64,000 nt of DNA from positions 2,417-66,416 of IMG/VR virus record IMGVR_UViG_3300032315_001390; one strand, 5' to 3'. Source of the DNA: a virus. The position numbers were made by a program, and so were the translations under genes. The notes under the pieces are model-generated. The model saw only the letters and a list, made by a program, of their open reading frames with translations. It was not told where the DNA came from and did no database searches. Shown here one piece after another: positions 1 through 64,000 of this stretch; within the stretch, counting starts at the first letter, position 1, and every line of letters begins with the position of its first letter.

Positions 1-330
1 GAAAATGGTCAATTACAAATTTGGACAGCGGAGATGTGGTCAATACTTTGGAATCAGTGGTTTATGGACAAAGAAGTCAAGATATCAAATGAACTAAATT
101 TTTGTTGGGCTAGTGATAAAATTACAAACTGTGAAAATAAAAAGATATTTCATTGTGCAGGGGTTGTGGAAGATATGAGAATGAACAGTTTTTATAAAGG
201 TGATTTTATTGATAGTAATCCATTAACATTATTAAAAAACAACATAAATTTCTTCGATTTTATTGATAAAGATTCCGCAACTAATTTATATGTTGAATGG
301 ATGAAAAGTGTTGCAAAAAAACTAACTTGA
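1..330 (+). CDS. hypothetical protein, 5'-partial (C-terminal fragment; frame open to window start)
   Basis: ORF 34..330 in frame 1; no stop upstream back to position 1, so the gene probably starts outside the window. Confidence 0.3.
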   Translation, partial: ENGQLQIWTAEMWSILWNQWFMDKEVKISNELNFCWASDKITNCENKKIFHCAGVVEDMRMNSFYKGDFIDSNPLTLLKNNINFFDFIDKDSATNLYVEWMKSVAKKLT

Positions 331-344
331 ATTATTTATAGACA

Positions 345-2447
345 ATGGCTTTTTCATATTCCTTAAGTGCTTGTTGTCAAAATGGGTTAACGTTTAATGT
401 TACCACAAGTGATGTTTTACCTTCACTTAATAGATTCGCATGTATACAAACTGTACAATATTCTGGTTGTGCTCAAGTTATAACTTATAATTCATCGTTT
501 ACAAAGTACGATTATCAATCAGTATCACCTTATGTTTTTGAAAGTTGTGACGATTGTTATTCCTTTTGTAATTGTTCTCCTTCATGCAATACATGTTATG
601 AATATGAGGTAATATCTGCAGGTGAAACGACTGTAAGTTTTACAGATTGTACAGGGTATCCTAGACAAATTTATTTAGGACCATCAACCACTGAGTATAT
701 TTGTGCTAAACAGGGAAGTGTTACAAGTGTAGGGTCGACAATAAATCAACTTTCACCTTGTTCTTTTGCTCCATTCTCAACCATATGTGGAAAATTTAGT
801 GGAACATCGTCAGCTATCGGTGTTACAATTGAGTATCAAGATTGTTTCTCGGGAGCTAACGTAAGTAATAAAACGATTACAGTCCAATATGGACCATCCA
901 CAGAAATCGCATATTGTGCAAGTGTTCAGGGAACTGTCATAGAAGGTAGTTTAGATTCGGATGCAGGAAGAATCGCAAATTGTGACTGTGAAGTTATTTC
1001 GGTTACACCTACACCCACACCAACCAATACTACGACACCGACTAATACAGCGACAAATACTCCAACTCCTTCAATTACTCCCACGAATACAATAACTCCT
1101 ACTGTAACTAGAACACAAGCGCCTACACCTACACCTACACCGACATTTGATCCTGTATTTGACATATATTTGTTTCAACCTTGTTGTGGTCAACCAAATA
1201 TCAGGTTTACTAATCTTAATGGTACGCCAATAGTAGGACAAGTTTTTAATATTGTTGATAGTCCAGATTTTCAAGGATGCGCTGAGTTAATACCATACAA
1301 AGCCGAAGGATCAATTTACTCAGGAAAAGGAGTTCAGTTTAATGAGGTTGTAACTTGTGAAAGTGAATTTTGTATTTGTCCAACTCCGACACCAACACCA
1401 ACAGTAGTTTGTAAATGTAATAACTATAACATTTTTAATGGTGGTGTATCGGGTTATTTTTCGTATACTGACTGTGATAATAGTTTCAGAACGGTTTACC
1501 TTGAAAAAGGTGCTACAGTTGCTATATGTTCTTGTTCTGATAAAAGTTTAATATTGCCTCAATATTTTACCTATGTTTTAGTAGGACCATGTCAAGTACC
1601 AAGTTCAACACCGCCTCCTACTCCGACTCAGACACCTTCTAATTCAGCGGCACCATCTTTATGTCCTATCACAGGGTTTTGTTTGAACAGTTATTTTTCA
1701 TCAATAGAAATTTATGATGGAAATTATTACGCAGCACCAGGGACATACAATTCGAGAACATATTATACGGGTACTACAGGTGCTTACATATATTATAATA
1801 CAGGTACTACGACTTGGTGTTTGTCAACAATTATTGGTGGGAATTGTATTTTATTCGGATCCACACCGTGTAATGGACCGTGTCCTGATTTTGGTAGTTC
1901 ATATTTCTCAAGTGGTGGATGTTTAACTACGACAACTACAACATCTGGTTGTGAGACGTTTGATTTCGAAGGGTATTTTGATTGTGCACCGACTGCGATT
2001 ACACCAACGATATCGGCAACTATGACACCGACCCCTACTATGACGATGACACCAAGCTCGACTAACTATTGTTTTTCGTATAATAGTGATGTTAGTTTCA
2101 GTTCTTATACTTCAACAACTACAACAAGTACTACAACTACTACGACAATCAACCGAGATTTATTAGTAACAGGTGAAGAGAATTTTATGTTAATAAGTAC
2201 TTTATTTCTTAGTCCTGGTCAGTGTTTTTGGTTTAGATTATGTGATAGTTTAGTAGATTATTACATACAACCGTCAGATTTGTTTGATGATGTAAACTTA
2301 ATAATAGATCAGGTATATGATATGAACATAAATGGAGTGAGATATTGTTATACATTCTTGGGAGCGATAACAGCATCTCCAAATGCATTTACCACTCAAA
2401 TAAACAGTAATTATGTCAATTGTGCGACATGTATAAGTAATTTGTAA
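345..2447 (+). CDS. Cys-rich modular protein with Pro-Thr linkers (putative virion surface, fibre or adhesin protein)
   Basis: 700-aa ORF; several TPTPTPT linkers separate Cys-rich modules (e.g. CYEYEVISAGETTVSFTDC...TEYICAKQGSV). The same module types recur in 2674..6579 and 34399..40539. Confidence 0.6.
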   Translation: MAFSYSLSACCQNGLTFNVTTSDVLPSLNRFACIQTVQYSGCAQVITYNSSFTKYDYQSVSPYVFESCDDCYSFCNCSPSCNTCYEYEVISAGETTVSFTDCTGYPRQIYLGPSTTEYICAKQGSVTSVGSTINQLSPCSFAPFSTICGKFSGTSSAIGVTIEYQDCFSGANVSNKTITVQYGPSTEIAYCASVQGTVIEGSLDSDAGRIANCDCEVISVTPTPTPTNTTTPTNTATNTPTPSITPTNTITPTVTRTQAPTPTPTPTFDPVFDIYLFQPCCGQPNIRFTNLNGTPIVGQVFNIVDSPDFQGCAELIPYKAEGSIYSGKGVQFNEVVTCESEFCICPTPTPTPTVVCKCNNYNIFNGGVSGYFSYTDCDNSFRTVYLEKGATVAICSCSDKSLILPQYFTYVLVGPCQVPSSTPPPTPTQTPSNSAAPSLCPITGFCLNSYFSSIEIYDGNYYAAPGTYNSRTYYTGTTGAYIYYNTGTTTWCLSTIIGGNCILFGSTPCNGPCPDFGSSYFSSGGCLTTTTTTSGCETFDFEGYFDCAPTAITPTISATMTPTPTMTMTPSSTNYCFSYNSDVSFSSYTSTTTTSTTTTTTINRDLLVTGEENFMLISTLFLSPGQCFWFRLCDSLVDYYIQPSDLFDDVNLIIDQVYDMNINGVRYCYTFLGAITASPNAFTTQINSNYVNCATCISNL

Positions 2448-2454
2448 TAAGACT

Positions 2455-2670
2455 ATGCCTATCCAAATAACCATAAACGCAATGACAGGGTCAAGCCCTT
2501 ATGATGTTTATTTATGTGATTCTCAAATAATTAATTGTTTTTACATAACAACAATAACAAGTTTACCGTATGTTTTTGATGTTCCACCACCTTTGGATAG
2601 TCAAGCGTCTGCTTGTGTCAAAATAGTTGATAACCTAAATTGTGAAACATATACCTGTCAAACTTTTTAA
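2455..2670 (+). CDS. small Cys-rich hypothetical protein
   Basis: 71-aa ORF sitting between two giant Cys-rich genes. Confidence 0.3.
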   Translation: MPIQITINAMTGSSPYDVYLCDSQIINCFYITTITSLPYVFDVPPPLDSQASACVKIVDNLNCETYTCQTF

Positions 2671-2673
2671 CAA

Positions 2674-5600
2674 ATGGCAATTCAAACTAAAGTATTTAAT
2701 AACTGTTTAAATTCATCTGATACTCAGGTATTTCAGTATAACGATTTATTGTTTGTACCTGGAAGTGTGGTATCACAAAATGGTAATTGTTATAAAGATA
2801 CCTTAGTGAATTCTAACTTGGTAGCGACATTTAATATAACTTCCTCAGGGTTTACATCGTGTCAAGAGTGTTTGACAACCACTATGACTGGGCTAGTAAT
2901 TTCTAGTTGTACAAATTCAATTTTATCATATATCACTATACCTAATGATGAGGTTCCTCCGATTGGATACTCTCTTTATTATCTTTCTGAGTGTTGGACA
3001 ATTATATCGGCAACAACTGAGTTTTATAACGTACAAACAAACGTCACTTCGTTTGAAGATTGTGAAACATGTACTTTATTTGGTGGTACTACTGAAAGAA
3101 ACCAAGGCGGCCCTAAAGGTCCTGGAGAACCTACAACACCCAATTGGCGTGTAGAAGAATTTGCAAATTGTTGTAACAGTAGTGATATAAAATGTTTTCA
3201 AATCGATCTTAATAGTTGGGGTAACACCGGGAATCAAATTGCTATTGACTCAACAGTTACTCCAAATGTTCTCTACTATAGGACAGGATCTTTGAATTAT
3301 AACGGAATTGCTCAAGATACTTTTGCTGTTTTTATTTTTACATCTTGTTTAAATGCCGCTAATAATGAGTTAAATTGTCCAACACTTACTCCGACCCCAA
3401 CACCAACACCCACACTTCCAATTTATCAGTACTATGGGAATACTGTACTGATTGATGGTACTCCACCATCATTCAATGAAGCTTGTAATGGTTGGTTGTA
3501 TCAAAAATCATATTATGGATCTAAACCACTAAATTTGTTAGCGGTAAATGATTATTTATACACAAGTCCGAGTCGGGGTCAATCTGATGTTGTTCAAGGA
3601 TCCAATACTGCAGTATTACCACTCGCGTCAAACTCATCAGGTAATGATATAAGATATTTTCAGGTTCGTGGCACTGGTAGAATTGCGGCAATTGTTAATT
3701 GTGTACCTATCACTTGGTATGTATATGTTTCACCTGATCAGTATACATCACCAGGGGTTTGGAGTTTTGCTGATCGTGATGATGCTTGTGATTATCCTTA
3801 TGGTTCATCGTGGGTTTATGTTTATGGTCTAAAACCTATTGATCAACTAACCACTGGCGATATATTGTATAATACACAATCCCTTAATAATCCAAGAGTT
3901 AGGATAGGATCAGGTCCTTTACAATACCAACCTATGTTCACTTGGGATAGTAATACTCAAACAACAACAGGTCTTAAATATTTAGTACAATATGCTGGAG
4001 GAGCTAATGGGGCGATACAAACTATAGACACATGTGATAATCTTTTCCCCCCGACAACTCCCACACCAACGCCAACATCAACTGGATGTCCAGCAATCAA
4101 GGTCGAATGTAATTCGTTTCAACTGAGGGCTGTTGGAAATACATCAGTAACATTCCGTTACAATCGATGTACGACAAGTGGTATTGACTATGATTTTGAG
4201 ATAACTGTTGCTGCATATGGTGTTGAACCTGTTTGTAGTCAAAATACACCAATTTATGTTTCAGGTGGTCCGTATTCCATAAGTCCTCAGGGGTCTATTT
4301 GTTTAATATTATGTATTGACCCAACACCAACTCCAACAAATACTGTGACCCCTTCAATTACTCCAACTAATACTATAACACCTACACAAAGTCGTAGTTT
4401 TGGAGCAACTCCACTACCTACGGAATCACCCACACCTACAAACACTCAAACACCCACAACTACTACTACTCCGACACCAACGACACCATCTATAACACCA
4501 TCTATTACACCATCAATAACCCCCTCTAATAGTCGAGCGGCAACTACAACTACAACTAGACCACCAGCTATTAATGAGTGTGGATTGGTGACAGTACAAC
4601 CTATGGGGGTTACTTGTACTGTTATAAATCCAACGGTTTCGGGTGGTTTAGCCACAGCAATTTTAAATGTTACTGGTGGTACTGGTCCTTACGATTATCT
4701 TTGGGATGATGGATCCACTACTTCTTATCTTACTAATTTGGTAGCAGGTACTTATGAAGTGACCGTATCAGATTATTTCAGTGATTATGTCATCAGAACT
4801 TTTTGTGTAGTGTCATCCGCACCATCGACACCAACTCAGACACCCACACCTACAATAACACCTACAATAGGACTATCACCTACTAACACGCCTACATCTA
4901 CGTTAACACCGACACCATCATCAACTCCACCACTTATATTATGCGCAACTTTCTCACTTAAAGATTCAACAGGTGTTGTTCGGTACGAACAATATCAATT
5001 TAATTTTAATACGATCATTGCAGGATCATATTCTTGGACGGCAAACACTTCACAAAATTATTTGACAAACACAGGATTTCTTTTACTTAGTTTTGGGGGT
5101 GGACCAAGTGGGGTTTGGTCAATAAGTCAGGTTTTAAACACGAACAACATCGAATGGTTTTTTACAGTACAAACATCTGTTGCTTCGAATATTGTACCGA
5201 CAAAAGGTTGGTACATCAATGGGAATACCACTTATATTGATAGTTTTAACAGAACAAATGTCATACAAAGTGTACAAGTAGAATCGGGAACTTGTAAAGT
5301 AATTACTTTGAATGCAACATTGACTAGTGTGAATGCGACTTGTCCTCAATATTCAGACGGCAGTATTACAGTTGTTGCTAATGGTGGAACACTACCATAC
5401 ACTTATTCATTGGATAGTTTTAATTACACTCCGAATAATACCTTTTTAAATCTTTCTAGTGGCTTTTACACTGTTTATGTTAAAGATAGTGATACGACAC
5501 CACAAATATTTTCAGAATCTATAATTGTGGACACGGTATACTCACAACCACAACCAACAAATTTAACCTTCAGAAGAGTTAATTTTGTACCAGGTTCAAA

Positions 5601-6579
5601 TAATAATCAACCTACAATAATCGATGAGTTCTCACAATATGAATTAAATTTAAATGGATTATCAAATGGAGTTAGTTTATCAACATTCGATTTGAATTTA
5701 CAAATTCAAAATATCACCAAACAACCTGGTGTAACAAATGCTAACGGTACCACAGTAAGGGTCTCGGTAAATAATACTCAAATATTCTTTACGAGTATTA
5801 CTCAGTCAACATTATGGACTCAAACCAATTCACAACTCCGTGGTAACACAGCATGTCCAACCGACCTCACAATCACAAAACAAATAATAACAACTATCCC
5901 TGTTGTTCAATTACTCGGTCAAAATTTGAATAGGACGGACAATGTTGTTGTTGAAATTACAAATAAAGCTCAAATAGTAACACCTTCGCCACAACGTACT
6001 TGTCCTACTGAATTGACAAACACAATAATCCTTTCGTCAATATATGCAACCTTCGGTCCAACGCAAATATGTTTTCCTTTGGTTGGTAATCCGAGCATAA
6101 GTGAAAATGCATTTAGGACGGCTGCACAGTCAATAAGTCCAACATACACGGGTAATTGGACAGTACAAGTAGCAGGTATAGCGACATGTGTGGAAATACT
6201 GAGCGTAAAAACTTCTGGAATGGACGATTCAACATCTTTGAGATTTGATTGTAATAACCAAGTGGGTAGTGTACCTAACCCATTCACATCTTCCTCAGTT
6301 TCTACAAATCAAACTTCGATTGTTTCACCTCCTAATGCACCTTCTTGTGGTGATTCTATTATATGGGTTAATCCAGAAACGTTCACGATAAATTATTTTG
6401 TAAATAGTCCATGTACTCAATGTTCAGGTAATTATGAACTTAGCTTATCAGTCAATAATACTGGAGTTCTTGTGAGTTCTACAATCCCTATGGTACCTGG
6501 TAATGGACTTGTGACTTTCGATAACATAGTAATAAACAGCAATAGTATAGTAACAATCAAAATTGATTGTATAATTTAA
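2674..6579 (+). CDS. giant Cys-rich modular protein with PT/TPS linkers (putative structural, host-recognition protein)
   Basis: 1301-aa ORF; linker [24 protein letters not shown] is shared with the 2046-aa minus-strand protein; beta-rich T/S/N-rich segments. Confidence 0.65.
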   Translation: MAIQTKVFNNCLNSSDTQVFQYNDLLFVPGSVVSQNGNCYKDTLVNSNLVATFNITSSGFTSCQECLTTTMTGLVISSCTNSILSYITIPNDEVPPIGYSLYYLSECWTIISATTEFYNVQTNVTSFEDCETCTLFGGTTERNQGGPKGPGEPTTPNWRVEEFANCCNSSDIKCFQIDLNSWGNTGNQIAIDSTVTPNVLYYRTGSLNYNGIAQDTFAVFIFTSCLNAANNELNCPTLTPTPTPTPTLPIYQYYGNTVLIDGTPPSFNEACNGWLYQKSYYGSKPLNLLAVNDYLYTSPSRGQSDVVQGSNTAVLPLASNSSGNDIRYFQVRGTGRIAAIVNCVPITWYVYVSPDQYTSPGVWSFADRDDACDYPYGSSWVYVYGLKPIDQLTTGDILYNTQSLNNPRVRIGSGPLQYQPMFTWDSNTQTTTGLKYLVQYAGGANGAIQTIDTCDNLFPPTTPTPTPTSTGCPAIKVECNSFQLRAVGNTSVTFRYNRCTTSGIDYDFEITVAAYGVEPVCSQNTPIYVSGGPYSISPQGSICLILCIDPTPTPTNTVTPSITPTNTITPTQSRSFGATPLPTESPTPTNTQTPTTTTTPTPTTPSITPSITPSITPSNSRAATTTTTRPPAINECGLVTVQPMGVTCTVINPTVSGGLATAILNVTGGTGPYDYLWDDGSTTSYLTNLVAGTYEVTVSDYFSDYVIRTFCVVSSAPSTPTQTPTPTITPTIGLSPTNTPTSTLTPTPSSTPPLILCATFSLKDSTGVVRYEQYQFNFNTIIAGSYSWTANTSQNYLTNTGFLLLSFGGGPSGVWSISQVLNTNNIEWFFTVQTSVASNIVPTKGWYINGNTTYIDSFNRTNVIQSVQVESGTCKVITLNATLTSVNATCPQYSDGSITVVANGGTLPYTYSLDSFNYTPNNTFLNLSSGFYTVYVKDSDTTPQIFSESIIVDTVYSQPQPTNLTFRRVNFVPGSNNNQPTIIDEFSQYELNLNGLSNGVSLSTFDLNLQIQNITKQPGVTNANGTTVRVSVNNTQIFFTSITQSTLWTQTNSQLRGNTACPTDLTITKQIITTIPVVQLLGQNLNRTDNVVVEITNKAQIVTPSPQRTCPTELTNTIILSSIYATFGPTQICFPLVGNPSISENAFRTAAQSISPTYTGNWTVQVAGIATCVEILSVKTSGMDDSTSLRFDCNNQVGSVPNPFTSSSVSTNQTSIVSPPNAPSCGDSIIWVNPETFTINYFVNSPCTQCSGNYELSLSVNNTGVLVSSTIPMVPGNGLVTFDNIVINSNSIVTIKIDCII

Positions 6580-6589
6580 ATTTACAGAA

Positions 6590-8752
6590 ATGGGATACAT
6601 CATTAAAAATACTTCAGGATTAATCAACACACAAATCACAGATACGGGTAGAAAATATCTGTCACAAGGTAATTTCAACATTGCATATTTTCAGGTCGGA
6701 GACTCAGAGGTTTGTTACACAGGCGGATCCACCATACCAAATGGATTTATTTTTGAAGCGGATTATAACGCTCAAAACTCAACAGGTTATCCACAATCAA
6801 ACAGAGAATATATCAAATATCCTTATTACTTAGAAGGTACTTCAGGTAACACTTTTGGTATTCCGACTGATTTGTCAGCAGAAGTGTTGATTTTTAACTA
6901 CACCGATATGTTAGGTTTTTTTGTTAGTGGTGGTTCAAATACCTATACCGTAAATGGAAACACAGGTTATACTATATCATCAAATTACGTATTCGATTTG
7001 TCTACTTTGACAGGCGGTTATACTGTTACTTTATCTAGTAATATTTGCGTAACAAGTATTGGAATACCCACTTTAAATGATTTTGTAACATTGTATTTTG
7101 ATTTTACAGCACCCTGTGGTAGTTTAGACAATTTTATGATTTTAACATATAGAATATTGAGTGTAGATAATCTTGGTGGAGGTAGTTATGAGATTACCTT
7201 AGATCGTACTGTACCTGATTTCTCAACAGTCCCACTTTGTCCTGGTCAAGGTAGAGCCTATTTGTATCCCGAGTTCATGACCGATCTATATGATGTGACA
7301 GTTCCAACAAACTATTTCGCCTCACCATGTGCAACAACACCACAAGTTAACATTTGGAATATGAACATACCTTGGAGTGAAAGCCCAGCAGGTTTGATTG
7401 AAACTAGTTATCAAGGTTACACCTATTTTGGGTCAATCAATTACATAGGTAGTAAAGAATACTTAGGATATCAAACTGATAGTGGTCAATATTTTGTGGA
7501 TAGTTCAGGAGTAACAGCTACAACGGATTCATTCTATTTCAATTCATTAGGAGATAGAATTGATGTAAAACCGTCTGAACAAAAAGCAATAGCTATAGTT
7601 AGTTATACAAATCAAAGTATTAACAATTATTATGGAGAAAAGTTTGCAGTTGAACCTTTTGATCCGTCAATTCCTGGTCAAGAAGGGCAAGCAAGAAATC
7701 TTAAAGTTGTATTACCAACACTTATGTGGCATAAATCTACAGGTGGTACAATCGGAGAAACATTTTACATCGATCCACCAGGGTTTAATCTACTATCACC
7801 ATCTTATATGGAAAGTACTAAAAACTCTGATTTTAATACCCCTGGTATGAGATACTACCATTTATGGGACACAAACGCAAACCCAAATGGTATCCCAAAC
7901 AGAGTTGGTAAAGTTTACCCTGATTCTAAAATAGTAGTATTTGACGATGAAGAAATCGTAGCAGCAATGTCCTATAAATCAAACCGAAATTGGACTTTAC
8001 CAGCCCCACAACTTAATTTATTAGCACCGAACTTGTGTACAGGTGATATTGATTCTGTTGGTATTTTGACAGACAACACTCAAACCCTTTATTTAACTTA
8101 TAGGTTTGATTCTACTGCATATACTCAATCGTTACACTGTAACTATTATTCGAAAATTGTGGGTCCCACGGGAACAACACAACCAATGAATGTTGCTTTG
8201 AGGTTTGGAAATGAGTTTCCATTCTTAAGTGAAGGGTGTTACGGTTTTCATGCAAATAGTATGAAAATATTAGTTCAAATTGTTACTACAGGATTTAAAC
8301 CATTACCCAATGGTTGGACAGAAATCGATGTTACTTCGGATCTTGTAGGTACATTAGTTGATGGGTATATTGTACAATCAGGTATTACAAATACAACTTT
8401 CGTAATTAGTTTGAATGATTTTACAGGGGGAACAAGATATAATTTAGCAAATTATATCAATCTCCCAACTCTTGGAACAAATAACGGATTGAATTTTGGC
8501 GATGAGTATTATTTCTATGGAAACTTTATTACTGATATCGAGGCAACGATTTATGAAATGAAATATGGTATCAATTTGTCAAATCAACAATTTACAAACA
8601 CCTCAAATCCAACAAGTACTGGTACAACAAATAACTATTTAACTGAAATTGGTCTTTATAATTTACAGAAAGAACTTATGATTTTATCAAAATTACAGTA
8701 TCCAGTTTTAAGACAAGGATTGCAACAATTTTTAGTAAAATATGACTTTTAA
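6590..8752 (+). CDS. large hypothetical structural-like protein (T/S/G/Y-rich)
   Basis: 720-aa ORF placed immediately after the giant gene; composition typical of fibre or baseplate proteins; no catalytic motif seen. Confidence 0.5.
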   Translation: MGYIIKNTSGLINTQITDTGRKYLSQGNFNIAYFQVGDSEVCYTGGSTIPNGFIFEADYNAQNSTGYPQSNREYIKYPYYLEGTSGNTFGIPTDLSAEVLIFNYTDMLGFFVSGGSNTYTVNGNTGYTISSNYVFDLSTLTGGYTVTLSSNICVTSIGIPTLNDFVTLYFDFTAPCGSLDNFMILTYRILSVDNLGGGSYEITLDRTVPDFSTVPLCPGQGRAYLYPEFMTDLYDVTVPTNYFASPCATTPQVNIWNMNIPWSESPAGLIETSYQGYTYFGSINYIGSKEYLGYQTDSGQYFVDSSGVTATTDSFYFNSLGDRIDVKPSEQKAIAIVSYTNQSINNYYGEKFAVEPFDPSIPGQEGQARNLKVVLPTLMWHKSTGGTIGETFYIDPPGFNLLSPSYMESTKNSDFNTPGMRYYHLWDTNANPNGIPNRVGKVYPDSKIVVFDDEEIVAAMSYKSNRNWTLPAPQLNLLAPNLCTGDIDSVGILTDNTQTLYLTYRFDSTAYTQSLHCNYYSKIVGPTGTTQPMNVALRFGNEFPFLSEGCYGFHANSMKILVQIVTTGFKPLPNGWTEIDVTSDLVGTLVDGYIVQSGITNTTFVISLNDFTGGTRYNLANYINLPTLGTNNGLNFGDEYYFYGNFITDIEATIYEMKYGINLSNQQFTNTSNPTSTGTTNNYLTEIGLYNLQKELMILSKLQYPVLRQGLQQFLVKYDF

Positions 8753-8754
8753 AA

Positions 8755-9357
8755 ATGGTAAAATCTAAATTACAAAATTCCCCAAAAGTTCTCGGACTAG
8801 ATGTGTCCACAGCAACAATTGGTTGGGCATTATTCGACATTCAATCAAAACAATTACTAGAATTAACACATATATCACCAAGACCTAAACTTCAATCAGA
8901 AGATAAAGTCGAAGAACTTATTCTAAAATCTGATGTATTCAAACTAAAGTTGGACGAATACAAAAATATGGGAATTACCAAAGTTATTATTGAGGAACCT
9001 TTACTTCATTCGAATAATATCTATACAGTTCAGACTTTGATGAGATACAATTCTTTTATTACAAAAGTAATTTATGACACATTGAATATTATTCCAGAAT
9101 TTATATCAACCTACGATTCTAGAAAATTTGCTTTTCCTGAACTTGTAAAAGAGAACGATAAAGGTAAATTTGTTTTATTTGGGGGTCTTCCAAAAGACGT
9201 GGATAAAAAACAAATTATTTGGGAACATGTTGCTAAACTAGAACCACAGATCACTTGGCAATATACTAAAAAACAAACACTCAAAAAAGAAAATTTTGAT
9301 ATGTCTGACTCGTACACTTGTGTCAGAGGATATATGAAATCAAAAAAAATTTGGTAA
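8755..9357 (+). CDS. RuvC-like (RNase H fold) Holliday-junction resolvase candidate
   Basis: N-terminal KVLGLDVSTATIGWALFD resembles the RuvC/YqgF motif I (LGIDPG..TG.A) with its catalytic Asp; sits in the recombination module. Confidence 0.4.
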   Translation: MVKSKLQNSPKVLGLDVSTATIGWALFDIQSKQLLELTHISPRPKLQSEDKVEELILKSDVFKLKLDEYKNMGITKVIIEEPLLHSNNIYTVQTLMRYNSFITKVIYDTLNIIPEFISTYDSRKFAFPELVKENDKGKFVLFGGLPKDVDKKQIIWEHVAKLEPQITWQYTKKQTLKKENFDMSDSYTCVRGYMKSKKIW

Positions 9358-9385
9358 TTCGATTTTTTTGTCGTATATTTACAGA

Positions 9386-10273
9386 ATGGAAGAATTTAAA
9401 GTAATTGTCAAATTACTTAAGGAGTTTTTAGGTAGACCAAAAAGGACTTACGAAAGTAAAAGTCAATGCAGTTTCAATTGCGTTGAGTGTGATGACGGGT
9501 CTAATAAAGGTAATTTAGAGGTTAATATTGAAAAAGGTGTGTACCATTGTTGGTCTTGTGGTATTTCAGGACCTTTGGGAAAATTAATTGAGATTCACGG
9601 AAATTTAAAAATAAAAAGAGCTTACTTACTCTTAAAACCTGAAGAACAGACTAAAACCACCGAAACCGAAAAAATTATTCTTAAATTACCTAAGGAATAC
9701 AAAAAGTTTTCAGATTCCAATCCAAGGTTTATCCCACATAGAGAAGCGTTGAATTACCTCCATTCTCGAGGAATAACGGATGAAATGATTGAAAAGTTTC
9801 AAATTGGATTTGCTTCAGATGGAGACTATTCCACTTGTATCATTATCCCGTCGTATGATAAAGACAATCATCTTAACTACTTTGTGGCAAGATCTTGGGT
9901 TAAAGGACGTGTAAAATATAAAAACCCACCAGCCGCTAAGGATAAAATTATTTTCAGGGAAAACACAATTGACTTCAAAAAGGACGTATATTTGACCGAA
10001 GGAGTATTTGATATGTTTTTTTTGGATAATGCGGTACCTCTATTAGGTAAGTTTGTGTCAGACGTTCTTATGGAACGATTGTATAATGAATGTGAGGGTG
10101 ATATACATATTTGTTTGGACGGAGATGCTTGGGACAACGCTGTCGAGATTTTCCATCAACTCAATGGTGGAAGATTGTATGGTAAAATTAAAATTGTAAA
10201 ACTTCCTAAAGACAAGGATGTTTGTGATTTACGTGGAAATATTTCTGATTATTATTTTAAACTAGTAAAATGA
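9386..10273 (+). CDS. DNA primase (zinc-ribbon + TOPRIM, T4 gp61/T7-like)
   Basis: CSFNCVECDD...HCWSCG zinc ribbon; TOPRIM motifs LTEGVFD and LDGDAWD; ATG at 9386 right after a TATATTTA promoter-like motif (the track start at 9368 is TTG). Confidence 0.7.
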   Translation: MEEFKVIVKLLKEFLGRPKRTYESKSQCSFNCVECDDGSNKGNLEVNIEKGVYHCWSCGISGPLGKLIEIHGNLKIKRAYLLLKPEEQTKTTETEKIILKLPKEYKKFSDSNPRFIPHREALNYLHSRGITDEMIEKFQIGFASDGDYSTCIIIPSYDKDNHLNYFVARSWVKGRVKYKNPPAAKDKIIFRENTIDFKKDVYLTEGVFDMFFLDNAVPLLGKFVSDVLMERLYNECEGDIHICLDGDAWDNAVEIFHQLNGGRLYGKIKIVKLPKDKDVCDLRGNISDYYFKLVK

Positions 10274-11046
10274 CATTTGATTTTTTAGAACTTGCAAAAT
10301 TTAATGACGTAAAATACTACGATGCTGAGCACAAGTATTACGTTGGAAATACTGAATTTATTTCAGCAACTACATTTATTGGTAAATTTAAACCAAAATT
10401 TGAAACTCAGAGAATTGCTGAGGAGTATGCTAACAAGAGGGGTTTGGATGTAAACTCTGTAATCGCGGAATGGGATCTGAAAAGAGATATATCAACCTTT
10501 AAGGGAACTTTGATTCATAGTCTAGCTGAAAACTGGTGGAATAATAAATTTTTCCCTTACAATCCAAATGAAAGTGTAAAAGAATTTGGATATGACATCA
10601 TATCTGAAAAATACGAAAAATGTAAAGATATGTTTTTCAAGTTTTACGAAGATGCTAAACAAAATCTGATACCCGTGAAAATGGAACTTGTTGTAGGTGA
10701 TCAAGAATACAAAATAGCAGGACAGGTCGACGGACTATTTTTCAACAAAAAATCCAACGAACTAGAAATATGGGATTACAAAACAAACAAAGAAATTAAG
10801 TATTCAAACGATTTTGGTCAAAAATTCCAAGACCCAATTTCACATTTGGATGTTTGTGAGTTCAATACCTATTCTTTACAGTTATCGCTTTACAAACATA
10901 TCATTCAAAAAAACACCAATTTGAAGATCGGTTCTAATTATTTGGTTTGGATAAATGAAAACATTTCAAAATACAAAGTTATTAAATGTCAAGATATGGA
11001 AGCTGAAATAAAATTGATGATTCAATCACTTGGAAAAACAAAATAA
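10270..11046 (+). CDS. PD-(D/E)XK nuclease, RecB/Cas4-like exonuclease family
   Basis: GQVDGLF...LEIWDYKT (D...E.K) followed by the YSLQLSLY (QxxxY) motif typical of the RecB nuclease domain. Confidence 0.6.
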   Translation: MTFDFLELAKFNDVKYYDAEHKYYVGNTEFISATTFIGKFKPKFETQRIAEEYANKRGLDVNSVIAEWDLKRDISTFKGTLIHSLAENWWNNKFFPYNPNESVKEFGYDIISEKYEKCKDMFFKFYEDAKQNLIPVKMELVVGDQEYKIAGQVDGLFFNKKSNELEIWDYKTNKEIKYSNDFGQKFQDPISHLDVCEFNTYSLQLSLYKHIIQKNTNLKIGSNYLVWINENISKYKVIKCQDMEAEIKLMIQSLGKTK

Positions 11047-11067
11047 TTTATTATATTTAATTTAAAA

Positions 11068-11325
11068 ATGGAAAATAATAAATTTTTAGCACAAATAATT
11101 CACGAAAAATTGTCTAATGATTTGGATGGGAACAAATCATTATCAATTCAAATTCTTCCTTTAATGGAACACCCCTCTAAAAATCAATATAATATTCCTG
11201 TCATAATTCAAGGACAGAAATTAGTTGTGTCCATTAAACCAGTTTCACAAGATCCTGACGAAGAAAAAATTGTAAACCTAAACTTCATACATTCAACTGA
11301 ATCATTCGATGAATCAATATTCTGA
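11068..11325 (+). CDS. hypothetical protein
   Basis: 85-aa ORF in the replication module. Confidence 0.35.
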   Translation: MENNKFLAQIIHEKLSNDLDGNKSLSIQILPLMEHPSKNQYNIPVIIQGQKLVVSIKPVSQDPDEEKIVNLNFIHSTESFDESIF

Positions 11326-11378
11326 TCCCAAAAATAATCCGACAGACGATTCGGGTCATTATGATGATGATTTGACTA

Positions 11379-11672
11379 GTGTTGGAAACACTAAATCGAA
11401 AGAAACCGCATCTGAATCGACAGATGAGTATCTTGACGAATGTTAAAAAACATATCATGAATAAAGAAAAAAAAATCAATTTAAAAGAACAACAAACTAT
11501 CTTATGTGAAGTGTGTGGTCACCACTTCTTTAGGGAGGTGGTTATGGTAAAGAAAGTACCGAAAGAACTCACAGATACTTCAGAAGATACTATTGTACCT
11601 TTCCCAACCTATTGTTGTGACAAATGTGGTCATGTAAACGAAGAATTTATAATTTTTAACAACGAAATATGA
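11379..11672 (+). CDS. zinc-ribbon hypothetical protein
   Basis: CEVCGH...CCDKCGH four-Cys arrangement; the stop overlaps the next gene. Confidence 0.4.
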   Translation: MLETLNRKKPHLNRQMSILTNVKKHIMNKEKKINLKEQQTILCEVCGHHFFREVVMVKKVPKELTDTSEDTIVPFPTYCCDKCGHVNEEFIIFNNEI

Positions 11673-12448
11673 TTAATAAACTAGTACACTTTTCGGATTT
11701 ACACATTCGTCTATACAAGGATCATTCTTTGTATCGGGAAATAATATCTGATATGCTTGATCAGTTCAGGGAAATAAAACCCGACAGGATTGTTTTTACA
11801 GGTGATTTGGTACATTCTAAAAATCAAATGACCCCCGAACTAATCAATATGGTTGCTTGGGTTTTAACGGAATGTTCTAAAATTACAAAAACAATTGTAA
11901 TCATCGGTAATCACGATTTTTTGGAGAGTAATATGGAACGATTGGATGCTTTAACACCAATTATTGATTCATTGTCCAATGAAAATATTGTATACTACAA
12001 AAATAAAGGAGTATTCACTGATAACAATGTGGATTGGGTGGTATTTTCTTTGATGGATCACAATGTACCACCAGAAATTCCTAAGTCAGGTAATCTTAAA
12101 ATTGGATTATTTCACGGGCCTGTTGTAGGGTTAACCACCAATGTTGGGTATAAATTTGAAGATGGTTTTACGAGTGATAAATTTGAAGGATGTGATCTAG
12201 TTTTGTGCGGAGACATTCATAAAAGACAAGTTTTTGATATTCCAGGAGGGAAAAAAGCATATATGATTGGTTCTACGGTCCAACAAAATTTTGGGGAAAG
12301 TGTAAGGTACCATGGATTTGGGATTTATGATCTAATTAAAGACGAATATACTTTTGTTGATTTGAAGAATAAAAAACCATTTTTATCGTTCAAAGTGACA
12401 TCTTATGAAGACATTATGAATGGAAAAGAACAAATCCTTAACTATTAA
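11669..12448 (+). CDS. sbcD: SbcD/Mre11-family nuclease (T4 gp47-like)
   Basis: All five calcineurin-like Mre11 motifs are present: FSDLH, TGDLVH, IIGNHDF, GLFHGP, CGDIHKRQ. Confidence 0.75.
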   Translation: MINKLVHFSDLHIRLYKDHSLYREIISDMLDQFREIKPDRIVFTGDLVHSKNQMTPELINMVAWVLTECSKITKTIVIIGNHDFLESNMERLDALTPIIDSLSNENIVYYKNKGVFTDNNVDWVVFSLMDHNVPPEIPKSGNLKIGLFHGPVVGLTTNVGYKFEDGFTSDKFEGCDLVLCGDIHKRQVFDIPGGKKAYMIGSTVQQNFGESVRYHGFGIYDLIKDEYTFVDLKNKKPFLSFKVTSYEDIMNGKEQILNY

Positions 12449-13070
12449 TTTATCATATTCCGAAGGAATAGATTTGGAAAGTTTCATCACTCTCAATAAA
12501 ATAGAGGATGAAGACAAGTTTAATAAAAAATGTTGGAAACAAGGTTTTGACATTGAAAAGTATGGGTTACTTGTTCCTGTAGGTACAGTGCAAGAAAAAA
12601 TTATTGAAATTCCTATTGAAAAAATAGTTGAAAAAGAAATAATCAGAGAAATTTTTGTTGATAAAATAGTAGAACTACCTGTCGAAGTTGTGATTGAAAA
12701 ACAAGTTTTTCTAACAGATGACCAAAAAGTGAACGAACTGATAGCTGAGTTAGAAAAAGCACAAAATCAAATTGTTAATTTGTCACAAGAAATTCTAAGA
12801 TTGTCATCCAAACCTCCTGTCGAGAAAATAATAGAAGTTCCAGTAGAAGTTGTGGTTGAAAAAATTGTAGAAGTAGGAAGTTTAGAAGAAACAAATAAAA
12901 AACAACAAATGTTACAGGAAACTATACAAAAGTTGAGACAAGAGTTACAAAAAAAGACTCAAGAAATCTCAGATTTAAATGAAAAAATTAACAATCGTCA
13001 TTTTACTTCTGATGTAAAAGGCATATATTTAGATGGGTCAAACCTCAATAAAACAATAAAAACAAATTAA
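12420..13070 (+). CDS. coiled-coil protein with tandem (E)KI[IV]E[ILV]P[IV]EVV[IV]EK peptide repeats
   Basis: 216-aa ORF; repeated EKIVEKEIIREIFVDKIVELPVEVVIEK and KIIEVPVEVVVEKIVEV blocks plus a Q/K/E-rich coiled coil. Confidence 0.45.
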   Translation: MEKNKSLTINLSYSEGIDLESFITLNKIEDEDKFNKKCWKQGFDIEKYGLLVPVGTVQEKIIEIPIEKIVEKEIIREIFVDKIVELPVEVVIEKQVFLTDDQKVNELIAELEKAQNQIVNLSQEILRLSSKPPVEKIIEVPVEVVVEKIVEVGSLEETNKKQQMLQETIQKLRQELQKKTQEISDLNEKINNRHFTSDVKGIYLDGSNLNKTIKTN

Positions 13071-13073
13071 ATT

Positions 13074-13445
13074 ATGAATGAAATATTATTATTTGGATTT
13101 GTCGCATATGGAATGACAAATATTCTAGTGTGGGGGTCTATTTTTTCTAGTTTTAGAAACTGGTTGTATGAGAACTCGAAAAGTTCAAGTCCACTAAAAG
13201 ATGTTTACAACTTTTTCTCAGAACTATTGGGATGTATGTTGTGTACTGGAACCTGGGTTGGTTTTATACTATCTATGCTTTGGTTTTCAGTATCATCCGT
13301 AGCGGCGCCAATTCAAGACATGTCTCCAATTGGTAGAGAAATCATACCTGCAATATATGTTTTCGTAGACGGTATGTTTGCCGCAGGATTCATATGGTTC
13401 ATAAACACACTTGTAGAATTTTTAGAATATCGTAAACCTATTTAA
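13074..13445 (+). CDS. small integral membrane protein (about 4 TM)
   Basis: Hydrophobic segments LLFGFVAYGMTNILVWGSIF, LGCMLCTGTWVGFILSMLWF and IIPAIYVFVDGMFAAGFIWFI. Confidence 0.45.
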   Translation: MNEILLFGFVAYGMTNILVWGSIFSSFRNWLYENSKSSSPLKDVYNFFSELLGCMLCTGTWVGFILSMLWFSVSSVAAPIQDMSPIGREIIPAIYVFVDGMFAAGFIWFINTLVEFLEYRKPI

Positions 13446-13447
13446 TT

Positions 13448-13642
13448 ATGCCAAAATCAAGAAACCGTGGAGGTGCTAAGGAGCATCGAGCAAGAGTTAA
13501 AAAAAGAAACGCTAGATTATTATCAGAAAAAAATGCGTTCCGTAAAGAATACACAAGAATGATGGAACAAAAAATTGAGGAAATGAAGGCCAAAGGACAA
13601 GTTGAACAAAGTTCAAGTGAAAATAATTCTCAACCCGAATAA
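13448..13642 (+). CDS. small basic protein
   Basis: 64-aa K/R-rich ORF with a tight ATG after the previous stop. Confidence 0.3.
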   Translation: MPKSRNRGGAKEHRARVKKRNARLLSEKNAFRKEYTRMMEQKIEEMKAKGQVEQSSSENNSQPE

Positions 13643-16010
13643 TTACGATCTATTCAATCCGATCATTACAAAAGAAATATCTATGACACACAAATTAGGT
13701 GAGTTGGAAAATCCTTACATACAGGTAGTATGGGAAGATGATTCTTCAAACTTCTCCCAGGAAAGGATTAAAAGTATCAAGGAATACTTCCAAAAGAAAT
13801 ATTCTTCTCAGAATGTCAATATTATCACTAAGTTGAAAACTCAAAACCAAGAGGATCAACAAGTGACTGAAGTTGCTTTGAATATCTTGGATAAAGACCA
13901 ACAGAAAAATATGATTCGATCATATTTGGAAAGTAAAAGTCAACAAAATTATTTAGACCAAATTTTGGAAATAGATAAAAATGTTGAAAGTAGGATTTTA
14001 CTCAACTCTGAAGATAATTTTGCGTTCCGTAAATGGTATATCAAAAAAATTGAATTTAGTAATTTTTTATCTTATGGTGAAAATCAAGTAGTTGATTTTA
14101 CATGTTTGGATGGTATAACTACCGTAGAATCCAATCCACCAAATTTTGGTGGTAAAACTGTACTTTCAGTCGACTTACTTCTTTTTCTTTTCTTCAATAC
14201 CACAACAAAGACAAGTAAAGCTGAGGAAATATTCAACAGGTTTACTGATAAAAATAAAGTAAGTGTTTCAGGTGAAATTTCTATCGATGGTGAAGATTAT
14301 TTGATTGTACGTAATTTGGAAAGAAAACTTTCTAAATCAGGAGAATGGAATGTAAAAACTGAACTAGATTTCTTCAAAAAACTACCTAATGGTGAACTTC
14401 AGAATTTTACTGGAGAACAACGTAGAGAAACTGAAAAATTCATAAAAACGTCTATTGGTGAACAAGAAGATTTTTTGATGACCATCTTAACTACCGCATC
14501 CAATTTGGAAGATTTACTCGAAGCTAAACCTACCGCTAGAGGACAAGTCTTGAGTAAGTTTTTGGGTCTTGATTTCCTAAAGAGAAAAGAAGAAACCGCC
14601 AAAGAAATATTTTCAGAGTTTTCAAAACAAATGGTATCTAATGTGTACTCCCACACAACCCTGACTCAAGAAAATGAGAATATGGAAAATAGGATTAGTA
14701 CCATCAAGTCGGATAATCAGAATATACAAACAGAGATAGAATTAGTCTCAGATAGTATTTCTAAGGGTGAGGCATACAAAGTAACTCTTCTAACTCGTAA
14801 GCATACGGACATTGATCATAAACTATCGATACTTAACCCTACAACAATTTCTGATAACATCAGAAATTTAGAAACAGAGTATCAAGAACAAAAACGTCAA
14901 TTTGAGACAATAGTTGTAAAAGAACCTTCAGAATTTTATGATGAAGAAACTCATGATCAGGTGAAAAAACAAATCAAAATTGAGTATGGAAATTCTGTTC
15001 AACTTCAAACTGAAATCAAAGAGATAGAAAAATTGAGGTCTAGTGTAAGCGGTGGAATCAAGTGCGAACATTGTGGAATAGATCTTCTCACCGCATCTTT
15101 AACCGCTAATAAATTAGGTCTTCTTGACGGACTTATCTTACGAAAACAAGCGATAGATACTTTACTGAATGATTTATCATTCAAGGATCAAACATTTGTG
15201 AGCTTAAAAAAAGAGTTTGATGAATATGAAAAAAACAAACTGATTCGAGAAAAGTTTGAGGCGAAGATGGAGTCGATTCAAATGAAAATTTCAAATGAAC
15301 AAGAAACTCATCGAAGATATTTGGAACAACAAACTAAAATTGAAGAGAACAGAAAAACAGACCAATTGATTATGAAATCAGATACTCGTCTGAATGAATT
15401 GAATAGGGAAAAATCTCAATATGAACGAACGTTAGGGTCTAACCAACAAGCCGTTATTGATTTAGAGTCAAGACTCAAAAAAAATATGGACTTAATTATT
15501 AAAATTGGTCAAGAGTTTGAAAGAGAAAAAGTATACAAAATGTACCTTGAAATTTTCGGTAAAAATGGTATATCTAAAATTATCATGAAAACCATGATGC
15601 CAATTATTAATTCAGAATTGACACGACTTCTCCAAGATAGTGCATACTTCAAATTGGAAATACGAATTAGTGACAAAAATGAAGTAGAATTTGTCATGAC
15701 TGACAATTCGACTGGTGTAGAAAAACTTATGATCTCAGGGTCTGGGTATGAAAAAACAATAGCTTCGTTAGCTTTACGAGCAGTCCTTTCTAAAGTGTGT
15801 TCATTACCAAAACCAAATATAATTGTGTTTGATGAGGTATTTGGTAAAATTTCTAATGAGAATTTAGAAATGGTGGGTGAATTTTTTACTAAAATTAAAG
15901 AATATTTCGAAAAGATATTTGTGATTACTCACAACCCGTTAGTTACTAATTGGGCTGATAATATTTTGAAAATTGAAAAACAGGGGAATGTTTCTAGGGT
16001 CTGTAACTAA
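13602..16010 (+). CDS. sbcC: SbcC/Rad50-family ATPase (T4 gp46-like); true start uncertain
   Basis: FSNFLSYGENQVVDFT...NFGGKT (Rad50 N-terminal P-loop), long coiled coil, C-terminal SGSGYEKT signature and IIVFDEVFG Walker B. About 130 aa lie upstream of the Rad50 motif, so the start may be an internal Met or there may be a separate small ORF. Confidence 0.7.
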   Translation: MNKVQVKIILNPNNYDLFNPIITKEISMTHKLGELENPYIQVVWEDDSSNFSQERIKSIKEYFQKKYSSQNVNIITKLKTQNQEDQQVTEVALNILDKDQQKNMIRSYLESKSQQNYLDQILEIDKNVESRILLNSEDNFAFRKWYIKKIEFSNFLSYGENQVVDFTCLDGITTVESNPPNFGGKTVLSVDLLLFLFFNTTTKTSKAEEIFNRFTDKNKVSVSGEISIDGEDYLIVRNLERKLSKSGEWNVKTELDFFKKLPNGELQNFTGEQRRETEKFIKTSIGEQEDFLMTILTTASNLEDLLEAKPTARGQVLSKFLGLDFLKRKEETAKEIFSEFSKQMVSNVYSHTTLTQENENMENRISTIKSDNQNIQTEIELVSDSISKGEAYKVTLLTRKHTDIDHKLSILNPTTISDNIRNLETEYQEQKRQFETIVVKEPSEFYDEETHDQVKKQIKIEYGNSVQLQTEIKEIEKLRSSVSGGIKCEHCGIDLLTASLTANKLGLLDGLILRKQAIDTLLNDLSFKDQTFVSLKKEFDEYEKNKLIREKFEAKMESIQMKISNEQETHRRYLEQQTKIEENRKTDQLIMKSDTRLNELNREKSQYERTLGSNQQAVIDLESRLKKNMDLIIKIGQEFEREKVYKMYLEIFGKNGISKIIMKTMMPIINSELTRLLQDSAYFKLEIRISDKNEVEFVMTDNSTGVEKLMISGSGYEKTIASLALRAVLSKVCSLPKPNIIVFDEVFGKISNENLEMVGEFFTKIKEYFEKIFVITHNPLVTNWADNILKIEKQGNVSRVCN

Positions 16011-16372
16011 TTTTCGTAAGTTTGAATCGGTGTCACATCCGTGAATATCATATTACCTTTTCCTTTTTTGAATTTGAATTTGTATATTTTAGAATCTAGG
16101 TTTAAACTATTAAAATCTTGTTCTGAACCTTGATATTCCATTTCATCTCTTTGTGTTGGATCAGGATGCATATATTTGTACGACTTGCCGAGTTCTAATT
16201 CCATAGGATCTAAATCTTCTTTCATCTCCTTATGGGAACTCTTCTTATCTCCAATTTTTTTTCCTTTTACTTCAGTGTTTCGATTAAATTTATCATCTTT
16301 TTTAGATTCTTGTATCACTCGTTCTATAATATTTTTCAACTGACTTTCATTCAAATACACTATTTTTTTCAT
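16007..16372 (-). CDS. hypothetical protein
   Basis: 121-aa ORF convergent with sbcC; K/E-rich. Confidence 0.4.
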   Translation of the reverse strand: MKKIVYLNESQLKNIIERVIQESKKDDKFNRNTEVKGKKIGDKKSSHKEMKEDLDPMELELGKSYKYMHPDPTQRDEMEYQGSEQDFNSLNLDSKIYKFKFKKGKGNMIFTDVTPIQTYEN

Positions 16373-16400
16373 AAAAATTGGATTTTATACATAAATACTC

Positions 16401-16408
16401 TATATTTG
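16401..16408 (+). promoter_or_regulatory. Bacteroidota-type -7 promoter element TATATTTG (TAnnTTTG) with TTG about 20 nt upstream
   Basis: The motif sits 15 nt before ATG 16424; the same TAnnTTT[GA] core recurs before many genes in this window. Confidence 0.4.
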
Positions 16409-16423
16409 TAAAAAAAAAACTAT

Positions 16424-16930
16424 ATGACCACAAATAAATTCTTGATTCAAATATTGTCAACTGAAAAATTGTCACCAGAAAGAAAAATTCTATTTTTATC
16501 TGAATTATCATTGGTTTGTTTAAATTTTTCTTATTTGGAAGTTAAAAATCAAAATTTTTATTATGTCGAAGTAGATTTTGATATAGAAGTTTTACAGGGG
16601 TTGATGTCATCATCAATTAATTCTGAAGAAATTTACTTTATTACCGAAATTAAAGGTAGTGTTGGTACGAATATTGATGAACAAGTATTTATGCACTTTA
16701 TGTCTAATCAAGAGTTTCCGGTGAGTGGTATGACTGAAAATAACAACATAGATGTCAATATTAATTTACCGTTTGATTATCCTGATATGGGATCGATGGA
16801 AGAAGATGACGATAATATAGAATGTCTCAAAAAAACACCATCAATAGATAATATTTTGGATAAAATACTTGAAAAGGGCATAGATTCACTAAATTTACAA
16901 GACAAAAAAATACTTCAAAACTTTAAATAA
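16424..16930 (+). CDS. acidic hypothetical protein immediately upstream of the sigma factor
   Basis: 168-aa D/E-rich ORF 4 nt upstream of the sigma-70 gene (possible operon partner). Confidence 0.45.
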   Translation: MTTNKFLIQILSTEKLSPERKILFLSELSLVCLNFSYLEVKNQNFYYVEVDFDIEVLQGLMSSSINSEEIYFITEIKGSVGTNIDEQVFMHFMSNQEFPVSGMTENNNIDVNINLPFDYPDMGSMEEDDDNIECLKKTPSIDNILDKILEKGIDSLNLQDKKILQNFK

Positions 16931-16934
16931 CTTT

Positions 16935-17735
16935 ATGAAAGACAAACAATTTTCAATCGGACTAGATCAAAAACAAATCGCATATTACCTTAAAGATGTA
17001 AAAAAACTCAAGGTAATGACACCTGAACGAGAGAGAGAACTTTCGGAGATAATGTGTAGTGGTAATGTTTCAGAGGAACAAAAAAATAGTATTTACCAAG
17101 AACTAATTGATGGTAATTTAAGATTTGTAATTACTGTCGCCAAACAATATCAGAATCAAGGTATGGATCTTGATGACTTAATTGCTGAAGGAAACGTAGG
17201 ACTACTTAAAGCAATACAAAATTTCGATTGGACTAAGAAACTTAGATTTATTTCTTATGCTGTATGGTGGATCAAACAATCTATTTTTCAATCATTAAAT
17301 GAACACTCAAGAACTATTCGTTTACCAGTCAATATTGTTCAAGAGATGCAAAAAGAAAAGAAAAACTTCAAACCAATCAACGAATTCGAGTTTAACGACA
17401 AGTTTGCTAACTTACCAACCACATCGTCATACAACAAAATCAATGAGGAAGGAGATGAATATATTAGTTCACTTGCAGATACTAATGGGGAAATGCCCGA
17501 CGATCCCTTTGACACCAAAGTACAACTCATTGCAAAACTAATGACTATGTTAGATATTTTAGATTCAAGGGAAAGAGGTATTATATCTGAGTATTTTGGG
17601 TTATCAGGTAAACCAAAAACATTAGAAGAAATAGGTTCAGGTTTGAATCTTACCAAGGAGAGGGTAAGGCAAATTAAAGAAAAAGCGCTTCGTAAATTAC
17701 GAAATGATAGTATGGAATTGTTTGAATACATGTAA
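16935..17735 (+). CDS. sigma-70 family RNA polymerase sigma factor (regions 2-4 present)
   Basis: Region 2: LRFVITVAKQYQNQGMDLDDLIAEGNVGLLKAIQNFD...FISYAVWWIKQSI; region 3: RTIRLPVNIV; region 4.2 HTH: LEEIGSGLNLTKERVRQIKEKALRKLR. Confidence 0.8.
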   Translation: MKDKQFSIGLDQKQIAYYLKDVKKLKVMTPERERELSEIMCSGNVSEEQKNSIYQELIDGNLRFVITVAKQYQNQGMDLDDLIAEGNVGLLKAIQNFDWTKKLRFISYAVWWIKQSIFQSLNEHSRTIRLPVNIVQEMQKEKKNFKPINEFEFNDKFANLPTTSSYNKINEEGDEYISSLADTNGEMPDDPFDTKVQLIAKLMTMLDILDSRERGIISEYFGLSGKPKTLEEIGSGLNLTKERVRQIKEKALRKLRNDSMELFEYM

Positions 17736-17739
17736 GAGT

Positions 17740-17747
17740 ATATTTAT
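17740..17747 (+). promoter_or_regulatory. TATATTTA promoter-like motif upstream of 17760
   Basis: Same GTATATTTA core as the other upstream motifs. Confidence 0.35.
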
Positions 17748-17759
17748 TAAAAAAAAAAT

Positions 17760-18068
17760 ATGAAAGAATTTATAATCAAAAATCACGCAATGATTACCTT
17801 TTTTTTACTTCTTAGCGTTACAATAAGAACATGCGCTACACATAACAATACAATCAAACTTAAAAACAAAGTTGAAACTATTGAAAATAAAATGTATTCA
17901 CCTGAAGAACTTAATATAATTGTTCAGTTAGAAGGTCTAAAAGTAGAAAAAAGAATGATACAATCTACCGATAGAAAGATTTTGGATGTTCAGAGACAAT
18001 CTGAAATCGACAAGGAAATAAATTTGTTAGAAAAAAAATTGAAAGATGAAAGAATGGTTAAAGAATAA
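17760..18068 (+). CDS. small membrane-anchored coiled-coil protein (holin or lysis-regulator candidate)
   Basis: N-terminal TM (AMITFFLLLSVTIRT) then a charged coiled coil; heads the putative lysis cluster. Confidence 0.35.
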   Translation: MKEFIIKNHAMITFFLLLSVTIRTCATHNNTIKLKNKVETIENKMYSPEELNIIVQLEGLKVEKRMIQSTDRKILDVQRQSEIDKEINLLEKKLKDERMVKE

Positions 18069-18783
18069 CATCAACAATGTTATTATGGGGTCTTTTTTGA
18101 TACCCATTTTACTTGTGGCATTTGTATCAATATCTCACGTTACGACTTTTTATGGTATTTCTAATCCATTTAGTTGGGCGATATATTTGTCTGTCGCTGT
18201 AGAGATAGCCGCTTTAGCGTCACTCGCTGGAATATCAGCTAAATTTGGACGATTTATTTATATTCCATTCGGAATAGTTACTTTGATTCAATTTGTAGGA
18301 AACTTTTTCTATTCATATTCCTTTGTAGATATGGATAGTCAATCATTCAAAAATTGGGTAGATATGATTTCGGGTATTTTCGAAGTATTTGGAGTTGAAC
18401 CAACTAATTTTGTAGCACACAGACGAATTTTAGCTTTCCTGACAGGTGGAATGATTCCATTTATTTCACTTACATTTGCTCATATGTTGATTGTATATTC
18501 ATCTAAATTACAAGAAAATAAACTAGATAATCCAAGTTTAGATTTTGATAGTCGAATAGTTGATGAATTGTCCAAAAAAGCGGGCATTTCAGAAGCTAAT
18601 AGTATTGAGAAACCCTGGATCCCAACAGAAACAGAGTTGGAGGAGTTCGAAAAAAATTTATCTATCAATAATCAAGTTACGGAAGAAAATAATCAAGAAA
18701 TACAACAAGTAGACGAAGAAGTCCCAACTGAAGAGCTTCCTCAACCTACTAAAAACGTGTTGGTTTACTCGAAAAATGTTTAG
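18046..18783 (+). CDS. multi-pass membrane protein (about 5 TM)
   Basis: Repeated hydrophobic helices (VIMGSFLIPILLVAFVSI, AIYLSVAVEIAALASLAGI, GMIPFISLTFAHMLIVY). Confidence 0.5.
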   Translation: MKEWLKNNINNVIMGSFLIPILLVAFVSISHVTTFYGISNPFSWAIYLSVAVEIAALASLAGISAKFGRFIYIPFGIVTLIQFVGNFFYSYSFVDMDSQSFKNWVDMISGIFEVFGVEPTNFVAHRRILAFLTGGMIPFISLTFAHMLIVYSSKLQENKLDNPSLDFDSRIVDELSKKAGISEANSIEKPWIPTETELEEFEKNLSINNQVTEENNQEIQQVDEEVPTEELPQPTKNVLVYSKNV

Positions 18784-19378
18784 TTTGATTGACAATTTTA
18801 CTAATAGGATTGTAGGCAAAACAGACGTAAAAAGTCAGATTATCCTTTGTCATACCTCAAGGAACTCAAATGAGTATTTAATTTCTTTGAAATATAGGAA
18901 AAATAAAAAGTACGATAAAATACCAAACTTTTTAGTTACAAAAGATGGTAAAATTATTGACCTATTACCATCCGAAACATACTCGAATTTTTTCGATAAT
19001 CATGACGTGAACAAAAACTCTATAATTATTTCATTAGAAAATTTAGGATGGTTAGAAAAAAAACAACTATCCTCTCATTATATTAATTGGATTGGAGATA
19101 TTTATAAAGGTGTGCCGTACGAAAGAAAATGGAGAGATTATTTTCTTTGGGATCCATATACAACTGAACAAATAAATTCTTTAGTAAAATTGTGTTTAGA
19201 TATGTGTCAAAAACATAACATACCTATAGAATGTATTGGTCATAATACAAAAATAACAAATATTGAAAAATTGAATGGTATTGTGTCGAGAAGTAATTTT
19301 GACCAAATATTTACGGATGTAAGTCCGGCTTTTGATTTCGATAAATTTACAAATATGTTGAAAAATGAACAATTATGA
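18776..19378 (+). CDS. N-acetylmuramoyl-L-alanine amidase (Amidase_2/T7-lysozyme-like) endolysin candidate
   Basis: IILCHTS ~ T7 lysozyme FVHCSAT; FLVTKDGKI ~ FIIKRDGTV; NSIIISLEN ~ NSIGVCLVG; a C-terminal GHN residue. Confidence 0.5.
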   Translation: MFSLIDNFTNRIVGKTDVKSQIILCHTSRNSNEYLISLKYRKNKKYDKIPNFLVTKDGKIIDLLPSETYSNFFDNHDVNKNSIIISLENLGWLEKKQLSSHYINWIGDIYKGVPYERKWRDYFLWDPYTTEQINSLVKLCLDMCQKHNIPIECIGHNTKITNIEKLNGIVSRSNFDQIFTDVSPAFDFDKFTNMLKNEQL

Positions 19379-19979
19379 TGAAATAAAAAAACTATTGAAA
19401 TCTTCAAGAAACCTTCTTGAAAAGAAAAATAGTATGTCAAACATTCGAGAAACTTATCTGAGTAAGGGTCTTATGGTGGAACAAGACACGAATACAAGTT
19501 CCACAACTAATTTAGGTCAACCTAGACCCAATGTTGCAAAAGATACTGAAAAAGAAATTTATCAAGAAACAAAACCTAAAGAAGATAAACAACAAGCCTA
19601 TAGAATTTCTGGAGGTATTTTGGTTATGCATGGTAAATCTAAAACTGATTTAGAGATTACGACAGAAGATAAAAGAGCGTTCCAAGAAACTATGGATGAA
19701 TTTGTCGATGAAGTTTCAGAAATGGTCGATTTTTATCCATTAAATGTATATTCTACAAGTGTAGAATGGAGTGGTAAAGTCATTGACCAAGATTTAGAAT
19801 TTTTATACTCTATAGGTGAAAATAATGGTGTTTATATCAATGGAACCCTTTCTAGGGTTGACGATGAATTTTTAGAGTTTGTATCAAAATTAAGAGCATA
19901 TTTTCAAAAATTTAAAACAAAGTGGGCTAAAGTTTTAGCATCAAGAAAGAAAACTCAAATAGTTCAAGATGAAGAATAG
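19365..19979 (+). CDS. hypothetical protein
   Basis: 204-aa ORF. Confidence 0.4.
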   Translation: MNNYDEIKKLLKSSRNLLEKKNSMSNIRETYLSKGLMVEQDTNTSSTTNLGQPRPNVAKDTEKEIYQETKPKEDKQQAYRISGGILVMHGKSKTDLEITTEDKRAFQETMDEFVDEVSEMVDFYPLNVYSTSVEWSGKVIDQDLEFLYSIGENNGVYINGTLSRVDDEFLEFVSKLRAYFQKFKTKWAKVLASRKKTQIVQDEE

Positions 19980-20310
19980 TTTAATAGTATCAGTAATTAT
20001 AAATTTAGTTTTGATTGGTTTCATATACAGCAATCAAATAAATTTAAAAAAAATCAAAACTGAATTTCAATTATTACAGAATGAGATAGATTCTCTTTCA
20101 AGTGTGATATCTGAAAAAGACACGCAAATTTGTAATTTCCGTACCATGGAAACTTTTTATCAAGACCAAATATTTAAATCACAAAATGATCTCAAGAATT
20201 TGAATAATAAAACAAAAAAAATACAAAAGGAACATGAAGCTAAAATTAATTCTCTTAACAATCTTAACAATTCTGACGTTTCAAAGTTATTCACAGAAGA
20301 GTTCGAATGA
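19969..20310 (+). CDS. hypothetical protein with N-terminal TM and coiled coil
   Basis: LIVSVIINLVLIGFIYS TM followed by a heptad-like region. Confidence 0.4.
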   Translation: MKNSLIVSVIINLVLIGFIYSNQINLKKIKTEFQLLQNEIDSLSSVISEKDTQICNFRTMETFYQDQIFKSQNDLKNLNNKTKKIQKEHEAKINSLNNLNNSDVSKLFTEEFE

Positions 20311-20632
20311 TTCAATAAGTTGTGTTCCAACCTCATCACTAAGAAAAGCATTGGTGATAAAAACAAATTATAAAAAATTATTAGAAGAAATTTCTATAGT
20401 TAGGGATTCAAATCTAATTTTGCTGAACATAATTTCAAACAAAGACACAATTATCGATTTGAAAGAAAAACAAATTGTTTTGTACCAAGAAAAAGAAGAA
20501 TTATTCAAAAAACAACTAACCGTTAAAGACAAACAAATAGAATTATACAAAAATAAATTTACAGGAAATAAAAGAAAATTTATTTTTATATCAGGAGTAG
20601 GTGTGGTGATTAGTTTGTTAATTTTATTATAA
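20234..20632 (+). CDS. secreted coiled-coil protein with C-terminal TM anchor (spanin-like architecture)
   Basis: Signal peptide MKLKLILLTILTILTFQSYSQ, a coiled coil, and a C-terminal FIFISGVGVVISLLILL. Confidence 0.4.
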   Translation: MKLKLILLTILTILTFQSYSQKSSNDSISCVPTSSLRKALVIKTNYKKLLEEISIVRDSNLILLNIISNKDTIIDLKEKQIVLYQEKEELFKKQLTVKDKQIELYKNKFTGNKRKFIFISGVGVVISLLILL

Positions 20633-20722
20633 GTAAGATATTTATATTAAATCCATCGAAAAACCCATCAGTCTTTAGTTGATAGAATTGAAGGTGTAAA
20701 TTGATAAAAAAAAACAAATAAA

Positions 20723-20884
20723 ATGAAAAACATCCAAATTAAAGGATATAAACAAACATCGTCAGGAACTGACGATTACAGACGTGGAGATAAAATAAGA
20801 CCAACTATTGTTGGCCCAATCAATGAAACGTTTAAAATTCTGAACATAGTTTCAGAATCCCAACCAACTTCGGTGGTTGGGTAG
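20723..20884 (+). CDS. small conserved ORF (53 aa; RGD-containing). A paralogue lies inverted at the window end; it may instead be a structured RNA
   Basis: ATG 20723 to TAG 20882 (not in the ORF track, below the 60-aa cutoff); about 84% identical to the reverse complement of 63882..64000 with frame and stop conserved; contains an 8-bp palindrome at 20757-20777 and a 3' hairpin at 20857-20879. Confidence 0.35.
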   Translation: MKNIQIKGYKQTSSGTDDYRRGDKIRPTIVGPINETFKILNIVSESQPTSVVG

Positions 20885-20895
20885 TTCAACTGAGT

Positions 20896-21138
20896 ATGCT
20901 TACAAACTCAGATAAAAACGAGATCGAATCGATCGTTAAAAAACAAATCAAGTCCATCATTGATGCCTCGACTGCTAAACAGTTTGAGGATAAAGTGTTA
21001 GATTTGGTAATCAAGGATATTCAAAGAGGAAAATCTGAAAAAGAGTTGAAAGAACTCATAATAAAAATGTTCACAGAATTTTATGGTATGATGTACCAAC
21101 AAAGAAGTATGTGGCAAAGTAGATTAAAAAATGCCTGA
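20896..21138 (+). CDS. hypothetical protein
   Basis: 80-aa ORF. Confidence 0.4.
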   Translation: MLTNSDKNEIESIVKKQIKSIIDASTAKQFEDKVLDLVIKDIQRGKSEKELKELIIKMFTEFYGMMYQQRSMWQSRLKNA

Positions 21139-22001
21139 TGAATAATTTGATAAAAAATTTTGATAATTTGGTGAGTAAAGGAAAATCTAGTGCCAAGGAC
21201 GTACAAGGTATGGTAGATTTCGACAAACTTGGTAATTCATTTAAATCAAATGTTCAAGAAGACACTATGGACTATTTCACCAACTCAAAATTTGCTGACG
21301 ATGAGGGTAATAATTTTTATGTTGAAGAAATATATGATTTTGTTTATGCTAATTCGGACAAGTATTACCATAAAAAATTTCCTTTAAGTAAGTTAAAACA
21401 CAATTTAGAATGGTGGAATAAAAACTATGACATCGAAAACTCTAAAGACAAAAAAAGAATGATGAAAGCGAACACATCATTCCCTTTGTTAGTAGTTAAG
21501 GAAAATAATAATTTATCCGTTGCAGATGGTTTAAATAGATTATACAAAGCAATAAAAATTGAAAACAGGAATTACCTTCCTGTTTATTTAGTTCCAAAAA
21601 AAGATATTATGAAATTTGCAGTAAAAGCTAAAAAAAAGGAACCCAAAGAAGCCACGGGAGCTTCAGGCGCTGGTCAATACTCAGCACCTTTATTCGGAAA
21701 TAAGGTTGAAACTAAGGAAGCGACAACTACAGCATCATCCGGGCAATATTCCACCCCCGCGTGGGTGGCACCCAATTCAAAACAATGGAGAGGTCGTGCA
21801 AAACCTCAAATACCTGGTGGTAAATTCGTGACAGTCAAGGGTAAATGTCAAAAATTTCCTTATTGTAATCAGGGGGACATAAAAGCTCTAAAAATTACAG
21901 AGAATGAAGTTATGGAACTATCGAAGAAATTATCAAAAGAATTCGGTATAAGTGAATCTATCATTAGAAAAATGATAATAAACAATTACAACAATTTGTA
22001 A
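21138..22001 (+). CDS. hypothetical protein
   Basis: 287-aa ORF; ATGA start/stop overlap with the upstream gene. Confidence 0.45.
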   Translation: MNNLIKNFDNLVSKGKSSAKDVQGMVDFDKLGNSFKSNVQEDTMDYFTNSKFADDEGNNFYVEEIYDFVYANSDKYYHKKFPLSKLKHNLEWWNKNYDIENSKDKKRMMKANTSFPLLVVKENNNLSVADGLNRLYKAIKIENRNYLPVYLVPKKDIMKFAVKAKKKEPKEATGASGAGQYSAPLFGNKVETKEATTTASSGQYSTPAWVAPNSKQWRGRAKPQIPGGKFVTVKGKCQKFPYCNQGDIKALKITENEVMELSKKLSKEFGISESIIRKMIINNYNNL

Positions 22002-22028
22002 TCGAAGATATTTATAAATAAAAAAAGT

Positions 22029-23123
22029 ATGAAAGATATTAATAATTTGGTAGACAAAGTGATTCAAGAAATCGCATCACAAAACTCAGATAAGATTTTA
22101 ACTGAAGCAAAAAATAAGTTGAGTGGTGGACAAAAATATATCGCTAAACAGGCAGATCCAAAAAACAAAATAACTGGAGCCGACTTTGCTGAATTGAGAA
22201 AGAAGAAAAAAGAAACAAAAGAGGATGATATGGAGGAAGGTAATGCTTTCACCGCTAAGTTAGCTCAAACAAAAAAGGGTGAGAAATTTAAATTAGGAAA
22301 CAAAACATACACTGATACGTCAGATATAGACGAGATGAATGAAGAAGAACCTCTTTACAGAGGTACAAAATTTGCTTGTGAAGATACTGATGGAGATGAT
22401 ATCGAAGATGTAAAACCATATCGAGATATGAAAACTAGTGTATCACCAAAGTTAAAAAATGAAAGTTTGAAAAAAAGTTTGGTCTTAAGTGAAAATGAAC
22501 TAATCGATCTGATCGAGAAAGTTGTTCAAGAACAAACCCAAGTAGGTGACACCAATAAAGCGTTGAAAGCAGATAAAACTGAAAATACAGATTACTACAA
22601 AGCGGTGAAGAAAAAAATGTCAGACTATGTAAAAAAGGGATCTAAAGGTAATTTCGAAACAAATCCAACAACCTTCCCGAAAGGTAATGGTGAACTAGCA
22701 AAAATGGACAAAAAGGCTTACACTCCGTCCAAAGCGGTCGAAGAATATATTGAGAACTTTGCATATTCACCAGGTATGGAGAACCTTTCTTACGATGAAA
22801 TCAAACCAAATGATGATTGGATGGAGATGAATATTGAAGGGTCTCCAAAAACAGGTAATGGTGCTGGCGCAAATGCAATAGACACTGGATTGGGTAAAAA
22901 AATTAATGCTAAAAGAAAAGCAAATCTGTATGGTAAAGAGAAACAAAGATCATACAACAGGGTTACCCAACCTGTAGATAATGCAGGTGAGTCGAAAGGA
23001 TCAGATAAGCTTGATGATATGTTCTCAAAGTTAGGGGAGAACGAAGAAAAAAAATCAAAGCTCATTAAAGAGGATATGGACAAAATATTTCATATGATGT
23101 CATATAACAAAAAAACTCAATAA
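22029..23123 (+). CDS. highly charged (K/E/D-rich) hypothetical protein (scaffold-like composition)
   Basis: 364-aa ORF of low hydrophobicity. Confidence 0.45.
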   Translation: MKDINNLVDKVIQEIASQNSDKILTEAKNKLSGGQKYIAKQADPKNKITGADFAELRKKKKETKEDDMEEGNAFTAKLAQTKKGEKFKLGNKTYTDTSDIDEMNEEEPLYRGTKFACEDTDGDDIEDVKPYRDMKTSVSPKLKNESLKKSLVLSENELIDLIEKVVQEQTQVGDTNKALKADKTENTDYYKAVKKKMSDYVKKGSKGNFETNPTTFPKGNGELAKMDKKAYTPSKAVEEYIENFAYSPGMENLSYDEIKPNDDWMEMNIEGSPKTGNGAGANAIDTGLGKKINAKRKANLYGKEKQRSYNRVTQPVDNAGESKGSDKLDDMFSKLGENEEKKSKLIKEDMDKIFHMMSYNKKTQ

Positions 23124-23173
23124 TATACAAAAAAATATAATATTTTGTTATAATTGTCCATAGATGTAAGTTT

Positions 23174-23653
23174 ATGGATAATTTTTATGCTTGGGTTATG
23201 AATCCACTACCTAAAGATGATGTTGAAACGTGGTTTAACATGAACAATATTATCTTGGAGAGAAAAGATTTGTTTTGTGATTTTGTACACAGTTTAATTG
23301 ATTTAATAAAGTCCACCTATTTGGGTGATACAACCAACACACAAGTCACAGAAACAACGATACAACTTGAACAAGATGATAAACAAAAACATTTTGATTG
23401 GTGTTGGTCCAAGACCATAGACGCATTTTCAAAAGAAAATATCAATTTTCATATTGATGGTGATCATAAAGTTTATTTTTCCAAGTTGTTGATGGACTTG
23501 TTTTACAACACACAAAATAAAATAATTTCCGATAATTTAGAACCTTTTTTTACAAATTTATTTGATGACAAAGTTGGTTATTCACAATCAGACCTCGAAA
23601 TGTTAACAGAAATATACAAATTACTCAACAAAAATTTACAATTCAATAATTGA
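23174..23653 (+). CDS. hypothetical protein
   Basis: 159-aa ORF. Confidence 0.45.
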   Translation: MDNFYAWVMNPLPKDDVETWFNMNNIILERKDLFCDFVHSLIDLIKSTYLGDTTNTQVTETTIQLEQDDKQKHFDWCWSKTIDAFSKENINFHIDGDHKVYFSKLLMDLFYNTQNKIISDNLEPFFTNLFDDKVGYSQSDLEMLTEIYKLLNKNLQFNN

Positions 23654-23692
23654 TTTGTCACAAATTTTAACTATTTTTGTGACAAAAAGAAT

Positions 23693-23878
23693 ATGGAAAC
23701 ATTAGAACACATCAAAATTCTGATGGAGAGGTTATCAATCGATACGAATAAATTCTTCAAAGGAAATGCGAGTGCTGGTAGGAGATCTAGAAAAACAGCA
23801 CAAGAAATCAAATCTTTATTACAAGCATTAAGGATTGAAATTAACAACCATAGAAAAGAAAATAACACAGAAAAATAA
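23693..23878 (+). CDS. small basic hypothetical protein
   Basis: 61-aa ORF; a minus-strand alternative, 23671..23868, overlaps it. Confidence 0.3.
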   Translation: METLEHIKILMERLSIDTNKFFKGNASAGRRSRKTAQEIKSLLQALRIEINNHRKENNTEK

Positions 23879-24046
23879 GATGGAATTGTTTATTTTTATT
23901 TTCTGCGTCATATCAATATTAAGGATTATTATTCTTACATATTTCACTTTAGTTAATGATCCCAACCCAAATAAGATAATTATAAAACGAAATGAATTGA
24001 TTTTCTACGGACTAGCATTATCATATATTATAACTTACCTACTATC

Positions 24047-24469
24047 ATGAATTTCATTGAACTATTAAAATATCTCCAACCATATTTCAGGTCTATAAGA
24101 AAGATCAAAACATTTTTTTCTTTGGATTTACTATTTCCATCGACTTGGAAGTTCCCAAACGAAATCTTGGAGAAGATAAATGCGGTCCAAGACGAAAAAT
24201 ACACCGGTTCAGGAATAGCTATGTCATTTTTACTAGACTTGTCAACAGAACAAGAGAATTCTGAATTGGATAAAATATTTGAATTGATTACTTATAATTT
24301 GGAGTTGGAAGAAAAAACAAGACTATTTAGAGAAAAAACAGAACACTTAAAACAAATTTTCGAAAGTAATTCACTAGATGATCTTCAGAATTTGGTAATT
24401 AATATTGAAGATAAATTGGTACCTGTAATCAAAAACAAAAAACCAATAAAAAATGAACAAGAACAATAA
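24047..24469 (+). CDS. hypothetical protein
   Basis: 140-aa ORF. Confidence 0.4.
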   Translation: MNFIELLKYLQPYFRSIRKIKTFFSLDLLFPSTWKFPNEILEKINAVQDEKYTGSGIAMSFLLDLSTEQENSELDKIFELITYNLELEEKTRLFREKTEHLKQIFESNSLDDLQNLVINIEDKLVPVIKNKKPIKNEQEQ

Positions 24470-24610
24470 TTTTACACCTGAGGAAAAAGAGTGGTATAAA
24501 AAAGAACAACTTAAGGATGAGATATTTGTTTTGAAATATAAAGAAGACATTATTTCTGAAATCAAAAAAACTAAAAAAGAAGAAATAATTGTTATTAAAA
24601 AATTATCATT

Positions 24611-24844
24611 ATGGCAAAAACTGAAAAAAATGTTGGGATTCTAACCGAATTAGCAAAAATTGCAGATGTTATCGAAAGTTCCCATCCATTTGCCAAATCA
24701 ACAATTATTTTTGAAATGGATCTAGAAGACTTTGAATTTACTAAAAAAAGTATACCACAGATAGAATCTGTTGAAGATAAATTTAGAGTTCAAATTTCCA
24801 ATGTTGAGTTCATATACTTACTTAGGTCTCAACCAGTCGGGTAA
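24611..24844 (+). CDS. hypothetical protein
   Basis: 77-aa ORF. Confidence 0.3.
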   Translation: MAKTEKNVGILTELAKIADVIESSHPFAKSTIIFEMDLEDFEFTKKSIPQIESVEDKFRVQISNVEFIYLLRSQPVG

Positions 24845-25470
24845 GCAGTTTCTTTACGATACAGGTAATCTATATTGATACCTTTTTTTGTCAAAAAATC
24901 GTATAGGTACTTCCTTTGTGCGACATCAAGATCTCTCACAAACATACAATCATATTTTTTAATATTTTTGAAGTATTCGAAAAGTTCGTCAAATAGTCGA
25001 TGAACTTCTTCATCTGTTTTGAGAACAAAAATCGATAATAATTCTTCATTCTGAACAATCATTTTATTGTTTAGTTTTGAAATCATTTTCAAACCATCCT
25101 GGGAAAGATAATTTTTAATAAATTTCTCAACAGTAATTTTTTTCTTGTGTTGATAATCAAATATCAACTCTGGTTCTCTGTAAGTTTCGATTTTTACTAT
25201 CTGATAATTACTATCATCTAAATCAACTTTTTGGTTTCTTCCGAATTCATCACGAATAAAAAATGGTGTTATTTTATTTGATTTTTTTTGTAACAAACCC
25301 AATTCTAAAGAAACTATTTTCCCACCAACAACTTTTTTTTCGAACAATACTTTTTCACTTTTTTCAAGCATTTTTTGGTAAAATTCTTCTGCTTTTTGTT
25401 TGTTGGCATATTTCTTGATTATTCTTCTTTTGACTTTATTTTTGAATAAAACAATTTGAAAATTCAACAT
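24829..25470 (-). CDS. hypothetical protein (divergent from dnaJ)
   Basis: Long minus-strand ORF in an AT-rich genome; first in-frame ATG at 25470 (the track start 25488 is TTG). Confidence 0.4.
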
Positions 25471-26418
25471 ATGAAAGACTATTATCAAATATTAGGAGTG
25501 GATAAAAAATCATCTAACGATGAAATTAAAAAAGCTTATCGTAAATTAAGTAAACAATATCATCCAGATGTAAACCCTCAAGGTGAAGAAAAATTTAAAG
25601 AAATCGCTGAAGCTTACGATATTTTGGGTGACGACAATAAAAGAAAAAGTTATGATATGGGTGGAATGGATATGTCAGGATTTGGATCAGCGTTTGAGGA
25701 AATGTTTAAGAACATGGGAGGGAACAATCCATTTGCCTCTCATTTTGGAAATAGAAACAGGAGACCTCAAGTTCCAGACAAAGTTATTCAAGTAGATATT
25801 ACTCCATTAGAATCTTTTCAATCAGTCGAAAAAGAGGTTAATTATCGTAGAAATATTGCATGTGATGGATGTAATGGTTCAGGTGGAGAAAAGCAAACCT
25901 GCGTAACTTGTAACGGTTCTGGACATATACAACAAGTTTTTGGTAATGCTTTTTTTAGACAGGTTCAAACTACTGTTTGTACAACCTGTCATGGAACAGG
26001 ACAAAAAGTCATAAAAGCTTGTTATGGTTGTGGTGGTTCAGGAGTAAAACCCGAAATTAAAAATCTAAAATTCAAAATACCACACGGAAGTGATTCGGGA
26101 GATTTTTATAGATTGGATGGATTGGGTGATTATCATAATCCAGTTGGTTTTGGTAATTTATTGGTAAAAATAAATATGACCAACACTAACACTTGGGAAA
26201 AAATGGGAAATGATTTGATTTACATTAATGTATTGAACTATGAGGAACTTAAAAATGATGATTTTACAGTACCTCACCCTGACGGAGAACTAAAATTAAA
26301 GTTTCCCGAGATGTTTGACACATCGGTACCTTTAAGAGTTAAAAATAAAGGGTTTAAAAAAGATGAACGTGGTGATCTTTATGTAAGAAACGTAGTTAAA
26401 TTCAAAAGAAACTTTTGA
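25471..26418 (+). CDS. dnaJ: DnaJ (Hsp40) co-chaperone with J-domain, G/F region and CxxCxGxG zinc-finger repeats
   Basis: [10 protein letters not shown]...[13 protein letters not shown]-domain with the HPD motif; [25 protein letters not shown] and CYGCGGSG repeats; ATG at 25471 (track start is TTG). Confidence 0.8.
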
Positions 26419-26668
26419 AAAGATAAATATGGCCCAATATTGATGTAATTAAAATTTCAAATGATAAAATCAACATCCAAGTTAGTTTAATTTGTGATCG
26501 TTCTTTACATTCGTTACAACTCATTTTGTTTTTTATTCAAAAATAATCATCTTCACTGAAAAAAAAACATTAAAATCTAAAAAATGATTTCTTCAACAAA
26601 ATACTATCTGAAGAATTAATAACTATGAATTATTTCTAAAAAAAAGGTATTTATAATTAAAAAAAAAG

Positions 26669-28531
26669 ATGAGTTTGAAGGAACAAATAAGGAAAGTTAT
26701 AATCAGTGAGATCGCTGAAAAAATTGTAGAAAAGTTAGTTCAAAATTGGACAAAAGGTACCTCCTTGAATCCCGATGTAGTAAAAGATTATATCTTGAAG
26801 TTTGCAGATATATCATCTTCACTACCCGTTGAATTCCGAGATATCACACGTTTGAATTACACAACAGTAAAAAAACTAGTCGATGCCAAATTAGCCAAAA
26901 ATAGGTTGAAAGATTTAACTACTCATTTTAAAACAATGAAGCATGAAGAAGGTCAGGCACCTAGTAATACAATATTAAAGAAGACAATTAGAAAGTATAA
27001 TGAAATTTATCCATTTTTGAAACCTGAAGAAATAAAAAAAATGGAAAAATATACTTGGTTGAAATTTATGAGTAAAGTAAATGAAATTTTTCAAACAAAT
27101 TTTTTGGGACTACTACTAGAAAAAATTAGGAAAGAAGAACCTACTTGGAGTCAAGACCAAATTATTTTTTATTTAGACAACGCTTTAGAATATTATAATG
27201 AAATACCTGATAATACACCTCCTTTGCATTTATTGAGTATGAATGAAATAGAATCAGTAGTTGATACTATTTTAGCAACTAAAAAAACCGAAATTGCTAA
27301 AGTTGACACGAGTGATATTCCGCAAGTCAGTCATCCAAAGAAAAATTTGACAATATATGCACCCACTAATAAACCTGAATGTATCATGTTGGGAAATGGT
27401 AGATCATGGTGTACATCTAGAGAAGGTGAAGGTAATCTTTATTATAATTACAGATTTAGAGACAATTTGACTCTATATTATGTAATTGATGAAGATTTAC
27501 CTTTTGACGACCTTAATTTCGCTTCCGTTATTCTAGTACAACCTGATGGTGATATGAAACTTGCGGATGGATCAAATTCAGGAAGATATTCAGGACACCA
27601 TGTTTTACCTTGGACTGAAATATTGTCTAAAATCCCAAAATTAGATGGACTCAAAGACATATTTGTACCTAAACCACTTACAGAACAAGAAAACAAAATT
27701 GTTTCAATATTGAGGGGTATGAATATACCAAGTATCAATTTATTTGAATGGTTCACTGATCTCAAACAAAGGGAAGATTTATCGGAACTTGATTATTCAG
27801 TAGAAGAGTTAATTGAACTTTGGATGGAAATTAACAGTCGAACTTTAGATGATAAACAATATAAATCTTTGACTCCTGAATTGAAAAAGAAGTATATTAG
27901 TTTAGGTTTTGATCTTAATACTGATAAAATTAAAAATTCAGAATCAAGTGTTCTGCAATATTATATGAAAAAGAAACTTGAAAAATTACTTAATAAATCC
28001 ATTAAACAATTGGATGATTCTGAGATAACTTTATTAAATCTACCAATCTTTCAAAACTACAAAAATGAATTGAGAGATAAGTTTACAAAAGAATTATCTA
28101 ATGAAACTTTTAATAACGGATCGACTTTTGAGTTGGATTTAACCAATTCTAGAGACAACCGAATAGGAAATTATGTAAAATTATACAGTTTTGATACCTT
28201 GATAAATAATATTCCAAAAAATATTACAGACTTGGTTATAATAGGTGAGTCAAATACAACAACGGACTTGACATTTGATGATAATTTTAAAAATTTCAAA
28301 AATTTGGAGAGACTCAATCTAAAATATTGTACTTCTGAATTTCCAATTTTTATTAAAAGTTTAATGCAACTTGAAACAATATGTGTAGTAGACCCACGAA
28401 TAGCACAAGTTCCTAATTGGGTTGGTGATTTTAGTGAATTAAGATTTTTGACAGTTTCTCAAAAAACAAAAATTAGTCCAGATTTAACTAAAAAAATAGA
28501 ATCTAGAGATACTTACATATCATTTGAATAA
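26669..28531 (+). CDS. large hypothetical protein with C-terminal leucine-rich-repeat-like region
   Basis: 620-aa ORF; C-terminal L..L.L..C/N repeats (LERLNLKYC...LETICVV...LRFLTVS). Confidence 0.5.
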   Translation: MSLKEQIRKVIISEIAEKIVEKLVQNWTKGTSLNPDVVKDYILKFADISSSLPVEFRDITRLNYTTVKKLVDAKLAKNRLKDLTTHFKTMKHEEGQAPSNTILKKTIRKYNEIYPFLKPEEIKKMEKYTWLKFMSKVNEIFQTNFLGLLLEKIRKEEPTWSQDQIIFYLDNALEYYNEIPDNTPPLHLLSMNEIESVVDTILATKKTEIAKVDTSDIPQVSHPKKNLTIYAPTNKPECIMLGNGRSWCTSREGEGNLYYNYRFRDNLTLYYVIDEDLPFDDLNFASVILVQPDGDMKLADGSNSGRYSGHHVLPWTEILSKIPKLDGLKDIFVPKPLTEQENKIVSILRGMNIPSINLFEWFTDLKQREDLSELDYSVEELIELWMEINSRTLDDKQYKSLTPELKKKYISLGFDLNTDKIKNSESSVLQYYMKKKLEKLLNKSIKQLDDSEITLLNLPIFQNYKNELRDKFTKELSNETFNNGSTFELDLTNSRDNRIGNYVKLYSFDTLINNIPKNITDLVIIGESNTTTDLTFDDNFKNFKNLERLNLKYCTSEFPIFIKSLMQLETICVVDPRIAQVPNWVGDFSELRFLTVSQKTKISPDLTKKIESRDTYISFE

Positions 28532-28533
28532 AT

Positions 28534-28824
28534 ATGAATGTTGACGTACAGATTTACTACAAAAAAATTATAGATTTTTTTGAAAATAACCCGAATCAAT
28601 TACATGTTCTTATCGGGGATATGAATAAAGAAATATTTTACACAAAAATCAAAAGTAAAGTTCAGGAAAACTTTTTAAAAGGTTCTGACTATGAGTTAAG
28701 TAAAAAAGAATTAGTAGATATAGTTTTTGAACTATTTCAAGAAACAAATCATAAACTTGAAACTAAAATTGAAATAGAAGCTAAATTTGTACAAACCAAA
28801 TATGGTATTTTTTCATTGAATTGA
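28534..28824 (+). CDS. hypothetical protein
   Basis: 96-aa ORF tightly spaced after the previous gene. Confidence 0.4.
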   Translation: MNVDVQIYYKKIIDFFENNPNQLHVLIGDMNKEIFYTKIKSKVQENFLKGSDYELSKKELVDIVFELFQETNHKLETKIEIEAKFVQTKYGIFSLN

Positions 28825-28854
28825 CAATCGATTTTTTTTAGGTATAATTCATTT

Positions 28855-29256
28855 ATGTCATTACTAATTATTTTAATTTCAGGTTTCCTCTTCATGTTTT
28901 TTAACGAATTAGAGGATGAGTGTATTCGAGGTAATTGGACTGGTAAATTATCAAAATGGAATTCCAAAACATCTTGGAAAAACAAATGGAAATTAGATAA
29001 CAATCAAAATCTAGTACCTTACAAAAAAAAATGGTATCATTTCGGTATTGATATGCCTTTTGAAGAAAGATATCCCTATGGATCCACTCTTTTTGTTGGA
29101 TTCTCAGACGCAGAACATTTTTTTCAAATGATGAAAATATTTTCGATATGTTTTGGGTTTTCTGTATTCGGACTTGCCGAACCTATTATTTTTTTTGTCG
29201 GACATCTGATTTTGGGGGTAGCTAAAGAAACAATTTTTAAAAAATTTTTAAATTAA
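28855..29256 (+). CDS. hypothetical membrane protein
   Basis: N-terminal TM LLIILISGFLFMFF and C-terminal hydrophobic segments. Confidence 0.35.
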   Translation: MSLLIILISGFLFMFFNELEDECIRGNWTGKLSKWNSKTSWKNKWKLDNNQNLVPYKKKWYHFGIDMPFEERYPYGSTLFVGFSDAEHFFQMMKIFSICFGFSVFGLAEPIIFFVGHLILGVAKETIFKKFLN

Positions 29257-29263
29257 CAAAAAT

Positions 29264-29398
29264 ATGAAACAAACAACGAGTAGTACACGAAGATTTACCT
29301 TTAAGAAAAAAAGAAAAGGTGTACATGCCAAGACAAAACATTCATCACATAAAACTTCGAAACACTATGTAAAAAAATATAGAGGTCAAGGTGTATGA
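29264..29398 (+). CDS. very basic 44-aa peptide
   Basis: ATG 29264; the stop forms an ATGA overlap with the next gene's start codon at 29395 (translational coupling); K/R/H-rich; not in the ORF track. Confidence 0.25.
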   Translation: MKQTTSSTRRFTFKKKRKGVHAKTKHSSHKTSKHYVKKYRGQGV

Positions 29399-29697
29399 AA
29401 AACAAGATAGATTATTGTATTGAGGATATTGAAAAAAAAACCAATAAATATTTTTCAACATACAAATACGACTCATGTAGTAAAGACTTTATAGATACTC
29501 TGAAAAAAAACTGTCATGTCCTTTTTTCAATCAATGATAGTTCAGGGTTTTCGGAAATTTTTATGAAAACTAAACATCCTTTTTATTTTCACTTCAAAAA
29601 AGACATGTATGAGTTATTCAATACCAATATTTATTTCTATGAAGAATCAAACTCTGAATTAAATTTGTACTTAAAACTTTTAAAAAATATAAAATGA
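29395..29697 (+). CDS. hypothetical protein
   Basis: 100-aa ORF; overlaps the thioredoxin start by 4 nt. Confidence 0.4.
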   Translation: MKNKIDYCIEDIEKKTNKYFSTYKYDSCSKDFIDTLKKNCHVLFSINDSSGFSEIFMKTKHPFYFHFKKDMYELFNTNIYFYEESNSELNLYLKLLKNIK

Positions 29698-29993
29698 AAG
29701 AGATTACACCACAAGAATTAGAAAATAAAATAAACTCTGGTGAAAAATTTGTAGTAGATTTTTTTGCCACTTGGTGCGGACCTTGTAAAATGTTATCTAA
29801 AATATTAGAAGAACATCATACTAAATTCGGAGTTCCAGTTTACAAATTCGACATAGATCAAGACCATCAAATTTGTATTGACCATGGTATTCGAAGTGTT
29901 CCAACTATTTTGTTATTTAGTGATTCTTCAGTAAAAAATAGACATGTTGGGATATTACAAGATAATCAATTTAGTTCTTTTGTTAATCAATGA
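29694..29993 (+). CDS. trxA: thioredoxin
   Basis: WCGPCK active site in a 99-aa thioredoxin-sized protein. Confidence 0.75.
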   Translation: MKEITPQELENKINSGEKFVVDFFATWCGPCKMLSKILEEHHTKFGVPVYKFDIDQDHQICIDHGIRSVPTILLFSDSSVKNRHVGILQDNQFSSFVNQ

Positions 29994-30274
29994 CCATGAA
30001 GAAAATTATAGTCCTATCGATGGAAGGTTGTCCTTACTGTCAAGAATTCAAAGACTTATTGAATGATGGGAATATTGAACACACTGTAGTTGACATAGAA
30101 AATTTTTCAACAGAGTATGATATGTTCAAAAAAATAACATCATCTGATTACCTTCCTGGTTTTATGATATTAGACGAAGAAAATCACACATTGGAGTGTT
30201 ATGCCGCTGATCAAGATTTTTTCACAATTGATCAAGCGTTTCAACTATGTAAAACTACCCAAGAAGAAGAGTAA
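29990..30274 (+). CDS. glutaredoxin-like protein (CPYC)
   Basis: N-terminal EGCPYC motif in a 94-aa protein; 4-nt overlap with trx. Confidence 0.6.
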   Translation: MTMKKIIVLSMEGCPYCQEFKDLLNDGNIEHTVVDIENFSTEYDMFKKITSSDYLPGFMILDEENHTLECYAADQDFFTIDQAFQLCKTTQEEE

Positions 30275-30480
30275 TTACTTCTTGTTATAGTATTTTTGAA
30301 TAGTTTTCTTAATAGCCTCTTGTACTGGTCTAGACTGACCTTGATTCACAGGGCTTTGAGAAATATTAGAGTTTTTTTTACAACCACACATAGTTTTTTT
30401 TACTATAAATATTAACAAATTGGGTTTTGTATAGCCCCATTTGATATTTATAAAAAAAAATAAAGTGATATTTTTGGTCT

Positions 30481-31230
30481 ATGGATGGTTACAAAGATCT
30501 TGAAACCGATTGGTTTTTGAAAAAACCTATTGATTTGGAACACAAACAATATGTTCTGAATTATTTCTTGAAAAGAGTTGAAGAAAGTTTATCACTTGGT
30601 GAGGTATATCCATTTTTCTCATTAGTTTCGTTACATTTATGTTCTTTAGGTCATTTTTCTAAAACAGGTAAAATTTTAAAAATCAAAAATAAAATATTGG
30701 AGTTTGACACCGAGATTTCAATTCACGATCTCAAAGAATATAAACCAAGAAGAAAAATGAGTGAAAGTGAATTGATTGAATTACAAAAAATAGTAAAATA
30801 TTCTCAAGAAAAATTGACCCAATATTTCACGATTTGTAAGACAATATGGCAATTTTCTTTTGAGTCAACTAGTGTAAAATTACGGAAAATCGGAAAAGAA
30901 TTTGACGATAAATTTTTATTTCTTTACAAAGACATTTATTCGAAAGAGTACACACTTTGGGAATTTGAATATCAAAAAAATAAAAAAGGAAAAAATTTGG
31001 TTATCAATAAATTATTGACCGAAAAATTAAATCACTTTGATTTGATGGATACTTTATCAGAAAGTGACCCATACAAAAATTTGTCAATAATAGAAGGTTT
31101 CTGTACTCAAAATTTACCAATTGAAAACACTCTGTTACCTTTGTTTAAAAGAAAAATTCAGATAATTTTTCAAAAAAGTTTACTTGAAAAATATGAAGAA
31201 CTAAAAAAAAATTTTGACAAATCAATCTAA
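30481..31230 (+). CDS. hypothetical protein
   Basis: 249-aa ORF. Confidence 0.45.
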   Translation: MDGYKDLETDWFLKKPIDLEHKQYVLNYFLKRVEESLSLGEVYPFFSLVSLHLCSLGHFSKTGKILKIKNKILEFDTEISIHDLKEYKPRRKMSESELIELQKIVKYSQEKLTQYFTICKTIWQFSFESTSVKLRKIGKEFDDKFLFLYKDIYSKEYTLWEFEYQKNKKGKNLVINKLLTEKLNHFDLMDTLSESDPYKNLSIIEGFCTQNLPIENTLLPLFKRKIQIIFQKSLLEKYEELKKNFDKSI

Positions 31231-31256
31231 ATTGTTTATATTTTTAAAAAAAAATA

Positions 31257-31472
31257 ATGAAAACAATTCACAACACCCTAACGGATGAAATTAAAAGATT
31301 GGATGACTCAAAGGCTGAGAACTTAGTCGGTGTATCTAATTCTAATTGGAGGTATGTACCGAAAAAAGAATGGAAAGAAAAGGTACGTGATGTAAAAAAA
31401 ACTGAACCTAAAAACCAAAAAAATGATACAGATAAAAATAACGGAAGAAGAAATAGTAAAAAATCCAAATGA
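31257..31472 (+). CDS. small basic hypothetical protein
   Basis: 71-aa K-rich ORF. Confidence 0.3.
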   Translation: MKTIHNTLTDEIKRLDDSKAENLVGVSNSNWRYVPKKEWKEKVRDVKKTEPKNQKNDTDKNNGRRNSKKSK

Positions 31473-31737
31473 TAGTGATTTGGGAGCTTTGGTGAGAGAA
31501 AGATTTTATAAAGAAAAATACAGAATGACTGAATTAAATCAGGAACTTATCAATGACAAAACCATAAAAAAAGTTTTGAATAAATTAAGACAACCTTGTC
31601 ATATAGATTTTATTTCAAACTTACTAAAAATCAACACCCTTCAAACTCGACTTTTTGTGGACTATCTTATTGACCACGATATGATTGTGGAAACACCATT
31701 AGCGTCGGGGTACTACACAACCAACAAAAAAATCTAG
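31423..31737 (+). CDS. hypothetical protein (start uncertain)
   Basis: 104-aa ORF whose 5' end overlaps the previous ORF. Confidence 0.35.
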   Translation: MIQIKITEEEIVKNPNDSDLGALVRERFYKEKYRMTELNQELINDKTIKKVLNKLRQPCHIDFISNLLKINTLQTRLFVDYLIDHDMIVETPLASGYYTTNKKI

Positions 31738-31741
31738 AAAA

Positions 31742-33019
31742 ATGAATGTAATTGGAACAGAAATTACCGCAGAATATATTTGGTTAGATGGTTACAAACC
31801 AGAACCAAACCTTAGAAGTAAGGTTAAAATATTAAAAGAATGGAAAGGTCACAGATTTACAGCTGATTTTTACCCTGAATGGTCTTTTGATGGATCATCA
31901 ACTCGACAAGCAGAAGGGCATTACTCAGACAGAGTTCTGAAACCTGTTAAGGTTTATAAAAATCCATTCCAACATGGAGACTATCATTTTTTTGTGTTGT
32001 GTGAAGTTTGGAATCCTGACGGTACACCACATGAAAGTAATGTTAGACACTTGTTACGAGACCATGATCAAATTTGGTATGGTTTCGAACAAGAATATAC
32101 CATACTCCAAGATGGTAGACCGTTAGGTTTTCCCGTCAATGGTTATCCCAAACCACAAGGTACATACTACTGTGGGGTAGGGAGTAATCAAGTTCATGGT
32201 CGTCAGTTTGTTGAAGAACACTTGAATTTGTGTTTGAAAGCAGGATTAAATATCACTGGTATTAATGCAGAAGTATTATTGGGTCAGTGGGAGTTCCAAA
32301 TTTTGGGTGAATCTTCTTTAGAAGCGGCCGATGACTTGTGGATGGCAAGGTACATACTTCAGAGACTATCCGAAAAATATCGATATAACATAGAATTTCA
32401 TCCAAAACCTGTAGAAGGAGATTGGAATGGTAGTGGATTACATTGTAATTTCTCAAACCAAAAAATGAGAACGAGTGGTGGTGAACAATATTTTAAATCA
32501 ATACTTAAGGCTTTTGAAATAAGACACGATCTACATATCGAAAATTATGGTTCTTCTAATGAACTTAGATTGACTGGTAAACATGAAACTCAGTCTATTG
32601 ATAAGTTTAGTTGGGGAGTGTCAGACAGAGGGGCATCAATAAGAGTTCCGCTCAAAACCGCATCGGAATGGAAAGGTTATTTGGAAGACAGAAGACCCGC
32701 ATCAAATGCAGATCCATATAAAATTGTAAAAGTCATTTCAGAAACATTGAGTGCGTCTGAAACAATGATTGCAACTCATAAACTAATGTATGACGATGTA
32801 AATATAAATAATTTAAAGAATAAGTATTCAACACTATCAAATGATGATCTATTGTCTGAATATAAAAAGGATAATGAAACCGAAAGTCTTGAATATGATA
32901 CCTGTGGGATTTGTGGTATCAAAACTAGACAACTTAAATCGGCACACATTGATACTCGTATAGGTTATGTTGAGGGAGCAGGACAAGGTTGTGATGGATC
33001 ATGTGGGACTTTTAAATAA
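31742..33019 (+). CDS. glnA: glutamine synthetase type II (eukaryote-like GSII) with an unusual Cys-rich C-terminal extension
   Basis: AEYIWLDG N-terminus; TYYCGVGSNQVHGRQFVEEH...GINAEVLLGQWEFQILG (GSII catalytic signatures); an extra about 80-aa tail carries CGICG...GQGCDGSCG. Confidence 0.85.
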   Translation: MNVIGTEITAEYIWLDGYKPEPNLRSKVKILKEWKGHRFTADFYPEWSFDGSSTRQAEGHYSDRVLKPVKVYKNPFQHGDYHFFVLCEVWNPDGTPHESNVRHLLRDHDQIWYGFEQEYTILQDGRPLGFPVNGYPKPQGTYYCGVGSNQVHGRQFVEEHLNLCLKAGLNITGINAEVLLGQWEFQILGESSLEAADDLWMARYILQRLSEKYRYNIEFHPKPVEGDWNGSGLHCNFSNQKMRTSGGEQYFKSILKAFEIRHDLHIENYGSSNELRLTGKHETQSIDKFSWGVSDRGASIRVPLKTASEWKGYLEDRRPASNADPYKIVKVISETLSASETMIATHKLMYDDVNINNLKNKYSTLSNDDLLSEYKKDNETESLEYDTCGICGIKTRQLKSAHIDTRIGYVEGAGQGCDGSCGTFK

Positions 33020-33026
33020 AATCACT

Positions 33027-33260
33027 ATGGAAAAAAATGAAATGGTAAACCATCCCTCTCACTACGGAGGGATTGACAATCCTTATGAGGCAATTAAAGT
33101 AATCGAAGCTTGGGATTTGGACTTCCATCTTGGAAATACGGTCAAGTATATCTCAAGAGCTGGAAAGAAAAATGTAGACAAAGAACTTGAGGATCTCTTG
33201 AAAGCTAAATGGTATTTGGATAGGAAAATAGAAAAAATTAGAAATCAATTTGATAATTAA
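33027..33260 (+). CDS. DUF3310-like phage protein (HPSHY motif)
   Basis: NHPSHYGG...IEAWDL..GNTVKYISRAG.K; ATG at 33027 just after the GS stop. Confidence 0.45.
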   Translation: MEKNEMVNHPSHYGGIDNPYEAIKVIEAWDLDFHLGNTVKYISRAGKKNVDKELEDLLKAKWYLDRKIEKIRNQFDN

Positions 33261-34375
33261 TTACAGTTACCATCAACTTGTAAAAGATAGGCGGCATCAT
33301 TTTGGTAAAAATCTGAAAACCCTCTATACGAAGTAATATAAACCACAGTTGGAGACTGAAGTGGTTTGTCAAATCGCAATTTTATTGGGCTAGAGCTAGA
33401 AGGTGATGATCCACTTGGGTAGTCGGATACTACACCTATTTGACCAGGACTACCGTATGTAGGTACAACAGATCCCCATGGAAAGTTGTCAGCAGATCCC
33501 CATATGTCATTTCTATCACGACTTCTCAATGCTAAAAACCCTTCGTTGTCGATTTCATTTTGTGTAAAACCACTCGTAAGACATGGTATGCCATAAGGAT
33601 ATAAACTATTTTTTTCACTAGTAGGAACCCATGTCCAAATATTATTCCCATTACAGTCATAGTAACAATTTGAATACACTGGATTTCCTATCGGGTTATT
33701 AAATGATTGGTTTCTCCAATATTGTTTTACTCTATCGCCATATTCTGTGCCAGGTCTTAAACCATTTCCGATAAAAAGTGAGTCACAAACTTTAGTTATA
33801 CCTGCTTGACCACCCATGGTACCATCGTATTGCCACCAAATTTGAAATCTGTTTGGCCGCCAACCAACTGAAAAAGTGAAGTCTATATCACCTGTATTTG
33901 TTCCAATATCCAATGCGATACTTGATACCATAATAGAACTATCTTGTCGTAAAACTTCGATAGGATTGTTCCAATTCCAACATGAAGATGGTTGACAAAC
34001 ATTTGTTAAAATGTTTTGATTGTAAGGTGACGGTGTAATCCCTAAACAAGGTTTACAAGTTGTGTCAGTTCCACATGGAAATACATTTGCACAAGTGCTA
34101 CATTGATTTCCTCCTGAAAACATAAAGTTATTATCTACAGACCACGCATTTGAATCAAATGTTACTAAAGTCGGAGTTGTAGAAATTCTGTAACAATTTT
34201 TAATACCCCTCCTATTTATTGGTGTGTTTGTATTTCCTGTCCAAACAAGGACCATTGAACTGTATGGTGGAGAGGTAAGATCTATGTCACAAGAAAAATT
34301 CAGTGGAATTTTCTCATAAGTTTCTTGTGATGGACAACATGCTTGTAAATCACACAAATAGGTAATACAGCTCAT
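33257..34375 (-). CDS. Cys-rich secreted or structural protein (downstream partner of the 2046-aa giant gene)
   Basis: 372-aa ORF with an N-terminal half rich in Cys, G/N/W-rich; co-directional with and 24 nt after 34399..40539. Confidence 0.55.
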   Translation of the reverse strand: MSCITYLCDLQACCPSQETYEKIPLNFSCDIDLTSPPYSSMVLVWTGNTNTPINRRGIKNCYRISTTPTLVTFDSNAWSVDNNFMFSGGNQCSTCANVFPCGTDTTCKPCLGITPSPYNQNILTNVCQPSSCWNWNNPIEVLRQDSSIMVSSIALDIGTNTGDIDFTFSVGWRPNRFQIWWQYDGTMGGQAGITKVCDSLFIGNGLRPGTEYGDRVKQYWRNQSFNNPIGNPVYSNCYYDCNGNNIWTWVPTSEKNSLYPYGIPCLTSGFTQNEIDNEGFLALRSRDRNDIWGSADNFPWGSVVPTYGSPGQIGVVSDYPSGSSPSSSSPIKLRFDKPLQSPTVVYITSYRGFSDFYQNDAAYLLQVDGNCN

Positions 34376-34398
34376 ATGTAATAATTATCGTGTTTATG

Positions 34399-37300
34399 CT
34401 ATCTTTTAAAAAATTTAACGTTGTAAGTGTTTCCAACAACTAAGTCGAAATTGTTCGAAGTGAGACAATTAGAATTTGTTGGGGTTATTTGTAAAATATA
34501 ACTCCCCGATATTCCATTTACTGTAACGGCAATAATTGAAAATTCTCTCATTTTAGATGTTGATGGATCAGAAACACTGAGTAAATCTCCGTTCGACAAA
34601 GAACTTAGAAGTGTTACTGGCCCTGTAATTGAATTTGGGTTAAGTATTAACCTTGCAATTGAACACGAGGAATAAATTGTAACGTTACTTGAATTTCTAG
34701 CATTAAATTCCCCGTTGGTTAAAAATGCAGCGGATTTTGTTGTAAAACTCCAAGAATAAATTGGGAAAGGTGTTGGTGTTGGTGTGGGAGTTGTTGTTGG
34801 TGAAGGTGTTGGATTTAAACAAACATTACATCCTGTGGTTGTGTATCCGGTTATGAAACCATTGTTGTCGGGATATGTGTAATTCTTCAAAATTTGACTT
34901 GTGTCAATTCCTTGAATTATAGTGGGAGGTATAAATACATCTAAATACAAACAACAATCTGTCAGACCTAAATTATCAACGGTGTAATTGTTTTCTACCC
35001 AACTATAGTTGTCATTCATTATTGTGCCTGTGTATACGATGTTTCCAGTACAACAATCTCTTAATACTACACAACTCTCACTAGCGAACCCGATATTGCT
35101 ACAACCACAAGATTGACCTATATCAATTGGAATATTCAAGTAATTTGATACTAGTCCGAATATTGGGTCATTAGGATTATTGACAGTTCCCCACTCATTT
35201 ACTAGAAAACCTATTGGATCTGTTCCTAATGAATATGGTATATTGAGAGGATAAGTAGTTGTAAAATTTGCACAATTGTTAAATGTAAATTGTTCTGTAT
35301 AAAAGGCCCACCATTCAAAAGGGTTTACGGTACAAGCTGTATATGCTGGTAAAAAGTTTATAGTAGTATTTGCGGAGTTTTGTGTAATAGAAATTGTAGT
35401 AAGTGTCGGGAAATTATTACCACCACATGTTGGAATTTCCCATAACTCTGTTAGACCTTGTTGTATTAAATCTGTTGATGTGGCAATGGTAACACACTCA
35501 AAGCCAGAAGCACATCCATAATAACACCCACAATTGTTATTGTTGTTCAAAATTAATAATCTCTGATAGACGTTATTATTTGGTGAACCTGAAATAAACA
35601 ACGGACCTCGATAACTACAAATTGAAAAAGAACTTGGATCCCAACTTGAATCTACATTCATTACAAAATTATTTCTATCACAATCAGTGTAAGTAAATGT
35701 GACCGATTCTCCTAGGTTCAAATTATTAGTAAATTCCCAAGTCGAACAAATCCCGACAGTCATTGGAATTTGTGGAATTGGGTTTGTACAAATTGTTTTT
35801 AATGTTGGTTCTGTTTCGACATAAGGACCACCAGAAGAATCAATGATTAGAGGAATTGTTAAACTACAAATAAAATAAGTATCTGAATATAATGGAAGTA
35901 TAGGATAATTTGTTACACCACTTTGGTCACAAGGATTGTAGACCATATTTTCAATAATTGCTAAATTTGGAACCACAACTTCCCAAGTGAAACATAAACG
36001 TTCAATACAATTATTTGATATTAAAACTGCACATGCAATGTCTTCACAATTAGAATCGAATGGGAAAATAGGTGGAGTACATGAACAAACAGTGAATTTA
36101 GTTTTTGGAAAATAGTGTGTTGTATACCCAAAATCTGTTGGAGATTTCCGTCTTTCAATATCATAGCAATCAGTATATTCTATCCAATCGATACAACCTT
36201 GAATTGTAGAACTTGAACTATTTGGTTGTACTGTGACTAAATATTCGGAACAGGGACAGAGAGGACAAGAACCTGTATTGACAATCGGAACGCAACTTTG
36301 AGAACATATCGGGTTTGATTGACATGCATCACAATATGCAACAGGTTGAGTTTTAGAACAAATAACAATAATTTGATCTGTTGTAAAATACTTATTCTCT
36401 ACAAATGTTGCTACTCCGTTAAAACCAGGCAATGGTCCAGAATTGTTTATATCTATATTTTGATAATTTCCATCACAATCAACATATTGAATCTGATATA
36501 CTGAATTATTAACAATATTTAATGTATATTGAATACAAGGGGCTTCCGTTGTACTTGGACTAGGAGTAAGAGTTGTGGTTGGTGTTTGTGTTACAGTTTG
36601 GGTTGGAGTTATAGTAGGTGTGGTTGTTTGTGTAGGGGTTATTGTAGAAGTTGGGGTTGAAGTTAGTGTTGGTGACGCAGTATTTGTTGGTGTATTGGTC
36701 GGTGTTTTAGTTAAGGTACTTGTTGGTGTTTGAGTGTTTGTTGGTGTTTGAGTGTTTGTAGGAGTATTGGTTGGGGTTTGGCTGGTTGTAGGAGTATTGG
36801 TTGGGGTCGGAGACACCGTAGGAGGTGGAGTTGAACCTGGACTACGGGTTGGTGTTGGTGTTACAGTATTTGTTGGAGTGTTTGTTGGTGTTCGAGAAGT
36901 TGTTGGAGTGTTTGTTGGTGTTCGAGAAGTTGTTGACGTAGGAGTTTGAGTTGGGGTGGAAGTTCGTGTTGGAGTATTTGTTGGTGTAGTTGTTGGAGTA
37001 GATGTAGTTGTCGATGTAGGTGTTGTTGTTTGTGTCGGTGTTGGCGTCTTTGTGGGAGTAGAAGTTACTAGGGGTGTTGGATTACAAAGATTACCACATT
37101 GTAGTTGTTCAGCAATAGTTGCGGCAACACCTGATGAAGTAGAAACAGTTCCTTGTCGAGCACAAATGTATTTCGTTTCACCTACGACCATACTGAAGAC
37201 AGTTACCAATCCAGCACATTGATTATATTGAATTTCACAACCTCCATTTGCGACAACACTATATTGGAAACAAGGAGGACAAGTTGGTGTAACTGTGGTG

Positions 37301-40300
37301 GTCGGTGTTATAGTATTTGTCGGGGTTGTTGTAGGTGTTTGAGTATTTGTTGGTGTTTGACTATTAGTAGGAGTCTGTGTGCGTGTTGGGGTCTGAGTAT
37401 TTGTAGGAGTTTGTGTAGTTGTCGGAGTATTTGTAGGTGTTTGTGTATTTGTTGGAGTGTTTGTTGGAGTTGGTGACTCGGTTGGAGGTGGTGTTGCACC
37501 TGGACTACGAGTTGGTGTAGGTGTTACAGTATTTGACGGAGTGGTTGTTGGTGTTACAGTATTGGTTGGAGTAGTTGTTGGGGTCTGAGAAGTTGTTGGA
37601 GTAGTTGTTGATGTTGATGTTACAGTATTTGTTGGTGTATTGGTCGGAGTTAGAGTTGAGGTACTTGTTGGTGTTTGAGAAGTTGTTGACGTGGGACTTT
37701 GAGTTGGTGTAGATGTTGGTGTGGAAGTAGTAGTCTTAGTTGGTGTTTGGGTTGCCGTAGGTGTTGGATTTGGTACACAATTTTCATAATCCAATCTTAT
37801 ACCTTTACAATTGCTACTAACACCAACAAAATTGAAAATTGAAGAACATGCACAAACACTAATACTGTATCCTAAAGGAAAATACTGAAAACCAGGTGGT
37901 GGTAAAATTTGATTTAAAACATTATTACAATCAGTATATTGAATTTCAGTACACCAATTACAACCAGTACGATCTAATATTTCCACATTCCATGTTTTAC
38001 ATGCACATCTTGTAACAGATGGTGTTGGAGTAAATGTTGGAGTACAAGTCGGAGTTTTGGTATTTGATGAGGTGTTAGTTGGTGTGATGGTATTAGTTGG
38101 TGTTTGACTCTGAGTTGCGGTTCTCGTTGGTGTAATTGTTGAGGTACTTGTCGGTGTGACACTAGGAGTTTGAGTTGGAGTTACTGTTGGGGTTGAGGTG
38201 TTTGTTGGTGTTTGGGTGTTTGTTGGAGTCGTTGTTGGAGTTTGAGTTAAACTACTCGTTGGTGTTTGGGTACTAGTTGGGGTTATGGTGCTTGTTGGAG
38301 TTGTAGTTGGTGTTTGAGTATTTGTAGGTGTTTGAGTATTTGTAGGTGTTTGTGTGTTTGTAGGGGTTTGAGTATTTGTAGGTGTTTGAGTGTTTGTTGG
38401 AGTGTTTGTTGGAGTTGGTGACTCGGTTGGAGGGGGTGTTGCTCCCAAACTACGACTTTGTGTAGGAGTTACAGTATTTGTTGGAGTAACCGAAGGAGTT
38501 ACAGTATTAGTAGGGGTATTAGTTGAAGTTACAGTATTTGTTGGAGTAATTGTTGGTGTTGGTGAACTAGTATTTGTAGGTGTATTGGTGGGTGTTTGTG
38601 TTGAGGTAGGAGTTATTGTATTTGTTGGTGAAAATGAAGGTGTTGGGGTATTAGTAACAGATTGTGTTGGTGTTACAGTTTGAGTGTTTGTTGGGGTTAT
38701 GGATGGTGTAACCGTTTGAGATGGAGTTACAGTAGATGTAACTGTAGGTGTTGGAGTATTAGTTGGGGTTTTAGTCGGTGTTGCCGAGGGACAAGGATCA
38801 CAAGAATCACATATGTTTGGGGTCACACTAGAAATCTGAGTATTGAAATCTAAATCAATAACTCTGTCTCCAATTACATAACATTGAGAATTATACTCCA
38901 AACCGTCTCCAAAAACTATATTAATACTAGATGGAATAGAAACTATGATAGAATCTCCATAAATTTCACAACAATTTTGAGCGACATACAAATTATAAAC
39001 AGTCGTTGGAGTTACCGTTGGTGTAGGTGTCAGAGTTGGAGTAGGTGTTTGAGTTTGAGTCGGTGTTAGAGACGGAAAAGGAACACAACCAGAAGAATAA
39101 AGTGTAACATTACCAGCAGGAGCGGAACAACTTTGTCTAACAAATGCTGGAACGTTACATGAACACACATAGTATACCCAACCTAGTGGGAAAAATTGTG
39201 TAAAACCAAAATCAGATGGTAAATAATCTGAAGTTATACCATTACAATTCCTATATCGTACAGATACAACACAATTTGCTTTGGTTACTTCTAAATAATA
39301 CGTGTTACAAGTACATGGTGATGTTGTCGGTGTTTGTGAAGGAGTTAATGTTGGTGATACAGTATTTGTCGGTGTTTCAGTAGAAGTTGGTGTATTTGTA
39401 GGTGTTTGTGTATTTGTAGGTGTTGGTGTTTCAGTAGAAGTTGGTGTAATTGTGGGTGTTTGTGTATTTGTAGGTGTTGGTGTTTCAGTTGGTGTAGGTG
39501 TTTGGGTAGTTGTAGGTGTTTGAGTGTTTGTTGGAGTGTTGGTTGGGGTTGGTGAATTTGTTTCTGGTGGTGTTGATCCTGGACTACGAGTTGGCGAAGG
39601 AGTTACAGTATTAGTTGGGGTAATCGAAGGAGTTACACTATTCGTTGGAGTAACTGTAGAAGTTACAGTGTTTGTTGGAGTTTTTGTTGTTGTTGATGAT
39701 ACAGTATTTGTTGGTGTATTGGTTGGTGTTTGGGTTAAGGTCGGAGTTACTGTATTTGTTGGTGAAAGTGAAGGTGTTTGGGAATTAGTTAAAGATTGTG
39801 TGGGAGTTACAGTTTTAGTGTTTGTTGGTGTTTGGGTTGGTGTTGGTGTTTGAGTTGGTGTATTGGTTGGAGTTTGAGTTTGTGTTTTAGTTTGTGTTGG
39901 TGTTCTTGTTGGAGTTCTAGTTGCTGATGGTGTCGGGTCTGGACATGGTGAACCAATACTCAACGAACATATATTAGAGATTACTGAATTAACCTGAAAA
40001 TTTACTGTTGTAAGGTCAGTAGGTTCAATAATGTAATATCTTTGACTTGAAAATAAAACACCATCAGTACCAAACTGAATTGTAATTGAACTAGGAACAC
40101 TCAAAACAATTGTACTTGTTACATTAGAACAACAATTTTCAGCTAAGTAATTAGTATATTGGATACTTGGTGTTTGCGTTGGAGTTTGAGTATTTGTTGG
40201 AGTAATGGTTGGAGTTATAGTCGGTGTGGCAGTATTTGTTTGAGTAACCGATGCGGTTAAACTAACAGTTGGTGTTACACTTGGTGTTGGTGGTGGTAGT

Positions 40301-40539
40301 TCATTAGTAAAACAATTTGTTTCTAAAAAAGTTATATTTTCAAACGGTGTATTAAAATATCCGTTTTCGTACCAAATAGTTAAAACTTCACCAGGACTTA
40401 TTTGATTTCCTGTAGATATGAAATCCTCATTACAGTATCTGTAATTAAAAGTGGCAATTACTGGACCATCATTCCGAATAATAGATTTTAAACAACTACA
40501 ACTCACACTTTTTTTATTATAATTATCTGTCAAGTTCAA
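34399..40539 (-). CDS. giant (2046 aa) Cys-rich modular protein with multiple long P/T/S/N/Q linkers (putative virion fibre, adhesin or host-recognition protein)
   Basis: Single uninterrupted ORF; at least 5 Cys-rich modules ([10 protein letters not shown]...[14 protein letters not shown]...CACS, CFQYSVV...[19 protein letters not shown]...CSCT) separated by linkers such as [27 protein letters not shown] repeated four times; no ATG at the 5' end (TTG start at 40539). Confidence 0.7.
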
Positions 40540-40577
40540 TATTTTTAAATAACAAAATATTTATAAAACAAAAAAAT

Positions 40578-41660
40578 ATGAATATATTAATCAACGAAAA
40601 TCAATATAAACTTCTTCAAACAAGTTTAATTGAAAACAATAAGATTATAAACGAAGCTGAATGGTATAACACCTTAGGTGATATACTCGGTATATTCGAT
40701 CCAACAGGAGTTGTTGATTTCGTTAATGGAATTTCTTATATGAAACAGGGGGACACTGTTTTTGGAATACTTTCGATGATTTCAGTAATTCCATATATTG
40801 GTGACTTAGCTGCGAAACCATTATTACTTTTTGGTAAATCAGGTAGAATAATAAAAAATGCTGAAGTTGCACTTAAAATGAGTAAAGCCGGCAATGTGGC
40901 TGGTGCTACCAAAATTATTCAGGATTTGGCTAAATCCAATAAAACTTGGGGTAAGTTGACGAACACAGTTAGAAGTTGGGGACCAACATTAATCCAAAAA
41001 ATAGATAATTTACCTACAGGGTTTTTGACTAAAGGTATTAGAAATACTATCACAGATTGGATTAAATTATTATCAAATGCGAATCAAGGATCAAGAGCTG
41101 CCTCTAGATTAGCTCGTAGAGTATCAGGTAAATTGGCTAAAGGTGGAAAATTAACTCCACAACAAGCTACTGATATTTTGAATCAAATGAAAAAATTAGC
41201 ACAAAAAGATCATAGATTATTCAGTGATTTGGGAGGAAAGCCAAAATTTGGAATGTTTAGTGATCCCAAACAATATGGAAAATGGTCGTGGGAATCTTTC
41301 AAAAATTATCCGTTTAGTGGTGGCATTGGTAGATTTTGGGGAAATAGACAAGTTAGAGGTTTGATGCGTAATACTAAATGGTGGTTAGGATTCCTTGATT
41401 GGGCGGGTTTAGCGAATTTCGTAGGACCTGATGAATTAGAATCACAGATGGGTGATTATACAAATGATTTGAATCAATATTCACAGACACCCGAAGCTCA
41501 AAGTTATTGGAATGATGATTTTGGTCAAACTCAACCTCAAACTAGTGCAACATCAACACCTAATACTCCATCTACACCGCAAAATCAATCACAAGACCTT
41601 CTCACTCAAATTTTATTTGGTGGAATTCCTGGTGTAAAACCTGGTGTTCCAGGTATTTAA
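40578..41660 (+). CDS. hypothetical protein (G/K-rich; divergent from the giant gene)
   Basis: 360-aa ORF. Confidence 0.5.
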   Translation: MNILINENQYKLLQTSLIENNKIINEAEWYNTLGDILGIFDPTGVVDFVNGISYMKQGDTVFGILSMISVIPYIGDLAAKPLLLFGKSGRIIKNAEVALKMSKAGNVAGATKIIQDLAKSNKTWGKLTNTVRSWGPTLIQKIDNLPTGFLTKGIRNTITDWIKLLSNANQGSRAASRLARRVSGKLAKGGKLTPQQATDILNQMKKLAQKDHRLFSDLGGKPKFGMFSDPKQYGKWSWESFKNYPFSGGIGRFWGNRQVRGLMRNTKWWLGFLDWAGLANFVGPDELESQMGDYTNDLNQYSQTPEAQSYWNDDFGQTQPQTSATSTPNTPSTPQNQSQDLLTQILFGGIPGVKPGVPGI

Positions 41661-41678
41661 TAATTAAAATGTAATAAA

Positions 41679-42047
41679 ATGAAAAACGAAGTAATACAAA
41701 ACTTGTTAATGGCGCAAAATCAAATGAAGATTTTTCATTGGCAAACAGATTCTTATGCTCAACATCAAGCATTTGGTTCAATTTATGACGCATTAACAGA
41801 TTTGATCGATACATTTGTGGAGGTGTGTATGGGTAAACATGGTCGACCACAATTTGATCAAGGATTAAATTTACCTTTACTAGATCTCACAAGTGTGGAT
41901 GTGATGGAATATGTTGATTCAGTTGTTCAATTTTTAATTTCCCTTACAAATGTATATGATCCTAGTTCTGATAGTGATCTATTGAATATTAGAGATGAAA
42001 TATTAGCAGAATTCAATAAGTTAAAATATTTACTGACTCTGAATTGA
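41679..42047 (+). CDS. hypothetical protein, weak Dps/ferritin-like 4-helix resemblance
   Basis: KIFHWQTDSYAQHQAFGSIYDALTDLIDTFVE resembles the Dps N-terminal H..HW...F...FEE.Y.E...LID region; but at 122 aa it is shorter than Dps. Confidence 0.25.
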   Translation: MKNEVIQNLLMAQNQMKIFHWQTDSYAQHQAFGSIYDALTDLIDTFVEVCMGKHGRPQFDQGLNLPLLDLTSVDVMEYVDSVVQFLISLTNVYDPSSDSDLLNIRDEILAEFNKLKYLLTLN

Positions 42048-43456
42048 TGAAAAAAATTATTTCAGAAGGTGGACTGAGAGATATCAAAAAACTTGCCAAA
42101 AGATATAAAAAGGCAAAAATTTATTACCACCAAGATTTGGATGGTGTAACAACCGCTCTCGGTATGAAAAAATATCTACAAGACAATGGTATTAAAGTTG
42201 TCGATTGTGAAATAATTCAATATGGTGACAGAGAATTTTCCATTAAAAAAACGGACGCTAGTGGGGAAGTAATGCCTGTTTTGGTAGATTTTGCACATGG
42301 TAAACCTATGTTTGTCATACATACCGATCATCATGATCGACAAGCGGGAGCTGAGGAAACAAAATCAAAATATTTTGGACAATCTAGATCCAATGTAGCC
42401 ACAATATCACAAAAAGTTTCACCTGTAGATATATTTCCTGATGAAGACATAAAATTAATATCTATGGTAGATTCCGCAGATTTCGTAAGAAATGGAATTA
42501 CCACTCAGGATGTTATCAATTATATTTTTAGGTTAGACAAACAAAAAGAACTTAGGAGAAATAAAGTTTTATTAGGATTAGTTTGTAATAAACTATTATT
42601 AGCATTCAAAAATAAACCAGGATTTTTGGACGATTTGGTCATGAATTGTCAACCATCTTTACTCTCGATTTATAACAGAATCAAAAAGTTGATGGTGGAA
42701 CGAAATTATGTCAAACCAGAAATATTACAAAAGAACATGGAGGATTATACTCAACAAATGAGTAATAGTCCAAACGTTAAACTAGATGATTCAATCATCA
42801 TACAATATGGTGGAGGTTCTATGATGAAACCTGGTTCATATGATAGATATACACCATTTAAAAATTACCCTAGTGCTGACTTTTTGGTAATTGCTTGGCC
42901 AATGGGATTGGTACAAGCAAGTTGTAATCCATTCAAAGAAGAAAGAGGATTAAAGGGTGTAAATTTAGGTGAAATCGCTCAAGAAGTTATTAACAGATGG
43001 AAAAAACAATTAGAGGAAAGAGTTGTACCATTATCAACGATAAAATATGTTTCTGAAAAATCAGTTGTAGATGAATCTGTAGGGTTTACACTTAAGGATT
43101 TCGTCGCACTTTTCGGATCAAAGTATTCTGGTATGATAACACCGACAGAACGTGAAGAAATTTCACAAATAATGAAAAAACCTTACTACGAATTATCAGA
43201 AGATGAATTTTTAAAATTGGATGAAGTTAAAATAAGTTGTTGGGATTTAATACAGGCGATGAGTGGTGGACACAAATGTATAACGAATATTTCAGGTTTG
43301 AATTATTTAGGTAGAGCTAAAAGACCACCACTAGGATCATATAGATATGATCCAGAATCAGATGATACTCCATACATTAAATTTACAAAAATGATACAAA
43401 ATGAATTTGTGGAAAAACTTAAAGAAAAAATCACACAAAGTAAAAATGGAAATTGA
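42044..43456 (+). CDS. DHH-DHHA1 family phosphoesterase (NrnA/RecJ-like)
   Basis: Motif I HQDLDGV, motif III IHTDHHD, C-terminal DHHA1 GGH motif (MSGGHKC). Confidence 0.6.
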   Translation: MMKKIISEGGLRDIKKLAKRYKKAKIYYHQDLDGVTTALGMKKYLQDNGIKVVDCEIIQYGDREFSIKKTDASGEVMPVLVDFAHGKPMFVIHTDHHDRQAGAEETKSKYFGQSRSNVATISQKVSPVDIFPDEDIKLISMVDSADFVRNGITTQDVINYIFRLDKQKELRRNKVLLGLVCNKLLLAFKNKPGFLDDLVMNCQPSLLSIYNRIKKLMVERNYVKPEILQKNMEDYTQQMSNSPNVKLDDSIIIQYGGGSMMKPGSYDRYTPFKNYPSADFLVIAWPMGLVQASCNPFKEERGLKGVNLGEIAQEVINRWKKQLEERVVPLSTIKYVSEKSVVDESVGFTLKDFVALFGSKYSGMITPTEREEISQIMKKPYYELSEDEFLKLDEVKISCWDLIQAMSGGHKCITNISGLNYLGRAKRPPLGSYRYDPESDDTPYIKFTKMIQNEFVEKLKEKITQSKNGN

Positions 43457-43607
43457 AAAACTTATTACTGACTTGAACAATCTCCAAAAGAACAAAGTTC
43501 AATTTTTCAAATTAGTTTTTGGTAAAGAAAATATTGACGTGGGAAAATTAATGGATGAGATAGATTTTTTGCGAAAGGTATCGGAATCCACTACTTTACG
43601 CAAAAAA

Positions 43608-44015
43608 TTACTTTAGTAATCGTGAAATTAATCGACGTAATCCTAGAGATACGTTATCAGGTAATTCATTTTTTTTGAAATATCCACATTCAGTATGTTC
43701 ATCACCATCAATAGCATTTTCTAAATCAGGAAATATTTTTTCTTTTTGTTTCGAAAGAAAAACGTAGAACAAGCCTTTTGATTTGATACCTGTTCTATTT
43801 TTCCTCAATATGATCGCAACCTTTTTCAAGGGTCCTGACAATTCGTGATCAGTTTCTTCCAAAAATTCTCTTCTCACACCATATTCCAAGTTCTCGTTCG
43901 GTTCAATTTTTCCAGCAGGAATACTCCATTCACCTGGTCGGTCACCTGATGAATTTCTTTTACAAAGTAGACACTCATTATTGACAACAACCAAAGTACC
44001 TCCGTATCTTTTCAT
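43608..44015 (-). CDS. NUDIX hydrolase
   Basis: Nudix box GKIEPNENLEYGVRREFLEETDHE (Gx5Ex7REUxEExGU-like). Confidence 0.7.
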   Translation of the reverse strand: MKRYGGTLVVVNNECLLCKRNSSGDRPGEWSIPAGKIEPNENLEYGVRREFLEETDHELSGPLKKVAIILRKNRTGIKSKGLFYVFLSKQKEKIFPDLENAIDGDEHTECGYFKKNELPDNVSLGLRRLISRLLK

Positions 44016-44038
44016 TTTTTGAATATTTAGTTATAAAT

Positions 44039-44383
44039 ATGATTATAAAAATAAATAATATCGATCTTAATTGTAAAGTAGTCTCTACACCCGAAAAAAT
44101 AATTCAGGGAATGATGAATAAAACTTTTGATGGGTTTGACTGTATGTTGTTTTTATTACCTAAATTTGGTCTTCAGTCTTTTTGGATGAAAAATTGTATC
44201 ATTCCTTTAGACATTTTATTCATTGATGATAATCATATTGAGTCGATTTCACACAACTGTCCACCTTGTAAGTCGGATGATTGTCCATCATATAAAGGTT
44301 ATGGAAGTATGGTTTTAGAATTACCTGGTGGGTATTGTAAAAAAAATGGTATCACCATAGGAGATAAAATTAATTTTCAGTAA
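44039..44383 (+). CDS. DUF192 (COG1430)-like protein
   Basis: MLFLLP...FWMKNC.IPLDILFID pattern typical of DUF192. Confidence 0.45.
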   Translation: MIIKINNIDLNCKVVSTPEKIIQGMMNKTFDGFDCMLFLLPKFGLQSFWMKNCIIPLDILFIDDNHIESISHNCPPCKSDDCPSYKGYGSMVLELPGGYCKKNGITIGDKINFQ

Positions 44384-44426
44384 ATTTTTTTGGATATCAT
44401 TTTTTTTCGTATCTTAGCGGTATAAA

Positions 44427-45583
44427 CTACCCAATCACATTTACAGGATGATTGGGTTTTAAACCTGACACAGAATGCATAACACAATACAGAGTCGATT
44501 TTTCAGGTTGATTTATAGCAACCCCAAGCAGAGAAATATTCTTACTAGCATTATTGTCAGCATCAAGAATTTTTTCCTTGCAATTTTTATTTGCACATTT
44601 AAAAACCTTATTAGTTCGTTTTCCAATGTGTTTGCATACATGACACATTTGACTAGTGTATGCAGGAGGAACAACAACCAACTTAACCCCAAAAAGGATG
44701 CTCTTGTATTCCAAAAAAGAACGAAGTTGATGGAAATTCCAGTTACCAAGTTTTGTTGTAAACGATTTATTTCTTTTTTTAGAAGTAAATCGAATACCAG
44801 TCAAATTTTCAATAGCAATTCCTTTACTTTGTTCTTTAGCAAGTTTTACAATAGATTTGGAAATAGTATGATTGATTATTGTTGCCGTTGTTTTTTCCCT
44901 ACCAGAAAGCCGTTTAGACAATTTCTTACAATTCCTTTTTGTGGAACGTTTAGAAGTGTCTGCCTTTGTTTGGATAGAACTACGTATATTTTGTTTTTTT
45001 TCCTATAATCATTGAGCCATTCACTCGAATGTTTAATATTGTTAGAGGTGGATATAATATCGGTAATACCAAAGTCAATACCGATAAACTCTTCTACATC
45101 CGTTATTTTTTCATCAGGTACTTCTACTGTTTGGAACAAATAAAATTTTCCTTTTTTATAAACAAGATCAGCCTCACCTTTGATATAAGGAATATAATTT
45201 CTGTTGTGACATATAAATGGAAGTTTTTTCAAACGACCACCGACTGTCCAAATGGAAACGGTATCATTTGGAGTATACGAAAGAATTCGTGGGTCGTAAG
45301 TTATGCTTCCCAACGATCTAAAGCTACGTTTGGTTTTTTTATCCAACTTATAAGCATCTGTCACTTTACTGATACAACGTATAATTACTTGAGCAGAAAG
45401 ATTGGTGGACTGTTTGATCGAATGATAAACTTCATTGTGAATTTTAAATTGATTAAAAATTCTTTTTTCCCAAATTACATCAGAAATTATATTACAAGCC
45501 AAATTTGCTTCTTGAATGGTATTAAACAAATATTTAGATTGTTCATCTGTAGGAAGAAGTTTTATTTTAAGAGTCAGTTTCAT
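44427..45583 (-). pseudogene. tnpB: IS200/IS605-family TnpB (OrfB) RNA-guided nuclease gene, split into two overlapping ORFs by a frameshift near 44876-44921 (44876..45583 and 44427..44921)
   Basis: N part: EFIGIDFGITD (RuvC-I); C part: VVPPAYTSQMCHVCKH...CANKNC (RuvC-II plus zinc finger), DADNNASKNI (RuvC-III); combined length about 385 aa, the normal TnpB size. Confidence 0.65.
44430..44460 (+). terminator. hairpin CCCAATCA-N11-TGATTGGG followed by TTTT (intrinsic-terminator-like on the + strand; it encodes the last TnpB codons on the - strand)
   Basis: 8-bp perfect stem 44430-37 / 44449-56, then a T-run at 44457-60, downstream of + gene 44039..44383. Confidence 0.5.
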
Positions 45584-45687
45584 TCATACATAAATAGTAC
45601 AAAAAAATTAAAAAATCAAATATTAGAAAAAATAATTATAGGAAATGCAAAAGCAGGTGCATTCCTCCCATCCACACTTCGTGATGA

Positions 45688-46182
45688 ATGGGTTTCCTGC
45701 ATTTATATTATATGAATATTTTTTGGTTAGATTACGATACAAAAAAATGTGCTCAGTATCATTGTGACAAACATTGTACCAAAATGATTGTGGAGTATGC
45801 TCAATTACTGTGTACATCACACCATGTTGCTAATACTAATAGTGATGATATTCCATACAAAATAGTACACAAAAATCATCCTTGTGCTATTTGGGCAAGA
45901 GAGTCATTATCCAATTATCTGATATTGTGTGAATTGGGTTTAGAACTATGTTCAGAATACACACATCGTTACAAAAAAACACACAAATCCAAAGAAGTTC
46001 TAGAGTGGTGCTTGATTAATAAATTAAAAATCGATGACAAGGGTTTTACAAAACCACCATTAGCAATGCCTGATGAGTTTAAGATCGAGGACGTTGTTGA
46101 ATCTTATCGTAGGTATTATGTGGGTGAAAAAAAACGTTTTGCGACTTGGAAAAATAGAAATATACCAATTTGGTTTAATTGA
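45688..46182 (+). CDS. hypothetical protein, possible pyrimidine-dimer DNA glycosylase (T4 DenV-like)
   Basis: Weak collinear resemblance to T4 endonuclease V (CDKHCTKMIVEYAQ ~ ADQHLMAEYRE; ILCELGLELCSEY ~ IELIAECLKRGF; C-terminal TWKNRNIPIWF ~ TWYKYYGKAIYA). Confidence 0.3.
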   Translation: MGFLHLYYMNIFWLDYDTKKCAQYHCDKHCTKMIVEYAQLLCTSHHVANTNSDDIPYKIVHKNHPCAIWARESLSNYLILCELGLELCSEYTHRYKKTHKSKEVLEWCLINKLKIDDKGFTKPPLAMPDEFKIEDVVESYRRYYVGEKKRFATWKNRNIPIWFN

Positions 46183-46188
46183 AAAAAA

Positions 46189-46542
46189 ATGGAAATTAGA
46201 ACAACAAAATTTGAAGAAGTTGAAAAAGAATTTGGTTCTTTGAAACCAGATTTACTTGATGAATCCGCAATTTATCAGGGTGCGTATTTTAAAGATAAGT
46301 TGGTTGGGGTAGTTTCATATGTACAACATCCTAACCATATTTATTTGGGACATGCTTTTGTGGTTGATGAACATCGAGGTAAAGGTATTTATAAGTTACT
46401 TTGGGAGTACAGAAATATGAAAGTCAAAGAATTAGGAAAACCACTCATTGCTCATTGCAACGTGTCTAGTTTGAAACACTTTTTGAATAATGGTTTCATT
46501 TTGGATAAAGGGTTGTTTTTAGTTACAAAGAATCACGAATGA
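46189..46542 (+). CDS. GNAT-family N-acetyltransferase
   Basis: FVVDEHRGKGIYKLLWEY (acetyl-CoA-binding R/QxxGxG/A motif A) in a 117-aa protein. Confidence 0.6.
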   Translation: MEIRTTKFEEVEKEFGSLKPDLLDESAIYQGAYFKDKLVGVVSYVQHPNHIYLGHAFVVDEHRGKGIYKLLWEYRNMKVKELGKPLIAHCNVSSLKHFLNNGFILDKGLFLVTKNHE

Positions 46543-47228
46543 AAGAAATAGATGCACTTTTAATATCCGACGTTCATTTAGGATCTAAAGGTTGTAATGC
46601 TGATAAACTTTTAGAAGTTCTCAAACAGTACAAACCTAAAGAATTAATTATCGTAGGTGATTTCATTGATGGGTGGTTACTCAAAAGAAGGTTTTATTGG
46701 CCACAATCCCATACAAACATTTTACGTAAAATTTTATCTTTTTCAAAAAACGGCACAAAAATCCATTACATTACCGGAAATCACGATGAATACTTACGTA
46801 ACTATGTTCCATTAATTTTAGGAAACATTGAAATTAAAGATGAAATGGTTTGGAACAATTACTATATTGCTCATGGTGATTTATACGATGGAGTAGTACA
46901 GTTGAAATGGTTAGGTCATCTTGGTAGTTGGGGTTATGAACTCGCAATTTTGGTAGACAGAACGTTAAAAAAACTTGGATATAAAAAATCCTTGAGTTTA
47001 TTTTTGAAATTGAAAGTAAAAGAAGCGGTTAAATTCATTACAAGATTTGAAAAACAACTTGAATATCAAGCCGAAAAAAGAAATTGTATAGGAGTGATTT
47101 GTGGTCACATTCATACACCATTAATAGATTTGAACAGAAAAATTCATTATATTAATTGTGGAGATTGGATCGAAAGTAATTCATACATAATTTACAATAA
47201 AAATAAATTTGTTTTAAAAAAAATTTAG
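46539..47228 (+). CDS. calcineurin-like metallophosphoesterase (LpxH/YaeI-like)
   Basis: SDVHLG, VGDFIDGW, GNHDEY, AHGDLYDG, GHIHTP motifs. Confidence 0.65.
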   Translation: MKEIDALLISDVHLGSKGCNADKLLEVLKQYKPKELIIVGDFIDGWLLKRRFYWPQSHTNILRKILSFSKNGTKIHYITGNHDEYLRNYVPLILGNIEIKDEMVWNNYYIAHGDLYDGVVQLKWLGHLGSWGYELAILVDRTLKKLGYKKSLSLFLKLKVKEAVKFITRFEKQLEYQAEKRNCIGVICGHIHTPLIDLNRKIHYINCGDWIESNSYIIYNKNKFVLKKI

Positions 47229-47283
47229 TTGGAAATTCAAATTTTTTACACTAAATTTGTAATTCAAATTATTATCTAAAAAA

Positions 47284-47553
47284 ATGAATACAGAAATCAA
47301 AATACTTGTAACAGCAACTTTTGTTGATGGTAGAGCTTATTTCAATATTAAATTACCAGAGGATGGCCAAAATAATGAAACCATTACTTTGAATACTATT
47401 CGTATGATATTAACTGGTGCTGTTGCTATGACTGTTAGAATGTCAGAAAATGACGTTGAGGCTATGAAACAAGTTATTGAACTTTTGAATGATCAATTTG
47501 TAAGTCCCGATGCATTTGAGGATGGTAAAATTATGGTACCAGAAAAAAATTAA
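47284..47553 (+). CDS. hypothetical protein
   Basis: 89-aa ORF with a TAAATTTG motif upstream. Confidence 0.4.
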   Translation: MNTEIKILVTATFVDGRAYFNIKLPEDGQNNETITLNTIRMILTGAVAMTVRMSENDVEAMKQVIELLNDQFVSPDAFEDGKIMVPEKN

Positions 47554-47564
47554 ATGTAAAAGTT

Positions 47565-48188
47565 ATGAAAAGTAAATTTGAATTCAAAGACAATCGTCCT
47601 TTTAGTGTAAAGGCGAAAGATTTTATGCAATCACTCCTATTTTGGAGAGGTAGAAAAAAAGGAATTATCTACACTCGTGATATTGGGTGGAGTGATATTC
47701 GTGAAATATTCTTTCCTAAAAACTTTGAGGAAAAATATGGTTATTTAGGTTCAGTTCCTTATGACCCAAGGACAAATACTTTTAAGGCACTTTTACCCTT
47801 AGTTCTTGCTATGGATTATGAAGCAAAACCTAAATGGTGTCCTCGTTGGGTATTGAGATTCCTTTATGTATTTGGGAATGATAAATCCATTGTAAGGGTT
47901 CGTAATAGGTTTTTGTCTAATTTATCTAAAAAACTAACCAAAGGAATTACACTATACGATTACAAGACTAAATGGTCGTACTACGATTTAAGGATTAGTA
48001 TTGAAGCTCCCCAATATCTACAAGATTTGGCTGATGATATTGAACGTGGTTACTACCAAAGAGGTAAGAGAGAAGAACTACTTCTTAGCATTAAAAGGAT
48101 TCAACCTGATTTTGATAAGTGGATGTCCATCAAAGATCTTGAAAACTATTTAGAAACTTTAACAGAAACAAAAAATGGCAACTCTTGA
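47565..48188 (+). CDS. hypothetical protein
   Basis: 207-aa ORF. Confidence 0.45.
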   Translation: MKSKFEFKDNRPFSVKAKDFMQSLLFWRGRKKGIIYTRDIGWSDIREIFFPKNFEEKYGYLGSVPYDPRTNTFKALLPLVLAMDYEAKPKWCPRWVLRFLYVFGNDKSIVRVRNRFLSNLSKKLTKGITLYDYKTKWSYYDLRISIEAPQYLQDLADDIERGYYQRGKREELLLSIKRIQPDFDKWMSIKDLENYLETLTETKNGNS

Positions 48189-48741
48189 AGTAACAAACGA
48201 ACAATTAAGGTTAATCCAACAAGCTTTGGATATGTATTCTCGAATTGGAATAGGACAGATGTGGGTAATTAAAGACCACCCTACATTCTATAATGTTTTG
48301 CGGGATAAACTCCGACCTAAAAAACAATTAGAAGTTGGTGACCGAACTGAAAGAGGTGAAGTCGTAGAAATTGGAAAAGGTTATATCAAAACTTCTGGCC
48401 GTTGGGGCAATGGTGAAGAAATTCGCACTTGGACTGATGCTGAGAATGTAAAACTATCCATTGATTATGGCTTGTATCATCAAATTAGAGATGAAGCGGA
48501 TAAAATACTGAGTGAAGGTAGAAACAAACTCCTACAAGAAGATTTGGGTAAAAATGGAAGTTATAGTATTTATAACCCCAATGAAGTGGATGAAAGTTGT
48601 CGGGTTGCTTTTGACTTGATACAGGTTATTAGGCACGAATTTTGGAAAAACGATCCAGATAGAAGTAGCATAACTGTTGATTCATCAGTACATTTGAGCA
48701 CAAAGGAATCAGGTAAAATTAAATGTAAAATAGATGTCTAA
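48175..48741 (+). CDS. hypothetical protein
   Basis: 188-aa ORF. Confidence 0.45.
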   Translation: MATLEVTNEQLRLIQQALDMYSRIGIGQMWVIKDHPTFYNVLRDKLRPKKQLEVGDRTERGEVVEIGKGYIKTSGRWGNGEEIRTWTDAENVKLSIDYGLYHQIRDEADKILSEGRNKLLQEDLGKNGSYSIYNPNEVDESCRVAFDLIQVIRHEFWKNDPDRSSITVDSSVHLSTKESGKIKCKIDV

Positions 48742-49012
48742 ATACAAACCCATAGGGATTACACCCAAAGAAAAAGCAGACCAGTTGTTAGAATCTGTTA
48801 TGTTTAGTCTAAATAAACAATTTGACCCAAACACAGGTAAAGACCAACCAATTCCGCGCAATCCATACTATAAAGAATGTGCATTAGCAATTGTAAACGA
48901 AATCTTTGAGTTTATGAAAAAAGATGATTTAGACTCCGAAACGGCTTATTGGGCTAATCATCCTATTTCTAATTTTTGGGTTGATGTTGAACGTGAAATT
49001 AAATTGAGATGA
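48734..49012 (+). CDS. hypothetical protein
   Basis: 92-aa ORF. Confidence 0.4.
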   Translation: MSKYKPIGITPKEKADQLLESVMFSLNKQFDPNTGKDQPIPRNPYYKECALAIVNEIFEFMKKDDLDSETAYWANHPISNFWVDVEREIKLR

Positions 49013-50031
49013 ACTTACTTATAACTTTAGAAAAATATTTTCAAGAAGGTTGGTTGATTAAACAAACTCATCCAACTTTACCTCTGACAATTTGGAATTA
49101 TTCCCAATCAACCCAATACGAGGGTAAGTGGGATGAGATAACCCTTATGTGTAGAGGTTTGGTAACAGATGACAATGGAAATATCGTTGCTAGACCTTTC
49201 AAGAAGTTTTTCAATTTAGAAGAGAATAAACACACACCAACCTCAGAATTCGAAGTTTATGAAAAGATGGATGGTTCTTTGGGTAATATGTTCAAATACA
49301 ATGGAGAGCTTGTTTGTGCTACCCGTGGTTCATTTACCTCAGAGCAATCTGAATGGATGTCAAATTTTGCCAAAAAATACAACTATAAAGACATCTTAGT
49401 TGATGGATTAACCTACTTGTTTGAAATAATTTATCCCGAAAATAGAATTGTAGTGGATTATGGTAACCAAGAAAGATTAGTATTGTTAGTTATTATAAAA
49501 ACCCAAACTGGTGAAGAAGTATCCTACGATGAAATTTCTCAATTTGATGGTTGGGATATTGTCAAAAAATACGATGGAATTAGGGACTACACCCAACTGA
49601 AGAGTATAATTTCTAACAACCAAGAAGGTTTCGTTGTAAGGTTTTCAAACGGAAATAGGGTAAAAATCAAAGGAGAAGAATACTTGCGTCTTCATAAGAT
49701 TATGACTGAAGTTTCAACTAAATCTGTTTGGGAGATTTTATCCAATGGAGGTAATATGGAAGAGATACTCAGAGATGTTCCTGATGAGTTTTTTGATAAA
49801 ATAAAGGAATATGAAATGGAACTTGTTTCTAAATTTGATGATATAAAAGATGAATATAATTGGATTTATAAAATCTTAGAAAGAAATGAGGAAATTTCAG
49901 AAAATAGAGCTATCTTTGCCCAATACGCTAAAAGATACAAACACCCCTCCATTTTATTTGGTCTATTGGATGGTAAAAATATAGACCCTATGATTTGGAA
50001 AATTATACAACCCGAATACAAAAAACTATGA
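49009..50031 (+). CDS. ATP-dependent RNA ligase, T4 Rnl1 (RnlA)-like
   Basis: CRGLVTDDNGNIVARPFKKFFNLEENKHT matches T4 Rnl1 [33 protein letters not shown]; nucleotidyltransferase motif I EKMDGSL (KxDGSL, as in T4 KEDGSL); later FVVRFSNGNRVKIKGEEY (motif IV/V-like). Confidence 0.7.
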   Translation: MNLLITLEKYFQEGWLIKQTHPTLPLTIWNYSQSTQYEGKWDEITLMCRGLVTDDNGNIVARPFKKFFNLEENKHTPTSEFEVYEKMDGSLGNMFKYNGELVCATRGSFTSEQSEWMSNFAKKYNYKDILVDGLTYLFEIIYPENRIVVDYGNQERLVLLVIIKTQTGEEVSYDEISQFDGWDIVKKYDGIRDYTQLKSIISNNQEGFVVRFSNGNRVKIKGEEYLRLHKIMTEVSTKSVWEILSNGGNMEEILRDVPDEFFDKIKEYEMELVSKFDDIKDEYNWIYKILERNEEISENRAIFAQYAKRYKHPSILFGLLDGKNIDPMIWKIIQPEYKKL

Positions 50032-50441
50032 AATACTCAATTTATTTAGATGATGTAAGGACACCCATTCCAGGTAATATAGACTGGATTGTTGTTAGAA
50101 GCTACGACGAGTTCGTGAGTAAAGTCACCCAAATCGGTCTTGACAACATAGACCTTATTTCCCTCGACCATGACCTGGGCGACTCAGCTATGCAGGAGTG
50201 GCACACAAATGTCTATCACAACTACACGCTGGATTACAACAACATTACAGAAAAAACAGGTATGGACTGTACAAAATGGTTGGTTGATCAGTGGCTGGAC
50301 GGAGCTCCGGTGGTGAGGGTTATGGTTCATTCTGCAAACGCTATCGGATCGGCTAATATGATGGGTTATATCAACAATTACAAACATGTGCATAGAATGC
50401 CGCAAGATTGTCAAAGGTGGGTAGTTCCACACACGGTTTGA
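50028..50441 (+). CDS. receiver (CheY-like) fold protein, translationally coupled to the Rnl1-like ligase
   Basis: ATG 50028 overlaps the ligase stop (ctATGAaa); IYLDDVRTP....ISLDHDLGD has the acidic-pocket pattern of receiver-like domains; the CPR-domain assignment is tentative. Confidence 0.4.
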   Translation: MKYSIYLDDVRTPIPGNIDWIVVRSYDEFVSKVTQIGLDNIDLISLDHDLGDSAMQEWHTNVYHNYTLDYNNITEKTGMDCTKWLVDQWLDGAPVVRVMVHSANAIGSANMMGYINNYKHVHRMPQDCQRWVVPHTV

Positions 50442-50494
50442 TTTTATGGAATTTTTGTTGTATCTTTGTCTAAAACTATTCAAAAATTAAAATT

Positions 50495-50701
50495 ATGAAA
50501 AAATTGGTGCTCTTGATATGTTTTTTCACAATCTCCTGTAATAATGATCGTCCGTGGCGAGTCATTGAGGTAAGACAGAAAAGTGAAATGTGTGAGTACG
50601 TTTTGAGTCGTAGTAACGGACTCGGTCCACAATTAAAAGAAGTAATAGACACTTGTGGAAAATATCAATGGAATCAAATAATTCAAAACAAAGACCTATG
50701 A
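50495..50701 (+). CDS. small lipoprotein
   Basis: MKKLVLLICFFTISC signal peptide with lipobox (TISC). Confidence 0.45.
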   Translation: MKKLVLLICFFTISCNNDRPWRVIEVRQKSEMCEYVLSRSNGLGPQLKEVIDTCGKYQWNQIIQNKDL

Positions 50702-51177
50702 AACAATACTTAGAGTGGCTTGAAAAACAAATTGACTTTTGTTTAGAGGATAAAACGATGCAAAGAGAACATTGGGCTTTTTGTAGGGCATACGAGAAGT
50801 TCAAAAGCCTTGAAACAACAATTGAATCAGAAGAACTCACGCCCCACATTGCCGAATCAGAAGAACTCACGCCCCACATTGAATACTACGACAACGGAAA
50901 TGTGCGTATTAAAGGACAAAATAATTCCAAAGGACAACGAGAAGGTATTTGGGAATTCTTCTACGAAAACGGAAACATCCAAAAGAGAAGCCCATACAAA
51001 GAGGGTAGGAGGGATGGAATTGAGGAGATATTCTATGAAAACGGAAACATCGAATGTAGAACCTCTTACGAAAAGGGTATTTGGAATGGAGATGAGGAGA
51101 GGTTCTATTCAAATCCCGGAAATATCCGTATTAGAACTCCATACAAATGGACCCAATTGCTTCGAGAAATTTCATGA
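50698..51177 (+). CDS. MORN/YwqK-repeat protein (paralogue 1 of 3), contains a 30-nt tandem duplication
   Basis: Repeats YYDNGNVRIKGQ..G.REG.WEFFYENGNI..R.PYK.G..DG (MORN-variant, YwqK antitoxin-like); start at 50698 overlaps the lipoprotein stop (ATGA). Confidence 0.6.
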   Translation: MKQYLEWLEKQIDFCLEDKTMQREHWAFCRAYEKFKSLETTIESEELTPHIAESEELTPHIEYYDNGNVRIKGQNNSKGQREGIWEFFYENGNIQKRSPYKEGRRDGIEEIFYENGNIECRTSYEKGIWNGDEERFYSNPGNIRIRTPYKWTQLLREIS

Positions 51178-51248
51178 ACAAGGAAACATCGTCGAAACCC
51201 GTCATTGGAAAGACGGAAAACCAATTGAAGTAACTAAACACTAAAACT

Positions 51249-51572
51249 ATGACCAACGAACTCACACTCCACATTCAATACTACGACAAAGGAAATGTAT
51301 GTATTAAAGGACAAAGAAACTCCGAAGGACAACGAGAGGGGTTTTGGGAGTATTTTTATCCAAACGGAAACATCCATTGGAGAATCCCATTCAAAGAGGG
51401 CAAGATAGATGGAATTTGGGAGTGGTTCTATCCAAACGGAAACATCCGTTGTAGAACCCCATACAAGGAGGGTGAGATGGATGGAATTGAGGAGAGGTTC
51501 TATGAAAACGGAAACATCATTAAAACCTTTCTATGGAAAGACGGAAAACTAATTGAAGAAACTAAACACTAA
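51249..51572 (+). CDS. MORN/YwqK-repeat protein (paralogue 2)
   Basis: Same repeat units; ends ...KDGKLIEETKH, like its paralogues. Confidence 0.6.
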   Translation: MTNELTLHIQYYDKGNVCIKGQRNSEGQREGFWEYFYPNGNIHWRIPFKEGKIDGIWEWFYPNGNIRCRTPYKEGEMDGIEERFYENGNIIKTFLWKDGKLIEETKH

Positions 51573-51576
51573 ACCT

Positions 51577-51900
51577 ATGAAAAACAAACTCACACCCTAC
51601 ATTGAATACTACGACGACGGAAATGTACTTGTCAAAGGACAACTGAACTCAAAAGAGCAAGAAGAAGGTCTTTGGGAGTGGTTCCGGGAGAATGGAATCA
51701 TACATTTTAGAAGCCCATACAAACGAGGTAAGATAGATGGTATTGAAGAGTGGTTCTGCCCAAAAGGAAACATCCGTATAAGAACCACGTATAAAGATGG
51801 TGTGTGGTGTGGAATCCAAACCTTTTACGATGAACAAGGAAACATCACCGAAACCCGTAATTGGAAAGATGGAGAAATAATTGAAGAAACTAAACACTAA
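51577..51900 (+). CDS. MORN/YwqK-repeat protein (paralogue 3)
   Basis: Same repeat units; ATG at 51577, 3 nt after the previous stop. Confidence 0.6.
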   Translation: MKNKLTPYIEYYDDGNVLVKGQLNSKEQEEGLWEWFRENGIIHFRSPYKRGKIDGIEEWFCPKGNIRIRTTYKDGVWCGIQTFYDEQGNITETRNWKDGEIIEETKH

Positions 51901-51917
51901 ATGTTGTAAAACAAGAT

Positions 51918-52376
51918 ATGAAAATTAAAGAACAGATACAAAAACATTTTGTCGTGGCCATGAAAGCCAAAGACGAAGTCGCAAAATCAGCGTTAAGCGG
52001 TGCAAAAGCCGCAATTACATTGGCGGAGAAACAACACGGATCGTTTGATTTATCGGACGAAGATGTCATCAAAGTTTTATCCAAAGCGATCAAACAACGT
52101 GAAGAGTCTCAAAAGATTTATGAAGATGCTGGACGGGATGAACTTGCCCGCAAAGAAGCGGATGAAGCGTGTGTATTACGAAGGTACATGCCAGCTCAGA
52201 TGAACCCACAAGAAATTCGTGATGCTCTTGTTGAAATTATGAAAGAATTCGCTGGTGTTGTGTCAAACCCAACAGCTCTCCAGGGTAAGACTATCGGAGA
52301 GTTCAACAAGCGATTCAACGGTCGCGCTGACATCGGTACAGTCAAAGAAATTTTAGCAAAATTGTCTCAAACATGA
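51918..52376 (+). CDS. yqeY: GatB/YqeY domain protein
   Basis: Collinear with YqeY: IKEQIQKHFVVAMKAKD..., LSDEDVIKVLSKAIKQREES...YEDAGRDELARKEADEACVLRRYMP...GRADIGTVKEILAKL. Confidence 0.75.
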   Translation: MKIKEQIQKHFVVAMKAKDEVAKSALSGAKAAITLAEKQHGSFDLSDEDVIKVLSKAIKQREESQKIYEDAGRDELARKEADEACVLRRYMPAQMNPQEIRDALVEIMKEFAGVVSNPTALQGKTIGEFNKRFNGRADIGTVKEILAKLSQT

Positions 52377-52484
52377 ACCACCAAGACAACAAAGATCCTA
52401 TCTGATTTTTTTTGAAAAAAAAAGTTTTCAAAATTTTGGATATTTGAATATTAGTCTTATCTTTGCTTAGTTAAAAAAACAAAT

Positions 52485-52700
52485 ATGACCTCTACAAACA
52501 TGCCCAACGGAAATTACATGAAAATTAATGACGTAACTGAGTGGGTCGAAAGACACACCATGCGTAAAGACACCAAACTATCATTACCCATTTACGAAAA
52601 TGAGTACTTTGATACTACCGATTTGAAAAGTGTGTTCCCTAAAGGAATGTTCATGGAGATGGAATGTGATGTATGTACTTTGATGGTTGGAGTTAAATAA
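52485..52700 (+). CDS. hypothetical protein
   Basis: 71-aa ORF with a GATATTTG motif upstream. Confidence 0.35.
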   Translation: MTSTNMPNGNYMKINDVTEWVERHTMRKDTKLSLPIYENEYFDTTDLKSVFPKGMFMEMECDVCTLMVGVK

Positions 52701-52714
52701 CAACACAAAAAAAC

Positions 52715-52847
52715 AGTCAGGCGACGGAAGTACAATAGCGGTATAATAAACTATGGGTAGGGCGAAAATCTGAGATAGTGTAAAGACCTGCAAAAGATGG
52801 GAAACCAAGTGAAGCTATTGTAACAGGTTCGAATCCTGTCCTGACAA
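52715..52847 (+). tRNA. oversized tRNA-like element (canonical T-arm ACAGG-TTCGAAT-CCTGT plus acceptor 3' half; about 133 nt)
   Basis: 5' AGTCAGG pairs with 3' CCTGAC (6 of 7 positions); the T-loop TTCGAAT is canonical; but the body is about 45-55 nt too long for a tRNA and no anticodon arm could be assigned by eye. Confidence 0.3.
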
Positions 52848-52863
52848 CTAAAAATTAAAGAAT

Positions 52864-53046
52864 ATGGAATGGGTTGAAATTAAAAATGGAAAACCAAAAG
52901 ATGGTAGTTGGGTACTAATTCAAAGTTCTTTGAAGAACGTACCGAAATATGAGGTTTGCTATTATGAAAATGATGAATGGTACATACCTTCGTATGATGA
53001 TGTATGTGAAGAGAAACATATTATTAAATGGTCGTACATTGAATAA
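52864..53046 (+). CDS. small hypothetical protein flanked by the two tRNA-like elements
   Basis: 60-aa ORF (MEWVEIKNGKPKDGSWVLIQ...). Confidence 0.3.
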   Translation: MEWVEIKNGKPKDGSWVLIQSSLKNVPKYEVCYYENDEWYIPSYDDVCEEKHIIKWSYIE

Positions 53047-53052
53047 TCAAAC

Positions 53053-53167
53053 AGTCAGGTGGCGGAATTGGTTAGACGCTAACAAAGTGAGAAGTCAGCT
53101 TGAATGTAGAAATACATTTATGTACCCAAAGATGATTTCATACAGGTTCGAATCCTGTCCTGACTAC
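53053..53167 (+). tRNA. oversized tRNA-like element with tRNA-Leu-like 5' half (about 115 nt; internal GAAA-tetraloop hairpin insertion)
   Basis: AGTCAGG-T-GGCGGAATTGGTTAGACGC matches the acceptor/U8/D-arm of class-II tRNA-Leu (E. coli ...TGGCGGAATTGGTAGACGC); the 3' ACAGGTTCGAATCCTGT-CCTGACT-A gives a full 7-bp acceptor; a 28-30-nt excess includes hairpin TGAATGTA-GAAA-TACATTTA (53101-53120). Confidence 0.4.
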
Positions 53168-53348
53168 TAAAAACAAAAATAATTAGATATGATTGGACTT
53201 ACTATTTTCGGATTGTTGATGTTTTGGATTATCATAACGGAAGGAAATGTTTTTCTTCGTGATAATGACGATGATTGGGACGGAACAAATCAAAGTATAG
53301 ATTTGTGATTATTTTCAAAAATAATTTTTTTTTTGAACTTGTAGTTAG

Positions 53349-53356
53349 TATATTTA
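53349..53356 (+). promoter_or_regulatory. TATATTTA promoter motif within conserved GTATATTTACACC
   Basis: An identical 13-mer GTATATTTACACC also occurs at 60223-60235; 22 nt upstream of ATG 53379. Confidence 0.4.
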
Positions 53357-53378
53357 CACCATCAAATCAAAATTAAAA

Positions 53379-53633
53379 ATGAACGAAGCAAAATACGTAA
53401 TCGTCAATGGAAGCGGAATCATCTTTTCCGCAGCAATCCAACATAAAGACATGGTTGGTTATAATGAAAAATGTGAAGGTGCTGGGTTCGTAAGTTTTAC
53501 CGTCGAAAAAGACAGCTACGGCGATGACATCATCGTTGCTAAATGCTACGGTAAGTCCATTTCATTGGACATCGAATCTCGTCCAGAAAAAGATTCAAAA
53601 ATTCTAACACGTCAAATTACCAATCCTTTCTGA
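53379..53633 (+). CDS. hypothetical protein
   Basis: 84-aa ORF. Confidence 0.4.
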   Translation: MNEAKYVIVNGSGIIFSAAIQHKDMVGYNEKCEGAGFVSFTVEKDSYGDDIIVAKCYGKSISLDIESRPEKDSKILTRQITNPF

Positions 53634-53768
53634 ATATAAAACTAAAAAACGAATGAAAAATTATTACATTGATAACAAAGAGTATTATTTATGGTGTATT
53701 GCAAATGATGTAATACCTTACCACTAAACAAAAAACAACTAAAAAAACTAAACAACTAAACAAAAGAC

Positions 53769-53987
53769 ATGAAAAAGTTAATTGCAATTTTCAGCATCGG
53801 TGTATTATTGGTAAGCTGTAATGTCTCCAGTCCTTCTCAAGATAAAGAGATGCTTCAAAAGAAATACCCAAAAGGTATTGTGTACAGTGTTACCGCAGTT
53901 CGCTACATTGTGGTGGATTCTACAAATGTGTTGGATATTACGGTAGAATTAGACGGAACCATTTTTTCTACCGTGAAAATAAAATAA
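53769..53987 (+). CDS. small lipoprotein
   Basis: MKKLIAIFSIGVLLVSC signal peptide with lipobox (LVSC). Confidence 0.5.
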   Translation: MKKLIAIFSIGVLLVSCNVSSPSQDKEMLQKKYPKGIVYSVTAVRYIVVDSTNVLDITVELDGTIFSTVKIK

Positions 53988-53996
53988 TAAAAACAA

Positions 53997-54485
53997 ATGA
54001 AACTAAATCAAAACTCACTCTCGGCAAAACTCTATCGTTGGTTCTATAAAACCGACACAATGCCCACCAACCTGTGTCCTTACTTTTGGAGACTGGTAAC
54101 TGCGGTGATTCTTTCACCTTTGCTTGCAATTTATACCCTACCCTATGAAATCATCAACTACAAACGTCAGTGTTGGGACACATACGGTGAAGTGCTCGGA
54201 GAATCGCTTGCTTATTGGTTCTTTATCGCTGCTATTATTTGCATGATTTCAACATTGAGTCTTTTCTTTTACATCCCTGATGAGGATTCATTACTTATGG
54301 TAATGATAGTTTTTGGTTTTTGTGTTTGGACTTCCCTTATCATAGTTGGTATTATTTGGAGTATTTTTAACGCAGAAGAATACTTAAAATCAAAGAAGAG
54401 CGATGATGAAAAGACAGACAACATCATCGTTGAGATGGTGAAAGCAAAGTATCACAAATACTGTCCTAAAATTGATTGGAAGTAA
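53997..54485 (+). CDS. integral membrane protein (about 3 TM)
   Basis: Hydrophobic helices LVTAVILSPLLAIYTL, YWFFIAAIICMISTLSLFFYI and VMIVFGFCVWTSLIIVGIIWSIF. Confidence 0.45.
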   Translation: MKLNQNSLSAKLYRWFYKTDTMPTNLCPYFWRLVTAVILSPLLAIYTLPYEIINYKRQCWDTYGEVLGESLAYWFFIAAIICMISTLSLFFYIPDEDSLLMVMIVFGFCVWTSLIIVGIIWSIFNAEEYLKSKKSDDEKTDNIIVEMVKAKYHKYCPKIDWK

Positions 54486-54530
54486 AAAACAATTTAATTT
54501 AACTATTATTTAACTATTAACTATAAAAAA

Positions 54531-55268
54531 ATGACAAAACAAACAGTTTTAGAAAGAATCAAAGAAGGTGCAGAGTTTATTGACAGAGAATCTCAGTTCA
54601 AAAAAGCAGTTGAAAACAAAGAAACCAAGACAACTGAATACTTTAGTGGAGTAAAAGCTTTATCTGAAGACCAATTTTGTAAGGAACTTGTCAATTGGTG
54701 GAAAAAATACTATCTTGAAGATTTTGATGATACAAATAAAATTGGTACTCAATATAGGTATCCAGAAGATGGATCGATAAAATGCGATATAGTTTTTTCT
54801 TCTAAGGGATATAAAGGAAAATATAAAAACGAGTGGGCCATTGAATTTAAAAAAACATTGATCATTGGGCATAATGGTAAAGATTATGAACAAACCCCTA
54901 AAAGAATGTTTGATTGCAAGGTAAAACATTCTAGTTTGATTAATGATTCAAAAAGATTGCATAATTCTCTAATTGCTGAAAATAAATTAATTATCGCGTA
55001 CGGATTTAAATATGATAAAGATAAATTAGCTCATATGAGAACTCTCCATCCAGATCCAAAACATAAAACTAGATTAGATGAAATTCAAGAAATATTAAAC
55101 ATCCCAGCTAATAAAGGATGTTATAATTTAGAAGAAAGTATGAATAACTTGCAATTTATTCTAAAGGGTCGTGGTTTAATAAACGAAGATTTTGAGGTTA
55201 TTGATTTTTGGGCACCTAGACATCCATGCGGAGGATATGGTGAGATGTATGTTTTCCAAATTAATTAA
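54531..55268 (+). CDS. hypothetical protein (possible PD-(D/E)xK-like core CDIVF...EFKK)
   Basis: 245-aa ORF; weak D...E.K arrangement only. Confidence 0.35.
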   Translation: MTKQTVLERIKEGAEFIDRESQFKKAVENKETKTTEYFSGVKALSEDQFCKELVNWWKKYYLEDFDDTNKIGTQYRYPEDGSIKCDIVFSSKGYKGKYKNEWAIEFKKTLIIGHNGKDYEQTPKRMFDCKVKHSSLINDSKRLHNSLIAENKLIIAYGFKYDKDKLAHMRTLHPDPKHKTRLDEIQEILNIPANKGCYNLEESMNNLQFILKGRGLINEDFEVIDFWAPRHPCGGYGEMYVFQIN

Positions 55269-55386
55269 AACCATCGATGACTACTCTCTTACAATTTTTT
55301 TCGATCATCCTGTTGTATATCTTGATTTATTTTGTATCTTTAGCCTATACAAAATACCGATTTGAAAATACAGGAAAACAAAAACC

Positions 55387-56043
55387 ATGAAACTAATTTT
55401 AGAAAAAGACCAAAGATTATTTTTTACTAGTGATACCCACTACAAACACTCAAATATTTGTCGGGCAACCACAAATTGGAAAGACTCTGATGGTGTTACT
55501 CGTGATTTCAAATCCTTGGATCACATGAACAATACACTGGTTGATAATATCAATACTAAAGTAGGTGAGGATGATGTTTTAATCCACTTAGGAGATTGGT
55601 CTTTTGGTGGATTTGAAAGTATAGAAGAGTTTCGGCAAAGAATCCTTTGTAAAAACATTCATCTTGTTTTTGGAAACCACGATCATCACATTCGTAGAAA
55701 CAAGGGAGGGGTCCAGGATCTATTTACCTCAACTCACGACTACCTTCACTTAGATGTAAGACAACCTTCCTCAACCAACAAAGGATTGACAAATAAGTTT
55801 GAGTTCATTTGTATGCACTATCCTATTGCTAGTTGGGATGGTATGAACAATGGTGTGATTCACCTTCACGGTCACACACACTTACCAGCACACCTGAGGG
55901 TTGCACAAGGTAGAGCTATGGATGTTGGTGTTGATGGTAATGAATACGAACCTCTACTTATGCAAGAGATACAAGTTATTATGTCAGGAAGGGGTATCAA
56001 AAAACTTTGTCTACCACAAGATCATCACGAAAAAAGAATTTGA
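55387..56043 (+). CDS. calcineurin-like metallophosphatase (candidate RNA 3'-phosphatase of the repair cassette)
   Basis: FTSDTHY, LGDWSFGG, FGNHDHH, MHYPIASW, HLHGHTH motifs. Confidence 0.65.
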   Translation: MKLILEKDQRLFFTSDTHYKHSNICRATTNWKDSDGVTRDFKSLDHMNNTLVDNINTKVGEDDVLIHLGDWSFGGFESIEEFRQRILCKNIHLVFGNHDHHIRRNKGGVQDLFTSTHDYLHLDVRQPSSTNKGLTNKFEFICMHYPIASWDGMNNGVIHLHGHTHLPAHLRVAQGRAMDVGVDGNEYEPLLMQEIQVIMSGRGIKKLCLPQDHHEKRI

Positions 56044-56048
56044 AAATT

Positions 56049-56435
56049 ATGAAAAATCTAATATTATTAAGGGGCTGTCCTGGTTCGGGAAAATCGACAG
56101 TTGCGGAAATGTTTCCAAAAGCGGTTCATTACGAGGCAGATATGTACTTCATGGTCAACGGTGAATACAAGTTCGATGTTACCAAACTAAAGAACGCTCA
56201 TGCTTGGTGTCAGGACATGGTTTACATGGATATGTTAAAGGATGTTCCAACAATCGTGGTTTCCAATACATTCACACAAGAATGGGAGATGGAAGCTTAT
56301 TATAAGTTGGCCAAAGATTACGGTTACACAATCTTCTCATTGATTGTTGAAAACCGACACGGCGGAAGGAATATTCATGGTGTTCCTGATGATAAGTTAG
56401 AAATTATGAAAAACAGATTTGAAATAAAATTATGA
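56049..56435 (+). CDS. P-loop kinase, polynucleotide kinase-like (AAA_33/Zeta-toxin-type fold)
   Basis: ILLRGCPGSGKST Walker A at the N-terminus of a 128-aa protein; ATG 56049 directly after the phosphatase stop (the track start 56007 is a non-ATG). Confidence 0.55.
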   Translation: MKNLILLRGCPGSGKSTVAEMFPKAVHYEADMYFMVNGEYKFDVTKLKNAHAWCQDMVYMDMLKDVPTIVVSNTFTQEWEMEAYYKLAKDYGYTIFSLIVENRHGGRNIHGVPDDKLEIMKNRFEIKL

Positions 56436-56447
56436 AAGAAAAAGAGT

Positions 56448-56455
56448 TATATTTG
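56448..56455 (+). promoter_or_regulatory. TATATTTG promoter motif upstream of the Rnl5-like ligase
   Basis: GTTATATTTGCA 24 nt before ATG 56479. Confidence 0.35.
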
Positions 56456-56478
56456 CATAATTTAAAAAACGTATTGTA

Positions 56479-57510
56479 ATGGAAAGAAAACTTGCAACAG
56501 TCAGAAGAATAAAAGAAATTTTACCCATCGAAGGAGCTGATAGGATTGAACTTGCGGTGGTTGATGGTTGGAAAGTTGTGGTGGCAAAAGATGTCCAACA
56601 CAAGGTTGGTGATTTGGTAATCTATTGTGAGATTGATTCTTTTCTTCCCATCAGAGAAGAATTTGAGTTCTTGCGTAAGTCATCCTATAAAAAGATGGGA
56701 GACCAGGAAGGGTTTCGTTTGAGAACCGCTAAAATGAAAGGACAAATTTCACAGGGATTGATTTTGCCAATTTTCGTTTTGAACCCACCCGATACAAATA
56801 TTTATGTCCAACCATTTGAGGGCTTGGATGTAACAGAGATGTTAGATATTGTGAAATACGAACCCCCCATTCCAGCAAATTTAGCTGGTAAGGTTAAGGG
56901 GTTGTTTCCTTCGTTTCTCGTCAAAACTGACGAAGAAAGGGTGCAAAACATTGCGGTCGAATATTCCGCCTTATGTTTCCAAAGTAAACATCAATTTTAT
57001 GTAACCGAAAAGTTGGATGGTTCATCGGCCACTTTTTATATTAACAATGGAGAATTCGGAGTTTGTTCACGAAATTTAGAACTATTAGAAACCGAAGATA
57101 ATAGTTTTTGGAAAGTAGCACGTGAATTAAAACTAGAGGAAAATCTAAGAGCACTCGGAAAGAATATTTGTCTACAAGGTGAGTTGATTGGTGAAGGTAT
57201 TCAAGGCAATCCCTATGGTATAAAAGGACAAACTGTTAGATTTTTTAGTGTTTATCAAATTGATAGTAGAACCAGGTTGGGAATCAAAGATTTAGAGGAT
57301 ATTTGTTTCATGATTGGTCTTCAAACTGTACCTATTCTGGAATCTAATTTTATTCTTCCAAACACAATTGAAGAGATGTTACAGTATGCGGAAGGAAAGT
57401 CCGCTCTTAACCCAAAAACAGAAAGAGAAGGTGTTGTTGTTAGGTCATTAGACGGGACAATTTCTTTTAAGGCAATCAGTAATAAATTTTTACTTAAAAA
57501 CGAACAATGA
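56479..57510 (+). CDS. ATP-dependent RNA ligase, DraRnl/Rnl5-like (N-terminal OB-like domain + nucleotidyltransferase)
   Basis: N-terminal KLATVRRIKEILPIEGADRIELAVVDGWKVVVAKD...GDLVIYCEIDSFLP is typical of the DRB0094-type ligase family; motif I EKLDGSS (KxDGxx), EGVVVR (motif IV). Confidence 0.6.
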   Translation: MERKLATVRRIKEILPIEGADRIELAVVDGWKVVVAKDVQHKVGDLVIYCEIDSFLPIREEFEFLRKSSYKKMGDQEGFRLRTAKMKGQISQGLILPIFVLNPPDTNIYVQPFEGLDVTEMLDIVKYEPPIPANLAGKVKGLFPSFLVKTDEERVQNIAVEYSALCFQSKHQFYVTEKLDGSSATFYINNGEFGVCSRNLELLETEDNSFWKVARELKLEENLRALGKNICLQGELIGEGIQGNPYGIKGQTVRFFSVYQIDSRTRLGIKDLEDICFMIGLQTVPILESNFILPNTIEEMLQYAEGKSALNPKTEREGVVVRSLDGTISFKAISNKFLLKNEQ

Positions 57511-57872
57511 AATTAGAAGTATTTAAAAAAATAATAGAATTACTTAAAAAACATCAAAGTAAGACTATTGCCGCTTACAAAGCAGAAATAGACCTTGTCA
57601 ATTTTTGTGATACTTTAGAACAAGTAATTTCTCTTTTGATTGGTTCTTACTATGGGAAAGAAGGAAAAGAAACATTTGATTGGTGGTGTTATGATAAAAA
57701 TTGGGGCGAGAGAACCGATTTAACAATGACAGATAAGAATGGAAATGAATTGTGCAGAACCATAGAAGAACTACATCAATGGTTGGAAGAAAATAAAACC
57801 GATGATTATAATCTTCCATATCAAATGACTGACGAAGAAAGAACAAGATACCTAAACGGAATATTCATATAA
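57507..57872 (+). CDS. hypothetical protein
   Basis: 121-aa ORF; overlaps the ligase stop by 4 nt. Confidence 0.4.
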   Translation: MKLEVFKKIIELLKKHQSKTIAAYKAEIDLVNFCDTLEQVISLLIGSYYGKEGKETFDWWCYDKNWGERTDLTMTDKNGNELCRTIEELHQWLEENKTDDYNLPYQMTDEERTRYLNGIFI

Positions 57873-58408
57873 TGAAAATATATTACACCCTAATCAAAGA
57901 TAAAATTTTATCTTTCATTAACTTCATAAAAAATGTCTGGTTATTTAGAAAGGCTCTTACTGATTTTCATTGGTGGGCTTATCAGCCTTTATTTCAATTT
58001 ATGAACACAGGCATTAATGAAATGGCTGATGGGATTGAGAGTAAAGGGAGTGAGATTAAGTCCACTAAAATGAAAAAAGTAGCCAAAATGAGGCGTGCTT
58101 GTGAGATTTTACAAAACCATATAGATGATAACTATACTACAATGGCTGAAAACATTTTAGGTAAACGTTATGATTATGAACTTAAATTTATTCGTTTAGA
58201 AGATAGCCCTGGATTATTTAGATATGAAGATGATTTAACTGAAGAACAGAGAGATCATAACCACGAAGTTTTTTTAAAATCTCGTGAACTTGAAGTTGAG
58301 GAATGGAAAGAGTTTTGTGAAATAATTAAAGGACAGGGAGATTTTTTTGAGCAAGATGAATGGGAAGAAAAATTTGATGGTTCAGGACTTAAAAATTGGT
58401 GGAATTAA
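57872..58408 (+). CDS. hypothetical protein
   Basis: 178-aa ORF. Confidence 0.4.
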   Translation: MKIYYTLIKDKILSFINFIKNVWLFRKALTDFHWWAYQPLFQFMNTGINEMADGIESKGSEIKSTKMKKVAKMRRACEILQNHIDDNYTTMAENILGKRYDYELKFIRLEDSPGLFRYEDDLTEEQRDHNHEVFLKSRELEVEEWKEFCEIIKGQGDFFEQDEWEEKFDGSGLKNWWN

Positions 58409-58572
58409 AAACTAAAATATGAAAAAACTAGAATTAACAAAAGACGAATTGGAAAAACTTTATTTGTGAAGTTTACACCCACTTATACTCTACCAGTATG
58501 TTGTATTTGTGTAGGATTAAGTTAACCTGATAAAAAATTTGGAAAATCAAAATTTACTTCGTATATTTGCTT

Positions 58573-58580
58573 TACAATAA
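58573..58580 (+). promoter_or_regulatory. TATATTTG promoter motif (CGTATATTTGC)
   Basis: 15 nt before ATG 58595. Confidence 0.35.
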
Positions 58581-58594
58581 AAAAAGAAAAAACT

Positions 58595-58969
58595 ATGGGC
58601 ATAGAAATTAAATTACCACCTTTCGAGGATTTAGACGAAAATGGAAATTATATCGGAAATGATATTAATTTTCTAATTAAAAATGAAAACAAAAAAGAAA
58701 ATATCATTTTAATTCATTACATAAATGTAGGTAATATGGATGGTGAGGATGTTTCAAAATATATGGAAGAAATTGTAAAAAGATGCTCACCAAAGGAAGA
58801 AGATAATATTATTTCATATTGGTTTCCTGTTAGAGAAGGGGAAACGAGAGTGGAATGTATAAATCCTAAACTGGTATCACAAGAAGATTTCACAGAAGCG
58901 AAACGAGTATTGGATAGAAATCAGGAAATTGTAAATGATATTATCAAATCTAAAAACAATAAATTTTAA
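58595..58969 (+). CDS. hypothetical protein
   Basis: 124-aa ORF. Confidence 0.4.
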   Translation: MGIEIKLPPFEDLDENGNYIGNDINFLIKNENKKENIILIHYINVGNMDGEDVSKYMEEIVKRCSPKEEDNIISYWFPVREGETRVECINPKLVSQEDFTEAKRVLDRNQEIVNDIIKSKNNKF

Positions 58970-58989
58970 AACATTACTTATACTCATCT

Positions 58990-59256
58990 ATGAAACTCTA
59001 TAAGATAATCCTCAAACTTTTCGTGGCCGTTGTTCTCTGCGCGTTTGTCGTGGAACTCAACGGGTTCTGTTTCTCTCTTATGAACCGCGCAGACACGTTG
59101 TCTGTTTGGACGGGAATCTGCTTGCTAGTCTTCGTGTGGGGTGGCTCACTGCTCTTCCTATTGAAAATCTTAGCCGAGATAGACTTGCTAAATTTTCCTA
59201 AAACAACAGCCGAAAAGAATAATCCCCCATCCGAATCAACAAACAAAACAACATAA
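58990..59256 (+). CDS. small membrane protein (2 TM)
   Basis: Hydrophobic helices LFVAVVLCAFVVELNGFCF and VWTGICLLVFVWGGSLLFLLKIL; unusually GC-rich for this window. Confidence 0.35.
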   Translation: MKLYKIILKLFVAVVLCAFVVELNGFCFSLMNRADTLSVWTGICLLVFVWGGSLLFLLKILAEIDLLNFPKTTAEKNNPPSESTNKTT

Positions 59257-59292
59257 AAAACCTCAAACAAAACAATTAAAAAAACAAAAAAA

Positions 59293-60147
59293 ATGAATCA
59301 GAAAAACTTAATTATTCTCGGAGTTGCCGCCTTTATCTTAGGCCTCTTCTCTATGACCAGCTGTGAAAGAATCGACGCTGGTCACGTTGGTGTTAAAGTC
59401 AATCTTTACGGTGACGGAAAAGGTATTGACGATGTAACCGAAGTCACCGGTTGGGTACTCTACAACCCTTTCACCACAAAAATTGTTGAATTTCCAACTT
59501 TTGTCCAACACAAAGAATACAAACACAACGGAGAAGACAATCCCGATGAATCTTTTGTGGTCAACTCAAAAGACGGGTCAGAGTTTCATGTATCCCCACT
59601 ATTGAACTATTCAGTCAAGAGGGAAAAAGTTCCTTACATTTTCGGTAAGTACCGAGTTACTCTAGATGAAATCGAATCAGGTTTCTTGAAAACAGCGGTT
59701 TATGATGCCTTTCGTGTTGTCGCAAACTCATACACCGCAGATGAATTGATTTCAAATCGTGAACAGTTCGAAGTAAAGGTTCGTAAGGTTTTGGAAACCC
59801 ATCTCTTACCCGAAGGATTCATACTAGCACAGTTTACATCTAATCTTGTCTATCCCGAAACATTTAAGAAAGCTATTGAAGCTAAGAACAACGCGGTTCA
59901 ATCAGCCCTCACCGCAGAGAATAGAGTAAAACAAGCGGAGGCTGAGGCAAAAATCAAAATTGCACAAGCTGAAGGTAATGCTCAAGCAATGTTGACTTCG
60001 GCCAAGGCAGAAGCGGAGGCAAACAGGATGAAACAACAAACCATTACACCTATGCTTCTACAACTTGAGTACATCAACAAATGGAACGGAGTTTTACCCA
60101 CAACACAATTGGGATCAGGAACAAATATGATCTATAATGTAAAGTAA
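59293..60147 (+). CDS. SPFH/band-7 (stomatin/prohibitin/HflK-C-like) lipoprotein
   Basis: Signal peptide plus lipobox LFSMTSC; SPFH core ...AVYDAFRVVANSYTADELISNREQFEVKVRKVLE... then an A/E-rich coiled coil (AEAEAKIKIAQAEGNAQAML). Confidence 0.7.
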   Translation: MNQKNLIILGVAAFILGLFSMTSCERIDAGHVGVKVNLYGDGKGIDDVTEVTGWVLYNPFTTKIVEFPTFVQHKEYKHNGEDNPDESFVVNSKDGSEFHVSPLLNYSVKREKVPYIFGKYRVTLDEIESGFLKTAVYDAFRVVANSYTADELISNREQFEVKVRKVLETHLLPEGFILAQFTSNLVYPETFKKAIEAKNNAVQSALTAENRVKQAEAEAKIKIAQAEGNAQAMLTSAKAEAEANRMKQQTITPMLLQLEYINKWNGVLPTTQLGSGTNMIYNVK

Positions 60148-60172
60148 AAATTAAAAGAGAGTTATTTAAAAA

Positions 60173-60198
60173 GGGAAGAATAGTCTTCCCTTTTTTTT
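60173..60198 (+). terminator. rho-independent terminator (GGGAAGA-atag-TCTTCCC + T8)
   Basis: Perfect 7-bp GC-rich stem followed by TTTTTTTT, 26 nt after the SPFH gene stop. Confidence 0.7.
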
Positions 60199-60222
60199 GT
60201 TTGGTATTTTAAAATTTGTTTC

Positions 60223-60235
60223 GTATATTTACACC
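60223..60235 (+). promoter_or_regulatory. GTATATTTACACC promoter motif (identical 13-mer to 53348-53360)
   Basis: 13 nt before ATG 60249, just after the terminator. Confidence 0.4.
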
Positions 60236-60248
60236 ATAATTAAACATT

Positions 60249-60983
60249 ATGAAAACTGTATTCGTCGGTGATATTCACGGACGTTCCATTTGGAAAGAAA
60301 TTGTAGAACAGGAAAAACCTGATAGGGTTATTTTTGTGGGAGATTATTTCGATTCATTTGATATTCCTGGTATTGACCAAATTCATAATTTTAAGGAAAT
60401 TATCCATTTCAAAAAAACAAGTGGTATTGAAGTTGTACTTTTGGTAGGTAATCACGATTATCATTATATGAACATGGGTGAAACGTACAGTGGATTTCAA
60501 CCTGCTCTAAAATTTGATATTGGACAGTTACTCAAAGAAAATATGGAACATTTACAAATGGCGTATTCATTTGATAATTTCCTTTGTACTCATGCTGGTG
60601 TTAGTCACGTTTGGATGGATCTAACCTTTGGCCAATACGGGTGGGATTGTGACAATCTTGTAGAAAAGTTAAATGAAACTTTCAAATATAGACCTATGCG
60701 TTTCATTTTTAATGGTTGGGAGCCTTACGGTGACAATAAAACTCAGTCTCCTATTTGGATCCGGATTCGATCATTGTTAGCGTCCAATAAAAATCGTAGA
60801 AATACTTCCATCAAAAAGAATTTTGTACAAATTGTTGGTCATACTGAGATAAAATCAATTGACATGGTTGCTATGAAAAAAACTTTCGGTGGGAAATATT
60901 ATATGATTGATGCACTAGCTGAAAGACAATATCTAGTTTATGATGAGAAACTTAGTGTAGGGTCTATCAATCCCAAAAATTAA
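60249..60983 (+). CDS. Ser/Thr-phosphatase-like metallophosphoesterase (PPP/lambda-phosphatase or ApaH-type)
   Basis: GDIHGR, GDYFD, GNHD, H-motifs in PPP-family order. Confidence 0.65.
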   Translation: MKTVFVGDIHGRSIWKEIVEQEKPDRVIFVGDYFDSFDIPGIDQIHNFKEIIHFKKTSGIEVVLLVGNHDYHYMNMGETYSGFQPALKFDIGQLLKENMEHLQMAYSFDNFLCTHAGVSHVWMDLTFGQYGWDCDNLVEKLNETFKYRPMRFIFNGWEPYGDNKTQSPIWIRIRSLLASNKNRRNTSIKKNFVQIVGHTEIKSIDMVAMKKTFGGKYYMIDALAERQYLVYDEKLSVGSINPKN

Positions 60984-61073
60984 ACTTATTCGACGTGTGA
61001 GGGAGTTGAACTTGAATCAACTCCCTCTTTATATTTTTTTTGAAAAATCATTTTTATTTACTATCTTTGAGGT

Positions 61074-61427
61074 ATGAAAAACACTTACTACATAAACATC
61101 GTTCACGAGACCCATGGTAAAATTTTATCAGAATCATTTGTGGATACAGAACAATTTAGGATTTTTCTTAAATTGGTTGATGCTTGTTTTGCTCATCAGT
61201 CAGCACTTGAGTTCTACAATGGTGATACATTCTTTATTCGTATTCCATATAAAATTTTAGATGAATGTATTATTACCACTAAATGTGAGGTTCTAGACAT
61301 GACCGAAACCACATTGACTGAAAGGATCAAGTCCAAAATTGAAGCATTAAAAACCATTGAGGTTGATGGACCACCAAGTTCAGAAGAGGTCTCAACCGCT
61401 CGAAGAACAAACAGAAGAAAGTCCTAA
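61074..61427 (+). CDS. hypothetical protein
   Basis: 117-aa ORF. Confidence 0.4.
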   Translation: MKNTYYINIVHETHGKILSESFVDTEQFRIFLKLVDACFAHQSALEFYNGDTFFIRIPYKILDECIITTKCEVLDMTETTLTERIKSKIEALKTIEVDGPPSSEEVSTARRTNRRKS

Positions 61428-61518
61428 ATTCCGAAAAAAAAAGGTATATTATGTTGAAAAAATTATTTTCATACGTATAATTATATCTAAAAATAAACCT
61501 AACATAAAAATTAAAAAA

Positions 61519-61707
61519 ATGAATTTAGAAGAAGCTAGACAAATTCTCCAGAAACATGGTAGACCCACGTGTGGATGTAAATATGGAAACGGACCGTATA
61601 ACAACGCAAACGATAATATGATCCACGAAGCTACCAAAATACTAGAAGCTGAACAAGCGTTAATTTCACAAAACAATCCTCCACAAAATATTCAAACACC
61701 AAATTGA
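61519..61707 (+). CDS. small hypothetical protein (start at internal ATG of track ORF 61357..61707)
   Basis: MNLEEARQILQKHGRPTCGCKYGNGPY...; upstream part of the track ORF overlaps 61074..61427. Confidence 0.3.
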   Translation: MNLEEARQILQKHGRPTCGCKYGNGPYNNANDNMIHEATKILEAEQALISQNNPPQNIQTPN

Positions 61708-61708
61708 T

Positions 61709-61891
61709 ATGTCACAAGAAGATTATTTGATAGAAATGATTAATGAAGCCACAGAGATGGGGTGGAAAGATAGATTGTTTCATCTAACTAGATCAACGGT
61801 TAGACAAAATCCTGAAATCCCCTACTCTGAACATATCAGAAAAAACTTAGACAAAATAAAAAAAGAAAACGAAAATGACGTACGTATTTAA
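61709..61891 (+). CDS. small hypothetical protein
   Basis: 60-aa ORF. Confidence 0.3.
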   Translation: MSQEDYLIEMINEATEMGWKDRLFHLTRSTVRQNPEIPYSEHIRKNLDKIKKENENDVRI

Positions 61892-61990
61892 TTTGATTGG
61901 TGAACTATCCATAAAACTATTCATTACTGTTTTGGGCGCTACCGTACTTGGTGGTATTCTATTTACATTATTCATTATTATGAACTCATT

Positions 61991-62596
61991 ATGAAAAAAT
62001 TAACATTACTCCTGATTCTACAACTAGTTTCGATCTTAACATTCTCCCAGACTAAAAGAGATAGTGTTTATGTAAAGAATACCATTTTTGAAATGGTATA
62101 TTCTGAAACTTTGGAACAACCAAAATGGGTTAGATACAATGTCCCTTGTTCTGAAAATACATTTTCACGAAAAGGTTTGGATTTCTATACTGAAAAAAAC
62201 ATTCATACTTCCAATGGTGATGATTATGCAAAAAACGAATATGACAAAGGTCATATGGCACCTGCGGCAGCTTTTGGTTGTGATCCGATTTTACTCAAAA
62301 TGACCTTTACATATCTAAATTCTGCTCTTCAACATCAGTCCTTAAACAGAGGACCCTGGAAAGAATTGGAAGAATATGAAAGAGGTTTAGCAAAAAAAAC
62401 AAATGATTTACAGGTTCATATAGTAGTTGAATTTAATCAAAATCCAAACAAAGTACCTAGTGGTGCATCAATACCTTCAGGGTTTTATAAAACAATTAGT
62501 TCAACAAAGTTAGGACTCAAGGAGTGTTTTTACTTCAAAAATTCAGATCCAGGAAAAAACAAAACGTTTAACCAATTTTACATTAACTGTAATTAA
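61991..62596 (+). CDS. secreted DNA/RNA non-specific endonuclease (Serratia NucA / EndoG family)
   Basis: Signal peptide MKKLTLLLILQLVSILTFSQ; active-site motif DKGHMAPAAAF (D-R/K-G-H-x-x-P) and a downstream N...E. Confidence 0.7.
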   Translation: MKKLTLLLILQLVSILTFSQTKRDSVYVKNTIFEMVYSETLEQPKWVRYNVPCSENTFSRKGLDFYTEKNIHTSNGDDYAKNEYDKGHMAPAAAFGCDPILLKMTFTYLNSALQHQSLNRGPWKELEEYERGLAKKTNDLQVHIVVEFNQNPNKVPSGASIPSGFYKTISSTKLGLKECFYFKNSDPGKNKTFNQFYINCN

Positions 62597-62922
62597 TGAC
62601 TTATCTTCTAGTATTTCTTTTTCAAGTAACCTTCAACATAGCCAAAGTATTCGAAATCAAACTAACACAAGAGAATAAAACCATAGGATTAATGGTCAAT
62701 TCCGTGGCAATAAATCTTATCGGATTAGCATCCTCATTTGTTTCCATTGATAGTTTATTCAAAGGTGATTTTTGGATCATTTTATTTTACACTATAGGAA
62801 GTGTAGTTGGTAAATGGATTGGAATGAATTACTATCAAAACACCAAAACAATTATAAAAATCAATAAACCTAAAGAAAAATTAAAAAAAATTAACAATGA
62901 TTTACTTAGATTTCAACACTAA
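62596..62922 (+). CDS. small membrane protein
   Basis: 3 hydrophobic segments. Confidence 0.4.
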   Translation: MTYLLVFLFQVTFNIAKVFEIKLTQENKTIGLMVNSVAINLIGLASSFVSIDSLFKGDFWIILFYTIGSVVGKWIGMNYYQNTKTIIKINKPKEKLKKINNDLLRFQH

Positions 62923-63109
62923 AACAAGAGTTCTGAAAGTATCCAATAGTTTTACCTATGATAATTCAGAAGTCATACAAGATGTAATTACAATTCGTTC
63001 AGAAGGGTATTTTTACGAAGTCATACAGACGTTAAACGATGGGAAAAACGCACCTATTATCCGAACACCTGTAGATCAAACCTTTATTCGATACAACCAT
63101 TCAGAATAA
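62897..63109 (+). CDS. small hypothetical protein
   Basis: 70-aa ORF. Confidence 0.3.
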   Translation: MIYLDFNTKTRVLKVSNSFTYDNSEVIQDVITIRSEGYFYEVIQTLNDGKNAPIIRTPVDQTFIRYNHSE

Positions 63110-63110
63110 T

Positions 63111-63305
63111 ATGGAAAATCAATTCACAAATATATCTGAAGCATATCAAAAATATTACAATGCTTATATGATGATTACCGCCGAACCTTTAACTAAATCT
63201 GAATTTATAACGAGAGTTATCAATGATAAAGTTTTTGCTGAAATTTGGGGTGTAAACAAAAATATGGATAAAACAGATACCATCGAAGAAAAAAATGACG
63301 ATTAA
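63111..63305 (+). CDS. small hypothetical protein
   Basis: 64-aa ORF. Confidence 0.3.
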   Translation: MENQFTNISEAYQKYYNAYMMITAEPLTKSEFITRVINDKVFAEIWGVNKNMDKTDTIEEKNDD

Positions 63306-63442
63306 AAAAAAAGATCTACAATTTGAAAACTCTTTCACCAACACCAAAAATGAAGGGTGGATCATAATTTCTCCTAACGGTAAAATGGAAAGAATTTCTG
63401 AAAACAAATTTAAAAAAATAAAAAAAACAAAACTTAAACACA

Positions 63443-63877
63443 ATGAAAACAGTAGAAAAAGAAAATTCAATTAAAGTCCATTATGTTGGGACTACAATGG
63501 ATGGAAACGAGTTTGACAACTCATACAAAAGAGGTAGTACCTTAAACTTTAAGGTTGGATCTGGAGAAATGATACCTGGTTTTGACAACGGAGTTGTCGG
63601 TATGACCATTGGTGAAATGAGACAAATCAAAATAGCACCAAATGAGGCTTATGGAGAACGTAGGGCTGATGCGATGGTTCAGGTACTACGAGAAAACTTT
63701 AACAATTTGGACCAATTTAACAAAGGGGATATGGTTCAAGGGTCGACTCACGATGGTAGACCTGTTCAAGCAACCATACAAGATATAACCGACCAATATG
63801 TTATTTTGGATATGAATCACCCTTTAGCTGGTGAAACTTTAATATTCGATATTGAACTCGTTGATATTGTCGACTAG
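63443..63877 (+). CDS. FKBP-type peptidyl-prolyl cis-trans isomerase (SlyD-like, with insert-in-flap)
   Basis: VHYVGTTMDGNEFDNSYKRGSTLNFKVGSGEMIPGFDNGVVGMTIGE FKBP core; C-terminal LIFDIELVDIV. Confidence 0.75.
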   Translation: MKTVEKENSIKVHYVGTTMDGNEFDNSYKRGSTLNFKVGSGEMIPGFDNGVVGMTIGEMRQIKIAPNEAYGERRADAMVQVLRENFNNLDQFNKGDMVQGSTHDGRPVQATIQDITDQYVILDMNHPLAGETLIFDIELVDIVD

Positions 63878-63881
63878 TGAA

Positions 63882-64000
63882 CTACCCAACCACTAAAGAT
63901 GGTTGGGATTCTGAAACCAAGTTCAGAATTTTGGACGCTTCAGCGATTGTGCCAACGGGTGTTGGTCTTATTTCATCTCCACGTCTGTAATCGTCAGTTC
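63882..64000 (-). CDS. small conserved ORF, paralogue of 20723..20884 (5'-partial at window edge)
   Basis: The reverse complement is about 84% identical to 20765-20884, keeping the frame, the TAG stop and the 3' hairpin (63885-63907); translation ...GTDDYRRGDEIRPTPVGTIAEASKILNLVSESQPSLVVG*. Confidence 0.35.
   Translation of the reverse strand, partial: TDDYRRGDEIRPTPVGTIAEASKILNLVSESQPSLVVG

Follow-up and report, generated by a model that had tools for sequence, protein, structure and literature searches.

In our opinion, two separate things overlap at positions 49009-57510 of the window (the whole 64,000-nucleotide stretch of viral DNA analyzed here), namely a split end-healing-and-sealing cassette and a phage-only family of probable carriers, the tRNA-like elements (TLEs); we put the probability of this reading at roughly 0.7. 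Two ligases, one of the T4 Rnl1 type and one of the nick-sealing Rnl5 type, make up the cassette together with a calcineurin-type metallophosphoesterase and a Pnk-type P-loop kinase. On this reading, the TLEs are neither tRNAs nor repair substrates.

Gene content of the region

All listed components are encoded on the + strand, at the coordinates given in Table 1. Profile searches bear out the components named in the first-pass annotation (Rnl1, a receiver protein, YqeY, a phosphatase, a kinase, an Rnl5-type ligase, and two tRNA-like elements), but that list omitted the three MORN ORFs, the small ORFs, the membrane protein, and the 245-aa ORF. Likewise, the close packing that it described applies to the last three enzymes only and not to the rest of the region.

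Table 1. Features at positions 49009-57510 of the window
Feature	Position	Strand	Evidence
T4 Rnl1-type RNA ligase, 340 aa, sealing enzyme	49009..50031	+	PF09511, phrog_562, 2c5u
cREC (cyclic-phosphate processing receiver), 137 aa, predicted 2',3'-cyclic phosphodiesterase, opening gene of the inserted block	50028..50441	+	PF20274, phrog_1479
Mosaic block, 5,359 bp, between Rnl1 and phosphoesterase	50034..55392		Bounded by direct repeat ATGAAA
Three MORN_2-repeat ORFs, the last two tandem duplicates	50653..51900	+	PF07661 E 1e-15
YqeY/GatB-tail domain protein, 152 aa	51918..52376	+	PF09424 E 2.9e-33, phrog_1460
Small ORF, 71 aa	52485..52700	+	Stop 14 nt upstream of TLE1; L001 copy 80% identical
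TLE1, tRNA-like carrier with cargo of about 90 nt	52715..52848	+	Fold, shared arms
Small ORF, 60 aa	52864..53046	+	Stop 6 nt upstream of TLE2; 98% identity to L001
TLE2, tRNA-Leu-like carrier with 63-nt cargo	53053..53167	+	Rfam tRNA 35.7 bits
Membrane protein, 162 aa	53997..54485	+	phrog_944 E 9e-22; synteny
245-aa ORF, last gene of the inserted block	54531..55268	+	ORF call; no family match
Calcineurin-type metallophosphoesterase, 218 aa, predicted to heal 3' ends	55387..56043	+	phrog_547
P-loop polynucleotide-kinase-like protein, 128 aa, predicted to phosphorylate 5'-OH ends	56049..56435	+	AAA_33, phrog_2071
Rnl5-type (NgrRnl/DraRnl-like) RNA ligase, N-terminal OB domain, 343 aa	56479..57510	+	PF21189, PF09414, phrog_968

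The MORN ORF region contains a 328-bp unit in 2.2 repeats (51174-51901), and the MORN-repeat ORFs are probably unconnected with RNA repair. Synteny places the membrane protein in a mobile segment that travels with TLEs in the related locus L001, where the 60-aa ORF is flanked by two TLEs as well. The 245-aa ORF had no matches in Pfam, PHROGs, NCBIfam, PADLOC, or PDB, and the pLDDT of its single-sequence structure model (43.5) is too low for use.

A split, predicted healing-and-sealing cassette

The Rnl1-like ligase matches PF09511 (E 1.8e-21) among the Pfam profiles and phrog_562 (E 1e-72) among the PHROGs. In the alignment with T4 Rnl1 (structure 2c5u, E 7e-20), it keeps motifs I, III, IV, and V, the segments that align with the T4 motifs being RPFKKFFNLEEN, KMDGSL, FEIIYPENRIV, EGFVV, and KIKG. 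The phosphoesterase matches phrog_547 (E 1.3e-40) and displays DxH, GD, GNHD, and GHTH motifs in its translation; it bears a weak resemblance to solved structures (Aquifex aq_1665, 1xm7, E 8e-4). The kinase matches AAA_33 (E 2.8e-9), phrog_2071 (E 4e-39), and phrog_505, a "polynucleotide kinase" family (E 2e-9); its P-loop, GCPGSGKST, is that of T4 Pnk, and its likeness to the T4 Pnk kinase outside the P-loop is weak (1ly1, E 5e-3). The second ligase combines PF21189 (PHA02142 OB domain, E 6.5e-37) with PF09414 (RNA_ligase, E 7.5e-26), matches phrog_968 (E 4e-87), and aligns with Naegleria NgrRnl (5cot, E 1e-73) over its full length, residues 3-341. In other phages these domains are fused into one protein: successive segments of the profile of phrog_8238, a fused kinase-phosphatase-ligase family, match the kinase, the phosphoesterase, and Rnl1 of the window. 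At the level of sequence similarity, these searches establish the protein identities of the cassette. Of the families that the first-pass annotation had named for an HMM check, RNA_lig_T4_1, RNA_ligase, AAA_33, YqeY, and a receiver model (cREC) were recovered, but the Metallophos matches of the phosphoesterase fell under the Pfam cut-off. Healing and sealing do reside on separate genes, as had been proposed: ligases of two families, plus a kinase and a phosphoesterase.

In T4, Pnkp and Rnl1 constitute a tRNA repair pathway that counters the PrrC anticodon nuclease. The phage studied here shares with T4 a ligase of the Rnl1 family in which every catalytic motif is kept, the identical P-loop of the kinase, and a predicted healing-then-sealing logic. 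Unlike in T4 Pnkp, the kinase is a stand-alone protein of 128 aa, and the phosphatase is a calcineurin-type metallophosphoesterase instead of a HAD-type (DxDxT) domain; the Rnl5-type ligase and cREC are additional to the T4 set. The three domain types seen here recur, with their order unchanged, in Clostridium thermocellum Pnkp and in the phrog_8238 phage fusions. However, C. thermocellum Pnkp is one protein, whereas here the functions occupy three separate genes, the ligase is of the Rnl1 type, and the Hen1 methyltransferase partner was not seen. The full-length NgrRnl match spans both the OB and nucleotidyltransferase domains and likens the second ligase to the Rnl5 enzymes of Naegleria gruberi and Deinococcus radiodurans, but the present enzyme is phage-encoded and lies within a healing-and-sealing cassette.

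The substrates and the counter-defense role of the cassette may be proposed by analogy with T4 Pnkp/Rnl1 and C. thermocellum Pnkp. A metal-independent host ribonuclease would cut RNA, for example in a tRNA anticodon loop, leaving 2',3'-cyclic phosphate and 5'-OH ends. The phosphoesterase, and in this phage also cREC, would open and remove the 3' phosphate; the kinase would then phosphorylate the 5'-OH; finally, Rnl1 would seal breaks in loops and Rnl5 would seal nicks in duplex RNA. That such repair counters anticodon nucleases can reasonably be inferred from T4 biology.

It is unlikely, in our opinion, that the ligase, kinase, and phosphoesterase serve a non-defense role instead, be it processing of the phage's own RNA, replication-time nucleic-acid repair, or tail-fiber attachment. 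T4 Rnl1 (gp63) has tail-fiber attachment as a further activity, and phrog_562 is annotated as "RNA ligase and tail fiber protein attachment catalyst"; moreover, we know of no biological role of Rnl5-type ligases, and neither an anticodon nuclease nor any other defense context is visible in the phage sequence. Nevertheless, the conserved linkage of a ligase with a 5'-kinase and a 3'-phosphoesterase, fused in phrog_8238, points to repair of 5'-OH, 2',3'>P breaks, and this neighborhood has repeatedly taken in cREC, a predicted cyclic-phosphate enzyme.

Probable insertion of a mosaic block and the origin of the Rnl1-cREC coupling

In six relatives (L001-L005 and L022; Rnl1 84-96% identical), the genes form a contiguous array, g48734-Rnl1-MPE-kinase-(Rnl5)-g57507-g57872, in which the stop codon of Rnl1 overlaps the start codon of the phosphoesterase (MPE). 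The phosphoesterase is 98% identical in relatives, where it lies directly 3' of Rnl1, and in more distant loci MPE, kinase, and Rnl1 are adjacent. As judged from this gene order, the healing and sealing genes are a conserved cassette in related phages. In junction alignments, identity with the relatives holds through ACTATGAAA, then stops, and restarts at ATGAAACTAATTTTAG (55387); copies of the direct repeat ATGAAA are located at 50028-50033 and 55387-55392. These alignments indicate that a 5,359-bp mosaic block entered exactly at the overlap of the Rnl1 stop and the phosphatase start, splitting the cassette. The direction of this event follows from parsimony over two relative clades; alternatively, a deletion in the relatives could account for the difference. 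Part of the block is found upstream of Rnl1 in L001. The block would have delivered cREC, the three MORN-repeat genes, YqeY, the small ORFs, the membrane protein, the 245-aa ORF, and the two TLEs. As one co-evolved unit, the 8.5-kb island of the first-pass annotation is not borne out: the region is composite, with enzyme genes that are contiguous in close relatives and a block inserted among them.

The 137-aa protein matches Pfam family PF20274, cREC_REC (E 1e-20), as well as phrog_1479. Its ATG overlaps the TGA of Rnl1 (ATGA), as had been described for a receiver-fold protein. Since the block appears to have been inserted at the Rnl1/phosphatase overlap, the Rnl1-cREC coupling would be inherited from the older Rnl1-phosphatase junction; by placing cREC after Rnl1, the block thereby let cREC take over the translational coupling to Rnl1. 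The protein had been regarded as uncharacterized and as the most novel part of the region, which is not so: the cREC family has been named, linked to RNA ligases, and predicted to act as a 2',3'-cyclic phosphodiesterase (PMC7824862, PMC9503650; 2021-2022). Iyer, Burroughs, Aravind, and colleagues described a neighborhood of a T4-like tRNA ligase, cREC, a nucleotide kinase, and, in some cases, a phosphoesterase of the calcineurin-like kind (PMC7824862, PMC9503650). The present region fits this published type, except that here cREC seems to have come by insertion, taking the start-stop coupling of the phosphatase; its activity is a predicted one. Among the ORFs of the region scanned with Pfam and PHROGs, none matched a sirtuin, MazG, or Nudix family.

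The expected co-occurrence of cREC with RNA ligases was reproduced. Relatives of cREC are encoded on 437 viral contigs, and 34 of the 80 cREC loci fetched from these have a same-strand ligase (Rnl1 or Rnl5) no more than 8 kb away, versus about 6/120 in the control, the TLE loci listed. A YqeY homologue was near cREC in none of the 80 loci, and a TLE motif was present in 13.

tRNA-like elements as a family of probable carriers

The two oversized tRNA-like elements noted earlier do exist. TLE2 exceeds the gathering cut-off of the Rfam tRNA model (29 bits) with an insertion of 55 nt. Its frame consists of a 7-bp acceptor stem, the D arm GGCGGAATTGGTTAGACGC, the T arm ACAGGTTCGAATCCTGT, and A73 C74, and the cargo stands where the anticodon and variable arms would be (fold z-score -2.75). 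Another 6 contigs, whose flanks are unrelated, contain this cargo with 100% identity, and the orthologous site in L001 contains a different cargo. TLE1 has an acceptor stem, a truncated D region, a T arm, and A73 C74, the T arm and acceptor strand being common to TLE2. Its cargo is closed by an 8-bp helix (ACAATAGC/GCTATTGT), is present in 7 viral contigs, and occurs in contig L265 without the tRNA frame. Neither element was called by ARAGORN or by the whole-window Rfam gathering run. An assignment of the TLEs as tRNAs was rejected, as they have no anticodon arm.

Scans with the 3' 23-mer of the TLE frame and, separately, with its 5' 26-mer each gave matches on 120 or more viral contigs. In the genomes of 185,579 cellular species there were just 17 matches, every one on MAG contigs, and the frame is absent from the cultured phages of INPHARED. 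The family is phage-only, occurring on hundreds of viral contigs and in essentially no cellular genomes. In sequence comparison, a near-invariant tRNA-Leu-like acceptor/D/T frame encloses at least 183 different inserts that replace the anticodon and variable arms; it should be noted that the frame looks near-invariant partly because both scans collected exact strings. Conservation ends exactly at positions -1 and 74, and compensatory changes preserve the T stem in 10 variants versus 1 mismatch, as counted in the 5'-ascertained sample. The elements are 67 to 180 nt long, with no peak at tRNA sizes, and the inserts form a continuum of lengths between 20 and 130 nt. The 183 non-redundant cargo types of the sample have no shared motif and no common closing helix (20/183, the shuffled level); compared with control DNA, they fold modestly better (mean z -1.0 vs -0.43, p 4e-6), and covariation tests of cargos drew on few divergent members. 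Cargos are exchanged at orthologous sites, and one exists without a frame.

TLEs are located within tRNA clusters: tRNAs are present at 62 of 124 TLE loci, and at one locus at least 8 TLEs are interleaved with 7 tRNAs. Among the TLE loci listed, no accompanying gene family exceeds 15/120, and any repair gene is found at only about 10 of 120; the tie between tRNA-like elements and repair genes suggested by the first-pass annotation does not hold. A single co-adapted 8.5-kb counter-defense island, with the tRNA-like RNAs acting as anticodon-nuclease decoys or dedicated enzyme substrates, is decidedly improbable. The components are co-located in the window, TLEs occur no more than 10 kb from Rnl1 in L001 and two other loci and near repair genes in five more, and the 13 cREC loci with a TLE motif point the same way. 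However, no TLE, cREC, or YqeY separates the enzyme genes of the close relatives, the TLE2-type element of a 135-kb relative belongs to a separate TLE cluster, repair genes are as infrequent at the listed TLE loci as stated above, and TLEs have no anticodon loop of the kind that anticodon nucleases recognize.

It is hardly credible that TLEs are interrupted or intron-bearing tRNA genes cleaved and re-ligated by the phage enzymes: the enzyme set does fit the healing-and-sealing chemistry of fungal Trl1-type tRNA splicing, and the frame is clearly tRNA-Leu-derived, with 32 of 156 elements called as tRNAs by ARAGORN, but the anticodons called are arbitrary (some of 2 or 4 bases), the insert takes the place of the anticodon arm, so that none is left once the insert is removed, the inserts are 183 unrelated sequences of continuously varying length, one cargo stands alone with its own closing helix, and most TLE loci are without a ligase.

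Within the preferred reading of two overlapping systems, the frame most likely serves as a carrier. It would stabilize small functional RNAs and provide them with processing of the tRNA type (RNase P, 3' trimming, CCA addition); the carried RNAs would be co-expressed with phage tRNA clusters, and the conserved halves of the frame would permit recombination-driven exchange of cargo. T4 species 1 RNA (rnaC), a small stable RNA of 139 nt in the T4 tRNA cluster, is TLE-like in its canonical T arm, acceptor-like closing helix, large non-tRNA insert, and tRNA-cluster site, although sequence similarity between it and TLEs was not seen. T4 has one such RNA (rnaD is without a T arm), whereas TLEs number in the hundreds and have a shared tRNA-Leu-like D arm and interchangeable cargos. 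The "tRNA scaffold" that Ponchon and Dardel engineered for recombinant RNA expression retains the acceptor stem, T arm, and D arm and has an arbitrary RNA at the site of the anticodon stem-loop; its frame confers correct processing and nuclease protection (PMC3753655). TLEs similarly keep an acceptor/D/T frame around a cargo RNA; unlike the synthetic scaffold, they are natural and phage-encoded, the variable arm is replaced too, and their tRNA-like processing is putative.

The repair gene set is of an ordinary type, split by an insertion of 5.4 kb. No earlier description of the TLE family was found in the open-access literature, and the family is apparently undescribed so far; the TLEs are the unexpected part of this region.

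Two oversized tRNA-like elements

In our opinion, the two oversized tRNA-like elements found among the RNA-repair genes (TLE1 and TLE2; coordinates in the table) are of more consequence than the repair cassette itself. The two are identical in the T arm and the 3′ acceptor strand. Two hallmarks of a canonical tRNA, the 7-bp acceptor stem and the GTTCGAATC loop of the T arm, are present in TLE2 and, save for an A1-A72 mismatch, in TLE1. Canonical tRNAs are 72–92 nt long and carry an anticodon arm of a 5-bp stem and a 7-nt loop, which neither TLE has. In a permissive scan, the only Rfam family matched was tRNA, on 53053–53166 (35.7 bits), with the acceptor stem, D arm and T arm aligned and 55 nt skipped at the site of the anticodon arm. 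The whole-window Rfam run at gathering thresholds gave no hit, although this score exceeds the tRNA cut-off of 29. ARAGORN called no tRNA or tmRNA gene in the window and thus missed both elements.

Features of the studied region and of other parts of the window
Feature	Coordinates	Strand	Size	Basis
SbcC-like protein	13602-16010	+		phrog_77 E 5.5e-41
Thr/Pro-rich ORF	34399-40539	-	2,046 aa	
Second phosphoesterase, LpxH/PdeM-like	46539-47228	+		calcineurin type; under NCBIfam cut-offs
Rnl1-type ligase	49009-50031		340 aa	PF09511 E 1.8e-21; phrog_562 E 1e-72; T4 Rnl1 2c5u E 7e-20
cREC protein	50028-50441		137 aa	PF20274 E 1e-20
Block, probably inserted	50034-55392		5,359 bp	junction alignments
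MORN_2 tandem duplication	51174-51901	+		328-bp unit, 2.2 times
YqeY	51918-52376			PF09424 E 3e-33
Small ORF before TLE1	52485-52700	+	71 aa	
TLE1	52715-52848	+	134 nt	
Small ORF before TLE2	52864-53046	+	60 aa	
TLE2	53053-53167	+	115 nt	Rfam tRNA
Membrane protein				phrog_944
ORF at block end	54531-55268	+	245 aa	
Metallophosphoesterase, calcineurin type	55387-56043			phrog_547 E 1e-40
P-loop kinase	56049-56435		128 aa	AAA_33 E 2.8e-9; P-loop identical to T4 Pnk
Rnl5-family ligase	56479-57510			5cot (Naegleria) E 1e-73, residues 3-341

A canonical tRNA identity is ruled out by the missing anticodon arm, the lengths of 115 and 134 nt and the negative ARAGORN result. A tmRNA combines a tRNA-like domain with a tag-peptide reading frame and pseudoknots in about 350 nt; this identity was rejected on the size of the elements and on the negative ARAGORN and Rfam results for tmRNA. 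The TLEs start 6–14 nt past the stops of two small ORFs, of which the 60-aa one also sits between two TLEs in L001, the contig most closely related to the window. The elements might have a further role in marking or protecting the 3′ ends of mRNA. Within the window, no antisense complementarity to the TLE1 or TLE2 inserts longer than 12 nt was found.

A phage-borne family with a constant frame

At least 120 viral contigs contain a 23-mer common to both elements, ACAGGTTCGAATCCTGTCCTGAC, with up to seven copies per 5 kb. An independent search with the 5′ half, AGTCAGGTGGCGGAATTGGTAGACGC, likewise returned at least 120 contigs, most of them not those of the 23-mer. Among 185,579 cellular species genomes, the 23-mer was present in 17 contigs only and absent from isolate genomes. 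All 17 come from metagenome-assembled genomes whose taxonomy is inconsistent, Bacteroidota making up about half, and probably represent phage DNA caught in the bins. This distribution rules out a copy of a host tRNA or attachment site. Among cultured phages, the frame is absent from INPHARED, where blastn with TLE2 hit nothing but the T arms of real tRNAs.

The near-invariant frame comprises the acceptor stem AGTCAGG/CCTGACT, the D arm, the T arm and A73-C74; the D arm is of the type found in these phages' own tRNA-Leu genes. Between the D and T arms lies a hypervariable insert, and total length ranges over 67–180 nt without peaking at tRNA sizes. Conservation spans positions -1 to 74; outside these, the flanks are uninformative. 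In the sample ascertained by the 5′ half, in which the search left the T stem unconstrained, ten variants preserve its pairing by double changes and one disrupts it. More divergent members have alternative acceptor stems that are fully compensated, in a sample selected for pairing. A DNA repeat or mobile element can be rejected, since the stems covary and sequence conservation extends exactly to the limits of the tRNA; on these alignments, the TLEs fit a processed, structured RNA.

The elements are placed on the coding strand and are mostly intergenic. Ordinary tRNAs occur in 62 of 124 TLE loci, some of which hold 19–25. At least 8 TLEs are interspersed among 7 ordinary tRNAs in the 5 kb of one contig (L032; 4,957 nt), and two others (L351 and L353) each hold 7 TLE 3′ motifs inside 6–7 kb. 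In a further cluster of tRNAs and TLEs (L039, 4124–4186), a match to the freshwater-1 RNA motif (RF02979) comes near threshold, at 70.1 bits vs a cut-off of 72. It should be noted that tRNA finders both overlook and mislabel TLEs: ARAGORN calls about 20% of the family tRNAs, with arbitrary anticodons, and Infernal scores are 31–45 bits compared with 55–70 bits for nearby real tRNAs. No dedicated partner gene emerged, the best family being present in 15 of 120 TLE loci and GIY-YIG endonucleases in 11.

Exchangeable inserts

The sampled TLEs contain 183 non-redundant insert types ("cargos"). As a group, these are better folded than the DNA lying 300 nt downstream (mean z -1.0 vs -0.43, p 4e-6). 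Neither a common motif nor a systematic closing helix was found among the 183 types, and no cargo in 12 TLE-rich loci matched an Rfam family. A compensatory change was observed in an insert stem between contigs L033 and L061; TLE1-type cargos, with few divergent members, provide 1 compensatory pair.

Three observations, taken together, suggest from sequence comparison that inserts are modules open to exchange and that the tRNA part carries them. First, six other contigs, with unrelated flanks and different D loops, carry the 63-nt TLE2 cargo at 100% identity. Second, at the orthologous site in L001 (about 5226–5340), the upstream small ORF and the frame are the same and the flanks identical, yet the cargo is completely different, a replacement of the cassette type. 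Third, contig L265 (1607–1782) holds a TLE1-type cargo that no tRNA frame surrounds and that a helix of its own, about 15 bp long, closes; this suggests that the cargo is an autonomous RNA module.

Comparison with known tRNA-like RNAs

The nearest natural analogue that we could verify is T4 species 1 RNA (rnaC), a 139-nt RNA of the T4 tRNA cluster with a canonical T arm and an acceptor-like helix closing a large insert. TLEs share the T arm and the enclosing acceptor-like helix, and many TLE loci lie in tRNA clusters, although the window itself has no tRNAs. No sequence homology between TLEs and rnaC was established, and we know of no function for the T4 RNA. Murine gammaherpesvirus 68, with its tRNA-linked microRNA precursors, and tmRNA, with its tRNA-like domain, offer looser parallels. 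Functionally, the closest analogue is the engineered "tRNA scaffold", in which the acceptor, T and D arms are kept, the anticodon stem-loop is replaced by arbitrary RNA, and the product is processed and protected by the cell (PMC3753655). A search of open-access papers and preprints found no prior description of the TLE family.

The RNA-repair cassette

Every RNA-repair component that the first-pass annotation had claimed in 49009–57510 was located, and profile searches recovered both the ligase and the kinase domains (PF09511; PF21189 with PF09414; AAA_33). The first ligase scores 77.5 bits against PF09511 (cut-off 28.3) and has nucleotidyltransferase motifs I (KxDG), III, IV and V, together with the upstream RPxxKFFN element. 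KMDGSL, FEIIYPENRIV, EGFVV, KIKG and RPFKKFFNLEEN all align with their counterparts in T4 Rnl1 (2c5u). That alignment stops at residue 271 of 340, and the phrog_562 profile spans residues 11–339; in the Rnl1 family, the all-helical C-terminal domain is the source of tRNA specificity. The second ligase has the layout of the Rnl5 (NgrRnl/DraRnl) family, i.e., an N-terminal OB domain (PF21189, residues 5–98) followed by a nucleotidyltransferase domain (PF09414, residues 172–332; KLDGS in the translation), without a C-terminal domain.

The metallophosphatase proposed earlier is borne out by its phrog_547 match and by its metal-binding motifs (DTHYKH, GDWSFG, GNHDHH and HGHTH, which represent the calcineurin motifs DxH, GD, GNH[DE], H and GHxH), but its Pfam hits, at 19–20 bits, fall under the cut-offs. 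The kinase stands alone and matches the kinase domain only (1ly1). This differs from T4 Pnkp, in which an N-terminal P-loop 5′-kinase is fused to a HAD-type (DxDxT) 3′-phosphatase, a bifunctional layout that the window lacks. Phosphatase, kinase and second ligase are closely packed, as had been described. Upstream of Rnl1, at a distance of 1.8 kb, the window encodes a second calcineurin-type phosphoesterase. Of 80 cREC loci, 8 have a homologue of this protein within 8 kb of cREC, and it may be a further accessory of this end-processing neighborhood.

Window genes were mapped onto 22 viral contigs encoding Rnl1 homologues. The conserved unit consists of kinase, metallophosphoesterase and Rnl1, frequently with the Rnl5 ligase. 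In the six closest contigs (Rnl1 84–96% identical), the order g48734, Rnl1, phosphoesterase, kinase, (Rnl5 ligase), g57507, g57872 is uninterrupted. At more distant loci phosphoesterase, kinase and Rnl1 are still neighbors, and at some of these cREC, phosphoesterase, Rnl5 ligase and Rnl1 are consecutive. The window kinase, phosphoesterase and Rnl1 correspond to segments 1–106, 192–250 and 426–680, respectively, of the 737-aa profile phrog_8238, a fusion with the layout of Clostridium thermocellum Pnkp. The kinase, calcineurin-type phosphoesterase and ligase modules of the C. thermocellum-type enzyme are adjacent genes in the relatives of the window, and the fusion is absent from the window.

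Judged by sequence, the repair enzymes are new members of known families in a neighborhood of a type already published. By analogy with characterized relatives, the 3′ end would be healed by cREC and/or the phosphoesterase and the 5′ end by the kinase; Rnl1 would seal loops, and the Rnl5 ligase duplex nicks. A counter-defence purpose of the cassette is plausible. In concept, there is little new in this split Pnkp-like set with Rnl5 and cREC, which comparative genomics had foreseen.

The cREC protein

The 137-aa receiver-like protein, whose ATG is overlapped by the Rnl1 TGA, matches nearly the whole of PF20274, the "cyclic-phosphate processing receiver domain" (74.6 bits, cut-off 27; profile 2–88 of 88). 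The first-pass annotation regarded it as the most novel component of the island. This does not stand: the protein is cREC, named in 2021 as a predicted opener of 2′,3′-cyclic phosphates, with operonic linkage to RNA ligases already reported (PMC7824862). A 2022 survey described the neighborhood "T4-like tRNA ligase, cREC, nucleotide kinase", with an occasional calcineurin-like phosphoesterase, and considered cREC still experimentally uncharacterized (PMC9503650); we found no experimental work on it in open-access papers and preprints.

Relatives of cREC were found in 437 viral contigs, of which the best 80 (72–84% identical) were studied. A same-strand Rnl1- or Rnl5-type ligase lies within 8 kb in 34 of these best 80 loci (median gap 2.2 kb), and at least one of ligase, phosphoesterase and kinase in 45 of them, in varied orders. 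In TLE loci, a control from a similar phage population, a ligase was present in only about 6 of 120. The association of cREC with RNA ligases, which had been proposed as a check, therefore holds. As a family trait, cREC is expected beside genes for RNA ligases or RNA-end processing and never beside histidine kinases; the locus counts bear on the first of these expectations. A single-sequence AlphaFold model of cREC (pLDDT 46.1) was too low in confidence to use. Cyclic phosphodiesterase activity of cREC remains a prediction, and its strong conservation among the best 80 relatives makes these proteins good candidates for a first biochemical test.

A probably inserted block

The stop codon of Rnl1 and the start codon of the phosphoesterase overlap in the relatives (...ACT ATGAAA CTAATTTTAG...). 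Identity of the window with the relatives holds to ATGAAA (50028–50033), breaks, and returns at ATGAAACTAATTTTAG at 55387. Thus, a 5,359-bp block with a 6-bp direct repeat at its bounds parts Rnl1 from the phosphoesterase. The alternative, a deletion in the relatives, would account for the same difference; however, two clades of relatives lack the block, and parsimony therefore favors insertion in the window. The expanded repair module described by the first-pass annotation is, accordingly, a genuine healing-and-sealing cassette of known kind, but its 8.5-kb extent stems from the insertion. Since the block sits at the Rnl1-phosphoesterase junction, the "ATGA coupling" of Rnl1 with cREC would be inherited from that older junction: cREC joined at the Rnl1 stop codon and acquired translational coupling ready-made. 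Such a precise insertion shows a route by which repair modules acquire accessories.

By the same comparisons, the block itself is mosaic. Its distal part (small ORFs, both tRNA-like elements and the membrane protein) lies upstream of Rnl1 in L001, where cREC, the MORN genes and YqeY are missing from the block. In a 135-kb relative, a TLE2-type element belongs to a separate cluster of four TLEs, and repair genes are present in only about 10 of 120 TLE loci. The placement of TLEs between the ligases therefore reflects mosaic insertion; it is no evidence of a functional tie, and the earlier view of the tRNA-like RNAs as a functional part of the island is not sustained.

Genes unmentioned by the first-pass annotation include several small ORFs, the membrane protein, the 245-aa ORF and three MORN-repeat ORFs, two of which are tandem duplicates. 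The two near-identical MORN_2-repeat genes result from tandem duplication of the 328-bp unit, and this stretch has the highest GC of the neighborhood (0.389). The 245-aa ORF had no match in Pfam, PHROGs, NCBIfam, PADLOC or the PDB, and its single-sequence AlphaFold model (pLDDT 43.5) was too low to use; it contains a D...EFK string, a candidate PD-(D/E)XK-like nuclease motif. Scans for promoters and terminators were uninformative, with more sites in shuffled than in the real sequence.

The window as a whole, from an uncultured phage, is low in GC (about 0.29–0.39), is coding nearly all on the + strand and has few PHROG matches; no cultured phage in INPHARED matched the 8.5-kb region by megablast. 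The SbcC-like protein is among the few annotatable genes elsewhere. The 2,046-aa ORF, probably a fiber or adhesin, has long Thr/Pro-rich (TPTNTQ)n linker arrays, and it is these that make the GC skew at 36–40 kb so extreme (+0.4 to +0.56).

Discussion

The TLE family is apparently large, phage-specific and undescribed, with cassette-like exchange of its cargos. The most far-reaching interpretation, to which we tentatively assign a probability of about 0.4, is that TLEs are an undescribed, widespread class of phage RNA, a natural "tRNA scaffold" with shuffled cargos. The constant carrier, derived from tRNA-Leu, would be tRNA-like in processing and stability and would display hundreds of cargo RNAs. 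Recombination inside the conserved carrier halves would shuffle the cargos among phages, and the cargos would serve as small regulators, decoys or aptamers against host factors. T4 species 1 RNA would be a lone relative of this design, and the family could suggest a role for it.

TLEs reveal a large set of conserved cargo RNAs in phage tRNA clusters. If they are expressed, phages would have in them a modular route to many different stable small RNAs from a single tRNA-derived frame, and a natural equivalent of a tool devised deliberately by RNA biochemists.

Follow-up and report, generated by a model that had tools for sequence, protein, structure and literature searches.

The window (the whole stretch of viral DNA that was analysed, 64,000 nucleotides) encodes two members, el1 and el2, of a large and apparently undescribed family of elements in which a tRNA-like scaffold holds a variable cargo. 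The family comprises at least 425 copies in at least 229 loci (pooled 3'- and 5'-seed searches of uncultured phage contigs in IMG/VR). With a probability of roughly 0.6, judged from sequence, el1 and el2 encode small RNAs built on a tRNA scaffold that would be processed like tRNAs and possibly leucylated, the structured cargo serving as a specificity module.

Architecture and transcription context of el1 and el2

The original prediction of two paralogous tRNA-like elements bracketing a 60-aa ORF holds at 52715-53167 on the plus strand, and the acceptor stem and T arm on which it was based are real. The features of the region are:

52435-52465, plus strand: putative promoter, a Bacteroidota-type motif (TTTG-N23-TAtcTTTG) upstream of the unit ORF71 - el1 - ORF60 - el2
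52485-52700, plus strand: 71-aa ORF (ORF71) before el1, assigned to no family
52715-52848, plus strand: el1, scaffold RNA of the D-arm-less subtype; 133 nt up to the discriminator (52715-52847)
52715-52721, plus strand: el1 5' acceptor strand, AGTCAGG, paired with 52840-52846
52722-52729, plus strand: el1 single-stranded linker, CGACGGAA
52730-52739 with 52814-52822, plus strand: el1 cargo-closing helix of 9-10 bp, abutting the T arm
52823-52839, plus strand: el1 T arm, ACAGG/TTCGAAT/CCTGT
52840-52846, plus strand: el1 3' acceptor strand, CCTGACA
52847 and 52848, plus strand: el1 A73 and C74
52864-53046, plus strand: 60-aa ORF (ORF60) between el1 and el2, retained in relatives L140 and L254
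53053-53167, plus strand: el2, complete scaffold RNA; 114 nt up to the discriminator (53053-53166)
53053-53059 with 53159-53165 (CCTGACT), plus strand: el2 acceptor stem
53060-53061, plus strand: el2 U8 and G9
53062-53079, plus strand: el2 D arm of tRNA-Leu type, GCGGAATTGGTTAGACGC
53080-53141, plus strand: el2 cargo of 62 nt, holding the GAAA hairpin
53101-53120, plus strand: el2 GAAA-tetraloop hairpin of 8 bp with one G.U pair
53142-53158, plus strand: el2 T arm
53166 and 53167, plus strand: el2 A73 and C74
53189-53308, plus strand: 39-aa hydrophobic ORF directly 3' of el2, as read from the sequence

A perfect acceptor stem and T arm had been described for both elements; el2 has them (7-bp acceptor stem, 5-bp T stem), but the acceptor stem of el1 consists of 6 bp and an A1.A72 mismatch, followed by a 5-bp T stem. 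The T loop is UUCGAAU in both. Both elements are far too long for a tRNA, as had been noted, with the order of the lengths reversed: the 133-nt element comes first and the 114-nt element second. The tRNA-Leu type proposed for the D arm of el2 is borne out by positions 5-26 of the family consensus, which match the annotated tRNA-Leu genes of all 5426 E. coli genomes with 100% identity, and the 8-bp GAAA-tetraloop hairpin ascribed to the second element is present there. El1 lacks the 3' half of the D arm and has the 9-10 bp helix beside the T arm in its place, and the anticodon arm is absent from both elements. Relative to the family consensus, el2 is a full match and el1 makes three departures (U8 to C, G10 to A, and A72). 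A 23-mer (ACAGGTTCGAATCCTGTCCTGAC) is identical between the two (blastn within the window, E 1e-7), and GGTTCGAATCC occurs exactly twice in 64 kb, confined to el1 and el2. A cargo-deleted scaffold covariance model, which cannot span the insert and returns real copies as halves, found no third copy in the 64-kb window. The fold z-score is -2.94 for el2 and -1.75 for el1.

In a scan of the local region, el2 scores above the gathering score of the Rfam tRNA model (35.7 bits, E 8e-6, gathering score 29), the sole match of a permissive scan (E<=10) in which el1 had none. This match was filtered out when the whole window was scanned, for which there were zero Rfam matches at gathering score. In the covariance-model alignment of el2, 15 anticodon-arm positions of the model are replaced by 55 nt, and one outer anticodon-stem pair is left. 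ARAGORN, intron models included, called 0 genes at the elements and one implausible tRNA-SeC with a 659-nt intron inside an ORF.

The window contains 19 occurrences of TTTG-N17-23-TANNTTTG, versus 6.9+-2.5 in shuffled sequence (0 of 100 shuffles reach 19), and no terminator-like sites were found in 51800-53800. To judge from the sequence, the 39-aa ORF probably closes the unit ORF71 - el1 - ORF60 - el2 as its last gene. The 60-aa ORF belongs to no Pfam or PHROG family, and no antisense target of either cargo was found in the window, the matches being 9-12-mers at chance level.

A family with a constant scaffold and variable cargo

The exact 3' 23-mer was found in at least 120 IMG/VR contigs (at least 150 copies), and an independent search with an exact 5' 26-mer found at least 120 contigs, 103 of them new, with a 3' half no more than 230 nt away in 97 of 111 cases; sampling is thus by exact-match seeds among the matches listed, and the conservation of the seeded half is overstated. 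The source contigs are mostly from freshwater and belong to uncultured phages, the hosts of which are probably Bacteroidota. The near-invariant scaffold reads AGUCAGG-UG-GCGGAAUUGGUAGACGC ... UACAGGUUCGAAUCCUGUCCUGACU-A73-C74, forming a frame of a 7-bp acceptor stem (AGUCAGG/CCUGACU), U8, the D arm GCGGAAUUGGUAGACGC, U48, the T arm ACAGG-UUCGAAU-CCUGU, A73 and C74. The pattern that defines members (5' AGUCAGG-UG-GCGGAA... and 3' ACAGGUUCGAAUCCUGU-CCUGACU-AC on one strand, 54-196 nt apart) is found in full in el2 and with three departures (C8, A10 and A72) in el1. Element length across the family is also 54-196 nt, the shortest being an almost cargo-free 54-nt copy in locus L036, and in some copies a hairpin is inserted into the D loop or acceptor strand. 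Among the matches listed, there are up to 8 copies per locus in about 10 kb, and position 73 is A in 89% of copies and G in 8%. The D loop contains GG in 183 of 198 copies, and the A15-U48 pair is present in 163 of 198.

No isolate genome among 185,579 species contains the 23-mer, which matches just 17 contigs of metagenome-assembled genomes, and the acceptor stem AGUCAGG matches no tRNA in any isolate genome. GenBank phages (INPHARED) include no record with both halves, only generic matches to a T arm or a tRNA-Leu D arm. No match or description of the family was found in Rfam 15, GenBank phages or the searchable full-text literature, where the closest item is a catalogue of viral structured-RNA candidates with generic tRNA-like hits (PMC10690425).

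Comparison across the family shows compensatory changes, stem pairing being kept through covariation and wobble-compatible changes. In the scaffold stems, 99.5% of cells are paired, and covariation exceeds that of 500 of 500 shuffles. The T stem covaries freely in 5'-seeded copies (GAUGG/CCAUC, GCUGG/CCAGC, GUAGG/CCUAC, GUGGG/CCCAC, ACUGG/CCAGU), in which changes to the acceptor 3' strand are almost all wobble-compatible. The tertiary Levitt pair 15-48 covaries as well (A15-U48 in 163 copies; of the 10 copies that have G15, 9 pair it with C48). Covariation of the stems and of the tertiary pair, together with changes restricted to wobble pairs, shows that selection acts on the scaffold as RNA. 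RNase P and RNase Z do not require the scaffold to be near-invariant in sequence as well as in structure.

The elements also behave like genes. All copies lie on the same strand in each of 49 multi-copy loci, true tRNAs within 1 kb are co-stranded with the elements (145 of 145), flanking ORFs are co-directional with them by 292 to 45, and overlap with an ORF of at least 80 aa is limited to 9 of 204 copies; 59 of the 204 have a true tRNA within 1 kb. Position -1 is U in 311 of 390 copies and position 74 is C in 376 of 390, followed by A-rich sequence, and the 5' and 3' context of the copies resembles that of true tRNAs in the same loci. Neither the family nor any cargo type has a consistently linked protein gene, according to blastp of the window ORFs against 120 loci and all-against-all clustering; Pfam analysis of the ten most frequent families of neighbouring genes and searches for neighbours specific to a cargo type likewise identified no linked protein, the only "shared ORFs" being those that overlap the elements themselves. 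The functional link to RNA-repair genes that had been suggested from the position of the pair in the window is not general across the family: homologues of the window's RNA ligases, cREC and phosphoesterase were compared with the 120 family loci and lie within about 5 kb of only 3-5 of them.

The cargo is a hypervariable stretch of 20-130 nt between the D arm and the T arm. Among the matches listed there are 273 cargo types, 199 of them in a single locus (Chao1 estimate about 700), and repeats of one type within one locus occur only 4 times. The cargos have no common architecture, and a closing stem at the cargo ends is not enriched across types, although el1 has a closing helix. Folding energy is only modestly better than that of shuffles (mean z -0.59). 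A permissive Rfam scan covering 16 family loci recognised none of the known riboswitches, ribozymes or sRNAs within cargos. Pairing in cargo helices survives two-sided changes (5, 3 and 1 pairs in three comparisons of cargo types). The el1 cargo recurs with 0-1 substitution in L110, L138, L140, L141, L142 and L254 and in diverged forms in L037 and L139, its closing helix being retained via one-sided changes and one two-sided change. The el2 cargo is carried by L010, L143-L147 and L251-L258, with one wobble-compatible substitution in 17 copies that have differing flanks, while the scaffold loops vary. Alignment of the window to L110, L138, L141, L143 or L145 is restricted to the element and ends at the scaffold borders. 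Two ideas about individual cargos were rejected: a mini-tmRNA in el1, the putative GCG-AAA-AUC-UGA frame of which is lost in L139, and CRISPR-repeat mimicry by one cargo (GUUG...CAAC), a resemblance that is gone in a compensated relative.

Close relatives differ at this locus in cargo or in element number. Up to and including the el2 D arm, L140 is about 99% identical to the window; the cargos that follow are unrelated, and identity resumes in the T arm and 3' acceptor strand. L254 has five elements where the window has two, and the AAC 3' end with the ORF60 flank follows an el2-type cargo in L254 and the el1 cargo in the window. The near-invariance of the scaffold at the sequence level could result from DNA-level recombination or gene conversion.

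Comparison with known systems and rival explanations

Like bacterial class II tRNA-Leu, the family has an acceptor/T-arm minihelix, U8, a D loop with A14A15 and G18G19, U48, UUCGAAU and A73; unlike it, the family has no anticodon arm or regular variable arm but 20-130 nt of unrelated cargo, and its stem begins with A1-U72 and has a sequence found in no isolate genome. A tRNA-Leu with a group I intron was rejected: the window contains no Intron_gpI match, and the inserts are just 62 and about 90 nt. The same model does detect a 229-nt intron in L009 (97.8 bits). In tmRNA, as in the elements, the acceptor stem and T arm enclose a large internal domain where a tRNA has its anticodon arm; tmRNA is served by a synthetase for which the anticodon is irrelevant, and el1 has a tmRNA-like topology of a single-stranded D analogue and a long helix abutting the T arm. 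The elements differ from tmRNA in having U3-A70 instead of the G3.U70 alanine identity, in size (54-196 nt versus the 374 positions of the Rfam tmRNA model), and in having hundreds of unrelated inserts versus one domain; ARAGORN found no tmRNA in the window, Rfam gave no tmRNA match at E<=10, and neither a tag frame nor a set of pseudoknots was found.

The species 1 and 2 RNAs of phage T4 (rnaC, 139 nt, and rnaD, 119 nt), the function of which has to our knowledge never been explained, are likewise oversized stable RNAs, close in size to el1 and el2, in a tRNA cluster and co-oriented with the tRNAs, and rnaC ends in a T arm (CCGGGUUCGAAUCCCGG) and an acceptor-like helix. The tRNA-like part of rnaC, however, is preceded by a 5' extension and holds no internal insert, and the T4 RNAs have no sequence similarity to the family and occur once each, instead of in many copies built on one constant frame. 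T4-type phages also possess promoter/stem-loop cassettes, regulatory DNA repeats that shuffle ORFs; these resemble the family as short repeats around small accessory ORFs with rearrangement breakpoints inside them, but the repeat of the family is a gene for an RNA, in which covariation at the RNA level is clear.

YrlA has its RNA ends in the Ro-binding stem and carries a loop-closed acceptor-like stem, whereas the ends of family RNAs are in the acceptor stem. One module of this non-coding RNA imitates the acceptor, T and D arms of a tRNA, and YrlA is sometimes phage-encoded and located near RNA-repair genes such as rtcB (Chen et al. 2014, PMC4201824). El1 and el2 resemble YrlA and bacterial Y RNAs in having a tRNA-mimicking module and in lying near RNA-repair genes. 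Rfam gave no YrlA or Y RNA match at E<=10, and no TROVE/Ro60 domain was found in 30 Pfam-scanned ORFs of the window, including six of the eight ORFs of at least 425 aa. The tRNA-miRNA encoded RNAs of MHV68 obtain processing by tRNA enzymes and stability for an RNA payload from a tRNA-like frame, with transcription by RNA polymerase III and the payload downstream of the tRNA-like part, unlike the internal cargo of the family. In the engineered "tRNA scaffold", which is artificial, the payload substitutes for the anticodon arm, exactly where the family carries its cargo; we know of no natural bacterial or phage tRNA scaffold with many payloads. The engineered scaffold has been used as a method for recombinant RNA (PMC3753655).

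Several observations would fit processing punctuation, in which the frame lets RNase P and 3'-end enzymes cut polycistronic transcripts and the middle is unconstrained filler: the elements are interspersed with ORFs, and within the window neither a promoter nor a terminator intervenes; the conserved parts (acceptor, T arm and elbow) are exactly the minimal substrate features; the cargos lack a common architecture and their thermodynamic signal is weak; and the L036 copy is nearly cargo-free at 54 nt. This explanation is unlikely, in that cargo types stay near-unchanged amid unrelated flanks (el2, 1 substitution in 17 copies) while scaffold loops vary, cargo helices undergo two-sided compensatory changes, the 20-130 extra nt and the invariant acceptor sequence would be superfluous, and the 59 of 204 copies within 1 kb of a true tRNA would already have a source of cuts. 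Quite unlikely, too, is a mimic or sponge acting at the level of the scaffold, the constant tRNA-Leu-like part titrating a host tRNA-binding factor (candidates are LeuRS, a toxin that attacks the acceptor or CCA terminus, or a defence protein that modifies or senses tRNA) and the cargo merely tuning stability. It accords with an acceptor stem, D arm and A73 that stay constant in sequence among phages with no other relationship, the identity of the D arm to tRNA-Leu, the equivalence of the conserved nucleotides to those that define LeuRS identity, and the high copy number per genome, with as many as 8 inside about 10 kb, but leaves unexplained both the different cargo in almost every copy of a genome and the conserved, structurally compensated cargo types; moreover, the scaffold mimics no known host tRNA exactly, because the AGUCAGG acceptor matched no tRNA in isolate genomes. 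The related suggestion of bait for anticodon nucleases is contradicted by the lack of an anticodon loop and by a middle that differs in almost every copy.

The 60-aa ORF is bracketed by direct repeats, the breakpoints among the window, L140 and L254 fall inside scaffolds, and the AAC 3' end with its ORF60 flank has changed cargo partner between L254 and the window, as might be expected if the repeated 25-nt arms were portable DNA homology for shuffling small ORFs or segments between phages. That this is their role is very unlikely: covariation in the T and D stems, wobble-only acceptor changes and 15-48 covariation are signatures of RNA, not of DNA homology, co-orientation with transcription and tRNAs is strict, and recombination is more simply a by-product of repeated genes. 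The elements were also proposed to be att-like tRNA remnants, which conflicts with the presence of both halves in all cases, with up to 8 copies per locus and with a tRNA found in no isolate genome; no integrase was detected among 20 Pfam-scanned ORFs at about 46.5-60.1 kb. Decaying tRNA-Leu pseudogenes, or a selfish tRNA-derived repeat (MITE- or SINE-like) functionless for the phage, might account for the 32 of 150 copies that ARAGORN calls as tRNAs with arbitrary or impossible anticodons, the three consensus departures of el1, the hairpin insertions of some copies, and the terminal 8 nt that form inverted repeats (as in any acceptor stem). Such an origin is highly improbable given a scaffold near-invariant in more than 400 copies, which pseudogenes would lose at the same pace as the middle, the preservation of pairing by the changes that do occur, the compensated cargo helices, and the lack of any associated transposase, reverse transcriptase or target-site duplication. 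Genuine decoding tRNAs, intron-containing or with giant variable arms, have a nearly negligible probability even though el2 exceeds the tRNA gathering score locally and an anticodon-like hairpin is plausible in a few members (for example L034 5644-5731, 49.8 bits). Neither element has an anticodon arm, or halves of one beside the extra sequence; ARAGORN with or without introns calls neither, and there is no group I intron signal; no single contiguous deletion leaves a cloverleaf; and the anticodons called elsewhere are scattered over many amino acids and include four-base anticodons and A34.

Predicted function and significance

The evidence suggests that these phages use a tRNA frame to make and stabilise many different small RNAs. 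In the preferred reading as tRNA-scaffolded small RNAs, the elements would be co-transcribed with small ORFs or true tRNAs, host RNase P would cut the 5' end of the frame before A1, with U usual at -1, and the 3' end would be finished after A73 by the tRNA 3'-end pathway, followed by CCA addition. The predicted product is a stable L-shaped RNA that displays its cargo at the position of the anticodon arm, the cargo being a putative specificity module, a structured RNA that may act on a host or phage factor. The invariant arms may double as recombination homology, by which cargos would be swapped and the array reshuffled between related phages.

The frame is probably derived from tRNA-Leu. The identity set of bacterial LeuRS consists of A73, A15-U48, G18G19 in a D loop of tRNA-Leu type and intact D/T-loop contacts, and recognition does not require the anticodon or variable arms (Giege & Eriani 2023, PMC9976931). 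The conserved nucleotides of the family match this set and the replaced parts are dispensable for LeuRS; the RNAs may therefore, though with less certainty than attaches to the scaffold reading, be leucylated or LeuRS-bound. By sequence, el2 carries the whole set, which is that of E. coli and may not be that of the host, and el1, without U48, U8, the 3' half of the D arm or a 1-72 pair, does not conform to the LeuRS rules. More tentatively, freshwater Bacteroidota phages might practise a natural "tRNA display", an invariant, LeuRS-competent frame with several hundred structured modules that are exchanged by recombination in the invariant arms and aimed, as weapons or tools, at variable factors of the host, defence systems among them. 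Such modules may be aptamer-like, decoy-like or catalytic, with a personal set of up to 8 or more per phage, and the products might join tmRNA as aminoacylated non-coding RNAs. This would constitute an RNA counterpart of accessory anti-defence gene islands.

If the elements are expressed as predicted, they represent a large class of phage non-coding RNA that is missing from annotation, because it has no Rfam family, tRNA finders miss it or mis-call anticodons, and no deposited phage carries it. Nature would then use the "tRNA scaffold" trick that RNA engineers invented, and hundreds of naturally selected, compact RNA modules could be mined for ligands, protein partners and catalysis. The family would also offer a manageable system for studying the oversized tRNA-like RNAs found in phage tRNA clusters, and the match of its conserved set to the needs of LeuRS would raise the question of aminoacylated non-coding RNAs besides tmRNA. 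The fast turnover of cargo among near-identical phages points to a function in an arms race.

Position and build of the two elements

The original prediction described two oversized tRNA-like elements (el1 and el2) bracketing a short ORF (ORF60), and both were found as described, on the + strand of the window.

Features of the window, with the phage T4 stretch used for comparison
52435-52465: copy of a Bacteroidota-type promoter motif, upstream of a 71-aa ORF (ORF71), el1, ORF60 and el2
52715 to A73 at 52847, + strand: el1, 133 nt, from sequence
52864-53046: ORF60, 60 aa, between el1 and el2
53053 to A73 at 53166, + strand: el2, 114 nt, from sequence
46539-51900 and 55387-57510: dense RNA-repair-like neighbourhood
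L259, phage T4 70908-71171: rnaC/rnaD stretch

The elements share a 5' end (AACAGTCAGG) and an identical 3' 23-mer (ACAGGTTCGAATCCTGTCCTGAC), in which a 5-bp T stem capped by a UUCGAAU loop stacks on the acceptor stem; the T-loop core (GGTTCGAATCC) has two exact occurrences in the 64-kb window, one per element. The D arm of el2 is GCGGAATTGGTTAGACGC, and its 8-bp GAAA hairpin lies at 53101-53120. el1 departs from this build (A1.A72 mismatch, C at position 8, A at position 10) and lacks the 3' half of the D arm, in place of which a helix of 52730-52739 with 52814-52822 abuts the T arm. The window is enriched in the promoter motif, with 19 copies versus 6.9 ± 2.5 in shuffles, and no terminator was found between its copy at 52435-52465 and el2. 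Directly 3' of el2 is a 39-aa hydrophobic ORF (MIGLTIFGLLMFWIIITEG..., 53189-53308, + strand), under the threshold of the ORF list.

ARAGORN reported zero tRNAs and zero tmRNAs in the whole window, and Rfam gave no match there at the gathering score. When the local region alone was scanned with the Rfam tRNA model, el2 scored 35.7 bits (gathering score 29), in an alignment that replaces 15 anticodon-arm model positions with 55 nt, and el1 gave no match. With intron models, ARAGORN called a tRNA-SeC with a 659-nt intron at 40912-41667, inside a 360-aa ORF (40578-41660), which is probably a false positive.

A large family with a tRNA-Leu frame

el1 and el2 belong to a very large family. The exact 3' 23-mer occurs in at least 120 IMG/VR contigs and at least 150 copies, with up to 7 copies per 5 kb among the matches listed, and the constant frame reads (U)A-GUCAGG-UG-GCGGAAUUGGUAGACGC -> middle -> (U)ACAGGUUCGAAUCCUGUCCUGACU-A-C, where the middle, or cargo, differs in length and sequence in nearly every copy. 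A second seed, the exact 5' 26-mer, was used to offset the bias from 3'-half seeding; it occurs in at least 120 contigs (103 of those listed were new), with a T arm and complementary acceptor strand no more than 230 nt away in 97 of 111 new cases, and most of the remaining cases have the T arm and acceptor with a one-base change or an inserted hairpin. The pooled total is at least 425 copies at 229 or more loci, with at least 383 distinct sequences, 54 to 196 nt long to the discriminator (median 104). Among 185,579 species genomes, the 23-mer was found in 17 contigs, all MAGs and mostly freshwater Bacteroidota bins, and in no isolate; none of the deposited phage genomes searched has both scaffold halves. 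No entry of the GenBank phage collection exceeds 25% identity to the SbcC-like protein of the window phage, which indicates a phage without a close cultured relative.

In their behaviour the copies resemble genes of the tRNA class. All copies lie on one strand in 49 of 49 multi-copy loci, true tRNAs within 1 kb are on the same strand as the copies (145 of 145), flanking ORFs are co-directional by 292 to 45, and overlap with an ORF of at least 80 aa is limited to 9 of 204 copies. U stands just before A1 in 311 of 390 copies, versus 349 of 532 true tRNAs of the same loci, and the discriminator is followed by C (376 of 390 copies) and then A-rich sequence, the pattern also read at true tRNAs in family loci. 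This tRNA-like context, with CCA not encoded, makes processing by RNase P, the 3' pathway and CCA addition plausible.

The scaffold is, as judged from sequence comparison, an RNA under selection with the frame of tRNA-Leu. In 67 cargo-deleted scaffolds, chosen partly by D-stem pairing, pairing holds in 99.5% of acceptor-, D- and T-stem cells, and the covariation score, for which the same criterion holds, lies above 500 of 500 shuffles and every slid control. The T-stem variants of the 5'-seeded sample (GAUGG/CCAUC, GCUGG/CCAGC, GUAGG/CCUAC, GUGGG/CCCAC, ACUGG/CCAGU and ACGGG/CCCGU) amount to free covariation, and acceptor 3'-strand changes in that sample are nearly all transitions that retain wobble with the fixed 5' strand. 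Covariation extends to the tertiary Levitt pair, with A15-U48 in 163 of 198 copies and C48 in 9 of the 10 copies with G15. Consensus positions 5-26 match annotated tRNA-Leu genes at 100% identity in every one of 5426 complete E. coli genomes; A73 is present in 89% of copies and the D-loop GG in 183 of 198. By E. coli rules, which may not be those of the host, the family appears to keep the features that LeuRS reads and to replace the parts that it ignores, and because the kept features coincide with those read, RNAs of the family could be leucylated. ARAGORN called 32 of 150 family copies tRNAs; since their anticodons are scattered over many amino acids (Cys, Ser, Pro, Leu, Glu, Ile, Gly, Tyr, "Pyl" and four-base loops), a decoding role is disfavoured.

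Cargo diversity, constraint and turnover

Clustering of the middles gave at least 273 types, 199 of those listed being found in one locus each, with a Chao1 lower bound of approximately 700; the same type recurs within a locus in only four cases among the copies listed. Across types there is no common architecture and no enrichment of a closing stem at the ends, Rfam found no family match inside the cargos of the 16 family loci scanned, and folding energy is modestly better than that of shuffles. No antisense target of the el1 or el2 cargo was found in the window. Within a type, by contrast, constraint on the cargo is clear. Between two members of one type, cargo helices differ at five base pairs, each with two-sided compensation; another pair of cargos retains a 6-bp hairpin despite three two-sided changes around an invariant loop (GCUGGGUAA); and a five-member type has one further compensated pair. 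The el2 cargo (62 nt) has one substitution, which is wobble-compatible, in 17 copies of differing sequence context, among which the scaffold T loop and D loop vary; alignment of the window with either of two contigs (L143 and L145) is confined to el2.

Six further contigs carry the same cargo as el1, and a diverged relative of it (AGCGGTATAA...CCTACAAAAGATGGGAAACCAAGTGAAGCT) lies without any tRNA frame at L139:1640-1745 (+), intergenic and upstream of a 223-aa ORF, with a 15-bp closing helix that has two-sided changes versus el1. This frameless relative suggests that the el1 cargo may be an autonomous structured RNA captured by the scaffold.

Close relatives of the window phage differ in their arrays. 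L140 (89-96% nucleotide identity) is approximately 99% identical across el1, ORF60 and the 5' scaffold of el2, has an unrelated el2 cargo, and regains identity in the el2 T arm and 3' acceptor. L254 (90-99% identity) has five elements at the locus, el1-type, el2-type and three more of 91, 109 and 149 nt, and its unusual AAC 3' end and ORF60 flank come after the el2-type cargo, not the el1 cargo. The scaffold arms thus serve as sites of recombination, with an array that changes readily between near-identical phages, and the mismatch A1.A72 in the window's el1 can be explained as a recombinant joint.

Several smaller elements were observed within copies. Hairpins of the form GAGrgTAGAAATAcyCTC, lying inside the 3' acceptor strand or immediately beyond it in L148, L150 and L154 (a similar one is at L256:about 640-680), could represent a small mobile hairpin or a terminator. 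Insertions of 30-50 nt are found within the D loop of copies in L144, L095, L062 and L046. The sub-motif GGG-UGUAAGU-CCC (TAAGTCC) is found in 11 of 252 unrelated cargo types versus 0.6 expected (copies in L047, L055 and L210, for example), and several cargos contain a second T-arm-like hairpin (GGTTCGAnTCC).

Gene neighbourhood, known systems and interpretation

The elements lie among an Rnl1-like RNA ligase gene that overlaps a cREC_REC (cyclic-phosphate processing receiver) gene, three MORN-repeat paralogues in tandem, a YqeY/GatB-like gene, a second RNA ligase with a PHA02142 OB fold and two calcineurin-like phosphoesterases. The functional link with RNA repair proposed from this setting proved local rather than general, homologues of the ligases, cREC and phosphoesterase being near only 3-5 of the loci listed. 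No protein gene is consistently linked to the family (the commonest neighbour family is at 17 of the loci listed), and none is specific to a cargo type among those compared. Elsewhere in the window, at 25456-26418 and 31742-33019, are genes for a DnaJ homologue of full length, with J, CXXCXGXG and C-terminal domains, and for a glutamine-synthetase-like protein.

tmRNA has the same topology, an acceptor and T arm around a large internal insert, and el1 likewise has a single-stranded D analogue and a helix against the T arm; readings as a tmRNA, a YrlA RNA, a group I intron or an att remnant are each at odds with a feature that defines the class. The nearest natural phage precedents are the species 1 and 2 RNAs of T4, rnaC and rnaD (139 and 119 nt), which lie within a tRNA cluster and come very close to el1 and el2 in size; at its end, rnaC has a T arm (CCGGGTTCGAATCCCGG) and an 8-bp acceptor-like helix (ACGGAACG/CGTTTCGT). 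We know of no function for either. In concept, the family comes nearest to the engineered tRNA scaffold used for recombinant RNA.

Other unusual RNA genes were seen in the compared contigs. One with two family copies (L009:7609-8193, - strand) has a phage tmRNA (49.2 bits, 7832-8193) adjoining a group I intron (97.8 bits, 7609-7837). Oversized tRNA-like genes with other acceptor stems are found at L047:1916-2038 (+; 123 nt, internal T-arm-like hairpin) and L034:6420-6518 (+; 99 nt, G33 anticodon loop), and suggest that scaffold-type RNAs may not be limited to the AGUCAGG frame.

The original prediction was correct as to tRNA-like paralogues and a Leu-type D arm, whereas the specific mechanisms that it offered, such as intron-containing tRNAs or nuclease decoys, were wrong. 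The best explanation, to which we give a probability of about 0.6, is that the elements belong to a family of small RNAs built on a tRNA scaffold, whose variable cargo is functional. No description of an invariant frame with hundreds of exchangeable inserts was found in Rfam 15, GenBank phages or the full-text literature, relative to which such a frame with individually conserved inserts appears to be new. The candidate leucylation and the putative roles of the cargo would both be directly testable.
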